64,000 bases of DNA from Bigelowiella natans CCMP2755 (lineage: Eukaryota; Protista; Cercozoa), in assembly GCA_000320545.1 (NCBI GenBank), contig ADNK01000035.1:1-64000 (forward strand). The letters run 5' to 3'. The notes under the pieces were generated by a model that saw nothing but the letters and a program-made list of their open reading frames with translations, ran no database searches and was not told where the DNA came from. A program made the position numbers and the translations under genes. This document shows, one piece after another, positions 1-64,000 of this stretch. Positions within the stretch are counted from its first letter, which is position 1, and every line of letters starts with the position of its first letter.

Positions 1-493
1 TGTTTATATCGTCCATAAGGAGCAAGGGCTGGAGCGTGAGTGATAAGGACATCATTCGATCGTTTCGGCGTTTGTCAATCCTCGTGCATCCCGACAAGCA
101 AAAGGTGGTGTGTAGTAGGAGAAAGGAAAGCGACGCTGCTGCTGCCGCTGTGCTACTAAGAGCTGGGCGGAGTATGAGCAGATGCAATGTGTGTATAAAA
201 CAAACGCTCGATGCACACGCATGTAAGATATTATTCCTCTGCTTTCAGTATGAAATCTTCCCCACGACGAAGGGGGCAGCAATGAGCTCCTTTGTTGTGC
301 GTAGAATTTCTGTACACAACAGGGGTGTGTGTGCATGTTGGCAGTCGCCAAGGCTATTGCTATCGTCGATATCCGTGCCTGCAGCTGTCAAATGCAGATA
401 GTAGTATGATGAGCCTTGTGTATGCGTGAATCAGAACAACCCAGTCATGTATAAGAAAGCTACAGAAGCTTTCAAGGTAGTTCTTGTGAGATG

Positions 494-538
<45 letters not shown>

Positions 539-2272
539 AAATTATATATAGTAATATCCGCTAAAGCAACGGCATGAAACATCCAAGATAAACGAGTCGT
601 GAAAGCAAGCTAATAACTGCAGATACTGCGAACGGCACAAGGAAAATTGCTTGAATTCTCCAAAAATGCAGTCAAGATCGAGCCGCAGCAACAGTGCGTA
701 CAAAAAAGTGTCATCTGTAGAATATGAAGATTGTGAGAGAAACGACGCATATCCATCGAATCGTATCTTCCTGAATACGACAATACGAAAATGGGGTTAT
801 TGTTTCATCATGGGATAATTCCACCAGTGCAAAATGATGATTTCTTAGAATCATGTCGGTTGGGATTTTGGCGTTTGTCCGGGGAAGGAGGTTGTGATCA
901 CATTAGTAACGTATGCTATTCTCAATAGGGAGCAGGAGATAATACGTGACAAAAAGCAAGTCCTTGAGGAGCTCGCAAGACGTGTAGATCAGTACGAAAA
1001 ACTGCCAGCATGCTGTTATCTTGATCTTCTGTTTAGAATTTAGCTAGTAGTATACGCCTGCGAAGAGAAGCCTCCCAATTGCCATTGTAGGCGCCAGCAG
1101 CCAATTTGTTCGTTTTTCTTTTTGTGATTTTCTTCTTCTTCTTCTTCTTCTTCTTCTTCTCTGATGAATCTAGGTATGAGATGGACCAAACCCGCAATGA
1201 GAAGAACATGGTCTTCGTGAACGAGGATGTACTTATATCTTCTAACACCAATTCTTGTGAGAATATTAAAGCATCGACTCGATGAGAAGATTAATGTTAA
1301 TATTTGATGTCGTCGCCAATGCCCATTCAGGGCGCCAAAGTGGTAGCAGGAGAACAACTTCAAAACGCAAATGTGACGCAGGATCCGACCTGGAGAAATG
1401 CTCAGAAAGTAAGCAGCTGATATTGATGGTGGTGGTGGTGGTGGTGATGATGATGATGTAGACTATCGTGTGAAGAATCATGCGGGGACTATTGAAAACA
1501 TGAAGAGTGAGAATCATCATGAGAAAGCCCTAGATATATCATTTGGCTTGGATGTAGGTTGCAAAGTCAGAGCGTTTTCGTGACATGATGGGAGACGACG
1601 ATGCGGCTCTCCTCCAAGAAATTCAACGAAATAGAGCGGATAATCATGCTGCTGATATTCATGATGACAGCGATGGGAATAACCCTCCTTGCTGTGATGA
1701 TAATAATCCTGGCGATGGTGGAGACGGAAGGAGGAGGGTCGGTGAACATGGGGAGGAAGTGCAGCCAACAGATGCTGCATCAGTTGGCTCGGTCAAAACG
1801 GAACAACCTCACAATTCTCCCACAGCTGCCGCTGTTGTTGATGACGATGAAAATACGGCTCTGGGTCACGCCGACACAGTTACAGGAGAGAATTCAAATA
1901 TGGAGCAGGAGAAGGAGGAGGGGGAGGAGGGGGAAGGGTACTGGGTTGAATACGTCCCTGAGGGAGGTGGGAATAGCACATACAAGTACATGAAAGGGCG
2001 CCCACCTGAAGATGCCGAATTCGGGTATGCATATGTGGACACCGATGAAATGGAGGCGGGGAAAGAGGCCAGCAAGAACTTGGTCTCAGAAGGCGGCGGT
2101 GAATTGGACGACCTGCTGAACGACTACGATGATTCTGTTGTCGAAGGGAGGCATCATCGCAGTCGGGAAAAAAAGCATCATGGTACATCATGGCAGATAG
2201 ATTCATTTCAGAAACATGGGGACTATCACGATGATGATGATGATGATGATAATGATGATGATGGTGATGATA

Positions 2273-2307
<35 letters not shown>

Positions 2308-2595
2308 TGAAGGGCAAGCAGAAGCTATTCTGTCCTTCAAGTAGTCAGTGAGCCTCTTCCCTGAGCCTGCGGAACGTGCATTATCAATAAATACACACAC
2401 ACACACACATACACACACACACACACACATAACCCATACCCATGCCCAATGTTGCTCACATTTTCCTCAGGATCACGCAATTTGTTCTCAAAATTTGATG
2501 AGGAGGGGAAGTACTCTAGAAAAAGAGATGCGCTATTTCGGAAAGCCGGAGTTGTTCCGGGAGGTGGCATTGAAATTGAAGGAGAGGACGAATAG
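1..2595 (+). CDS. DnaJ/J-domain protein with acidic low-complexity C-terminal half (multi-exon, 5' end outside the window)
   Basis: Spliced exons read SDKDIIRSFRRLSILVHPDKQK|NNPVMYKKATEAFK|ILRTAQ (HPD motif and helix III). An acidic ORF lies at 1585-2180, and a terminal exon at 2471-2595 ends ...GGIEIEGEDE*. Joining all of these into one gene is inferred. Confidence 0.65.
2230..2306. repeat. (GAT)n microsatellite, one example of many intronic/intergenic microsatellites (TA, CA/TG, TAC, CTT, GA)
   Basis: Direct sequence. Others lie at ~497, 1131, 2394, 12140, 13044, 16165, 20701, 20783, 22087, 27739, 54157, 57041, 57330, 57641 and 59762. Confidence 0.95.
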
Positions 2596-2600
2596 AAACG

Positions 2601-2800
2601 ATGAGTGACCCCGTTGAACATGTGTGCACATGTGCATGCATGCTGTGCTGCATGTGCGCACGAGCAGCGATGAACTTCACATGCAAGTGTGTTTTGCCTC
2701 ATGGAACTTTGTTCGGATTGTGGATGCAAACATGTGCGCTGTGCTGCGGCTGCACACGTGCCAGCGTGGCCAGCCCTGTTGCTCCACAAAAGCAGTCTAG

Positions 2801-2836
<36 letters not shown>

Positions 2837-3920
2837 CATGCAAGCCAGCAGGGCTGCGCCATTTGGCCATGTCGCAGAACCCATCATTGCCTTCAATGGA
2901 CAAGCCAAGCAAGACTCACGTGCGCACGTGTTGCACCAAGCTAGCAAGCTCTCATCCAACACGAAGCGGAAAAAGCCTGAAATCAAAATTGTGCAGCCAA
3001 GTTCCAGAGACCAGCAGGATTTGGATGATGGCACACTGGCTGTCATGGAGCATTGTGACTAGCAGCAACGATGTTTTTGTGTGAAGTGATGTTTGTTTCC
3101 AATGGTGATCTGCCAGAGATTCGTGTGGCAAGAGTGCAAGAATTCTCCACGCTGCTTCGCCAAATCGTGCTGATGTGAATCACACCTGCCATCTGCTCAA
3201 ATTTTCCATTTTTCACGCAATGAGAACAATGATGAAAAACTGCATTTCCAAAGTGTGACGAGACACTTGCAGTGTGCGAAATGCAGTGCATCACTTCTGT
3301 TCGGACAATGAACAATGAACAATGATGACAAACCACATTTCCAAAATGCAACAAGACATTTGCAGTGTGCGAAACGCAGTGCCTCGAGCTAAATCTAGCG
3401 AGGTCCAATTTTGGGCATGACGCGGAAATGGGATCGATCATCAAGTTTGAACAATGAACAATGAACAATGAACAAAGCGTTGATCAAAAACTACATGCGC
3501 CAGAACCACATGGGAGACAGGCATTTGCACGCAGCAGAGCCTCAACAACACTCGTTGCAAGGACTTGTCAGCACCCTGTTGGTGAAGAGACACAAAAAAT
3601 CAGCTGCAACCCATCAGAGGCACACTCCAAGGCTGCGTGAAGGGATGAGAACACCATGGCCACTCATCTGAAATGCCGGAGACGGAACAAGGGATGAAAT
3701 TGGCATGGATGCCGATTGATGGTGCCGTTGCAATGTGAATTGATTGGAACTAAAGCTGGCATCTTGGATGCCGAACAGCAGCAAAATTGTCAAGCAGGAC
3801 AATGGTTCGACGGAAAGCCCTGTTGAAGAAACAATGAAACAATGTCTTTCTTTCGTTCTTTCGGTGAACAAACGCAGAGCGACTGGAATGACGAACTAAC
3901 TGATCAACTAACAACAGTGG
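2601..3920. other. TpA-depleted tract (decayed repeat or relic sequence)
   Basis: By eye there are about 9 TA dinucleotides in 1.3 kb, all in CTA context, with a strong excess of TGCA/CATG/GCAC and short AATGAAC repeats near 3307 and 3452. Confidence 0.85.
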
Positions 3921-4663
3921 CTTTGTCTTGTAACGGACATCATTGCGAAATTTGGGCAACAATTTCTAGACTTTTAGGCCAACAAAATTTAGTCGTCATC
4001 AAAGGTGGTGTGAGACTTCTAAACTAGTAGAAACTCATCTCATTCAACTAGATCTACAGAAGTTGATAGCATGACATTTTGTCCATATTGGCTAACTATT
4101 GGTTTGCCAGTAAATGCATATTGTGGTCAAAAGGCGGTCAATATTTTACCTTGCGAAAACAAGAAGAAGAAGGAGAAGAAGAAGAAGAACAACAACAACA
4201 ACAACAACAACATGTCCGCCCTCAGCAAGAAGGGACAAAGCTATCGCTGCGGAGTCTACACGTAGGGGAGACCGTTCCTTCGTGAAGGTTTCTGCAAATG
4301 GCTATTTCCCGAAGGCATTCTTCGATGTTTTACACGGTGCAGCACGTTTGCTGCGGAGGTCTTAGATGAGCCCCAGGTGGCAACCCTCGACATGTCACAA
4401 CGCTCTGTTCTATGTGCAATTCCAACTGAACGATGCCGTTGATAATATTTATTGTTTACTTTATATCGTTTGGTAGAATATTCGTTTTCAATCCTGTTGG
4501 GGCAGGGATAGGACCTTCAGTGCCAATTTTCCTTCTGAATGCAGTTGTGCTGGCAGCTGGGGCGTCGTCTGCATCTTGGTAATAATTTTCACCATCTTTT
4601 TCGGTACAGTTTAATGAAATTACCTCATCAAAGTTATAATGCACCTCAAAACCAATTACCCAC

Positions 4664-5428
4664 ATGCTTGTGTGCAGGAGAAACAATACAAACTCACAAA
4701 ACTCATCTTTCTTGCTTAGGAACCAAAATTCGCCGCCCAGTACCTCAAATTTCTCCATTCTTCCGCAGCCTCCAAACAGCGTGCTCGCCAAAGAGGCACC
4801 ATTTGATGTCAGGTCCAGAATCCATAGCAAATATACGTGCTATCAATGTTTCCTACCATTTCGCTCCGAAATTCTGTTGAAGGAGCATGTACGCAGCGTA
4901 CATGAGCCCCATCAATGCATCATGTGCAGAAGTAGATTTCGATCTGTGGGAGCGTTAAAAGTACACATCCAAAAGCATAAAAAAGAAATATTATCGAAAC
5001 GTATTTCGATGTCTGGCATGGAAAAGCGAGCACGTGTGATGGGGGGACCGTTCGCATGCCCATTTTGCCAGAAAGGCTTTGCGAATAAGATGAAGTTAGT
5101 GCATGGTCATCTAGCTCGTCATTTAGATCTTCGCAAGTTTTTTTGCGATGTCTGTGGGAAATCGTACACTCAAAAGGCATCACTCCCGGGGCATAGGAAG
5201 ACTCACATGGGATGGAGGTTTCAGAAATGTCCGAATTGTGGAGAAACAGCGCGACTGAAAAACCTTTCCATCGCAGACTCTCGTCAATCGAAATTGCGAT
5301 GTTCATGGTGCATAAAGAAACTCAGGATCATTACTGACAAAAATTTGGAGGATTTAAAGGATTTGAAGAAGATGAATGCCAAACCGAATCGAGGATTTCC
5401 GCACTACATGCCTGAGTACAACAAATGA
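4664..5428 (+). CDS. C2H2 zinc-finger protein with C-terminal CxxC...CxxC module
   Basis: Four C2H2 fingers (CYQC..HVRSVH, CIMC..HIQKH, CPFC..HLARH, CDVC..HRKTH) are followed by GWRFQKCPNCGET...LRCSWC. The ORF has no intron. Confidence 0.9.
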   Translation: MLVCRRNNTNSQNSSFLLRNQNSPPSTSNFSILPQPPNSVLAKEAPFDVRSRIHSKYTCYQCFLPFRSEILLKEHVRSVHEPHQCIMCRSRFRSVGALKVHIQKHKKEILSKRISMSGMEKRARVMGGPFACPFCQKGFANKMKLVHGHLARHLDLRKFFCDVCGKSYTQKASLPGHRKTHMGWRFQKCPNCGETARLKNLSIADSRQSKLRCSWCIKKLRIITDKNLEDLKDLKKMNAKPNRGFPHYMPEYNK

Positions 5429-6104
5429 TCAAACATCCTACACGAGTGAAAAAACTATCTCATGATGCAGCATGGCACCTTGCACATCTTCGTGCGCATA
5501 TTCTGTGTGATGCCTCGTTACATTGGCAACAATATTGTAGCATGTAGACATCTTCGCATGCACCTCTGTCACTAATATTAATGGATGGATGTGATGTACA
5601 CGACAGCAGTACTGCTAGAGTAGAGCATGCACTCACGATGGCACTCTGTGCAGCCAGTTCTTGATTGTGCATGCATCCCATGATTCGATCATCATGTGAT
5701 CATTGTACGCACGTTTCATGCCACAGAATGATAAATGATTATATGATGGAGAATTTTGTGTCGCCATGCGCATCGCTCTCATATTGACAGCGCATTATGC
5801 GCTCATCACCGACTACCACAGCACGGCAGCGGCCGATTGATCGTCGGGACAAGCTCAATCCTAGTTCATCATCATGATGTACACAACAATGTGAAGCCTT
5901 GGCTACAACCGACATGGAGCCACAACAAGGGATCATCGTGGGGTTGTCACATTTGAATGACACGTGCGGCGTAGGGAGATGAAGGTTGCGTGGGAACGCC
6001 GATGAACATGCGCGATATCGTGATCAATGCGCGCGATTCGTCCCCCGACTCGTTCCCCAACACGGAGCAGAGAGAGTTGGTGCTCGACGTCGCAATGACA
6101 CCAC

Positions 6105-7418
6105 TTATTGTCCATAATAAGCTGGGGATATTTCTTGGATTTCCACGACCATTTCAACCGTTGCACCTGAAGGGACACGTTCGCCCCCCGGTAGCGACAC
6201 GCCTTCCTCCCCGAATGCCAATTCCGGTGGAATGATGAGCTTACGAACGCCTCCCCTCTTCATGCTGACCACACCTTCCTCTAGCCCTTCACACTGGAGG
6301 CCCTGGAAAGGACGCTTCCCAAACACAAATGCGATCGGGCGACCTAATTATTGATTGATAACAAAACAAAACAAAAAACGGCAAAACCACAACCGCCATG
6401 GGCTTATATTTTGTAATATGAATTTTTATATGTAAACGCAAACGCACACTCAGACACAAGTTATATTTTGTTTATTTATTGAAAGAAAAAGTGGAAAGAA
6501 TGCAAGGTTACTATTAGACACAACGAAGTACTACCGCGCTTTTTTGTGTCCAGCAATAGTGTACCGTCGACTGAGACAGTCATTTGAACACCAACAAAGT
6601 CTCCCTTTGTGGGGCCCTTCCCTCCGCCCACTTTTATGTCGGTGTATGTAAGTCCTGACGCCGTCGATATCTGTCACAGTTATCATCGTGAGAATCAGAG
6701 CAGACATACAGGCGTTTCGCAATAAAAAGTTATATACAACGCATCAGTATCAGCATCAGATATGTGCATTTTCATCCATAAACTTACGAATACACTACGG
6801 ACATACGCATAAATGTGCACGGCTACACACCGGTACACCGCTTGCTTCCTTCTTTGTGAGATCCTCGAGAGCCGCCTTGCCAATCTCGTAGCCTTCAACT
6901 CCAGCTAACAGCGCGATGAAGCCTAGTGCCCCTTTGAATCCAACCTGCGTGGATGAATGGTTTTCGATATTATCATTATATATCTATATGCACGCCAAAA
7001 GGTGTGTGAAGGTCTGTACCCGACGCGTGATGAACCTGCTCGCCGTAGCCACGGGGTCATAGAAGTTGACTTTGCCCACACCAGGGGACTTGCGAGAGGA
7101 TGTTTCAGCCTCCTCCGCCTTTTCACCCTCAATCTTTTCCCCGCTGTCGCCCGCCGAATTCCCAGAGCACCAGCAGCGAAAGGCAGCTGGTTTCTGGCTA
7201 GCTATGAGCCCGGTGCCGACGCGAGTGCATGGCCGGAGGGGCACCATTCGTCCAACATTTTGGCGAGTGGAGGGGAGAGATCCGATGTTGTGATGATGCA
7301 GATCATCGACGGGAGTTAGAGCGAGCGCGACGAGCGCAACAGCTCCTGCGACGAGTACTACCAGCAGAGAAGAAGCAGCGACGTATCGTCGGAACCCCAT
7401 CACTCTCCCAAGTGTCAT
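6105..7418 (-). CDS. FKBP-type peptidyl-prolyl isomerase, plastid/thylakoid FKBP17-like, 4 exons
   Basis: Leader MTLGRVMGFRRYVAASSLLVVLVAGAVALVALA, then DPVATASRFITRR|VGFKGALGFIALLAG, SGLTYTDIKVGGGKGPTKGDFVGV and GLEEGVVSMKRGGVRKLIIPPELAFGEEG. Confidence 0.9.
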
Positions 7419-7876
7419 CTCGGAGCCGGCGTGAGAAATCGAGAAGGATCTCCAGATCTCTGATCTTGCCGTTGGACGTGAGTTCATATGTTGTCGTCCT
7501 GACGAGTTCGTTCGATTCGCCGTCTGTGTGGTGCAAGCGGTTGTTCTGGTGGTGATTTCACATCAGAGGGATTGGGGAAAATCAGAGAAAGCACTTTTTT
7601 AGTTAAGAATTACATTGAAAACATCTGAAATTTGAGGAACTACGCACGAGGAGTCACTGGCCCATATCAAAAGAAAAATTTGACCATCTGGTCATGATGT
7701 CGTATCAGGATGGAAGTTTTTCGCGTGAAAATAATTCTCCTCACACGTAGAGCAAAGTGCGAAACCTCAGAGAATTCATCCATCCAAAATGCGGCGGGTG
7801 GAGAACAGGAGCGAATAAAGCAGACCTCTGCACATTGGATGTTAACGAAGCTTGAAACTCACTGACTGGAAAGCAA

Positions 7877-10442
7877 ATGCCTCCCCTAGGAAGGAAAATC
7901 GCAGGTACATTTTAGAACTCAGAACGAATGTGGAAAATGGGTTCGTGCTTACTCGCATGCTGATGTTCCTATTTCAGGGCGGGTACGTGGCGGACCTGAT
8001 CCGATGGTTATCGCAATCTTAGTCGTCGCCACTTCTCATCTTCCATCAAATGGCCAGAAGCTTCATGCATCTTACCCAAACTCAAAGCTCTCATCTACCT
8101 GCCAACTAAATCGGCTTCGGGGGGGCAGTGGGAGTGTAGAAGACGCTCTCAGATCGGCACGAGCAGCCGCAGCGTCTTCATTAGCAAACGGTAATTCTGA
8201 TCACCAACCTATGGAGGCCACCTACTCAGGTAATCCAGCGTATTATTCTGGAACTCGTCTAGGAAATGCCCCAAGAAATTTCGACCAATCGGGGGGTGGG
8301 TATTCAGAGGCTCAAGCACAGAATCCCAGTTTTGCGAGTATGTTTGCAGCCCAGGCATTTGGCTCCCAAAACTACCAGATGCTTGGTGGATACCAGGAAC
8401 GCTCCAGAAACGCTTTCAATGAACGATCGTCACAGGAACGAATGGCTACTGGACACTCATTTTCATCAGAAAGATCGTGGAAGGACCGTGATGGGAAAAG
8501 TCAATCGGGGGGGGATATGATGAGAGGAAGAGGAAGGTATGGTGGGAATGGGGGTCGCGTTACTAGGCGCAATCGCAGTTTAGATGATCGGCGCAACGGC
8601 GGCCGGGATTCAGGGGGGAAATGGAACCATGGGGGCAGCTTCCGGGATAAAAGTGCAGCTGAAGGTCGAAACGCGGACTCTATGGACTGGAAAACAGGAA
8701 CACGCTATGGTTCTTCGTATCAACGGAGTTCTCACAGAGATTACGATGGTGCCGATGATCGCCGAACGGGTGGCCGATATCATCGAGAGCGTGGACGATT
8801 TGATAGATATGAAAGGGGGAACTACAACAGAGAATCGGATAGAGGTAGAGGGAGGAGACCTGAATTCGATGATTTCTTGGGAAGCTTCAATGATGCAGAT
8901 TTCACACAGAACAGTCTGCCGCAAATTGTACGCAACTTATACCACGAAGCACCAAGAGTCGCGCAAATGACTGAGCAGGAAAAGGATATGCTACTGAATG
9001 AAAATCGGATTGTTGTACGCACACCCCGAGGATTTTCGGGCGAAATTCCCAATCCGATTCCCGATTTCGAAAGCACAGGGTTACCCTTCGACATAGCCGA
9101 GAGGTGTCAAAAGAAAGGATTTAAGGCTCCAACTCCTATTCAGATGCAGTCGTGGCCGGTGGCCATGTCTGGGAAAGATCTTCTTGGATTAGCACAGACG
9201 GGATCTGGAAAGACCCTCGCATACGCATTACCTTCGATTGTGCACCTACGCGGACAACCTCAATACCCTGAGAATTATCCGAAAGGCCCGACAGTCTTGG
9301 TCCTGGCCCCCACAAGAGAATTAGCGCAACAGATTGAGAAAGAGTACAAGGATTTCGGGGCAAAGGCGCCTTCCTCACGATTTCTCTCGCGAGGCACGCC
9401 AACAGTCGCGGCAGTCTTCGGCGGCGCCCCCAGATACTACCAATCACGTGAGCTGAGACTAGGGACCGAGATATTAGTTGCCTGCCCAGGGAGATTACTT
9501 GACTTCATACAGAATAAGGAAGTGGGTCTGGCACGTGTCACGTATCTGGTGCTAGATGAGGCTGATAGAATGCTGGATATGGGATTCGAGCCCCAGATTC
9601 TAAAGATTCTTGGACAAGTAAGACCCGATCGCCAGGTGTTATTCTTCAGTGCAACATGGCCTAAGGAAGTGCAGTCGTTAGCCCGAAAGATCTTGAGAGA
9701 CCCCGTCACCATACAAATTGGGGACACATCGTTGAAGGCGTCTTTGGATGTAAAGCAAACTGTCCACTTTATAGACGAGTATGACAAGCCTCACCATATA
9801 TTGCGCATTCTCCAGGGACTCCAAATGGGAGTACGAGTGCTAGTGTTTGTGGAAACAAAGAGGACAGCAGAAGATGTCCTTCAAAATTTCGTCGCTGCGG
9901 GGATTTCTGCGGCCACGTTGCATGGAGATAAAAGCCAGCGTGAACGTAACCTTGCACTGAAGAATTTCCGATCAAACAGGATCTCGGTGTTGATTGCGTC
10001 AGATGTGGCTGCAAGGGGCCTAGATGTCAAGGGAATCAAAATTGTTATTAATTACGACATGCCAAAAGACATCGCAACCTATGTGCACCGGATTGGTAGG
10101 ACAGGCAGAGCAGGGGAAAGCGGTCTTGCAATATCTTTTATAACTCCAGAATATCGACTCACGGGCGACCTCAGTAGGATCTTCGAAGAGTCAGGCCAGC
10201 CAATTCCGCCTGGGCTGCAACGATACTTTCGCGGAGGATTTCCGTATACTGATATTACGCCAGAGCTTGAGATGGAATGGAAGCAAATCAAAGGCGATGA
10301 AATTCCATCAGGAGATGTGTACTCGAATAGTAGAAGGGGGGATTGGGGACGAGGATCACAATACTCGAGAGGCTATGGATATGATGCACCTGGTGGTAGG
10401 AGCCACACCAGCAGTAATTACGGGAGGTGGCATGGATCATGA
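7877..10442 (+). CDS. DEAD-box RNA helicase, DBP2/DDX5-like, with hydrophobic N-terminal leader and RG-rich region
   Basis: Motifs FKAPTPIQ, AQTGSGKT, PTRELAQQ, LDEADRMLDMGFEPQI, SAT and HRIGRTGRAG. A short first exon at 7877-7904 and a GT-AG intron at 7905-7977 are in frame with ORF 8004-10442. Confidence 0.95.
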
Positions 10443-10829
10443 AAGATTTTTGCTAGGATGATCAATTGGAGAGGAACCACTTAGAGCACGAAGGTTTTTG
10501 ATTTCCTACCTTGGTGGAGCTTTGTAGAGGTTACGACATATTTCTACGGTTGAGGATATAATTCTCTCGCTTCTTGTGATTCACATTAATTGCAGAATAA
10601 AATTTCAGTATCTGCACGGATGCACAGAAGCTGTTTGATGCAGATCGTCAATCGTTTGTGGCGCCAATAAATATGTTGCCTAGTTTGCATAAAGCTGGCG
10701 CACGACAAAATTATCGTACACACGGCTGCTACGACAATGTAAATTATCATATATAAATATTATATATATATATATATATATATATGTGCGTGTGTGTGTG
10801 TGTGTATGCTGCCGAGCGTCATACGCACG

Positions 10830-11750
10830 TGGCGATATCGCAGTAGGAGCAAACGTGGCCGCTAGTCTCTCATCTTAACTGAGACCAGCAGCATGCTATG
10901 CAAGGTTATGCAGCTGTGGACTCAACCCGGAAGAACCACATTTGTTTCGGTCGGGGCCACACTTTTCAGATCTAGAGATGCCCGTCGGGGACTTTCATCT
11001 CCCCCCTTCCGCTGCCCATGAAGGGATCGTGGATGGGTGTCAACATCGGTTCATCACCCCGGAGTTCCGATCCAGCATGACAGCTGGTCTCTTGGCCGAT
11101 GATCGGTCCCCCAATAACGTCTTGGAGGCACAGCAACATCACATGCACAGTGCGTGACATCATGCACATGCTAGCATGGCATTGCATGTCCATCATTGTG
11201 CTGCAAGATTTGCTTGAAGCTAAGCACCAGAGCATGCTACGTGATGAATGTTGGCTAGAGCTGGAGAGCCTACGCTGTGGCACTACTGGCTAGACTAGTG
11301 CCAGGGACATGTGTTCGTAAACGGTCATGTCATGCTCTAGTGCTGCAGAACATTTGAATAATAAAGCACGCACATTTGCATCACAGAAATCAAACATGCC
11401 ATTGCAAACACATGAGGATGACCATTGAACAAATTTGATTTGATTAGATTCATTACATCCGTCTTGCAAACACACGCACACATGTTCTGTTCATCAGGGA
11501 CATGTGTCCCTAAATGGCGATGCTCATTTGTTCTAGACTTATTGCACGCGATGGCGCGCTGCGCGCATGCAAGACGGATGTACTGAATCAATTAAATTTG
11601 TTCAATGGTCATCCTCATGTACCTGTGCAATGCAGCGGCTACATGTAGTGCACAGAACTAGACAAATTATTCGCTGCCATGTCACCCGCCTTGCCGTAGC
11701 GAAAAGAAATTGAATGCGAACAAATGATCAGTCAGTGGCTCCCGCTCGCA
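10830..11750. other. Partly TpA-depleted intergenic tract containing two inverted copies of the dispersed repeat
   Basis: Rich in CATG/TGCA/CTAG. Repeat copies lie at about 11411-11465 (-) and 11571-11645 (+). Confidence 0.7.
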
Positions 11751-11984
11751 GGAAGAATTTTTTACTTCCATTGGAAATCACTGCTCTGCACCTAAAAATT
11801 GTAGACGCCCTTTGCAAGGCTGGTCTATAAGATTTGCGTGCATCCATGTTTACCGACTCGTTTCAATCGAAATTAATCCTTCATTTGTTTCTCATTATAC
11901 ATGAGGCATTCATTTACTCATATCATGCATATATATTAGACTTCCTATCTTCGTTTTCGATTTTTAAAATGACGTAAGCTCAAG

Positions 11985-12138
11985 TCAGAGTGGACGTTTA
12001 TTGGGTCTGCCCACGGATCGGGGATATTTCATTGGAGTTGCAGAAACCTGACAAAAATGCAACATGTACAGAAATTTGCTCTTGCGGAAGACGTAAAAAT
12101 ATATACATGTGTATATTATATATAAATACTAAAATAGA

Positions 12139-12181
<43 letters not shown>

Positions 12182-13042
12182 TATGCTTAAATTACTGCAG
12201 TAATACGTGTTCCTAAAAGTCGACTGTTGAGTTTTTGTACCTTCCTAATGACTACAATGGACCGTGTCCCAAGAGTAGTCGCTTTGTCACTGGCAACTTC
12301 TACCACCTGTTCTACCTGATTGTATAGTGATGGTCGCAGATCTATCTGTTAAAACGGTACTTACATTGAAAGAAGAATGTCCACCATTTATGCACTATTT
12401 CAACTCATGGAAATACTTTTCAACAACATGGTAACGTAGTTGCTTACCTCTCCGCCAAGAAGTCGCAGGGCTTTCTCCGCGCTATCTATTTCCACTTGTA
12501 GGTATACAAATAAAATGATCAAATGTACACTTGATACACTACACTACCATGCACTACATTATCGACAAATTGAGATCATATTTTGTACAAATTATATGGA
12601 TAGAATATGATCCTAGACTAACATTCGTGAAAAGCGGGCGTGAAATGAGGATCCCATCATTTATATTTCTCCCAGCTGAGTTTCTACTCGTTCGCATCTC
12701 TCATGGACAATAAGAGACGATCAAACATTCTTTTATCGCACGATTATCACAGTGTATGTATTAACGACAAAGTTATGCGTGATAGCGAATATCAACACTT
12801 TGAATAATGCCTATGAATAGGATTCTTGAAAGGTGTAACAGTGCACTTAGTAAGTACTACTACCTTGTGCGGCGCTTAGTGGACCTTTCATAGCGAACAT
12901 GTATCCACCGACAGAAACAAAAGGGAGACATAACTCGGCTAGAATCCTGTGTGTTTGCATTTTGTTACTGTACGTCAAGAAATCGAACGCTATAATAGCT
13001 CTTGCACCGCCACTCATTCATCATCACAATAATAATGTTCCC

Positions 13043-13076
<34 letters not shown>

Positions 13077-14371
13077 CGGAGATCGGCCACTGCCCTCGCT
13101 GTGACTGCAGGAAAGCTCTCACGCCACCCAACTTTGCGCGCCTGTCACGTCAAGCAGCTCTTATACCGTGAAATAAAGGAATTTGCTATCTGCATTCGAA
13201 CACAATTTTTTATCATGATTGTCATTTAATAAGAACCATATCTTCAGCTCTAGCACATTCAATTCTCGTATCAAGATCGAGCGTTAGTGACGTCGACCTA
13301 GAAGAAAGCGGGACAACGATACAAAACAGTTATTCTAAGAAGTTGGAAGATACCAAGGTTTCCATAGAAACATTTATTTGTGAATGGACGCCTTGATTTT
13401 CTGTTGATCATTTAAACTGTCCCATTGGTGAGATCCGATCACGTTGTGCATACGAAAAAGTACCTGAGAAAGTCACATTTCTTCCCCGTCGCCTCAAGCA
13501 TCGTTACCTGGTGTAGCATATGTGCTGTTTCTTTATGCGTGCGCGCGCGCGCACGTGTGTGTCTGCGTGTGTGTGTGTGTGTGTGTGGTGGAAATTTCTA
13601 GTCGCCTGATATGGTCTGGTATAAGAAGGATCATTTCGATGTTCTCTATGATAATATCACTGATCAGAATTCAGGTAACCTTCCAGTCAGGGTTCGATAT
13701 TGCGAGTATTAGCGCCGGGAAGCCACCACCACTGCCAACATCCAGCACTTTCAGTGGACTTAACTCCATTTTAGAGTCATGCTTGACTAAGCTTCCGAAA
13801 ATATTCTTCATCGTGCTCACGAGGGGAAGGCAGTCTTGAATGTGCTATGTTTGCATCCACATAAGTAACAATTCATTTCATTTGAACGGCATAGTTACAT
13901 GGAGACGTATGAACTCCCTCATCTAAAATCTCAGACCTGATTTCGGATGTCCTCAGGTACATTATTTGATTTTCTCGAAACTAGATTGACCCGATCGTTG
14001 GCTGCCCATATGATTCCGGCAAAGCGTGTCAGCTGCCACAACATCCAACGACTCAGTAAAATAAAAAACACATCAATTGAAGAGACCTTTTCTTCAACAT
14101 CATTCTTCAAAAAAAGCTTCGAATCCCCCTGTCCGTCTTCTGCACCCACCCTTTGGCACGACGTGGAGAGGTGGTATTTAGTTTTAAAAGGACTATTACT
14201 GCCACAGAAATCTGGAAAGAAGTTATATCGTGGATAACAACGGATCAAACCCCTACAGTAGACACTGTTTTTCCTGAGTGGAAGAGACCACATCGTCCTT
14301 CTGTTCGCTATCACGGTTGTCCGCACAAAAATGAGAAGTAGGGAAAGCGCACGGAATTGGGCCGGTGCCAT
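11985..14371 (-). CDS. rsmG: 16S rRNA m7G methyltransferase RsmG/GidB, organelle-targeted, multi-exon
   Basis: Exons read [68 protein letters not shown], and the C-terminus [17 protein letters not shown]. The leader is [16 protein letters not shown]. Confidence 0.9.
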
Positions 14372-14798
14372 TTGAGTGGGGTATCTGTCTCCTTCTGATC
14401 CCACTAGAAAAATTGGGAAATAAATATAATGGGAAACTATCCTATATAATGACAAATGCTCCAATTCACATTGTTGTTGTTGTTGTTTTTGTTGTAGTTG
14501 TTGTTTTTAGGAAAGAAATATATAATGTTAAACCACTATTAATATCGTAAAATAAATTACAGTAGTTGGAACTTGTAACATCATAAGTTAGTTATTCTGT
14601 TTGCATCATATCATCCTTGACTCCCCCCCCCAGCTATGGAAGTTGTTTCTTTCACCGATCAAGTGATTTTCATAGTGGAACATACTAGCCAGTTCTCATC
14701 GTTCTGTCTCTCATCATCTTAACAAAGGGGAGGGGGAATAGCTAAAATATCAGGAGATCAGTATCATTAAATAAATACTACTGCTATGTCATCAAGAC

Positions 14799-16159
14799 AT
14801 GGCTAAGATGGATAGTAGCCAAGGAAGCGAGGTAAGTGGTAACGACGATACCCAATCGAATGCTGCAAAGCTCTCCCGTTCGGAAGGTGGTTGTGGCTTC
14901 TATATTTGCGATCAATGGCTTCCGTATCCTCATAAGAGTCATTAAAAAATCAAGACAAATATTGAGTAGCCAACCATCACAAGTAGCAATCTGGGATAGT
15001 ATTGGGGCTTTGGGGTTCATTACTTCCACAGAGCCGTGGAGTAGGGAAACAAGTATTCAGATCAAGAATCAACCAGAAGATTTTCAGGTAATAATGACCA
15101 AAAAGCAGACAGGATATATATCACACAGTAGTAGTGTGTTGACTCCTTTCATTGCTACGTACTCTTAACGGATGTTCGTAGTATCAACGGATGCATCTTC
15201 CAGGTGATCGAGCTTTGGTCAGACTGCTCATCAGTGAACATGATGAAGTCACAGGTGGGGCCATGTTCCGATAAAGGAGGACCAATGAGGAAGTCTTTCA
15301 GTAACTTGAATGACTCCCAAATTAAGGCGTTGGTGGGCAAGAAAAATGAGAACAAGAGATTGGACTGTCGTGTAGCTTTTATGCAGGGGCGCAACTACAG
15401 CGATGCCGACAGGTGGAAATTTTTACGAAATGAGTTCGGAGCCTCAGAGGTGAGTAAGTTGTGTGATGCTATGGCTGGATACATTCCCTCGAAGGAAGAA
15501 GGTAGGGAGGACATATCAAGCCCTATTTGGCACTCAAAAACTGCAATAAGCAATAAGCAAATGCGCAGCCGCATCAATGGTGCGCTGTTGATGGTTGTGA
15601 CATCTCACGGACTCGAGATCTGCGTGGTAAGTGAAGAGTATCACAAATTTTTGCCGATAGATAAAAGAAGAGATGTTTTCGCAGAAGCAACTTATCAGTT
15701 TAATCATCATCATATCCAGGTTAATGGAAGCATTTTGGTTTGCGAGAGTCGCCTTTATTGCCGACTTATACGTGCCGGCGTTCCAGAAATTCAGAGCAAG
15801 GAGGTTTTGATGTTTTTTGCCACCGGACCGCATCAACCTGACAAATACATAGAATTTCATCTTCCTAAAAATATCACATCTTTGTCCCAAGCTCGGGGCC
15901 TTACATCGAGGATCTCCAGTTGCTCAAGAGCAATATGTTGCGTTGTTGACTTCAAGTCGAAGAACACCATGAAATTCTCATTCAAACCCAAAAAAACACG
16001 AAAAGCAGATTATTACTCAGTGTTCTCAGTGCGTAAGAAAAACATTGAAGGAAAAGGAGCAGTGAGATTGTTGGCTAAGCTGTTGAATATTGATGCAACT
16101 GACATAGGTTACGCTGGAACCAAGGTAAAGAAGAAGGGCCATACGAATTAGACTAGTAT

Positions 16160-16194
<35 letters not shown>

Positions 16195-17943
16195 TCAAAT
16201 GGTGGGTGGTGGCTACTAATTGATGATGATGATTATGATGATGGTACGCATCATCTAATTTCATGAATCATCACAGGATAAGAGAGCGGTATCCCTTCAA
16301 AAGTTTTCTGCTAGGGGTGTCACTCCAAAGATGATTTGCAAGGCATCTACTCGTCTCAAAGATTCACTCGACTCAGATCGTTTAATGATTGTTGGCACTG
16401 ATAACGTTCACGTACGAGATACTGGACTACGTTTGGGGGAACATGGGGGAAATCGTTTCATCATCAGGATGATCTGCCGACCCTCTGTCTCACAAAAATT
16501 GATGCAGGAATCGTTCGAAGAGCTCAAGAGGCAAGGTTTTGTTAACTTCTTTGGACCGCAGGTCTGTTACGCAGCAGTATTAGCTGGTTCTACCAACATG
16601 CGTTTATTATTAATACTCACTTTTATTAATTAATACTCACTTTTTTGTGTTTTCATTGTTGTAATAATACCAAAAAGAGATTCGGTTTGCCAAGCCGATG
16701 CCATGGGATAATAATGCCTTGGAATGTAAGAATCGGTCTCTCAATCGTAGCTTCTTCATCAACAAATCGTACAATAGTAGAGCGAATTCTTACTCCATCT
16801 CCAGATCTTCCTCAGCGGTTGTATTCGGCCCTTTCGATTCAGCAAGAGGATGGAGAGAGTGCTCGTCAACATTTAATGAGAATACACCACGCTTTACCTC
16901 GATCGTGCACAGCTTTACGGACTTTAACTCATGAGTTGAGGCGTCAGAGCAAGCGCCATGGACAGGCCTCATATTCTAGACTAACCGAACTTGTTTGCCA
17001 ACTAGCACTCAAAGCAGTAAGTTATCACGAGAAACAACGGTGGGTCCAGGCGTACCAGTCCTACGTATGGAATCAAGCTGTTTCAGAGATCATCAGAATA
17101 CGCAATATCGGGGGGGGCAGGGTATCATCATCATCCAAGTTTTATTCTTACTTTCGCACTGGAGATCAATTTGCGTGTAGCAGCGGCAAGGTTTATTTAA
17201 ATAACATTGTGCACAAATTTATTCGAATATGGAAGGTTTCTTCCCATCTTAAAGTTTTTTTATTGGAATATAGAATGTTCCCATTTTTAATGTCTTTTGT
17301 ATTTATTAGGCACATTCGTTGACATCTCACCCAAAGTCTAGTACCGTTTCTGAATTAGACCTGAAATGTGTACGTAAACAACGGTCTAATTACTCAACAA
17401 AGCCATATCTACTTGAGGATCTCGTTGTACCGATGCCAGGGTTCTTTTTCTTATCTTTCATGCAACCACATAATTTTGTCTAAACCGCTAAATTACACTA
17501 GATATCGCTCCCTTGCGAGTGAAGATACAAGGAGCAGTCAAGCTGGTCAAATTGTCTTGCGTATCCTTGAAAAGTAATGTGAAGTCAATTACGACTGTAA
17601 TAAATAATCACCATATATTTGATATAAACAATCTCTGCCTAGGGATGGAGTGTCTCCTCTAGACTTTAAGACAAACTGCGCAAATGTGAGGCATAAAGGG
17701 GCATTCCGGCGAGCATTCGCATTTCCGAGAAATTTCGAGATAATTCGAATTAATGCAGGAAAAGAAAACAAATGTGTAAAGTCGCGGGAATACAAGCAGC
17801 AGATATTTCAGCGGCCGTTGCTTGGTGTGGGTGAGGTTGATAAAGAGGTTGAAATTTTGATCACATTTGATCTTGGTGTATCTGTTTACGCAACTGCGTT
17901 GTTGCGCGAAATGTGTAAATGTAGAGTAGTGGGTGTCCGATGA
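14799..17943 (+). CDS. TruD/PUS7-family pseudouridine synthase (multi-exon, start approximate)
   Basis: IKNQPEDFQ|VIE, IGYAGTK|DKRAVS (the catalytic Asp motif is split by an intron), LRLGEHGGNRF, GFVNFFGPQ|RFG, QAYQSYVWNQAVS and FDLGVSVYATALLREM. Confidence 0.92.
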
Positions 17944-18164
17944 CAAGTGTAAATCTGAGCGGGCATGTACAATTGTGTAGCGTGAACGTACAAGAAATTG
18001 CTCAGCTGTCCAGAGCACAAACAAAAGAAGGCAACCATGAATAGGGACGACGACATAAAATGACTAATGGAAGCTAATAAGGATTAGCGCGCGGCGCGCC
18101 ATGTTGAACAGAATGCTGATACATTCACAAACATGAACGTAATAGCAGAGACTAGCAAATGCAT

Positions 18165-18368
18165 GCCGCCGCTTTGTGTAGCTATATTAGGATGATCGAC
18201 CAATGAAAAGATTTAATTTATTCATTACATCCGTCATAACAACATAAGTTGTTTTGGCAACATGAAAACAATCAGATACAATGAAAGCGTTGCGCTGTAG
18301 CCGCAGCATTGGATAGCTATAATAGGATGATAATTGAAAGAATTTTAACATTCATTACATCCGTCTCA
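18165..18368 (-). repeat. Two tandem copies of the dispersed ~70-bp repeat (TpA-retaining versions)
   Basis: Both match the reverse complement of GACGGATGTAATGAA...TTCAAT..TCATCCTA...TAGCTA...GCGGC, at about 18165-18237 and 18292-18368. Confidence 0.85.
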
Positions 18369-18526
18369 TATGACTGCTCAGTCGCATGTTATTCATACAC
18401 GAAATTATGTTAATAATTGGTTAGGACATATAATCATTGCGCATTCTAGCATTATTGGTGCCGCTTGATGTGAGAAATATGGTGGTATTATCAGCTAGCT
18501 AGTTACACATTATTAATCTTGGGCTA

Positions 18527-20695
18527 TCATAAGAACCTAAATCTTTTGTCCAATTCCTGCCCTTCTTCTTGGTTCGAGGTACCCACGTATTCATGAGCAT
18601 ACATCACGCGTGGTCTCCGTAATCGAATCTAATATTTAGAGGGATCGAGATAATGCTTTATTATGATAAGCTATCGCTCGATGAAACAACTACGCAACGC
18701 GTGGCCTCGAAAGACTATTTATTTAATATTTACGCTTTATTCTCATTAAAAATATGATATGAATCATTGTTTCAAGAATAAAGTATCATCAGAGGTGTTA
18801 CATTTGAAGCATACCTGTGTGTGACTTTTAATATGAGACCAAGATTCATACTTGAAAGCCTTAAAGATTATGTTAAGCTTTTTTTTTTGGTTCAGAAAAA
18901 TTAAAATGAAATTCTTATTAACATGATCATTGATTGAATTAAATCTCAAGCTATGCATAGAAACCTGGAGAGCATGGTTCCATTTCAACGCCTTCCAGTA
19001 TGGAGAACGATCTCTGTACGAACCAAATCTGAAGGATAAAAACGATTGAGTGAAAAAATAATAACAACTTTATCGAAGGTTTCAATCGGATTATATAGAG
19101 TACCTAGGATGTACTGTCTGGGCGAAGTACTTCTTTCCTCTGCGTCGATATATTTCCCCCCCTACGTCACTTAAACGCGACCCAATACCCTGATCAATGG
19201 TTTTGGTGTAAGAGCTTGATGAAGCTATTTTTTCGATTAAAAGTTGGAATGTTGACCATTCCCTGCCACTCTGGGAGAACTACAGTTCTATGCGCCCTGT
19301 AGGCGGTATGAGCATTCGAATTTGATTCTGATGGATAATTTCTTGAATTATTCTTGTGTGGGATAACTGCCTGCATATTGTTAGAGTTGTTGTTAGCACT
19401 GGTATTATTGGTGGCAATATTGCATAATGCTACAGGCTATCCTCTTCCGCATAATCTTTCATTTATTTAGATTTTACATATTTTCAAGCATATCCCTTAA
19501 TACCAGAAATGCAATGGGCTGGTGTTTCTCCTGGCGCTTAATTTCTCCTCCTCCTCCTCCTCCTCCTCCTACTCCATACTGCCACCTAGTCTTCTCTTTC
19601 TTTTCTCCTCCTTCTTGATAAGGCCTGCTATGGCTCTTAAGATCACCGAGGTAGTACACCACATAGCATTCGGCGCGGGTAGAGAGAGCGGATGACTTAT
19701 AGTGATGCTGAGAGAAAATAGAGTTCCAAAGCCTGCTACAATTAAAAAAATCAAATACGGGTGGCTACATTGTAACAGGTCCTAACTACAAATTCAATTC
19801 TTTTTCAATTGTTCTCTTTCAAAATCAAACTCTAAGAAGTATGGCTAACATGAACAATAGCACCAATACACCGATAAAAATATATTTGACCGTGGAGTTG
19901 TCATTTCAAGACGGAAATGGAGGGTAGGAGGTGTTCCTTACAAGAATAGTATCGAAAACACACGAAAGTTAGTAGTGAACGATTGTTAGAGCAATAACAA
20001 ACCTAGTTGCAGATGGCATTCGTCAATTTTAATATTGACATTATTTCCTTCTGAGCTATCATTCCAAGGGATGGCTGAATTAGTGCCTTTACTACTTCTA
20101 GCATTTGGTCTATGAAATGTTTTCGAGCCTGTGTCATAAATCCAGTCAGGCCGAAGATGACCTTAAATCAAAACACAATTGAATCACCATCATCCTCATT
20201 GACATAAAAACTAATGGTTCTAAAATATACAACAGCTGAAAATGCTCACCACTTCCAATGCCAAAGATAAAAAAATAATGCAAATTAATTACATACAACA
20301 AAATGAGAGGAGACGTCGTGTTCTACTACCACTCGATAAAATTCCAGCGCCTACACAAGTCACGAGAAGGATGCCGTGATTGTTTGAATTCAAACGTCCA
20401 CACCTAACAGCTATTTCTCCCTTTCTTTTCTCAGAAATTGGTACGTGTGTTTTCAGTTCGAGTGGAAGAGAAGATGTGAATTTTGATTTACAGTCCCTAG
20501 ATTTGGCGCTTTCTAGGAAGAAATGCCTTGACAAATTGGAAGAAATAGCCTGAAAGAGGTTCAATCAATAATTCTTGCCCATCGTTTAATCATTTTTAGC
20601 AAAGAATAAAAATGATGATGTAAAAGATATTTGTGATAACCTGTAAGGTTCTTTGATCAAGATTCGAGCCAAACTCGTCAAAAACAGCTCCAGGA

Positions 20696-20733
<38 letters not shown>

Positions 20734-20779
20734 AAAACATACATATAATACCACTAAAGCAGTAATTACAACGTTTAGT

Positions 20780-20819
<40 letters not shown>

Positions 20820-21196
20820 TAATGGTTATGCATGATGCATGTGTGCATAGAGGCGGGTATTTCCTATAATAGTAATTGTAATAATAGTAATAATTAATGA
20901 TCAACGTTTCAAAAAAGTGGTTCTTCATACACTCCTTCAAGTTTTGCTATGGTTAATGATAAGAAAGGATGATGTATTTGATGTTGTTCTTCTTCTTCTT
21001 TCGTACAAGCACGAGTCTCGCGAGCGTGGCTCTTTCTTTCTCCGAATCACTCAGCTCATGAAATTTCTTTCCCCCTACAGCAAGAGGAAGCTCGACCTGA
21101 TCGAGGCAGTAAATTGGCCACCCATTATACAGAAACAGCAGCTAAAAAGATTACACACGAACACCTTCCTACACATGATATGTGATATTGTGTGTA

Positions 21197-21232
<36 letters not shown>

Positions 21233-22082
21233 ATAAGGTTGCATTGTTTTGGTATGTAAGGAACATCGCCAAAGTACGAACAAATAATTATATCTGATAT
21301 ATGTTATTTGTTGTGAAATTTTACGGCAGAAATCATTCGTTGGTTGAACATCTTTGAAAGTAATCAATCGTCTCGCATTGCCATAACAACAGTAAGAAAT
21401 ACCAGCGCAAAACTTCTTGTTGCATCTGGGGATAATAGTAGCAACATCAATAAATGATGTTTATCAATCAATTATAAAAAGATCAATCAGAATAAAGTCC
21501 ATGGTACGAGATTACTACCTTCAATGCTGTAAAAATGCTCCAAAACTTCAAGATGGGGGCACCATTCGACTTTTGAAGCACCGCCAAAATGATACTTTGC
21601 CTTCACACAATACATGTTTATTTACATAATGTTAAAGTTACGATTTTGGTGAGCAGATTTAGATAGAGATGATGATTGCTTACGCACGAGAACTGATTTA
21701 GAGGAGCCCGAAGGACCTGAGATGACTCCGAGATGGAAATTTCCAAGCACCTCTGCAGATGGAAAACTAGGAATCTGTGGGAAAATGACATTTTATATCA
21801 ATATATTTGATTCATGCTACATGCATGATTCATGTCTTACTGGTACGACATGCAACAGCACGCTCAGGAGACTACTCTGACCTTATGAAAATGGAGTCCA
21901 TTAAAGGGCAGATCGAATAACGCGTCAATTCCTAGAAATGAGAATCATGAACAGTAATATCAGATTATCACATGCATGATTTTAGTCATCATTCATCCAA
22001 TAATTCAAGCTGCTTTCAAACGTGATGAAAATTGACGCTCATTTACAGCAATATGAATAAAACCTTTAAAAATAATATATAC

Positions 22083-22125
<43 letters not shown>

Positions 22126-22128
22126 GTG

Positions 22129-22163
<35 letters not shown>

Positions 22164-25100
22164 GTAATATTTTACATATATGAAGTAGTTGTTTGAAGAA
22201 AAAAAAATAGTAGCTTTATCATCAGTAACTTGAACAACAAATCACCATATCTACAACATATCATCATCATCCACTTTGTATATAAACGCTTATTATCTCC
22301 AACACGATTCGTTATTGTTGGACAAGTTGTTATTATGTTTGCTAAATATATTCGATTCGATTCGTACCAGCCGTTACAGCGTCTGCCTGGACCCTTGAAA
22401 ATAGAACGACCTCCTCCTTCTCCTTCTTCCCATTTCCTTCTTGTTTCTTGATCTCTTGTTCATCTGCCTCTTTATTTTCTTCGTCGTCATCATCTTCTTT
22501 ATTATTGTTCTCTTCCTCCCTTTTCCTTTGCTTCATTACCTTGTTCCTGGGGCTGGATTCTTCTTCTTCGGCCAGTTGTTTCGTCCTCTCCCCTTCCCCT
22601 CCTCTCCTAAGCTCATTGATTCCCAGCTTATTTAGTAATGTGCTCGACGACGAGGAGGACACAAAAGAGAGTGAGGAGGTATCAACGTCGAACATCACAG
22701 GAATAGGTGTGACTGGCCTTGGATTGATTTCTACTACTGCTTGGATTTCCTCCGCGCTGCTGCTACTAATATTACTACTACAACGACTACTACGACTATT
22801 CTTATGGTGGGTTTGAGTCGCTGTTGTCCGAATCAGTACATCGGGCTGAAGGTAATCGGCAATAGATGGCTCGCTACAAGCCACGAAGATGCAGGATGGA
22901 AGAAGATGATGATGATGATGATGAAGAGGAAGACGATTCTCTAGAATAATAACAATAATCATAATAATTATGATAATGAGAGAGTGATTCTTGTTGAATT
23001 ACATGTCATAATGTGGTAGTATTCGGGGCAGCAAGTCAATGGAAAACAGAATTACTTTCAGTACGATGATGTAAGCGCTGACGGATTTCACGCCTTGATC
23101 TACGTATGTAGCCTGAAAGAGCTGCTGCAACGCAACGAGCAGAATCAGGGTCCAAATGGTGTGTAAAGTTGTCCAATACAAGAGGATGCCCTCGAAAAGA
23201 GGTTTGCGATGTGAATGCTTGAAGCTGCCTTTAAAATAAAGAAATAAAAAGAAAAGATCCACAAGATGGTGTTGTTATGTTAATTATATTAGTGTGCCTA
23301 AAGTTGTCAAAATGCAGGAAGGAATAGACAAGACAGGACTTTGGTTATTCATTAGCCATACTACTACTACTTACTACTACTACTACTACTACTACTACAC
23401 TACTACTCTACCACCACTATAACTAACTCAGCTAGCAAATCTATTCCTAGGAAGGCAATAATAATACTGATCCTAACTCGGCCAGCAAACTTTTTTTTCC
23501 CCTATACTTATAGTAAGCATGTGCCTTGCAAGTTGTGCTCTGTATTTTTGACCAGTCGACAAGACATGATATGGAGAACACCATGCCGGTATTGAATTGA
23601 TGCCGACACAACTCATCCATCTACGGAAGAAGGAGAATGATAACGATAGTGAAGATGATAGTGATGATGATAATGATGATGATTAGAAAATACTTGCTTG
23701 TTTCACACATTTCATAGAGCAAGCACATTAAGTATCACGATTAGCTTAGATATTTATTGTCACTCACTTAATGGCCTCACTCTCAGGCGATGATAGTTTA
23801 TCATGTTTTCCAAATTGAGAGATGATGGGCAGTCTCGAGTCCCATTTTATGCAATTTTGTGAGTTAATGCACGAACAGCAAGGTCGTGGGGGAAATACAG
23901 TAGCACGTTGTCGTTGTTGTACTTTTTCCTTCTCTTGTCTCCTTTCAAAAACGTCATCAAAATGCCATATCCGGACAAGATGAGCTAAGAGACTCGATTT
24001 TCCTGAGGACGATGGACCTGTAATCATAAATACCGGGCACTGTCTCCTTTTCTTTCGAGGAGGATGTTTGCCGCTGCTGCTACTACTCTCCTTGCCTCCT
24101 GCATCTTCATCTTCTTCATCGATCTTTTTCTCATCGATTGGATTTTGGAAGCAAGACAGTATTTGACTCTCGAAATCATCCCATAAATCGTCTTTGTCGT
24201 TCTTATTTTTAAGCTGCCCATTGCCAACAACCGTACCAAGTTCTGAAGATACAGAGGAGCTATTGGATTGCCGCTTTGATGCACTTAAGCTAATCTTGCG
24301 GAAAAATTTACAGATACTACGAATGCTCTCTAGTGGGTTTACTGGTAGAAGAGATGTCTTCTGCGTTCTAATTGTTGTCGATGATGACGACCATGGTTGG
24401 TGGGGAGGTGGAGAACGATTAGTGGGGAGGCTTGAGGGCCGTCGGGATGATAAACGGACTACCGTGTTGCAACAACTTTCAGTCAGTTCCGAGAGGAGAT
24501 GAGCGTTGGGAAAGCGAGATTTGAGATTTATGGGTTTTCTTTGAGGCTCATTAATTGTCCTTACATGGAGGTACGGGTGAAGAATCCACTGAAAAATAAT
24601 GTTGCGCTTAGATTCAGTGCTTGTTTGTGGTGCGGCGCTTGTGTTGGCGCGCTCTCTATTACACGCTGTTTTCTGTTCTAGGTCGCAGATTTAATAAGAA
24701 TGTTAGATTGGTACACGGTGAAATTGGTGCTCCGTGTTGTCAAAAGCAGCAATGCACGATATGTGCCCATTAATGCATGTCCCGAGTTTACACGGCTTCC
24801 CTACAAATTGATGGAAGTCACACCGCGCACACAAGAGGTACTTCCGAACGTGTTAAATATATGAGTAAAAACTAGGGGATTACCTTTCAAATGGGGCCCC
24901 GTCATCGACCATCTTACGTCTATTGGGCCATATTCTCCTCCATACCTCTCAATGAACCGATCAAAACACTCCGAATGCATCACATAGGAGCATCCACTGT
25001 CGCACTAAAAAGCATCAATAGCATCAAATTTACTTCATTTGCGTCCAATTTTCCTATTTACTTCTATTAGACCATCATAACCTCGACGAGCACGCTCTGT

Positions 25101-25457
25101 GTCTGCCACTGGTTGGTGAGGAGTGACAGGAAACACTCGGCACAACAACCCCCTTTAACACCAGCCCTCACATCATTACAGTTTTCAGCCTTTACAAAAC
25201 TCGTTCTTCCAGCTCTGCAAAATTGCCATTTTCGAGTAGCTAGGCGAATGAGGAGGTTGTTAATATCCACCTTCAAGTCACCGATTCCTATGTGTGTCGC
25301 AAAGAAATTCTGCATTAATTATTACGGGACAACGAATGACCTATCTCCAAGTTATTAGTTTACGTGTGTCGTGGGTACCCATGCGCAGTACGTCAAGACG
25401 ACGAAGCAGCTTGGCCGCCACATCCTTTTTCTTTTTTTTCTTCTTCTTCATCATCAT
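18527..25457 (-). CDS. C4HC3 zinc finger + tandem ABC ATPase domains + GNAT (Mom-like) acyltransferase fusion protein, about 20 exons
   Basis: Manually spliced: [12 protein letters not shown] (NLS-like); CAEC..LVE|CDSGCSYVMHSEC..PCKLGTC; ABC1 TGPSSSGKSS, VGINSIPAWCSPYHVLSTGQKYRAQLAR, LVLDNFTHHLD, YLQPDVL; ABC2 SGPSGSSKSVL, LSDSEKERATLAR, VFDEFGSNLD, LRPDWIYDT; GNAT LWNSIFSQHHYKSSALSTRAECY, RAHRTVVLPEWQGM|GIGSRLSD, YFAQTVHPR|FGSYRDRSPYW, RVMYAHEYVG. Confidence 0.85.
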
Positions 25458-25895
25458 CGTTGTTGTGGTCTACACACTCGTACTCGAATGGAGGTTGAAA
25501 GTAGTCATGATGCTGCTGCTGCTCGTGTACACAAATCTCAGATGTTCTTAGTATTAAAAACTAACTATATTAATTCCTGCATCAGATCCTAATAATTAAT
25601 ATCTTCTGCATCATAAATCTGAATAAAGTATGGTAAAACTTCGTAGATCTAACTAAATTGGATTAGGGAGTCGGGAAGTCCTAGGAAGTGTGACAATGAA
25701 GTAAGAATGATATTATGAGTTGCGACAAGCTATAGACAGATTCTCTGGAATAACGACTTTTTGATACAAATTCATACCATGCGACAAAATTAATTCTATA
25801 AACAATAACATATACCGGAAATATCGTATGCATAATGCCGTGCTAACAACAAGAAAAACACAAGCAACTCGTCACGTCGTCTGACTAACGCAGGA

Positions 25896-27733
25896 ATGGC
25901 TGTAATGATGCATGTATCAGTGTTGTGGCTGCTGGTAGTGGCATCGTTGATGATGATGATTGTATTGGTGCCATCGATGAAGGCTACAGTGATGATCGAA
26001 AATAGCAGTTTCCATAAACTCTTTTTGGCGACTTCGATATCATCTTTGCTCCCTACCTCCTCGCCTTCTGCTCGGAGGTTCGCGAGATCAGAACGCCAGT
26101 GGCGTCGTCCTCAAAACGGCCTGTCCTTCTTAATGCCGTTACCCAATGGTTAATATCTAAGTAAAACCACCATGTTTCCTCTTTGAATCGCGTTGTTTCC
26201 ATGTTTTCCCTTGAAACGAAGAGTAAGCCGATGCCACAAATTTAACACACTTGATTTGAGAATTTGACTGGCCTCATTCATGCAATCTAGCCCTTAGAAT
26301 AGTCCGCAGTCCAAAAGTACGATCATCGTTGGAGTCAGCAAATACTGCTCGGCGGCGACGGATTCTCGGATACATTGGGACTGGAACAGGTGTGGTTATC
26401 GGAGGCCCTTCTTTCTGGACGAGTAGCGCTAATGCACGTACCAAGACACCGCATCCTGAGAAGGCTGAAATAGAGAGCCTTTTTACGAGTAGTTACCAAT
26501 GGGATGACGAATCACCCGTTACTCAGGAGAACATGGAAAGGCTCGACGAAGCTGACGACGAAAGTAAGCAATCATGCGGTTTGAGTTGTCGCGAGCACAT
26601 GGTGTTGGTGCGCGTACGTACACTCCTTAGGCTCCATAGTTTTCCCTCAGTTGTTTGCGTAATAGCCCATCATTTCATTCCTCCTTTTGTATAATACGAA
26701 TGAAATCACTGTGCAGACTTTTACGACGAACCAAAGCTCGTGGAACACATAGATGAGGTATCCTGCAGCATCACTACTACTGAGATTCTTCTAAATTGAC
26801 CAATATGAATTTCGAGTACCCGCATGTGAAGACAGGGCACGCGCAATGACACGAGCTTAGTATTGCCTAAGTCAGTCCCTCTATATGTGTATGTGTATGT
26901 GGAGATTTACTACATCCATGTATCCATCCCAGGCGGCTGTGAGTGCTCTTACCAGCTTTCATGAGAAAGAGTTAAAAAATGTGGCTGCGCGAATGAGGAA
27001 ATCCTCTAAAGAGCTGAGAGTGTTAGATCTGGTATGAAGGTCGTTTTTAAGTTCAGAGTGACAGCCCTGTTAGCAATATAAAGCAACTATTCACTACTCC
27101 AATGAACTGGTGCTGTTATTCTTACAGTGCTCAAGTTGGGTTTCGCATTTGGGAGATTGGGCAAAGAAAGGTAGTGATACTGTAATAACTACAAAAAGCA
27201 GAACGTGATATTATTTAAACAAGAATGCAACTTCGGTACAACAACCAAATTAGGCTCCCCCTATGTCTTCGGAGTGGGAATGAATGAAGAGGAGTTAAAG
27301 GCAAGTTAAAAAATATCTTTTTCCCTTGATGTTTCAGTAGGATTAGGGACAATATCTTCTACGTATAAAACAATAGGCTAACATGGCGCTTGCTGACCAT
27401 ACGGTGCAGAATCTCAACACACAGACGGTGAGAAGATGAGAAGACTACAAAATAAATATGTCTTTACTATATCTTGATCTTGAAATGTGGTAACTCGTTA
27501 TCGGTTGAAAGGATACGAAATGCATTATTAACTGATTTGCCTCGCCGGACTATACGCAATGCAGGCCCTTGGATTCGAGGAAGGGGCGTTTGATTGCGTC
27601 TTATGCCAGCTCTCAATTGACTATTTGGTGATAACTTCCTTGCAACGCTTGACCACCCGAAAAAAAATCAATGGAATCAATCAATCACACACACACCCTT
27701 ACACAAACCATATAAATGTTATATGTTATATGT

Positions 27734-27777
<44 letters not shown>

Positions 27778-28406
27778 CGAGCATGCGTGTTTGCGTATGT
27801 ACATATAGGACAAATATTTTGTTTTTTGGTGCTTGTTATTGTTCAAAGGTGAATCCCACAGCTGTAATTAAAGAGGCACTCCGGACTTTATCACCTGGAG
27901 TAATACATACCTAGTTCCCAATCATGCAGCCCCCATGCGAAATTTTGTTCTACAGCTATCAACAACTTCAAGCCTAATTGAAAACCTTTAGGGAGAGCTC
28001 ATAATTACGTTCTCAAACAGGGTATTCTTCACCAAGGTAACTGAGAAGAAGTAGTGACAAATGTAAAGTAGTGTGACCTAATATTTTTTTCAAGTGAGAA
28101 GAAGCATCTCATCGAATGTAATATTACAACACTTTCTAATGTAGGCGGTAGCATTGTGGACCGGCAAAAGTGATTTGGAACATTTAGAGACTGTGGGTAA
28201 CTACATTCATTTCTCGGGAGCTCCAGCAGTAAAGGTCACCAATAATTCAAATATAGAATTGAGAAAACATTAATGAGGTAGAATCACAGAGGATACATAA
28301 ATTCTACTCTTCCTTGATATCAGAAAATTGAAGCTTTCGACATCCTCCCAAGCGCATCTCGGTCTGGAGGAGATCCTCTGTATGCAGTGATCGCAGAAAA
28401 ATCATA
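25896..28406 (+). CDS. SAM-dependent methyltransferase type 11 (cyanobacterial/plastid-type), multi-exon with bipartite leader
   Basis: RLDEADDE|NFYDEPKLVEHIDE, VLDL|CSSWVSHL, GVGMNEEELK|AN, FDCVLCQLSIDYL, TFSNRVFFTK|AVALW and GDPLYAVIAEKS*. It has a hydrophobic N-terminus and one GC-AG intron at 27301. Confidence 0.9.
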
Positions 28407-28429
28407 AACGTGGCATATGTTCACGAACT

Positions 28430-28644
28430 GAGCAATCCCACAGAACAGTGAGAGCAGAGGGAGAGGAGATGGTACAGCACATGTGCACGCACGAACGAAC
28501 ACATGAATACCATGGAACGAACAAGTGCCAAGTTCTAGAGTTGGGTACCATCATGACAGTTTAGACGCTGTGTTTAGATGTCCTAGATCGCGCCCCAGCA
28601 AATGCACAGCGCATCCTCAATCTGATTGCTCAAAGTCGAGTTGC

Positions 28645-28680
<36 letters not shown>

Positions 28681-30100
28681 TTTGTGCATGTCAATGTGTG
28701 CACGACTGTCACGCGTACATGCTGCGCGCTTGCATCTGACATGCTTGCTGCATGCCACACGCAGGGCATCGGCAAAAGCATGGACCCGAATCTAGCTTTG
28801 GACTCACTGCATGCATTTGCAACCATGACACTAGCTGCATGGACTGGACAAAAAGCACATGCAGATCGATGTGGATCCACAGTGCATGTTGATGTGCACT
28901 GCTGCACACATTGATTGTGATGCATTCGTCATGCTTGTGCCGCACATCGCAAAAAGATGGACGTGCGTTGCAGGACTCAAGAATGAACAACTCCACATCG
29001 CATCCATGCCAGTTGGCCATGGACATGCAGTGCGGTGCCGCGCTAGCGAATGCCAGCATGTGTGCGCACGGCATCGATCCACGCGGGCCATTTTGGATCC
29101 TCATGGAGTCCAGCTAGTGGCTGGCGCCAACGCAGTGTGTGTCATCCATGCGTGAGTGCACGCTGCTGCACTTGCGGAACAAAATCACTGCGATCGTCAC
29201 AACCATTCATTGATTCGCAGCACGTGGAGGCATGTCCAGATGTGTCCTGCGCGAACAAACTTTGAAGTGAACTTCACAGCATCATTGCACGATCAATTTG
29301 CAATTGCCCATCTCTGCGCCGCGCTTGCGCCCGCAACACGTCGTGCAACATTGGAACAATCAACGGAAAAAATGACCTTTTGATGAACACCATTGAACAT
29401 CAAAAAATGCACCAGCTAGCCAGTCCAGCAGTGTCAATCCCCATTGACACCCAGGATGCAGGATCATCCAAAATCACCGGCGCCGTCGCCGGTGTCCCAA
29501 TTCCTGCCCAGTCTCAACAATTGCGAATGCCAGAACTCCGTCTGAAACATCACCCCACTGGGCAACACCAACTGACGCTGTCTTGCCCCACCCCACCTCG
29601 CACCGACACCTCCTCAGGGTCGTTGCTGTCCTTCGTCCTCTTCGCATCTCTGCCTCCGCTTCCTTTCAGTCTGCCGCCATTTTCTGCCAATGCGGAGGAA
29701 TGCTTGTTCCCCAACTGCAATCCCCTCCGTTCAATTGCCTCTCTGTTGCTCTCCCAACAAAGTCAACACCCTGTCGTGTCAACTGCCAACTTGCTGCCCC
29801 CTGTCGCAGCATCCCTTGTTGACCACATTGCTGCCGGTTGTCGCAGCACCCCTTGTCAACTGACTTGCTGCCGGTTGTCGCAGCAACACCCATTAGCACT
29901 CAACCACCAGGCGCCAATGCGCGCCGCTTCATGTGCAACCACACAATTAGCAACCAATGCCACGCTCTTCGTCGTTTGAAGATTTCCAAGACGACATTTT
30001 GGGTTCAACATGGAGTGGTAACAATGATCAATGCAAATGCACTTGCAAATGCATGACATTGAAGAACAACATCTACCCAAACAAATGAATTTCTTCGAAT
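28430..30100. other. TpA-depleted tract between convergent genes (possibly a decayed gene or repeat)
   Basis: Between 28720 and 30010 I see only 7 TA dinucleotides, all as CTAG or TTAG. There are short internal duplications (TTGCTGCCGGTTGTCGCAGCA at ~29828 and ~29865). Confidence 0.88.
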
Positions 30101-30105
30101 GATGA

Positions 30106-33100
30106 TCATGCAAGACTTCCAATGTAGGAGATAACACGCTGACCTACTGACATTTTCTTCGCCTCTCCTTTTGTCATTTTCTTCGCTGTGTGCACTGCTT
30201 CCCGGTAGACACTTCTCAAGATCATTCTCATTGCATGCATAAAAAATATCAGATTAATGACAAACACTACAAGGCTTGCCAATAATTTTACATCGTCATC
30301 GGAAAAATATAGAAAACTGCCGAAAAAGAAAGTAAAAAAAGAAGTAAATAGGCTCCAATACTCCAAACTGTTGCATTCTTCCAACTCAAATGGTCGAAGA
30401 CGCTGCTGGATTACAATGCAGAGAACAATGAGAAGAATTGCAAGCTGAGTCTGGGCTTGGTTGTTGACAACGAAAACCGATATTGCGACGATGAGAACTT
30501 TTCTTAGAAGAACTAGAATTTCGAAGAAGAAAAAATCATGCTTGTAACCATCGTAGAGCATATGTAGATGCATGGATCGGCGCCGATTTATGTATGCTTT
30601 CTCATAGGATATGCTTCTCATACTTGTCCATGCATTTGGAAGGTCGGATTTGAAATGATAAAGAATGTTAATCAAGAAAAGAGGGAACCCTATCACATAC
30701 ACTGCCAGCATGGGGACACCAAGTCCTATTGACCAACTGAGGTGCGGCGACTGGAAACATCTTTGACTCATTTCTGGTAAAAACCTGTAAGAGTCGTTAC
30801 TTGATGTAAGCGACTCGCAGTTAAAGAGGTTGAACGCCTGCTCCACCAATGTTGGATAGAGCATAAAAGTAAACGAGAGATTCGATGCGTTGTATATGGT
30901 GCGTAATTTCTTTCTTTTCAAAATTGAAATTCGCTTTCTATCAACAACAATACTCTGTCTACGGCTTGGTTCTAGTTCAGACGATACGACTTGGGGATCG
31001 ATCCCAGAGAGCTCCGTCCGTTTGTTCGTGTCGCTTAGGTTGTTACTAGCATCCACAATTTCTTGCGACTTTTTCGTTTCAATTTTAGTAGTTTGCATTA
31101 AGCTAGATGCCTTTGCTTCATCTGACTTTACTGTTTCAATGCTATTTCTCTGACTCATTTCTTTTGCAGCGCTCTTTCTGGCTTCCAACAGGTGGTGGAG
31201 GGAATTGGGGTTGGGCTGATAACGTGATTGCGTGATACTGTTTCGGCTCATTATCGAGCCCATATCCGATTTATTCTCCTCTTCTTTCTTTTCCTGAATC
31301 TTCGAAGGTGCTATCACATTAGGGTGAGCGACGTTCCTTCGACATATGAATATGGAAAGGGTTATGAGCGATAAGAAGGGGATAACAAAAGGAAGGAGAG
31401 CAATTATGAGCGCGTTGATATAGTACGATGGAACGGAAGTTTCGGAAGGGAGTGCACAATCTATGTTCATCAAATTGTTCAGAGAGGCGGATATCAGGGC
31501 CTCAGCTTCTAAAAAGCCACGCACAAACCCAGGCCACGCATAGTTGAATAAAGAGGCAACCGTGTTGAATTGCAAAAAGTTTAAGAGAATCTTCATAAGA
31601 ATTGAGGCGTCAGTGTCGAGACGACCCACTTCACCCTTTTCATGTGCCCTTGCAATCTTTTCAGCGTCTGAAATATTAACGTAAGTAATGATGAACGCAA
31701 TTATAAATATTAGAATCCAGGTGCCAACGATTCTAAATATGACGAGTCCGGTGCCGCCTGAACACTGTGAGCAATCATACGTATCCACTCGCTGATAATC
31801 ATCCTGGCATTCGGTACATAACACACCTTTGTACCCATCTCTGCAGTTATCACCATCTCGTTCCCCACCAGAACATGCTTCGTTCCTACATTCCACAAAT
31901 TTCAGTGTATTCTGACTTTCCCACGGACTAAACCAGTAGCCTTCGTCGACGTTCACCTCATTCACCGTTGTGTTGAGACCATCACAAACTCCACCCTCCG
32001 GGCAATCTATGCAATCCACAGGCTGTCTATTGTCGTCAAAATTTTCCGGAATTGCATAAAAGTCGTTGAGACATTGGCATTGGTTTGTTCCTAGAGAAAC
32101 AGCATTAGTTGCGCACCTTACACAAGTTACTGAGAACCTATCAGGGACTTCATTCTGATCACAGAGCTCACATTTGCTGCTACCTTCACCACCCGTTATA
32201 CCTCCCACGCACTCAGTACAAATTGCAGCACCTTGTGCCACCCCAAATCTCCCTGCTGCGCAAGGAATACAAACAGTAGATGTGTTCGGTGGGAAGGGTT
32301 GGTATTGACCAACTCCACAATCTAAGCAGCCTGGCCCATTCGGATCGATGATCTGTCCCACTCGACATGGGATAACCTCAAGTGTCGAGTCTGTCGTCTC
32401 CCGCTCAACTACTCTTTTAACACCTTCCTCAAAAAAAAATTCCGATCGCGCTCGGACACGATAAGCATATGTAGAGTTCCGGCGTCCTCTAAATATTGTG
32501 TTTGGCTGAGATGTCACGCTACTTGGACAAGCGCGACCAAAGCAAGCGCGACCATCGTATGTAACCACGGACCCTAATTCAAACGTCCCTTCCACATTAT
32601 TTATTGCTTCAGCCAATAATGTCAATTCCACCTCTCCTATCACGTATTCACCGAAGAAATCAGTGATGTTTACAAATATCTGGTCATCAATAAAACTGTT
32701 TGATTCGAGCTCGAGATCTTGTCCTGACCATGATAAGCTGTGGGGTGCACTAGCGATATCCTTTCCATGCAAAGCAGTATTATTCCGAAATTCGACAAAT
32801 CCGTCTCCAACACCGAGAGGTAAAACTCCACCCTCTAAAAATATGAGTGGTACAGAGAAAACAGGCCTTGAGTCCACAGAATCAAAGTAGATGGCTCCTC
32901 CTGCCTCGGCAGAATTTGCTACAAAGGTGCTGCCCTTGCCAATTGTCAGATTTACTTCCGGGTTAGTGTTGATGAAAATTAAAGCGCCGCCTTTGTCAGA
33001 ATTTCCTGTCTGGCTGGATGGGTTCACGACTGCATTCTCAGTGAAAACACTGTCAGTCATTGAAAGTGATGTAGCTTTATCTAGTGCAATGGCTCCACCT

Positions 33101-36100
33101 TGGAGGCCAGCAGAATTTTTGGTCAAGGTTGAACGTGAAATATTCAACGAAGAGAGATAGACGCTAATTGCTCCCCCTTTGAGATCCGCCGTGTTTTCCA
33201 AAAACTCGCAGCTAAAGATTCCAATATGTGAAACTCCCTCAGCACGAATCGCACCACCTAGCCCAGGTGCTGAATTTTCGGAAAAATTACTACCAGTGAT
33301 GTAGACAGTAGAGTTAACAATTTCTATTGCACCACCGTTTCCTGTCTCAACAGAATTTGAAGAGAAAACGGATTCTGTGATCATCACGGGAACTTCACTA
33401 TTAATGCAAAGGACAGCACCACCAACATCAGCGATGTTGTTTCGGAAATTGAGTTGTATATTTTGAGGGCACTGAATTCAGTCGTAAAGATAGATTTGCC
33501 AGCATTTTGTTGCATTGTAGAGTTAGCAACGAACGCTGAAGATGATTCTCGAAGTAAAATTATCGCGCCTGTGGCTGTGCTTCTCAATGTGTTTGCCTTA
33601 AAGAAGGCCCTAGAAGAAATCAAACTCGAATTCCCGCTCAGATCAATAGCATTGGATTCACATGAACAGTTGGTGATATTTGAGTTTATAAGCATCACTT
33701 TTGAGTAATCAAACTGCTGAATGAGACCAACATCAGCATCGGCTGTTAAGCTGTCTACGTAAGAAGAAGTGATGTTAAATGATGCAGAGTCACTCAACAA
33801 GGCCAAAGCAATGTTCTCTGTGGCTTTAGCATTCAAGACTCTTGAACCAATGAGAGCAAGTTTTGCGTTCTGTACTAGTGTTGCAAATGAAGCACTCTCG
33901 GCAGTGAATTCAGAGAAAGAACACCCAGTGGCTTTGACTTTGGAAGTAATCATGGCACTGAAAATTGCCGCTGTCTTTGTATTGACATCGCGAACATTAG
34001 CTCTATCCATAAAGATATTCCCTCCAAACACAAAAGCAAAACCTCCTGATACAGCGCTGATAGAATAAAACTGAGATTCAAATATCTCTATAAATGCTCC
34101 TGAACGGACATAAAATACACCACCATCAGCCAAGACCCTAACATTGGAAACATTTGAGCCGAAGATTTCCAGAACAGAATTTGATTCACTAACTGCCACG
34201 CCTCCAAATCCTTGTGCATGTATATTATTGACGGTAACCCCCGATAAGATCCCATAAGAATTTATGGAGAGGTGTAGCAGTCCGGCATCAACAGTTTCTA
34301 TATCACCGACGACGGTATCGTTCAAGTGTAATACGGTTGAGTCGTCGGCAAAAAAAGAACCATCACGAGTATTGATATCAGAAATTCTTGAATTTACAAC
34401 TGTAACGACCGTGTTGCGATCACAGTAGACGACACCCCCAAAATCAGACGCTAATTCTTTGAAAAGGGACCCATTTATAGATACTACTCCAGTGGATGAA
34501 CCACGTGTGAGGGCTTTTGTGATCCAAATACACCCTCCTTTCGATTTTGAATTAGACCCAACGAAATACGATGAAAATATCCTAGCTCCAGCGGTTACAA
34601 TATCGCCTCCATTCTCTCTTCCTACGTTGCTCTGGAACCTACATCCCCTTATGTCAAGCTCCAAAGCAAATAGAGCTCCTCCCATATCTGCAATATTTTC
34701 CTTGAAGATACAGTTGGTTAGTCTAACTGCACCGGAGGATGATATAGCACCTCCTCTTGATGAAACCACCGAATCGCCAACAAGAGCCCGGTAATCCTCA
34801 CTGCTATCTGTGATGGCCATATTTTTTGTGAAGTTGCATGCGTTAGCCTCAAAAATCCCATTCCTTGAGTTGCTCTGAATTGCTCCAGACGATAGTCCGG
34901 AATTGTTACTGAATGTCATCCCTTGTAATATAATAAATTGTCTATTCGATGGAGAACTTGCAAGAGTTGATTGTAATGTGATAGTCGGAGAAATCGAGCC
35001 TGTAATTTGCGAATTTATCATGTAACCTGTCCCTATGTTGTCCGATAATGTAAGCACTGGCAACTTGATTTCTTGGAAATAAGAATTGATCATGCGAATA
35101 GAATACTTTTCGGATTGAAGTGACGCAAACCCACATTCACTAGAAATGACGCGAACGTTTTGAACCCGAAGGAAACCGTCTACAACTTGATCCGGTATGA
35201 CTAGAAGAGATGATGCTGATGAACTCCCCAGTTCAATTACTCGTGTTATTCCACTAACAGATACGGTTGACATAGATACATTGGAGAGCCTACAGGAAAC
35301 CTGAATCAATCCTGGACCCACTCTGGTGTCCATAACTATTACGTCCGACATTACTATGTGACAACTTGTAAGTGCGGTTCTCGGAATCCAAACAGCAACT
35401 AAGCCACTTGAGGAGCTACTGCTTGCTGTAGAAGCTCCTTCAACGAAGTACAGCTGCGCGTTGTTGACGAAGACATGTGATAGGGAGATCTTTGGTCCAA
35501 TGTATTCGTTAAGAGATTGTGTTGTCGGGACTATGGCCATTCGCAACACACCAAAATTAGAATCGGTAATTTGAATATTCTCTATGCCAACAGAAGACAA
35601 TAAATTGTCTTCTACCAATATCGCTGCTTGGTAGGTTAAACGACTAGAACGCACATTATTTATAGTCAATCCATTGACAGTGATTGTGTTCGAAGACCCT
35701 TGAACCATATATCCCGGAAGATAAAAGACACCCGCTTCCAGGATTGACCCCTCCAACACTAGATTGGAGATTTCGAGAGGGGTACCAACAGTTTTCAGTG
35801 TCATAGCAGCCCTCCTTACATTCGCTCCTATGACTAAAAGATTCACAAAATATCTTGTATCCATAACTGTAAGATTGGCGAACTGCCCTTCAAATGCAGC
35901 AACCCCAGACACAACAGGAACTGTTCATAGTAATAAAAGATGGACAATGGTTTATAAATTATGCTCATGGTATATAAAGCAACAGAGGAACTAAGGGGAA
36001 TTTATATTAGTAACAGTACCTTGATCACCATCTTCTTCTGTAAATGACCGCACAATACCAGCAGAACTAACTGTAGGACTACCAGTTGGACGGAGCGGCT

Positions 36101-39100
36101 GTTTCTCATATGTGGGACTACCCGTGGGAGCACGTGTTTCCAGTGTGGGGTAGAAGAATGGATCCCCAGGTGTAGACTCGGAGATGTGTATATTTTTAAT
36201 AAATACTTCGTCCTTGCCCGATAAGGAAGAGTTAACATATAACAAAGAAGCGATGTGGTAGAATCGAGCCTGACGAACTCGCAGAGCCTCGAATTTTATT
36301 TTTGAGGGAAGGATGCCACCATTGAGATTGATGTCAACGAACGCAAACGAATGATATCTAAAACTACCATCTGGATTTACGCAGTAGTTTGACTTATCAA
36401 AGCATGCTGAGGAACAGTTGCAGTTATTCACTGGGACTTTCAAGTTTATAGGTCCAAATTGTTCTGCGCCATAAACTAGGTCTACAGTCTGCTCGGAAGG
36501 GTTACCTATAAACTCAAAATCAAGGCCATCGCCTTCGAGCTTGAACCCACCTTCCATTACACGATGATTTTCAAAGTTTGAATTGACGACGCGAATTTTC
36601 ATGCCACTCCCAATGCCTCTTACGAAATAGCGCGCGACTGGGCGACCTTGAATGTTAGAAGTGACCTGAATGTTCTCGAGAGTTAGTGAGGCTCCATCAC
36701 CAATTAGACGTATACCATAGAAGAAATTCAACATACGTGCATTTCGAATCACAAGATTGTCCAACTTTAAATCTAGGCAATTAAAATCTCTCTGCTGATT
36801 TCCCAAACTAAAATCTAACGTGAGACCCTCTATTATCAATCCGAATCCGGGCTGTAGCTCTGCAGGTACTCTATTATAAGCTACCCAGGGATATGTAGCA
36901 TTCTGGTCGACTACGTCTTGAAAACATGTGAGAACGACGCTTGCAGGGCCCCGAACAGTATTCATAGCTGTATCGTGAAGGGGAACATTGCGACCAAACG
37001 AAGGATCTGACGGCAAATAATCAAATGGGCCGCCCAACTGGTATGGCAGCAATGCCTCTGTAAGCTCGTGCACAACAATTGATGCCGATGGAGTTCCAGT
37101 AGGTGGGGGGGATGGTGCCACAGTGGAATCAGATGAAGCTAGAAAACTCCAACCTAGACCATTTCGACTTGAATCAGTGGAGAATATCATCGTGAATCCT
37201 CCAGATTGGGAAATAATATCGGATGGCAAGACATCTCCAGTCAAAACAAAATCCGCATCCATGATGGGAAAACTGTTGAATAACCCGTCTCGAACATATA
37301 GAAAATCGTAACCCCATTCGAGGTCAAAAATACTGAAAGATACCTAAAATAGTAATGAGACCAACAATGAAAACATATCGGGGAAACCCATGAAACCACA
37401 TAGTTAAAGATAAACAGACCTTAGAGGAAGATACTTGAAAGTAGCAAAAAACATTGTCAAAGTACAAAGCACCAGAAGTTTTATAGATCTGGGAGCTTGT
37501 ATTGAAATTAACTGACATATTAGTGCAAATTGAAGCCAAGTGCGTGGGAGAGGTAGTTGGCGATGAAGTTGGTACTGCCTCATCGACTGTTGCATTTATT
37601 GATATACGGGAGATGAATTCACCATCGGATTGTATCGAAAATTCACTGAACGGAAATGCATTTTGAGCTGAAAGGAACTTAGTTACTTTCAATGGTAACC
37701 CACAGAATTCAGCCTCTAAATCTGACAATCGAGTGTATACGTTTGTAATACTTGTCTCTGAGCCACGATAGCCTAAAACTCCTATGTGATCTCCTTTATT
37801 GATACGAACGTTTACAGGGAGTGCGATTTCACCAGACTGTTCCCCAGCACTTTGCCACAGAATTTCCACTTCTCGTGTGATATCAGTTGTTTCCTGAAAC
37901 GGAACACTTGAGCGAACAAGCATTCCATATTGATTTTCCTTGAATGATCCATGTACAAAAAGAGTTGTGATAATAACTTGACATGGGGATTGAAAGGCAT
38001 AGCCACGGGGTCTACCAAAGAAGGATCCAGTAGGGAGACCCATAGAGATATTAGCTGGCGAACGTTGTTTTTCCCTGCAGAGTTGGCTGGACTGATTGTA
38101 CAAGACTGGATTCTGGCTGAAACATTCTTCAGTTGCAGAGCACAACAAAGTTTCGTTGAAACAATTTATCTTCCCATTAAAACCAGGGTCATCACATACA
38201 CATCCTGTGGTCACTGACCCAACCACTGCCCAGTTCCGATCGTTCGTTTTACATGGCACGCTGGACTCATCCACAGTTCCATCCCACATTGCCCCAATGT
38301 AATATTTCCCATTAAAACTGGGATTCAAACCAGAAAAGTCAGGATCGTTCCTATGAGAAAAGAAACGACCATATTCTCCTGGTGGCATTACAAATCTAGT
38401 TAATCCTACCAAATTGTCGTCTGCACTCGAAATGACAGTGTCTTTGCTTATGTACCACTTAATCGTAAGGTTGGCAGACGCTGTTCCTACTGCCGTGAAA
38501 CTGATGTATGGAAAATATTCCTGACCCTCCTCTACAACAAAGACATCGTTCTGCCCGATTAACGCTGTATTATCACTCAGTGATATCCCAGCAAGAACGT
38601 ACTGGGTGTTGTCAAAATCGTTACCAAAATCGAACTGATATGGAACTATTTGACAGTAGTCAGCTGGAGGTGGAGCCCATGGCCCCTCAATGTTGGCCGT
38701 TGCCGCATTAACTTCTGCTTGAAATGCTGGTGTAATCCGGGTAAAATATTGAACACATCCTGTTTCCCCCGGCTGCCCTCCGCTCCATACTCCAACAACT
38801 TTAATATTTCCACTCTGAGATACAAAAACTGGACCCCCGTCCATTCCAGGGAACATCCACGCATTTTGAGTAATCAACAAGTTCTCAGACGAATTCGGAT
38901 GGGATAAGGCTATGACATTTAACCCAAACAATGGATTTTGGAACTGAGTTGGGCTTCTCTGGGAGATACTAACATTGTTTCCAGGATATCCGAAGGTTAG
39001 ATAAGAAGGAAAATCTTCGAAACTCATCTCCCAGGAACTTAGTAAGCTACCACCCACTCTTCGATCTATTTTACATACTTGAATGTCAATACTTGGGTCT

Positions 39101-40110
39101 CCTGGAACAGAGGCATTTTGGTTACAAACAGTACTAGAATCATAGGAACTGTCATAAACACAAGTCCCAGTAAGAAATGCTGAACCATAAAGTGCATACT
39201 CAAGTTGTCTGCCAAAATTCCCCACTTCACCCTCTGGGATGTAGTAATAACCACATGCAATTCTTACTGTGTGTGCTTCGCCTGAATAAGGAAACCAGTA
39301 TTATGAGTCAAAACATTCTTGCATAAAACAAAATGTATCAGAAAATTAATCCATCAACCTTGGCAAGGATCATATGTACAATGTCGTGCAGTAAGGAAAT
39401 GATAGTCTCCCACTAATGAACCGGAGCACTGTCTTGGCCGTGGGATTCCATCGAAGTAAGCTAATACACGACAGCCAGGTCTAAAGAGACTTTCTTGTGA
39501 AAAAAAGGCCTCGAACGCACTCATGGTTAAGCTTGGAAATTGGCTTCTGGGAATGCTTAAATTATTGTACGAGGCACAATTATTGTTGGTATTGCCTTCT
39601 ATGGCACCATTGGAAGAAGAAAAGGGTTCAGCGTTGATATTTTCTTGGGAAAAGGAATCGAATGCTGCCGTTTCTCCATTTTCATCTTCCATCTGCAAGT
39701 GGACTGTGGATTGTGCTTCATACTGCAGGTTTATTTTTTGAATTGGAACATAATGATCACGCAATCGATCGTGGATTTTGCGAGTTCCTATCTGCATTCT
39801 TCCAGGAAATAGAACACCGAAAGATGCATCATTTTCTTCCGGAAATAGCATATAGGCTGCATTTTTTTGAGGTGGAGACGATATCTCTCCAAACAAGTCT
39901 GTAGCCACGGATATTGCCATCTATCCCATAATAAAGGAATGTGATAAGAGATAAATTCATGTAATACTAGTCATATTTGAAATAAGGTAAATTTAGATAA
40001 CATCACATAATATGAACAAAGAATGCCGAAATTATCTACACCATAACAGTGACGGCCGTTCCACAAATGAATGCATTTATTCTTGTGCAAGATTTTCTTC
40101 CCGCAGCCAT
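30106..40110 (-). CDS. Very large surface/receptor-like protein: signal peptide, trypsin-like (pseudo)protease, Ig-like, CUB, beta-helix (GGAI) repeats, Cys-rich region, multi-TM C-terminus; apparent frameshift near 33450
   Basis: CSGSLVGDYHFLTARHC...PGMDGGPV; CUB FDLEWGYDFLYVRDG..FSTDSSRNGLGW; many FxxNxAxxxGGAI repeats; CxxC repeats; TM block KILLNFLQ...FFFEILVLLRKVLIV...RPF. Covers ORFs 39354-39920, 37324-39225, 35991-37262, 33384-35912 and 30106-33387. Confidence 0.85.
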
Positions 40111-40574
40111 CCCTAAGAAAAAAGGATTTCGTCACATTCAACTTAAACAATAAGTAGGAGACGGTTGTAATGAACAGATATTCAATACCGTTGTGGTTCT
40201 AGCGTATTCCTGGTGTTGACTTGGTGTGGGGGACTAGGACGTGGAAATACGCTTCATAGAGAGCCGGAAAGGTTGTGCGGGCACTGCAAATTTAGAGCAT
40301 TTGTTGCGGTCTGCGATTAATTCAGAGTATTACCGAGATACGACATCACATTGATACGTTGTTCAATAAATTTAGGGTGAAAAACTTCCTTTCAAACAGC
40401 GAACTCGCGAACTTCAGAAAATATTGATGTCGCACAACATACAGATCTAAGAGTATTTGACTGCTACGACAAACAACATATGCAAGCATTCTTATAACAT
40501 AAGCTGCAAGATACCCAATTCAAAGTACCCCGAACAACATGCAGGGAGAAAAGCTTGTTTGTGTGGAACTTTGA

Positions 40575-40702
40575 GGAAATCCAAATGGAAATCCTGGAAA
40601 TCAGGAAATCCTCGGCAGGAAATCCTGAAATCCTAGGGAAATCCTGGAAATCCTAGGAAATCCTAGGAAATCCTAGGAAATCCTGGAAATCCGGAAACCT
40701 AG
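40575..40702. repeat. Minisatellite of GGAAATCCT(A) units in a divergent intergenic region
   Basis: About 12 degenerate 8-11 bp units, e.g. ggaaatcctaggaaatcctaggaaatcctaggaaatcctggaaatcc. Confidence 0.9.
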
Positions 40703-41140
40703 ATCTGGCTCAATTGTCTCACTTCTAAATGGATGCAGAAACAATAAGGCGACAAATTAAATAAAAAATAAATTGATTTCCCGCCATACGTGTCATCCTA
40801 TCTGGATCGCTGTTCGTTCTCATAACAAAAATGTGATAGATCCGATCTAATAATCTCGTAAATAATAATATTAATGACATTCTATCTCATAAGTCCCGAT
40901 GAAATAATAAAAATTATCTATTTTTGATATATTTTTTTCCTTTCCACTGGACGACGCCCCCCAAGTTGTGTGTTGCAGGCCTCTTGAAATCGGCAAGAAG
41001 GCCATGCCGGAGAATTTGCCTTCCAGATCTTCAAGCAACAATCCGTCATCACCCTGTGTTTTATTGACAGTGGTAGTTTAAATGACTGCATTGTTGACCG
41101 TGTAAATGATCCACAATATTCATCCACTCGAATGTTCAAC

Positions 41141-44100
41141 AGGGAACGAACCAGTTTGCGCAACTTGGACTAGGAAGCAAGTATTTGCAGAGGAAAAATC
41201 CTACTGTCGTAAAGGCAGTGGAAGGGGCTGGAGTGCGACTCTTGGCATGCGGTTCACAACACACCGTGGTGGTCGATGATGACAACCGAGTGTGGAGTTG
41301 TGGCAGTAACGATGAAGGACAGCTGGGGAGAGTAACAAAGCGAGACACTGATGATGAGGCAATTCCTGCGATTGTAGCAGGAACACCTGTGCGACAAGCA
41401 ATCCGAATGATAACATGTGGGGATTCTCACACCATGATGCTTTGTGAGGGTGGCGTGGTGTGGGGATGGGGTATCTTCCGAGACACAACGAACAATGGTC
41501 CTGGGATGGGTTTTGTACGAGTAGGGCGCGATATGAAGGAGAATTCTCCCGTGCAGATTCCTGGGTTCGAAGGTAAGCAAGTTGAGATGATTGCTTCAGG
41601 CGGTGATCATTGTGTAGCCGTGGATAGGTCTGGAGCGGTATGGCAGTGGGGCGACTTTTGTTGTTCAACGAAAGGGAATGATATACAAGATGTGGAGAAG
41701 AAGCTACGGCCCAACCGTGTAGAGTTCAGCCTGGGTGGAGAAGAAGACGGGGGCATTGCTGCAACATCAGCAACTGCTGTATATGCGGGAGCGTTATGCA
41801 GTTTCGCTGTTCTAGCGGATGGCGCCGTTTTGGGTTGGGGTCTAGATAACTGGGGGCAGCTAGGCGTCCAGGGGAGCGTTCTTCGAGACAAGAATGCAGA
41901 TCAATTTGTATATCCTCCTGCAAAGGTGCTTAGCTCATTTGGAGGTGGCTCGGTTCGCAAGATAAGTAGTGGTGATCAGCATAGTCTGTTTTTGACGAGT
42001 CAAGGGCGAATATATGCTTGTGGGTGTCCACACTACGGTAGGCTGGGCATAGTGGGTATGAAAGGGCGCAATAGCCCTGTGGCACAGCCGACACCAATCA
42101 GCGAGCCTCGTGGTTCTGGAAGAAGTTCCCGCATTGTGGAGCGTTATGTCGACGTTTCAGCAGGGCAGCTGCACTCAGTTGCAGTGACTAAGAGCGGTAA
42201 GGTGTTTGCTTGGGGTTCCGGGGATGATTTGCAGCTTGGGACGGCGGAGGAAAAAGAGGAGGAAATTCCTGTGCAGCTTAGGGGTGCGAATCTGAGAGGT
42301 AGCAAACGGTGGTGTAGTATAGCAATAGTAGTGGTGGTAGTACTGGTACTTGTATCAGTTGTTGAAGAAGAAGTATCTGTGTGCTACTTCAAACCTAGAA
42401 AATGAGTGCATGTATGAATATAGATCATGCACTTATATGTAGTAGCGTGTGTATGTATGTATGACAATAGAAATGATAAAAATGTGTGTGAAATATGTGT
42501 GAATATGTGTGTTTAGGGTTGGCGTCACGGAACATTCCCGAGCGAAAGGCAGTCGCGGTTGGTTGCGGTTTTCAGCACACTGCATTACTTGCTCACAGGA
42601 AGGATGGAGTTACGGTGTTGTTTGGACAACCTAGAAAGGCGGCGGCGGCAGTTTCGGATAGTGGAAATAAGCGAAAAGAGCCAGGAAAAGTTGAATCCAT
42701 ACCGGCTCAGCAGTTTCAGCAGCAACAAGAGGTATCGTTTTCCAGCAAGCATGCTAGAACGGCGGCGGCAGTATTACATCATCCTCCGCGTCAACAAGTT
42801 CCTGACGTAAAAATGGGTGATACCACTGCTTCAACTGCTGGTGGTAGTGGTGCAAATGTGGGTCGTCGACCTCACGAACCATCGGTGCTCTTGACCGTGG
42901 TATGTCAACAACTACTACTACTACTACTATTTCTACTAGTAAATACTAGTACTAGTACTACTCCTCTAAGTTCGAACCATTATTTAAGTAACAACAGTAT
43001 TATTACCCTTTCTCTCCTATCATCTTTGACGACGGTGACTAACTGCATGAACTGTGTGGCCTTCCATTGCCCTCCCCCCTGCATCAATGATGAATGATAG
43101 GGAACGAACCAGTTTGCGCAACTTGGACTAGGAAGCAAGTATTTGCAGAGGAAAAATCCTACTGTCGTAAAGGCAGTGGAAGGGGCTGGAGTGCGACTCT
43201 TGGCATGCGGTTCACAACACACCGTGGTGGTCGATGATGACAACCGAGTGTGGAGTTGTGGCAGTAACGATGAAGGACAGCTGGGGAGAGTAACAAAGCG
43301 AGACACTGATGATGAGGCAATTCCTGCGATTGTAGCAGGAACACCTGTGCGACAAGCAATCCGAATGATAACATGTGGGGATTCTCACACCATGATGCTT
43401 TGTGAGGGTGGCGTGGTGTGGGGATGGGGTATCTTCCGAGACACAACGAACAATGGTCCTGGGATGGGTTTTGTACGAGTAGGGCGCGATATGAAGGAGA
43501 ATTCTCCCGTGCAGATTCCTGGGTTCGAAGGTAAGCAAGTTGAGATGATTGCTTCAGGCGGTGATCATTGTGTAGCCGTGGATAGGTCTGGAGCGGTATG
43601 GCAGTGGGGCGACTTTTGTTGTTCAACGAAAGGGAATGATATACAAGATGTGGAGAAGAAGCTACGGCCCAACCGTGTAGAGTTCAGCCTGGGTGGAGAA
43701 GAAGACGGGGGCATTGCTGCAACATCAGCAACTGCTGTATATGCGGGAGCGTTATGCAGTTTCGCTGTTCTAGCGGATGGCGCCGTTTTGGGTTGGGGTC
43801 TAGATAACTGGGGGCAGCTAGGCGTCCAGGGGAGCGTTCTTCGAGACAAGAATGCAGATCAATTTGTATATCCTCCTGCAAAGGTGCTTAGCTCATTTGG
43901 AGGTGGCTCGGTTCGCAAGATAAGTAGTGGTGATCAGCATAGTCTGTTTTTGACGAGTCAAGGGCGAATATATGCTTGTGGGTGTCCACACTACGGTAGG
44001 CTGGGCATAGTGGGTATGAAAGGGCGCAATAGCCCTGTGGCACAGCCGACACCAATCAGCGAGCCTCGTGGTTCTGGAAGAAGTTCCCGCATTGTGGAGC

Positions 44101-44550
44101 GTTATGTCGACGTTTCAGCAGGGCAGCTGCACTCAGTTGCAGTGACTAAGAGCGGTAAGGTGTTTGCTTGGGGTTCCGGGGATGATTTGCAGCTTGGGAC
44201 GGCGGAGGAAAAAGAGGAGGAAATTCCTGTGCAGCTTAGGGGTGCGAATCTGAGAGGTAGCAAACGGTGGTGTAGTATAGCAATAGTAGTGGTGGTAGTA
44301 CTGGTACTTGTATCAGTTGTTGAAGAAGAAGTATCTGTGTGCTACTTCAAACCTAGAAAATGAGTGCATGTATGAATATAGATCATGCACTTATATGTAG
44401 TAGCGTGTGTATGTATGTATGACAATAGAAATGATAAAAATGTGTGTGAAATATGTGTGAATATGTGTGTTTAGGGTTGGCGTCACGGAACATTCCCGAG
44501 CGAAAGGCAGTCGCGGTTGGTTGCGGTTTTCAGCACACTGCATTACTTGC
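41141..44550 (+). repeat. Apparently identical 1452-bp direct repeat (41141-42592 = 43099-44550)
   Basis: The two 406-aa ORF translations are identical, as is the intron sequence. The offset is 1958 bp. Confidence 0.95.
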
Positions 44551-45297
44551 GCATAAGTATGTAGCACATTCAATCTTGTCTGGAACTTCTCTGCGGAATG
44601 AGAAAGGTTTTGGCTCGGGAAAAAGAAAACTTCGGGAAGAAGATTCTGTAACAGTACAGATGAGTCCAGAGGTAATGAAGATACACATTGTAAAATGCTC
44701 CAACTTTGTGCCTGGAAGCATATTGTTTATGATTTTATTTAGAGAGTGCCCACATACATTCACATCGGAATTCTTTTGTTTGTGAGTTTTTTTGTGAGTG
44801 ACGAGTAGAGGTAATCTGCACCGAGAAAAGGGAAAAACGAAATTTGCAAGAGAAATTTACGGTGTTTTTTGTTAAAAGGGCGGAAGAAAGAAAGTTCGGA
44901 AATTTTATTCACAAAAGACCCCGTTAAGGCTAAAGACTGAGAGCCGTTTCGCAAACGAGAATCCAACGGATGTATGGATAAAGAGGAACATAGATGTGGA
45001 TTCGATGTTTCGAGATGTGTCTACTGCTGAGATGTTTGCTGTTGAGAAGAAGAAAAAAGGTTGGTTCCACCATTTTTTACACAAAGAGGATGAATCACTG
45101 ATCTTAAGTTACTCACAGAAGAGGAGGCACAAATGATGGAAGCCAGGTTCAAGATCATGGCATTCTACGCCAAACACGCTCCGTCTAAGAATCTAGATGA
45201 TATAGATGACATAATACGGAAGTATTCTATGAAGGGAAGTGACTGGCTTTCGATTCTATTTGAGCGCTTGCAAAAAAAATATGGATGTCACCCTTGA
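41141..45297 (+). CDS. RCC1-repeat protein with two beta-propellers and probable C-terminal helical repeat (5' exon not resolved)
   Basis: RCC1 repeats LACGSQHT..VWSCGSNDEGQLG, ITCGDSHT, IASGGDHC, ISSGDQHS and VSAGQLHS..VFAWGSGDDLQLG. Linker exon 42518-42900 splices in frame to the second copy. The attachment of the 45134-45297 exon is inferred. Confidence 0.8.
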
Positions 45298-45399
45298 TGC
45301 GTGTGGAACGATCTGATCAAAATCAAACACCTGAGATCTAAGAGGTGACTGAAATGGAATGCAACTAATGTAAGACAGTTGGTACCCATCTAGCCATGG

Positions 45400-46720
45400 A
45401 CAATGAGGTCGATGAACAAGATAAACTCACACCTTCTGTCATCAGCGCGGCATTCTTCATGAGGGCCCTATTCTTTGAGGAAAACGTGAATTTAACAGAA
45501 GAAGAGTCCACTTAGCATTTGTAACTTGCTTGAAAATTCTCCTCGGAGATGCGAATTTTGGATTCGAGGTTAATTGATCTCCAGAGTGTTGCGCTGATGC
45601 AGTTTGCATGTTCTTAACCGAATGCAGTGCATTGTTTTTTTGGCACATCACTTTTGGGATCATTGTCGCGAACGCACAATTCTCATCGTTGCTTCGTTGG
45701 CACATGCAAGAGCGCATGCATGTCATTGTCGCTAGCTGCTAAAGAAATCGCTCTGCTGCTGTGTGCCTCTGTCCTCGGACATCGAAATTGATTGCCTCGC
45801 TAATCTAACACTGCAACGACTTGCCGCCTGACCTACTTCAATTGCCATGCGTCATTTCATGCACGCAAAGCTAAAAAGGATGCCAGACGAAGACGTTCTT
45901 TGCGAGCCCCTCTAGCCCTGGAGCCCGCGCATGCTAACATGTGCACCGTGCATTGCTAGATTGCTGCGCGCTTGCATGCGTGCGCAAGTGGGGCACGAGC
46001 TGTGCAGAATAGCAAAGTCAGAGAGTAGCATCACAATTGACACGTTATTTCTCGTCGATGCTGTGCAATTTTCCCCTAACTAGCCAAGCTTAATGTGCGG
46101 GCCACCCTAGCTTGTCCTCACTTGACTTCCACATGCAATGATCGACAAGATTTCTCCTAGCCACCATCGCAGAAACTCCTGCTTGTGGATGCAGTCTAGC
46201 AGTGTGCTAGTGTGGTGCACTGCACACAGCTACGTTAATTGTCTAGTTGTGTCTGCTGTCTGCGTGAAAGCAAGCGAGACAATCTAGCAATCCAAGCGCG
46301 TTTCCACCCTAGCACTGCTAGACTGCTAGCATGATCACACCTGCCTCTCGCTCGATTCGCACATCGCCACAAACAAGGCTTTCATTTGTTGTTCTGGCAA
46401 TCGCATGCAATGGTCGACGCCAAATTTCAGTCTCAGCCGCAGTTTTACATCCAGGGCGAGGTTCGCGAAACACATCAATTCGATCGTGGTACGTTAATTA
46501 ATTGTCCACAAAGTCCTGTAGCTGTGCAAGCAACATAAAAAATTCAGCAGGAGCATGTCTAGATGTGGGCAATGCTGCATTCCAATGTCATGCATGCACA
46601 AGCAACGCCACAAGTGAAAATCAAGCCATCAATTGTGCTTCGATGTCTGTTTGTCATCTCTCAGTCTTTCAGTTGTTAATATGCATGCCACTCCTGCTCC
46701 GTCAACCACAATAACAACCT
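45400..46720. other. TpA-depleted tract between convergent genes
   Basis: The remaining TA dinucleotides are mostly CTAG/CTAA/TTAA, and the tract is rich in GCATGC/TGCA. Confidence 0.75.
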
Positions 46721-46802
46721 TTACTAATTTTGGACATTTGCGGTGTATGCATATGCTTGCCTCCTCTACTAAGTAGATACGATCGACCCTGATGGATTTC
46801 GC

Positions 46803-49800
46803 TCAAAGATTTGTTCTATTGATATCATACGCGAAATTTCTTCCCCGAGAATACATTTCCTTAGACAACTCCTTGGACAGCTTCGCAAATTTACTCTCTT
46901 CATAATGCTGCGTGTCTAGATCTTCAGACGTTTTGCTTCTATCGGTATCGGAGTTTCCTAAAAGGCAGGCATTTTCCAAAGAATACAGAGGTGGATATCA
47001 TCATATGTATGTATGTGTGTATGTATGATTACAACAGTGTATGTATAATTTGACAAAACTCACCAGGATCCATCGGGATATCGAATGTGACCCCGGGTCC
47101 TCGCACTTCGCGGAAGAGGGAACTGTCCGATTCTGACTTGTCAATTGATGGAGATTCTGCGTGTGCAGGGATTAGTTTTGATAATTCTGAACCTTATTCA
47201 TGTATTATTATATTGGAGCTATCCTCACCCATCTTTTCTTCAACGTAGGTTCCATTTAATGTAGTTCTCTTTTCTGACCTATGATTTACTGTATATAATA
47301 GAATCTCTTAAAACCGCAACATTTGACACCAAATTTTAAATTTTACGAAATTTTTGAGTCAGCTCTTCCTTGGTTTTGTGGTCGTCCAACGAGTTCCCCA
47401 TTGAGATTTGGCTTACTTAAAAGTAGTGTAAATAGATATCAAACAATGATGACTTATGGCTTAATTACTAGAGAACTTACAATAGCTGTCGAGTAACTCT
47501 TTTCTTCCTGAAGCATCATCTGGACCCAAGACACAACAAATATTGATGATGAGTAAAATCACTTTTCGTCGGTATTCATTATTAACTGCAAGATTACACC
47601 ATTTAATATGCGGAGCTCCCTTTCCGAGAATCCCATCTTTCGGTTATTTCAAAAGGTTTCATTTTTTTGGTTGTAAAATAATAAATATGTAAAAATATTT
47701 ATTCTATTGAGGATAAAAAAATTGTCTCTCTTTGTTCTGAAAAAGGCCAAGGTATTCTTAAGAAATATCTCACTATGAGTGGAGGAAGTAGCAGTCAGGC
47801 AGAATCAAAAACTGTCGCTGGTAAAATATAGTATAAAATCTTATGTTTCAATTGCAATCTACCTCTTTCACAGGTTCGGGTTCGAATCTCTTATGATACA
47901 CACGCGAATCCACCTTTGGTAGTCCTTTGAATAATCCGTGGACCCGAGCTCTCTCCGAACTATATCATCAAGAATAAACATTTCCAAATAAATATTTTTC
48001 CTTGCCAACGATTTATTTATTGACATGTGATAATCGAAAGACGGAGATATTTATACATTCTTAGCGTCTCTGGGTCTTGTTGGAACTGGAGCTTCAGTCC
48101 TACGTCGTCTTGGTTCTCATTTGCAGCAGTAGGAACTACCTCCTCACCATTGGTTTTATTCCCAATTAACTGGGTGCTAATCAATGACACTTTGTGATGC
48201 AGGTCTTCGAGTTTATTTTCAGATCCAACGGAAGATGATTTGAGTTTGCTGTACATTGGAATCCAGGGGATTGCGAATGATTTTGCTGCTCTCCCTGTTT
48301 GTGCACCGGTCGATGGTAGATGTAAGGGTATGATGGAGGAGGAATTTCTTTCTGAAGTTGAAGCTCCCTCTTTCAGAGAAGCAGCAGCGAGAGTGTCAGA
48401 TGATAATAAATTTTTGCTTTGAGAAGATGTTCTTATTCGTTTTAACCTATTTGCCTTTAACTTGACTTCCTAGAAGAATTATGAAATCAGATGATGAAAT
48501 TGTGGAAATTTCATAAAATGTTGCACAAGGATTTCACTCAAATCAGATGATGAAATTGTGGAAATTTCATAAAATGTTGCACAAGGATTTCACTCAAATC
48601 AGATGATGAAATTGTGGAAATTTCATAAAATGTTGTTGCACAAGGATTTCACTCACCCCTTCATCTCGAAGATCAACTGTGTAGAGCATGCGGATGCTAT
48701 CATAGTCGATGATAGTACCCATAGTACTACCCATAACTTCAACTTCATCACCGACTTGGAGCACGCCTGTACCGTTCACAATGGTGTATATTAATTGCAG
48801 TTTTCAATATCATTATTACTTGTTTGAAGAGGAGGAGGAGGAGGAGGGAATATCAAGTCAGTCCCTACTCACTTAGAGGAGCGTCTCTTGCAAGTTCACC
48901 ATCTTCAAGTTTTGCACGGATTCTGACTTGTGGTGGTTGAAGACGCCGAATTTGACCCCTTACATCTTGTGAAATTTCCATGGCCGGGGGTGGGATTGGA
49001 AGGATCTGTTAGAACGAATGAAGCATAAACAGCTGCTCTAAATATTTACGGGTCGTTATTACTTTCGTTTTCTAAATATTGCAGATTACTTTTACTTACA
49101 TTTTCACTCGAACATGGAGTTTCGGGCTTTATTTGAACGTTGGGGATATTTATCCGTGGCCACATTGCAGGGCGCTTCTTCACCAAATATATATGGAGTA
49201 ACGTCTGACAAAATAGTAGACAAGCATTATTCCAAGCTTCAAATGAGGAAACAATCATAGAAACGAATAATAAGAAGAATGATAATAATAATAACATTAA
49301 TAGTAATTATAATCATAATTTTAATAGTAATATATTATTAAACAACCTTTTCTGTTGAATTGCCCTGATCTAGGTAATTTATCCACCAGGTCCCCTCGTC
49401 TGGGATGACTCTTGACCATAATTTGTAAGCAAATACGTTTGTCTTATTCACGCTCAAAGCTATAGAGTCTGATCTGTATGTTATAAACCAATGTCATCCT
49501 CGAATGTGATTAATAACTCATATGCAAAAGATCTGTGGTAGTACCTGAATTTGACCCTGATTGATTTTTTCCCAACTTTCCCATCCAGCTCAAATATTGT
49601 TTCTACATCGTGTCTGTCAATTACAAGTATTAGCCTGGATATGATTAGTCTGCACTATACGTGACACCTTGACTGCCAAGCTTTGGCGAAGTCACCCTCA
49701 TCAAACAGTAATCTCCCATTACGATTCAAAATCATGTTAGAGCGTGCAAATGGCGGCTTTGTTGTTTCCTGCCAAGAACAGGTATTAGACCGACGTGCAC

Positions 49801-50139
49801 TTTGAAACATATTCTATCACTAACCTCCAGCCATGACTCGTGGCTGTGACTGTCACTCCCACCCCGGATCCGAAACAGGTCCTGTAGTTCGCTGTCTAGT
49901 CCCAGGTAATAGGCCTTGTTAGTTCTAGAGCTGATTGCCACGGCGACATCATTATCATCGGATAAGAGCAGGTGAGACGATGCGATTCCAGTTAACAGCA
50001 CAGTTGCCACTGAGATTATAAGAGCGCGCCTCACGAACTGGCAGCAACTACGATCTGACGTTTCTTTAATTTGTTCCGAACCCCACTTTGTACAAGAATT
50101 TACGAGGTGATGCTCGTGCACGCACATAGCACTCTTCAT
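46803..50139 (-). CDS. CS (p23/NudC-like) domain protein with N-terminal hydrophobic leader, multi-exon
   Basis: Spliced AWQS|RHDVETIFELDGKVGKKSIRVKFR|SDSIALSVNK..LWSRVIPDEGTWWI..|TLLHIYLVKKRPAMWPRI fits the CS pattern. A later LQVGDEVEV..GTIIDYD..YTVDL segment is SH3/KOW-like. The leader ALIISVATVLLTGIA is followed by FRIRGG. Confidence 0.65.
48484..48654. repeat. Three tandem 56-bp copies in an intron
   Basis: aaatcagatgatgaaattgtggaaatttcataaaatgttgcacaaggatttcactc x3; the third copy has a 3-bp insertion. Confidence 0.95.
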
Positions 50140-50813
50140 TTATCATCTGCAGACATTATTCTTTCGCTACCGTTCCATTCCGTTCTGATGAGTTCGTAGG
50201 CCCTACAGCAGCAAGCAATAAAAGGCAGTAGTATCCATCAGCCTTGGGCATAGTAGTAGATCTAAATCGTAGTAACTTTCCAATGGGTAGGGTGCTCGGG
50301 ATTATGGAGGAGGTGCTCGAGCATTTTGATCTTGCGACATGGCCATGTCTACAGAAATCGCAGGGAAACAATGGGAATCCTGACCTGCGACAAAGAACAA
50401 CAAACACTGCCACAAACGTCGTACTGGTACTATTTACCAGCATCATCATCATTATCATCTCCCAAAATGATGATTCTACCTTGGAGGGGGGACTAACTGA
50501 ATCGAAGGAGATTCAAAAAGTGGCAATTCAATTGGGGGAACTGAGTGCTTCTTGTTGCTAAGTTTGTTTATGTTGTTGGAGTGGTAGCGAGCCGCTACAC
50601 GAGAAGATACAATGCCAACTCAAATCAGACATCAAGATTCGAACGATAAGAATGATGACGTGGTTGAGAAAAGGGGGGGCAGGGTACTTAAGTGGACGAT
50701 ACAGGATTAATAATCGTTCTATTCACTTTCGTACTTTTCTACAACAACTTTTCTCTTTACTCTGGCTACTACTACTCCTACTACTACTACTACTACCAAA
50801 TTCTGCTGTAGCA

Positions 50814-51560
50814 ATGCCTGTTGCAACCGATGCTAACCCAGCGACCGTTGTAACCGCCGCCTTGACATCTGTAAAATACGCTGCTCCATTGGATCGAACT
50901 TGTAAAGTATGTGGGGAGAGTTTTGTGGACGCGTTGGTCTACAGAAGGCACTTGAAAACCCATAGGCCGCTAAAACATTGTCCTAGGTGTGGAAAGACTT
51001 TCACAGATGGGTCGAATTATGCGAAACACGTGGAAGATAGTCATCACGAGCATAAATGCAATATCTGTAATAAGACTCTGAGTTCATCACTCACTTTACT
51101 TTATCATCGGAGTCTACATAATAACGATGGAAAGTACCAGTGCGATGTTTGCAGGAGAAGGATACCGACCTATGCAGCCTTCACCAAGCATTTGAGAAAG
51201 CACACAGGAGAGAAGCCTTATAGATGTAGATTCTGCAATAAAACAATGGCAGATAGTAGCAACCTCGCTAAGCATGAACGGAAGCACACCCAATCCAAGC
51301 CCTATAAATGTGAGGTATGCAACATGACCTTCACAGATAGGTCCAATTTAGTCATTCGCCACCTCCCTCTGCATTTCGAACATCTTCGTCGTCATAAGTG
51401 CAAAATCTGTGGCAGGAGATATGCACAAAAAACTGCAATGGCAAGTCACGCTAGATTACACAGAGGATGGGCATTTCAGCGATGTGATTATTGTGGGGAA
51501 ACTGGGAAGCAAGTAAGGTTGTCAAAAGTATGGAGGTGTGCATGGTGTGTAGCACACTAA
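50814..51560 (+). CDS. C2H2 zinc-finger protein (7 fingers) with C-terminal CxxC...CxxC module; an alternative upstream ATG exists at 50652
   Basis: Tandem fingers with an HTGEKPY linker, ending HRGWAFQRCDYCGET...WRCAWC. The ORF has no intron. Confidence 0.92.
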   Translation: MPVATDANPATVVTAALTSVKYAAPLDRTCKVCGESFVDALVYRRHLKTHRPLKHCPRCGKTFTDGSNYAKHVEDSHHEHKCNICNKTLSSSLTLLYHRSLHNNDGKYQCDVCRRRIPTYAAFTKHLRKHTGEKPYRCRFCNKTMADSSNLAKHERKHTQSKPYKCEVCNMTFTDRSNLVIRHLPLHFEHLRRHKCKICGRRYAQKTAMASHARLHRGWAFQRCDYCGETGKQVRLSKVWRCAWCVAH

Positions 51561-51747
51561 GGTAGAAATACGCAATTCAATATCTGATACCATAACAAGT
51601 TCATTCAATCATTTGCGTACTGTGCTTGCATTTGTATAGCATTAGAAAAGGTGAGAGACATGATGATGAAGACTAATAATAACTAGAACAATCGGGAGTG
51701 TAGCGGTAATAGACAAAAGGAATCTACTCTCAATGTGATACATATAC

Positions 51748-52105
51748 ATGAGACGGATGTAACGATGTGTTAAAATATTTTCAATAGTCATCTATGGGCT
51801 GAATGTGCCATGTAATGAATGATTACATTTTTCAATTGTCATTCTATTGTAGCTGTGCAAAGCTGCGGTTACAGCGCTGCAAATTGCATTTTTTAGTTTC
51901 CGACAACTATGTGTTTCAAAAGTATTTATTCCATCATTTCGCATGCAGAGTGCCGCACGCTAGTGTGAGACGGATGTAATGAAGTGATTAAATCTTTTCA
52001 ATAGTCATCCTAATGTAGCTATGCAAAGCAGCGGCTACAGCGCTTAGGATGTGTCTATTTGTCTCATCTATCATGTGTTTCATGCATTTGAAAGCATCTG
52101 CATCC
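51748..52105 (+). repeat. Three copies of the dispersed repeat
   Basis: GAGACGGATGTAA...TTCAATAGTCATC at ~51750, a partial copy at ~51811 and a full copy at 51966-52105. Confidence 0.85.
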
Positions 52106-52560
52106 TTATATTCTGTACGTCGTCGATGTCGTGCGGTGCGCACAGCGGGCCGTGCCGCTGCGCACGCTATAGTGTAGATGCTAGCTAGCTAGCTATGTTA
52201 GCATGTGTCCTTTTATTTTTCATCCATGCTGTATAACGCGTGAGGCGGATGCTATGAAGCCGGATATTTCATTGTGAAGTCATTGCAACGTTCCGTCGAT
52301 CTCATGTGCATCTATCATAACGAGCTCTAATAATAATATGTACAGCATAAAGCATGTATGTAACAAATTTACGTTAGTGTCGATCTATTACATGTGTCAT
52401 CAAGATTCCATCGGCTAACATTGATCAACATGATGCGTGTGATATCTAGATACGTATGTCGTGTACGCTACGCTGCGGTATCGAACATCCATCTAGAACA
52501 TCATCTAATGTATTTCTCGAAAAATGAACAAACATACTCCAAAGCCGCACGTACAATCAA

Positions 52561-54153
52561 TTATGTATTTGTTCTTTGGTTTCTACTTTGCTGAAGCTGT
52601 TTTCGTTTCAGATTGATCTCTTTCAGAATATCTTTTGAGTAATCAGTTTGTGGATGACGGAAATTTTTTTCAGGTAATTTAGAGCGCTTCTTGATTTTTT
52701 TTACCAGCCTGACCTCGACGAGAGAATCAAGGTTCGTCGTTGCTTTGCAAGAATCAGATAGACGGTGGTACGTAATTTCTTCAAGTTTAGGATTATAGCT
52801 TATTACTTTACATTCCTGTAATAAATTCAGGGCTGAATGAATTGTTTCTGAGAAAGAACGACATGAAAACGATTTAACATATTTAAAAGATTACATACCT
52901 CTAATTTGGAAGTGACTGGTGTCCAATTGATGAGCTCTACGACACTGATTGCATAAATATCTCCAGGGGAAGGATACAAAGAATTTCCACTTAAATCGAT
53001 GAACCCGCTGGACTTTTCCCTCGCTACTTTAAGCTCAGGATACCTGGTTAAATAATACATTTTTCTGGGATTAAGACATACTTTTACTCCAAAATGTAAG
53101 CTACCGAGAATAGTCAGCTGCCGGTGGGCATTTAGAGCCTTCTTCACACTGTAAACCAACATACTTCAAATGCCTAGTACAGAAATTAAAAAAAAAAATC
53201 TTCAGTATAATCACATATCGAAAACGTTGCGTTTGTGAATATATCACCGGGGGGCGTAGAAGTTATTTCCAAACTTTTCACGACCCTGTAACATCTCTGC
53301 TTTCATAGCTTCTACATCTTTCGGAACCCAGATTTGTCCCGACGCCTCAGGTGAAATTTGGACACCATCCTTGTCACTGCCTATGGTGGTGTTTACTGTA
53401 GCGTCATTGTGTGTTTTATTATTGTAGAATTCGAACGTGGTAAATATGTAATACTTGCGTCGATGGAAATCCCTGGAGAGACTCGTTGGTTCTTGTCTGA
53501 TGAAGTATCATCCCTGAAACGATATTGATCTTCGAGTATTCTTCGCTGTTTTTGTTTGTGAGGGGTCCATAACGTAGAAAGCTGCGACCAGCATACAACA
53601 CATCATTATTGCGATAATCATCATTTCAAAGCTGTAAAGTTATTATCTACCGCATTTTGCCTAAGCTGAGAACTTCCTCCTCCTGCCTTTTCTACTGCCA
53701 CCATATTTCCCTTCTCATCCTCTTCAAATAGGAAATGTCCAGAGCCAACAACCTGAGCGTTCCCTCCTTTTTTCAAATTTGCAGCTGGTTTTTCCCTGCT
53801 TTGCGGGTCGAGACTCGAAGCGATTTCGTCAATCATATGCCCGTGATTTGAACTTTTCCTCATATGGTTACACCTTACATCGGTCAATTTAGAAGTTGGA
53901 CGAATTGGAGCGTCGTCGCTTCCGGGCATTTCATTATTAAAATTTGCTTTATTTCTTTTCTGGCCTTTTCTTCTGCGTTTTACTGACATTTTTGCTTGAT
54001 CTGCCACAGATAAGCAAGCATCTCCAGACGTAGATTCGCTTCCTTTCCTGTATGTAATCACGCGTAACAAGAAGTAAAATAGCGTCTTCACACCTGTTTA
54101 ATCTCGAGAAAACTACGACTCAATGAAATAGAAATGCAGGTGATCCATCTATC

Positions 54154-54196
<43 letters not shown>

Positions 54197-55260
54197 ACAA
54201 AGACAGAAGCATCAAAATTATTCAGGGTAAATAGCAGATCTCACCGCATTTTGGCGAAGGCGTCAGCCTTAGTGGCTGGTAGAGGGGGTAATCCATCATC
54301 ATTTGTGTCCAGTTGATCAGTTTCCTTTCCCTCTGATTCATTGCACGGACTCTCAATGCCCTCAATTTTCATATCAACATTATCCTTTGAATCAACCAAG
54401 TCTTTCCTCCGTCTATTGTTTTTCTTTCGCTTCTTTTTCATTGGCTTGTTCGGAATGGTTGCCTCATCTCTTTCATGTTTGCCATGCCTTCCTAAACTTT
54501 TAGCGGATACGTCCTGTTTTCGAATTTGCTTCGGACTACTGTGCTTGCTTTCTGTATTATTCGAGCTTGAGATTATTTGGTCCTTCGCTTCATCTTTCTT
54601 CCGTTTTTTTTTCCTTTTCTTCTTCTTCTTCTTTTTCTTCTCTTTCCCAGAACTATCATTGTCACCAGTCTGCCCTAAATCATTCTCTGATCTTGGCAGT
54701 GAGTCCTTCGAAAAATATTGGTTCAGCATCAATTTAATGATAATAAAGGGGGGGGCTATGAACAAACTACCTCGAGGTTCTTCGAAATAGATACTACCAT
54801 CATATCTCCATCTCTCAGTAATCTCACATCAGAATCCGGGGGCATGTAAAAACCAGAGACAGAAATCTTTAGTCCATCGCCGTTCAGCACCTTCTCGAGA
54901 CTGATTAAAAAGGAGTTCCACGAGATCAAACGGTGGGTAATGATGTAATCAATCCAGTGCGAGACTGCGTTTCAATATGGCTGAGACGACGTTGCACGCA
55001 ATTCATATTTTAGAAATTTATTTTCTATGTTGGTACAGAAACTGAATAGTTGTTTCAAACGATTGCATCGCTCGCAATAACAACCCGTAGGTGTCGGCCA
55101 GAGTATTACAGAAGTCTCGTATGGTTTGGGAGGACTGACTGGTATCTAATAGGTGCCAGCATCGAGGCCGATTTAGGGCAGTCGCAAATTGGATCCTGAG
55201 GCGGATAGCGCTTGCGTGTGGCTGCTTTGAGGAACTCATCGTGGTGAGTAGTTCCGCCAT
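52561..55260 (-). CDS. COIL: Coilin-like protein (Cajal body scaffold), multi-exon
   Basis: N-domain IRLRIQF..RCWHLL..TIRDF..YGL..SVSGFYMPPDSDVRLLRDGDMVV; Lys-rich middle; GHFLFEE; Tudor-like PSPGDIYAISVVELINWTPVTS|ECKVISYNP. Confidence 0.8.
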
Positions 55261-55340
55261 GACTACTACTACTCGATTTATAAAAGGGTGGCTTTGGTTA
55301 ACACCATTCTGCGCATCAAGGCGGCGCTCTGCAGGTATTA

Positions 55341-55449
55341 TTGTTCTGTTAATGTTGGGACAAAAATATGATACGAAATTATCTAAACAAATATTATGTG
55401 TTGTTCTGTTAATGTTGGGACAAAAATATGATACGAAATTATCTAAACA
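55341..55449. repeat. 49-bp direct repeat with 60-bp period in the coilin/LPA3 divergent promoter
   Basis: ttgttctgttaatgttgggacaaaaatatgatacgaaattatctaaaca at 55341 and 55401. Confidence 0.95.
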
Positions 55450-55705
55450 TCTATGAAATTATAGACACACTGTCGGGGTGACGATACATGAATGTCGCAA
55501 GAGGAAAATAGCCCTAACAGCTCTTTATAGATTTATGTCGCAAGGAGAAAAGAGCCTATATTCCTGCAGAAGAATTCAATGGCTCCAAGGGCTGCGAACA
55601 CGTACCCTACCCAATTCGTTCTTTGTAGCAGCGCCTTCATTTTGTTTGATCTGTTTACCCGTTACAGAGTATGATATTGTTCTCTTTTGTTGTTGTATCG
55701 CTAGC

Positions 55706-57040
55706 ATGGCCCGAGGGATTGTGGTGACGATGTTACTAGCGAGTACGGTTGCTTTTATCATTCTTTTAGCCGAACGCAGAGGCTTCACCTCATCGTTGTC
55801 AAGATCACCGACCACCATTGTTCAGAGGTCCCGAATTCTACCAAAATGGGAAGCCGCTACCCTCACCCCGAACATTCATAGACAATTATCCTTCTCCCAC
55901 TCATCACCACGCTGCTTCAGCAGTACAAATGATGCTCCGGATGTGCAGAAACAAAGCAGTCAGTCCTCCACTTCCAGTAAGAAAGTAGAGAATATCAAGG
56001 CCCAGATGGAACGAGACATGATGCAAGAAAAGCCCAAACCAGTAGATGACACGAGGTTTAACCGAACTGCGGGCAGAGATCGCTACAATCCACAGACGTA
56101 TTTTGAGCTCGTGGCAGATGCGACAGAGGTTGGTTGCTGCTCTCTTTGCTTCTGCTATAAATAATCGCTTAGATATATACTAGATGTAGAATAGAAGACT
56201 TCATTTTGTACAAATACAGAGTCATGAGTTGATAATACCCTCTTATTTGCTTCAGGCAACGAAAGATGCGATGGCAGATGGCATCGAGCGAATTGAAGTT
56301 GAAATGGCAGCTTTGGGCCAGGAAACTTACAAGTAGTTCATTTCTCAATGAAATTATACACAGTAGACTTTTTGTGTGTAATAGCATCACTTCATATATT
56401 TCGTGTTCAACAAATCCCTAACATTTTCCCACGCTTGATTACAACATTTTGCATTTTTGACCAAAAAGATACCGAGCAGACACTTTCGTTGATGTAAACG
56501 CTGCGCTTGCTACAGCTTTGGGTGATTCATAAATCATAAATAAAATTTAATCACTGATGCTACAACGATAATTTATGATAGACTTTATGTTTCTCGGATA
56601 ATAAGAAATAATATCTTTAGTTTTGGTTGTGGTAAATGCATTGAATCTAAGGGAAAACAAATATAAATTATCAGGAGCCGGTATTGCCGGATCTGGAAAG
56701 CGTGTAAGGATTCTTCTTCCTGACCAAGCAGAGGTATCATTAGTGGTGTGGAATGAAAGACCATTCAGATATGCTAGAGGAACAATTGTTTGTTGCACCC
56801 ATGAATTTGCTTGAGTGATATCCGTTGTGTGTGCGCGTGTGTGCGTGTGTCCATACCCGTTTTGTAATAACCCTTTGTAATATACTACATGTGACAAATG
56901 CTGAATATGTAGAATGGTTTTTGCGTGTTTGCCTGCCTTTGTTTGCCTGCCTATTACAGCTGGCACGTCAGAACTTCATGCTTCAGAAGAATATGGGCAA
57001 GGTAGTAGCATGTTGATGGTAAAAATAATTTAGAAAATAT

Positions 57041-57079
<39 letters not shown>

Positions 57080-57349
57080 TATCCATCTGTCTTTTGATAG
57101 GAAAGTGAGGAAGGAAGTAATATTAGAAACAAGCTGCTTTAGAACTGATGACAGCATCATCCTTCAGAGAATGAGGGAGGAGATGGGGATTCTATCTAAT
57201 AAGCTCAATTTTGGTTGTCTAACAGAGGTACCACCTATCATAATATGCTACTTTCATATATACATAAAATATGTAATATTTGAAGAAGATGTCTCAAAGA
57301 GTGTAAAGATGTGGGTGCTTGTGTGTGCGTGAGAGAGAGAGATAGAGAT

Positions 57350-57391
<42 letters not shown>

Positions 57392-57636
57392 GGAGAGAGG
57401 GAGAAAGAGAATATTAGTTTGAGTAAATATAGCTTATGTAGCTTACTTTGGTTGATGAAGATTAAGTTCGAGGTAAGTAATAACTCGCACATATTTTATG
57501 TGTTGCAAAGGCTGCACCGAGTATCGATGAAAAAATTGGATCGGCTTTCTCTTCCCTCTTCGGAAGTAAATGTTGTATTTGTGTCGCAACTCAAAGTTCA
57601 GATACTGAACCTCATTCTGATAACTTATGTAGGATT

Positions 57637-57676
<40 letters not shown>

Positions 57677-59718
57677 CTAACTTCGAATTTTCCATTATCA
57701 TGATATTTATTCAAGGAGAAGCAACTGTACCCACTCCTCCCGAAAATCCTGAAGGTAGCGAAAATAATGATGATTAGTAGTAGTTTTTTACTGCAGAAAT
57801 GCTGCACCGAGTCACCTGTGTTTGGTACGATTATTATCGGTACTTCTTTTTATAATTTTTTGTGGGAGTCAAGGACCTAATATGTACTAACAAATCGAAT
57901 AAATCACACTGCTAATTTCAGTTATGTAAAATTAAAATGCTGCTTCCTTATTTTTAAGTCCACCATTTTCGTAACTTGTTTTTTCGCATAGATGTATTCA
58001 TCGTGGTCAACATTGGAGTCCTAGATCTTCCATTAGTCGAGACTTATTATGAAAACATTTTAAAGCCACAGGGAAGGTACAATGATAAAATTGGCAACAC
58101 AATAATCTAATATTTTTAGTCCTAGGATAGAGGTAGAGTATGAGAGGGGGGGGGCAATGTAGAAGAGGAGGAGGAGGAGGAGACTGTGATTGTATAGGTT
58201 GTCGTTGAGGTTTATTCTTCTTCTTCTTCTTCTTCTTCTTCCTCTTCTCGACGCAGTCTGCCACTTACTCTCGTTTATTCTGCTTACAATTATTTAGAAC
58301 GATGATAATGATGAATTGTGAGCTAGATACATTACGTGCCGATTTGGGCCTACCATCGTTCCCTTCCAAGGACCTTCACTATCGTTTTCTCAGGTGTTGG
58401 TTTGGTACTTGTGACAGCAATTGTGGTGTTCTATCAATATCCTAGCAGTTATTACAGATGTGTAATAGAGTATTTATAATTATTTACTGTTGATAGCCAT
58501 CCCAACTACTTTGTAAAACATTATAATTTTATGCAGTTTTTTCAAGCCAGCTTTCTTTCTCCGGAACCGAAACTATGCAAAGACACAGGCCACACCTCCC
58601 TACAACATTGATTACGCTGGTCATTCAAATATTTTTGAAGAAATTCCTGAGCTACGATTCGTAGAATATGATATGTGCTTTTGATACTCGAACATACATG
58701 AGACGAACAAATATCGTTCACGTGCTGGACATTAGATACGGAGGAGAAACGTAGATTTTATTTATACTTGCTTGCAGATATAGTGATTATGTAAATTACA
58801 TACATAAATTTGTGTATCATCTCCTTGTGTCTACTACAGGAAGTCTATTTCGAGATTATCCAGGGCCTTGGCAAGTGAGACACGAAATATTTGACTAAAA
58901 TAGAAGAAAATTGAATTTGCTGCTTGACTTACAAATATTCAGTATTAAAGTACATTTTTTTCATCAACGTCCACAGCAGGAAAAACTGTATGTGTGTTGT
59001 GCGTTAAGCACCGCGTGTTAATATTGAGCAGAGTTTGGCCGCAGAATTGAGAAGAGATGAAGCAGAATTAGTCTGATTGTTAATTTTTGGTCAATTGTTG
59101 TCACTGTCCAGGTGATGCTGAAGCTCGGCGACGGATCGTTGGCTTGTGTCGCGGAGCAGGAGTAAGCAGGATCTAGAGTTAGAGGGAAGTCGAAGGGCAA
59201 AGAGTAAAAAGGATCTAGATTTAGAGACAAGTAGAAGAAAGGGCAAAGAGCAATAATATGTGGAAGACAAAACGAAAAGGATAGAGACGATGTTTTTTTT
59301 TTACTCACAAATGTGCGGCGGATAATCGTTGATTTCACTTTCGATTTCGGTTCAACAGAAATCTACTACTTGACGATTAAGACCCTGTATCACATTCGAC
59401 ATCTTCATTGTAATTCTCTCTTATTCTTAGGAAACGATATTTTTTAAATGAAGCAAAATATAAAATGGCCGAGGCGCTAGGCATTGCTGAGGTATAGAGT
59501 ACGCATTTGTAGAGACGTATCCAAATTGACATTATCGATTATTTGAGTGCCAAATTCTCCATAATGAATTTGAAATTTTGATTTATCGTGTCCCATATGT
59601 GGTTTGTTGCATTTAGGAAAAGGGGTCTGTCATAGATTTCTTGCGTACTGGATATAAGGCTGGAACATGGTGGGAGGAGGCAGAAAGTCAAGAGTTGTCG
59701 AACCTTTGGAGAACATGA
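55706..59718 (+). CDS. LPA3: LPA3-like / DUF1995 plastid protein, multi-exon
   Basis: Bipartite leader, then [58 protein letters not shown]|[15 protein letters not shown] and [24 protein letters not shown], matching plant LPA3 motifs as I recall them. Confidence 0.9.
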
Positions 59719-59751
59719 TGCAGATTGGACAATAGACACAAAGTATTGATA

Positions 59752-59792
<41 letters not shown>

Positions 59793-59849
59793 ATACAACG
59801 TACATGACAAGATGACACAACGTATGTGATACAAATATGTATACATATA

Positions 59850-61370
59850 ATACACTGTGTCCATACCTTGGCAGCGGTGAGTTTTCAATGACGCATGATC
59901 CTGACGACGTCTAAACGAGACGCAACGTGACACATGTCTGTAATTTGACACATTCTTGCTACGCACGATGCGATGCATAGCGCATCGTAGCAGCACATTA
60001 TGTGAAGCGCGGGTTCTCAGTATTCATTACTAGATTGAAGTTACTAGTTTGTGTGTCGTACGACGACACACTAGAAGGCACACCAGAAAACAGAGCTAGA
60101 GAGGCACTTTCATCATGCGTGCGTACATGCTAGCATGTACACGCATGATGTAAGTCTAGAAGCATATGTGCCGTGATCTGCACCGCCCGCAATGTGTGCA
60201 ACGAGCACCTTGGTCGTGACCTGGCTGTGTTAATTGTCTACATAGCAATTGAAGAAGTGATGAGGCAAATGGCGACTGCTAGACTACTAGCTAGCTAGGC
60301 AGGGCGCACAAATCGAGCCAACTGCTAGTTGCGCTAGGCGTGGCATGGGGCTAGCTAGCTCTAGAGCTAGCGAGGGCTGCGAGGAGGTTGGAGTTCTTGA
60401 GAGGTTTGATACAGTTGAGGGCTCATGCATGCACAACTACCGATCTAGCGATGTCACACTGAAATCGCCTACAGCGTTCTGCTAGTCACGTGAGCATATC
60501 CTTCCTTTTTCTAGTTCTAGCTTTATTTGCTTGCTTTCCATGTAGCGCAACTGCAACGGGATGCATCTCGATCACCTGCATGTCGCTTGCCGCGCTCTAG
60601 CCATGGCTAGCATTAGCGCTACCAGTGCAATGTTGTCGCTGCCGCAGCTGCACGCGTTTATGCGTTGCAGACCCATGCAATATTACCCAATAAGTTGATG
60701 TCAGCACGCCTCGTCGCGTCCAACAGTGACATAATGTGCATGTTGTGTGCATCACAGACACAGTGACATCATGCGCACATGTCACACATGGGGCGGATGC
60801 AATGAATTGATCAAATCTTTTCAATGGTCATCCTGATGTAACTGTGCAAAGCAGCAGCTACGCAGCGCTGATGTTGCATCTGTTTGTCTCCGCTGCTGTG
60901 ATTGTTGTTTTTCATGAACAGCATGTGAAAGCAGCATCTGCATCGCCTCGATCGTTTGTGTCGTGCAGCACGCGCAGCATCCTCTAGTCCTGTGCAACGT
61001 CCACAATGTTGCATTGTGAGACAGATGTAATGAAGTGATTAAATCTTTTCAATGGTCATCTCAATGTATACGTAGCTATGCAGAGCAGCGGCAATGTTGC
61101 ATTGTCCATCATGCCATGCTGTCGATCTGCTAATGTTCATGTAGCGTCATAATGGCTAGCTAGCTAGCATGCCACACATGTACGCAGCTACATGCTAATA
61201 AGAGCGCCGAGCCTCATGGTGAAATGGTGCGATGTCTGTTGCGATTGCAACCCTGCCATTTGCCATCACAACTCCGTCAAATCCGAGGCAGGGCTTGAGC
61301 AACCCATGTTGTGTGCGTGCGCGCCGCGCCAGCTAGCCAGGCTAGCTAGCTAGTCAGCAGTGGAATCGAA
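59850..61370. other. Partly TpA-depleted, CTAG-rich tract with two copies of the dispersed repeat (60794-60945, 61017-61092)
   Basis: GCTAGCTAG runs and TGCA/CATG excess. The repeat copies align to 51971 onward. Confidence 0.8.
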
Positions 61371-61693
61371 GCGATATACCATTAGGACTTCTTTGAAATT
61401 CAAACACAAATCCCGTTTATTTCGAGAATTCAGCATGAAAATCCACTGCCCAAACTGCTACTTCGGGCCACAGTCTGGACATTATGTACATTCATGCACA
61501 TGTATCTAGGTATGGCGGATCGTGCATGCGGTAGTTATGCACGTAACTTTAATAGATCCCCATGATACTGCTCGAAATTATCTATGACAATGGTTGGTAG
61601 AAGTGTCCTCCCTGTCTTGTTGTGCTAAATTTAATCTCTATATATTGATCTCAGAAAAATCCACCTTCATCACACATTTTAATGTAAATGACA

Positions 61694-62955
61694 TTAGAAT
61701 TCTGCTGCATTATCAACTGCTGCTAATACGCCCTTGCGAATATTTCGAGCTTCCGGTCCACAACACAGATGAAGAGGTACCATAATAGTCGTAGTAAATA
61801 CACGGGTAAAAGCAAAAAAAGCGAAGTTTATAATGAAAGCAAGGTCTTTTATGTAGTCCAACCCGCCATATACTTGATATTCCTCAAATCCTCCTATTTC
61901 GAGCTCAAGATCTGAATTGCTAAGGTAGAACGTGTTTCTAGCTTTGACTCGTTGAGCGTTACATACGACCGAAGATTTAGTCAGAATTGTATCGCTATGA
62001 TCCCTTTTGAAAGTGGTTTGATTGCTATTAGTTTCGGGTGAAAGTGCGTAGACGTACTCAGAAAGACTACAAAACTGTTCCGCTTCTGGAGAATGATGGC
62101 GTGCGATTTCTTCCACCACAGGAGTGAACCTTGTATCTCCCTTTGGCATTAATGTTGTCAGAGGCATGAGTCTATAAAAACGCGACGTTAAGGAAACTCG
62201 TGTGAGGAGTCGAGAGTTAGCCCGAAGGTCGTCATGACCCAAAATCTCATCGCGATCCTCTTCTCGATTGTAGAAAGTAAAAAGAAAGTTAAAACATGTT
62301 GAAAAGTAAGAACTTCCAAGGACGTAATCATTGGCGGCCCAATCTATACGGAATTCTAATGTTGCAACAATATCATCGTTGCGCCTATTCGGAAGAATCC
62401 ACCACCTTAAAAAAATCCGAAAACAATATAAGAATGGTGGAAAATTAGGAAATGGTTAGCTGAAACTTACGGATCGATTGTCCAGCATCGTAGATAACCT
62501 CTTGCCCCAAGGCTGGAGGTGAAGTTGACATATTGAATTTGCTGAAAATAATTGTGGGAATTGAGGTACGTTACATTCGGTAACGGACAGGAGACCGGGC
62601 TGTACTCATTCAGTAACAATGAACTTGGACTTTGGCAGAATGTCATCTTAAAGTGTTGATATTCATCCCCTTCTTTGATTATGTTGAGTTTGTTTCGGAT
62701 CCCGCGCTGCCCAAGTTTCTGTGCATTATTGATGGCCACGAGTAATGTGAAACACAGCACTATGGTGCTAGTAATTACAAATAGCGCCCATTCCTTCCAG
62801 GAATTGATGTTATGGAGATTTTTCAATTTTTTAATCGCTCGAATTGGAAGACTTTCGCGTCTACTAATTGTAGGCGAGGGCCGTGGACTCTGCATTCGTG
62901 TTTGCAGTCTTATAGGTTCTCTTGCTTGCTTTTCATCAAGCTTATCATACGTCAT
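61694..62955 (-). CDS. Two-TM membrane protein with large Cys-containing loop (DEG/ENaC-like topology, tentative)
   Basis: TM1 WALFVITSTIVLCFTLLVAI followed by HFKMTFCQ; before TM2, EEYQVYGGLDYIKDLAFIINFAFFAF. Covers ORFs 62467-63000 and 61694-62242 plus a small middle exon. Confidence 0.55.
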
Positions 62956-63301
62956 GCTATCCCTTCTACCAGTATTTAGTGTCCCTAGAAACTCATTCAA
63001 TTCTATTCGTAATTGCTATTCAAGACCCAAGCTGTTGAACAACCAACTATGATCACAGATCCTTAATGCCACAGATAATCCTCATCATCATGACGATTGC
63101 AGCCATTTCCCGAGATTTGTTGTCTCATTCATTGACAGCTAAAACCCATGTCTCATGTGACAAAATGCCCAGCATTTTTGTGCCATCATTTGTCAATTTA
63201 ACTGCAAATTCTGGACGGAGTTCAACCCAAGTGAGGGAGGGTTGCCACATGGCTTCCCCTCGAAATCCGAATTCGCCGATGCGGCGCGCGATGTGGTGAT
63301 A

Positions 63302-64000
63302 GGCGGGGGTTTTCGGTCACCAGGGTGGCTTTTCCTCCCACCCATGAACCACATTCTCGTTCAGTGGTGGGACAGACAGACATGTCGCCCCAGCCACCGG
63401 TGACTCGGTTGCCAAGTTGAGGGTGTTTGGATGTCTGCACTCAAGATTCAAAGTTGCATCCGCCGGAGTGGTGATGGGCGGGGGGGTTTTTCGGTCACGA
63501 AGGTGGCTTTTCCCCTCATCCCTGAAACACATTCCTGTTCACCGGTGGGGGCCAGCCCGGTGACTTGGTTGCCAAACGAAGGATGTTCGGATTTGTGTCT
63601 GAGGTTCATCCCGGACGAATCCCGTCAGGATGAACGTGCCCTCCTCCAACTTTGTGCCATCCAGCACAGGCAATGTCTCCGCAAAAGCCGGGGACGTTGT
63701 GGTTGGCGTGAAGCTCGTGCTTCCGATTGCAAATTGATGGGGGCAATGCCTCCGCAAAAGCCGGGGATGTCGTGGTCAACGCGAAGCCTCGTCGTCCAAG
63801 CTGGCAAGTGGACCAAGCAGGAAGAATGTGTCCTCCACCAACTTCGTGCCATCCAGCAGGGGCAATGTCTCCGCAAAAGCCCGGGATGTTGTGGTTGGCA
63901 TGAAGCTTGTGCACCCAAGTGGACCACGAGGTCCGTGGGGTTGTTCGCTTGGGGTTTGAAGGTGTGGTGTTCTTGCTTGGCAATCTCCAAAAGTGAGAAA
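63302..64000. repeat. Internally repetitive, TpA-free tract (decayed coding repeat or mobile element, runs off the window)
   Basis: I found no TA dinucleotide in 699 bp. GGCAATGYCTCCGCAAAAGCCSGGGAYGTYGTGGT occurs at ~63669, 63742 and 63861, and a ~110-bp duplicate lies at ~63305 and ~63483. Confidence 0.85.

Follow-up and report, generated by a model that had tools for sequence, protein, structure and literature searches.

A spliced, expressed gene of Bigelowiella natans from the phage/prokaryotic ABC-ATPase-GNAT family, with two ABC domains and a zinc finger

Results

In the 64,000-nucleotide stretch of Bigelowiella natans CCMP2755 DNA that was analyzed (the window), the minus strand from 25457 to 18527 holds a single-copy, expressed nuclear gene that almost certainly descends from the phage/prokaryotic ABC-ATPase-GNAT family and was rebuilt as a eukaryotic multidomain protein. 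The family is known but uncharacterized, and the algal gene is a real and expressed architectural variant of it, whose product consists of a C4HC3 zinc finger, the tract PPRKKRR, a first ABC domain (ABC1), an acidic low-complexity spacer, a second ABC domain (ABC2) and a GNAT domain. All coordinates below are window positions on the minus strand.

Gene structure and expression

A sequence-only reading of this DNA had proposed one intron-rich gene, and spliced transcript contigs from three studies bear this out. There are 20 introns, 19 of them GT-AG and one GC-AG (23229-23524, directly after exon D). Fourteen joints were listed in the Logan contigs of these studies, three more came from contig arithmetic and two from loose contig ends, while the intron between exons S and T (18629-18964) was deduced from its GT-AG ends and the reading frame. 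A single Logan contig of 2,873 nt extends from exon A, in the finger, through to exon P, in the GNAT, and the reading frame is open through all 21 exons, which include several micro-exons of 23-57 nt. The proposed GT-AG gene stands, with the corrections that its large exon (C) begins at 24588 and not at ~24690, that exon B spans 24800-24715 and that several exons are micro-exons; the motifs listed in the earlier reading were all located on the minus strand.

As read from the sequence, the candidate exon 1 (25364-25457) starts at the ATG at 25457, encodes an N-terminal MMMK8 (a poly-Lys tract, 25457-25425) and has possible donors after 25379 or 25364; its join to exon 2 is likewise a candidate, and an alternative ATG lies at 25315. 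The intron at 25005-25081 is retained in two transcript contigs, and the finger of this isoform would be truncated. The TpA content of the gene is ordinary.

Membership in the ABC-ATPase-GNAT family

Homology searches covered single exons and six-frame segments. When profiles of the prokaryotic/phage ABC-GNAT family were compared with 2,625 six-frame segments of the window, the best nine of the 2,625 all fell inside the gene and were collinear, far beyond chance. The best exon was D (23525-23620), which encodes the family-specific motif GINSIPAW..PY and the ABC1 signature (LSTGQKYRAQLA), with E values of 6.5e-10 to 5e-11 against the family HMMs and phrog_11143 as its sole PHROG match (E 2.3e-10). 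The same PHROG was the sole or best match for exons Q (E 0.0028), H and P. Additional family HMM matches were obtained for exon C (weak, positions 40-71), exon E (E 0.0016-0.0045, positions 131-175) and, collinearly, for ABC2 exons H (E 5e-4 to 0.003) and K (E 0.04-0.3) and GNAT exons P, Q, R, and T (positions 222-365). Across the 91-Mb genome there was one significant family-matching locus, at this gene (exon D, genome-wide E 2.7e-7). The phrog_11143 and family HMM matches uphold the statement of the sequence-only reading that this motif set marks the phage and prokaryotic ABC-ATPase-GNAT family.

With the phage and prokaryotic proteins (e.g., that of Tenacibaculum phage pT24) the algal protein has in common a Walker A, the stretch G-x-S-S-x-P-x-W..P-Y..LS-x-G-E/Q and the Walker B region (DE[FY]TSxxD in the family), some catalytic residues being substituted, as well as the PDW linker and the GNAT motifs W..F..HHY, R-x-VV-x-P-[DE]-x-QG-x-G-x-G, HP, W, and EY-x-G. 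Its layout departs from that of the family, in which one ABC and one GNAT domain make up ~360-400 residues: the algal product (~1,160-1,190 residues) has two ABC domains per GNAT and degenerate ATP-site residues, it adds the N-terminal finger, an NLS-like tract and the spacer, and its gene adds the 20 introns.

Zinc finger and ATPase domains

The C4HC3 finger (a candidate PHD/RING-like one; 24754-25147) is spread over exons 2, A, and B. Exon 2 (25082-25287, 5' boundary deduced) encodes the first Cys pair and is joined from 25082 to 25004 by a loose contig end, and the joints of exons A (25004-24884) and B are RNA-supported. The ligands follow the pattern C-x2-C-x17-C-x3-C-x4-H-x2-C-x30-C-x4-C, here CAEC-x17-CDSGC-x4-HSEC-x30-CKLGTC (25144-24775, with CAEC at 25144-25133), and this spacing on RNA-supported joints supports the finger that had been read from the sequence. 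The sole Pfam match of exon A, to zf-RING-like (PF08746; E 0.025), reached 15.2 bits where the Pfam cut-off is 26.6, in a search with one exon of a finger that is split over three. PHD and Nse1-type RING-like C4HC3 fingers (PF00628, PF08746) have the same ligand order and the same spacing through H-x2-C, but their final pair is C-x2-C where that of the algal finger is C-x4-C.

Exon C (23768-24588) encodes a Ser/Pro-rich linker, the NLS-like PPRKKRR (24063-24043) and the ABC1 Walker A, GPSSSGKS (24018-23995). The ABC1 signature LSTGQ (23562-23548) lies in exon D and the Walker B/D-loop, LVLDNFTHHLD (LVLDNF at 23182-23165), in exon E (23056-23228), with the catalytic Glu changed to Asn (D-N for D-E). 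Exon F (22368-22940), delimited by fragments of contigs and by the one pair of GT-AG ends that fits, encodes the end of ABC1 (CSE, YLQPDV), where CSE replaces the H-loop CH, together with the Ser-rich and acidic spacer of ~150 residues; against Pfam this exon returned low-complexity noise only.

ABC2 (20003-21931) is encoded by exons G-J (21931-21882, 21774-21688, 21600-21519, and 21425-21403) and K-N (21096-21007, 20697-20641, 20549-20330, and 20161-20003), with joints taken from transcript contigs. Its Walker A, GPSGSSKS (21717-21694), is degenerate, with S-K for G-K; the signature is LSDSEKER (LSDSE at 21054-21040), the Walker B is VFDEFG (20685-20668), the motif RPDW lies in the region of exon N (20153-20142), and the H-loop His is absent. 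The nucleotide-binding domain (NBD) fold is of the transporter-type ABC. No exon of the gene encodes a transmembrane segment or, as judged by hydropathy, the membrane-spanning domain of an ABC transporter (maximum of 1.16 in a 19-residue window, KD19), in agreement with the earlier view that both ABC domains are soluble.

Both ABC domains carry family-specific motifs and would form an intramolecular head-to-tail ATP sandwich in place of the homodimer expected for the phage proteins, in which case each composite ATP site would contain one defect (the D-N of the ABC1 Walker B in one, the S-K Walker A together with the LSDSE signature of ABC2 in the other). Because both composite sites would be defective and both H-loop histidines are lost, the role of ATP is probably that of a slow switch or clamp and not that of a fast motor, and the degenerate sites could belong to a decaying or a repurposed ATPase. 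The soluble twin-ABC proteins ABCE1, ABCF, and UvrA likewise have two NBDs per chain without a membrane domain, and a macromolecular target is presumed to be common to them and the algal protein; they are not orthologs, and the algal ABC domains have their origin in the ABC-GNAT family and share a chain with an acyltransferase.

The GNAT domain and its relation to Mom

The GNAT domain (18527-19936) is encoded by exons O-Q (19936-19891, 19732-19504, and 19370-19257) and R-T (19189-19104, 19028-18965, and 18628-18527, with the stop at 18527), joined by transcripts except for the deduced intron between S and T. It contains WNSIFSQHHY (19728-19699), the acyl-CoA pyrophosphate loop RTVVLPEWQGM/GIGS (19289-19178), which crosses the intron between exons Q and R, and the motifs TVHP, SPYW, and HEYVG. 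All family invariants are kept save one (D to E), and the motif A loop of the superfamily (Q/R-x-x-G-x-G/A) is present as QGMGIG. The collinear HMM matches and the kept invariants bear out the intact GNAT that had been claimed, and because the acyl-CoA loop and nearly all invariants are retained, the domain probably still transfers an acyl group. Members of the family match Pfam PF00583 and PF13508, Pfam places them in Acetyltransf_1, _7, and _10, and the predicted model of the family GNAT has a canonical GNAT fold (pLDDT 85.7), with Z 14 to both 1y9k and 5isv; its nearest solved folds, at 8-16% identity, are generic GNATs that acetylate proteins or small molecules, among them SpeG and, at Z 12-14, RimI, Naa50/Naa10/Naa80, HP0935, and PA4794.

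The sequence-only reading had labeled the protein Mom-like, and this label was not sustained. The Pfam Mom profile (PF25680) matches Mu Mom at 2.1e-75 and none of three ABC-GNAT family members at E<=1, nor does it match any exon in the window; hhalign of the family against Mom gave a probability of 0.9%, and the Mom structure (8bv8) was absent among the best 49 Foldseek entries and the best 50 VIA entries for the family GNAT. The reaction that marks the Mom family is carbamoylmethylation of adenine N6 with charged tRNA. Both Mom and the ABC-GNAT family belong to the GNAT superfamily, have a phage origin and are linked to DNA base modification, which is known for Mom and predicted for the family; however, Mom has no ATPase domain, shows no detectable sequence or profile similarity to the family, and uses charged tRNA according to recent work (PMC13219725), whereas the family keeps its acyl-CoA loop. 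It is thus very improbable that the algal protein is an adenine N6 modifier of the Mu Mom type. Of the proposed domesticated viral-type base modifier, the phage/prokaryotic descent holds (family HMMs, phrog_11143) and the Mom label falls.

Phage gene context and substrate

The family gene directly follows a ParB_N gene, which often overlaps its start, in 62 of 76 viral contigs, and downstream are terS, terL, and portal genes. The ParB neighbor also matches phrog_498 ("DNA methyltransferase") at positions 33-150 of 633, and would represent a ParB-methyltransferase fusion. A ParB-like protein has been found experimentally to activate phage DNA T-dioxygenases (PMC13229309), and these ParB-dependent enzymes and the apparent phrog_498 fusions have the same operon grammar as the phage ABC-GNAT genes, with ParB_N immediately upstream and terminase genes nearby. 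The enzymes so coupled carry another catalytic domain than GNAT plus ABC, and in the algal gene the ParB context is lost: it has no ParB_N or terminase neighbors, and the ParB-like profile had no match in the genome, an empty result that is weak evidence against a ParB partner. The inference of DNA as target rests on a phage gene neighborhood that is absent in the alga.

The family has been predicted to acylate a DNA base (Iyer et al., as cited in PMC7824862). The phage setting supports, and does not prove, action on DNA, and we tentatively propose that the GNAT modifies a base of nucleic acid, with DNA or chromatin as the likeliest target.

Alternative explanations

The GNAT might instead acetylate lysines or N-termini of chromatin or other proteins, in which case the finger would serve to read histones in the manner of a PHD or as a RING-like module, and the twin ABC would be an ATP-gated regulator. 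Several of its nearest solved folds (RimI, Naa50/Naa10/Naa80, HP0935, and PA4794), the Pfam assignment and the finger agree with this; such Cys/His patterns are typical of chromatin proteins, the only Pfam match of exon A is zf-RING-like, and the finger, which could equally well be a ligase module of RING-like type or read histones, would then point to a protein substrate. We nevertheless consider a protein acetyltransferase unlikely, if far from negligible, since the likeness of fold does not go beyond the superfamily, the phage relatives are flanked by ParB_N and terminase genes, a setting typical of DNA-directed functions, and we know of no protein acetyltransferase that requires an ABC ATPase. 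An RNA base acetyltransferase would follow the logic of TmcA/NAT10/Kre33, enzymes that pair a nucleotide-hydrolyzing domain with a GNAT to produce ac4C in tRNA or rRNA (ac4C in RNA is made by NAT10/Kre33, JBC 2024 review), and the intact acyl-CoA loop is compatible with it. Both ATPase class and GNAT family differ, however: the algal ATPase is a transporter-type ABC and not the TmcA helicase-type module, family members have no Pfam match to the TmcA GNAT family, and the comparison with TmcA/NAT10 that the sequence-only reading had suggested found neither among the top 50 structural neighbors of the family GNAT. As the phage setting is moreover one of DNA packaging, we judge this improbable.

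A small-molecule acyltransferase, or a decayed scaffold kept for a non-enzymatic role, would account for the substitutions in both composite ATP sites (D-N, S-K, LSDSE, no H-loop His) and for the long low-complexity insert between the ABC domains, and small molecules are the substrates of many of the closest GNAT folds. Against this, almost all GNAT invariants are conserved, the 21-exon frame is unbroken and its expression was seen in at least three studies, and asymmetric ABC proteins that work often have degenerate sites, making such a role distinctly improbable. The viral and bacterial nearest relatives would fit contaminating bacterial or phage DNA, or an artifact of assembly or annotation; this is refuted because RNA joints exist, with spliced transcripts that match twenty spliceosomal introns, and the gene has low identity to the prokaryotic profile and eukaryotic neighbors on the contig (DEAD-box, RCC1, C2H2), so that we regard its probability as negligible. 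With gaps left out, the DEAD-box neighbor is ~98% identical to Bigna1 model 57006, in line with the host.

Implications

A domesticated ABC-GNAT acting on a base in DNA or chromatin is the best explanation as a whole, held at somewhat less than even confidence. In phages, the homologs are translationally coupled to a ParB_N protein beside the DNA-packaging genes, in a slot that is otherwise taken by DNA methyltransferases. In the alga, nuclear import and targeting would fall to the N-terminal C4HC3 finger and the basic NLS-like tracts, and the finger may stand in for ParB. The combination in one gene of a zinc finger, two ATPase domains and an acyltransferase of a phage family makes it plausible, though unproven, that the algal protein marks DNA or chromatin with an acyl group.

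Gene structure and expression

The gene on the minus strand between positions 25457 and 18527 encodes, in order, a C4HC3 zinc finger, a PPRKKRR motif, an ABC domain (ABC1), an acidic spacer, a second ABC domain (ABC2) and a GNAT domain. Every motif listed by the sequence-only reading was found on the minus strand in a three-frame reading of positions 26000-18000, and a single spliced gene was borne out by contigs from three studies. Twenty public runs contain 34-50% of the sampled words of the gene stretch, the level expected for the spliced mRNA of a gene that is half intronic. Three contig runs, each from a different study (X1, X2, and X6), and one raw RNA run (X21) were placed on window positions 19095-25094. 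Fourteen splice joints were the same in X1, X2, and X6; read on the minus strand, with ambiguity in their position allowed for, they comprise 13 GT-AG introns and one GC-AG intron. The latter (23229-23524, 296 nt), which separates the exon of the ABC1 signature from that of Walker B, is the sole non-GT-AG intron of the gene. At repeats that were skipped during contig placement, introns 23621-23767, 22941-23055, and 20698-21006 each have one GT-AG solution, consistent with the contig coordinates. Loose contig ends set the joins of exons 2 and A (intron 25005-25081) and R and S (intron 19029-19103), while the join of exons 1 and 2 is a candidate only, translation starting either at the poly-lysine start at 25457 or at the ATG at 25315 on the minus strand. 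The introns are 66-436 nt in length (median 120) and have an AT content above that of the exons.

Single contigs of 2,873 nt (X2, record 5) and 2,874 nt (X6, record 6) connect exon A of the finger with exon P of the GNAT, where a (GGA)n run marks the break from a second contig that resumes in the same exon and extends past the stop. By a frame check across the joints, in which the intron between exons S and T is putative, the open frame spans 21 exons and 1,162 codons and ends at the stop at 18527. The genome has a single locus for this gene, hence the spliced contigs represent RNA and not a retrocopy. Contamination was likewise rejected on the evidence of the spliced transcript joints, and the window is nuclear genome.

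Intron 25005-25081 is retained in some transcripts (X1 record 3, depth 93; X6 record 7, depth 10 versus 35 for the spliced form), and its retention introduces a stop codon within the zinc finger, so that there may be an isoform lacking the complete finger. In X21, the ends of six raw RNA-seq molecules fall at 22323, inside the intron of 436 nt that separates exon F from exon G; mispriming, a repeat or a small transcript could account for this.

Membership in the ABC-GNAT family

Database and profile searches were conducted exon by exon, the frame-continuity check being the sole cross-exon step. The 308-residue open piece consisting of exon C and its flank, which is mostly low-complexity linker, had no matches among 1.84 billion representatives by phmmer, nor did its last 110 residues match phages by tblastn, and Pfam and NCBIfam searches of raw ORF and exon pieces returned generic P-loop noise only. 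Literature searches on Bigelowiella GNAT/ABC proteins, COG2401, phrog_11143, and ABC-GNAT proteins found nothing relevant. The primary source on the ABC-GNAT family, the ABC-ATPase-GNAT fusions of phages and prokaryotes, is said to be Iyer et al. 2013.

The ORFs of Tenacibaculum phage pT24 carry the same motifs as the algal gene; one publication describes this phage as carrying a GNAT joined with an ABC ATPase and predicted to acylate a DNA base (PMC7824862). With pT24 as query, thousands of ABC and GNAT proteins of ~380 residues were retrieved from the protein database (3,913, and then at least 7,928 matches), with copies in flavobacterial, planctomycete, SAR202, and Endomicrobia genomes of GTDB and on at least 594 IMG/VR contigs. 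The pT24 record (LC168164, locus 32066-33238) divides the gene between two ORFs, at 32477-33238 and at 32066-32407. Each is annotated as "ABC transporter ATP-binding"; a gap of ~70 nt separates them, and the stretch around GNAT strand beta-4 is absent. The split could stem from a sequencing error or a frameshift, or the gene itself may be interrupted.

Translating the window in six frames gives 2,625 segments free of stops; when all were searched with HMMs built from the retrieved proteins, the best nine fell inside this gene. These nine are collinear with the profile in three passes, matching positions 40-170 (ABC1), 46-135 (ABC2), and 222-365 (GNAT), and the top single exon had E-values of 6.5e-10 to 5e-11. 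Exon D matched the curated family phrog_11143 ("unknown function") at 2.3e-10 and no other family, exon Q matched it at 0.0028, and exons C, H, and P were weak, yet in register. phrog_11143 confirms the family assignment independently. All of the GNAT residues that are invariant in a family alignment (A2) are kept in the algal protein, bar one aspartate replaced by glutamate. This is a real, expressed gene, and a new architectural variant of a known, uncharacterised phage family; the novelty is the combination of a finger, twin ABC domains and a GNAT in a eukaryote.

Zinc finger and ATP sites

The finger has the pattern C-x2-C-x17-C-x3-C-x4-H-x2-C-x30-C-x4-C on RNA-supported joins, and the single Pfam match of exon A was to zf-RING-like (E 0.025, under threshold). 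We consider the finger to be probably PHD/RING-like.

Judged from the sequence and from what is established for ABC proteins, the Walker A and signature of ABC1 are canonical, with D-N where D-E is expected after Walker B. ABC2 keeps the D-E and has S-K for G-K in its Walker A and the signature LSDSE. The H-loop histidine, invariant in a second family alignment (A3), is gone from both. Both domains derive from the ABC-GNAT family, as each has family-specific features, and their presence in one chain may mimic the homodimer expected for the family.

Fold comparisons and distribution

The sequence-only reading had labeled the protein Mom-like, and membership in the Mom family was rejected, as Pfam, hhalign, and structure searches were all against it. 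Whereas the Pfam Mom model PF25680 matches Mu Mom at 2e-75, it matched none of three diverse ABC-GNAT family members at E<=1, the same three matching Acetyltransf_1, _7, and _10 instead. Alignment of the family to Mom by hhalign gave a probability of 0.9%. The family GNAT, as modeled by AlphaFold (pLDDT 85.7), is a canonical GNAT whose nearest solved structures by Foldseek and exhaustive VIA searches are 1y9k, RimI, PA4794, Naa50, and SpeG (Z 14.4-11.8 in the latter search); the Mom structure 8bv8 and TmcA/NAT10 were both outside the top 50 structural neighbours. The ABC domain of the full-length family model groups with transporter-type NBDs (MsbA, Atm1, HlyB, and MJ0796). A transporter reading was rejected, because no exon of the algal gene contains a membrane-like segment.

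In the ESM Atlas, clusters belonging to the family are mainly Uroviricota, and a query limited to unnamed clusters yielded nothing of use. One cluster, of 731 residues, is labeled 88% Eukaryota, most often Chlorophyta at the phylum level, a lead to relatives in green algae that would bear on a host with a green-algal endosymbiont.

Phage neighbourhood and substrate

Clustering of neighbour genes over 76 viral loci identified a protein of ~188 residues encoded on the same strand as the family gene in 62 of them. In 52 it is the immediate upstream neighbour, and its stop codon frequently overlaps the start of the family gene. This is a ParB N-terminal domain protein (PF02195, 30 bits versus a cut-off of 26.3; phrog_620) and also matches positions 33-150 of the 633 of phrog_498 ("DNA methyltransferase"), which we infer to be a putative ParB-methyltransferase fusion. 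Downstream of the family gene are an HTH small-terminase-like gene and then the large terminase and portal. A Pfam scan of several bacterial neighbours was uninformative. Experiments have demonstrated that phage DNA thymine dioxygenases are activated by ParB-like partners, themselves found together with terminases (PMC13229309). By guilt by association, the ParB_N/terminase context of the family points to DNA. Whereas most of the viral loci have ParB_N upstream, the algal gene has the finger and basic tracts instead, and a ParB-like profile had no match in the alga. DNA acylation is our leading, though tentative, hypothesis for function.

The family gene, with ParB_N and terminases, is often 0.3-2.5 kb from the end of the viral contig (IMG/VR loci L021-L100), which suggests that in these phage genomes it adjoins the site where packaging starts.

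TpA depletion and other loci in the window

A possible tie between this gene and the TpA mutation signature had been raised from the sequence, and no such link was found in TpA observed/expected ratios within the window. Strong depletion marks kilobase tracts at 29001-30000 (0.10), 3001-4000 (0.15), and 63001-64000 (0.17), relative to 0.75 for the window, and the gene itself, at 0.71-0.93, is not depleted. That an acyl mark made by this protein underlies TpA-depleted tracts elsewhere in the genome is highly improbable.

An intronless 812-residue DEAD-box (DDX5/DBP2-like) ORF is at 8004-10442; ~98% of the residues of EukProt entry jgi/Bigna1/57006 are identical to it when gene-model gaps are allowed for, which places the window in Bigelowiella natans or a strain very close to it. 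JGI Bigna1 model 57006 seems to splice out ~57 residues for which the genomic frame is open. Tandem 406-residue ORFs at 41185-42405 and 43143-44363 score identically in Pfam for an RCC1-like domain, and look like a recent duplication. The series of very long minus-strand ORFs (1,093, 842, 423, and 633 residues) at 30106-39225 is probably one giant gene, whose sole Pfam signal is to Chlamydia PMP-type repeats in the 1,093-residue piece (30106-33387).

Significance

The ABC-GNAT family is very large and occupies a conserved slot between ParB_N and terminase in phages, yet is of "unknown function" in PHROGs. That the eukaryotic copy is expressed and intron-laden, with its acyl-CoA site intact and a chromatin-type finger added, shows that selection has maintained the module beyond the phage arms race. 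Under our proposal, the enzyme would derive by capture from a phage DNA-protection system and its zinc finger would direct it to a new target, so that a eukaryotic, nucleus-encoded protein would write an acylated DNA base, e.g., N4-acetyl-dC or N6-acyl-dA. We regard this full scenario as unlikely. If the substrate is protein or RNA, the gene would still represent a clean case of domestication, of modest interest. If the proposal is correct, however, this would be the first DNA acyltransferase to be identified in a eukaryote, joining the TET/JBP, 6mA, and 4mC enzymes among the DNA modifiers that eukaryotes borrowed from phages or bacteria. The algal gene is a concrete candidate for testing, and would provide a way into the function of the more than 8,000 phage proteins of the ABC-GNAT family.
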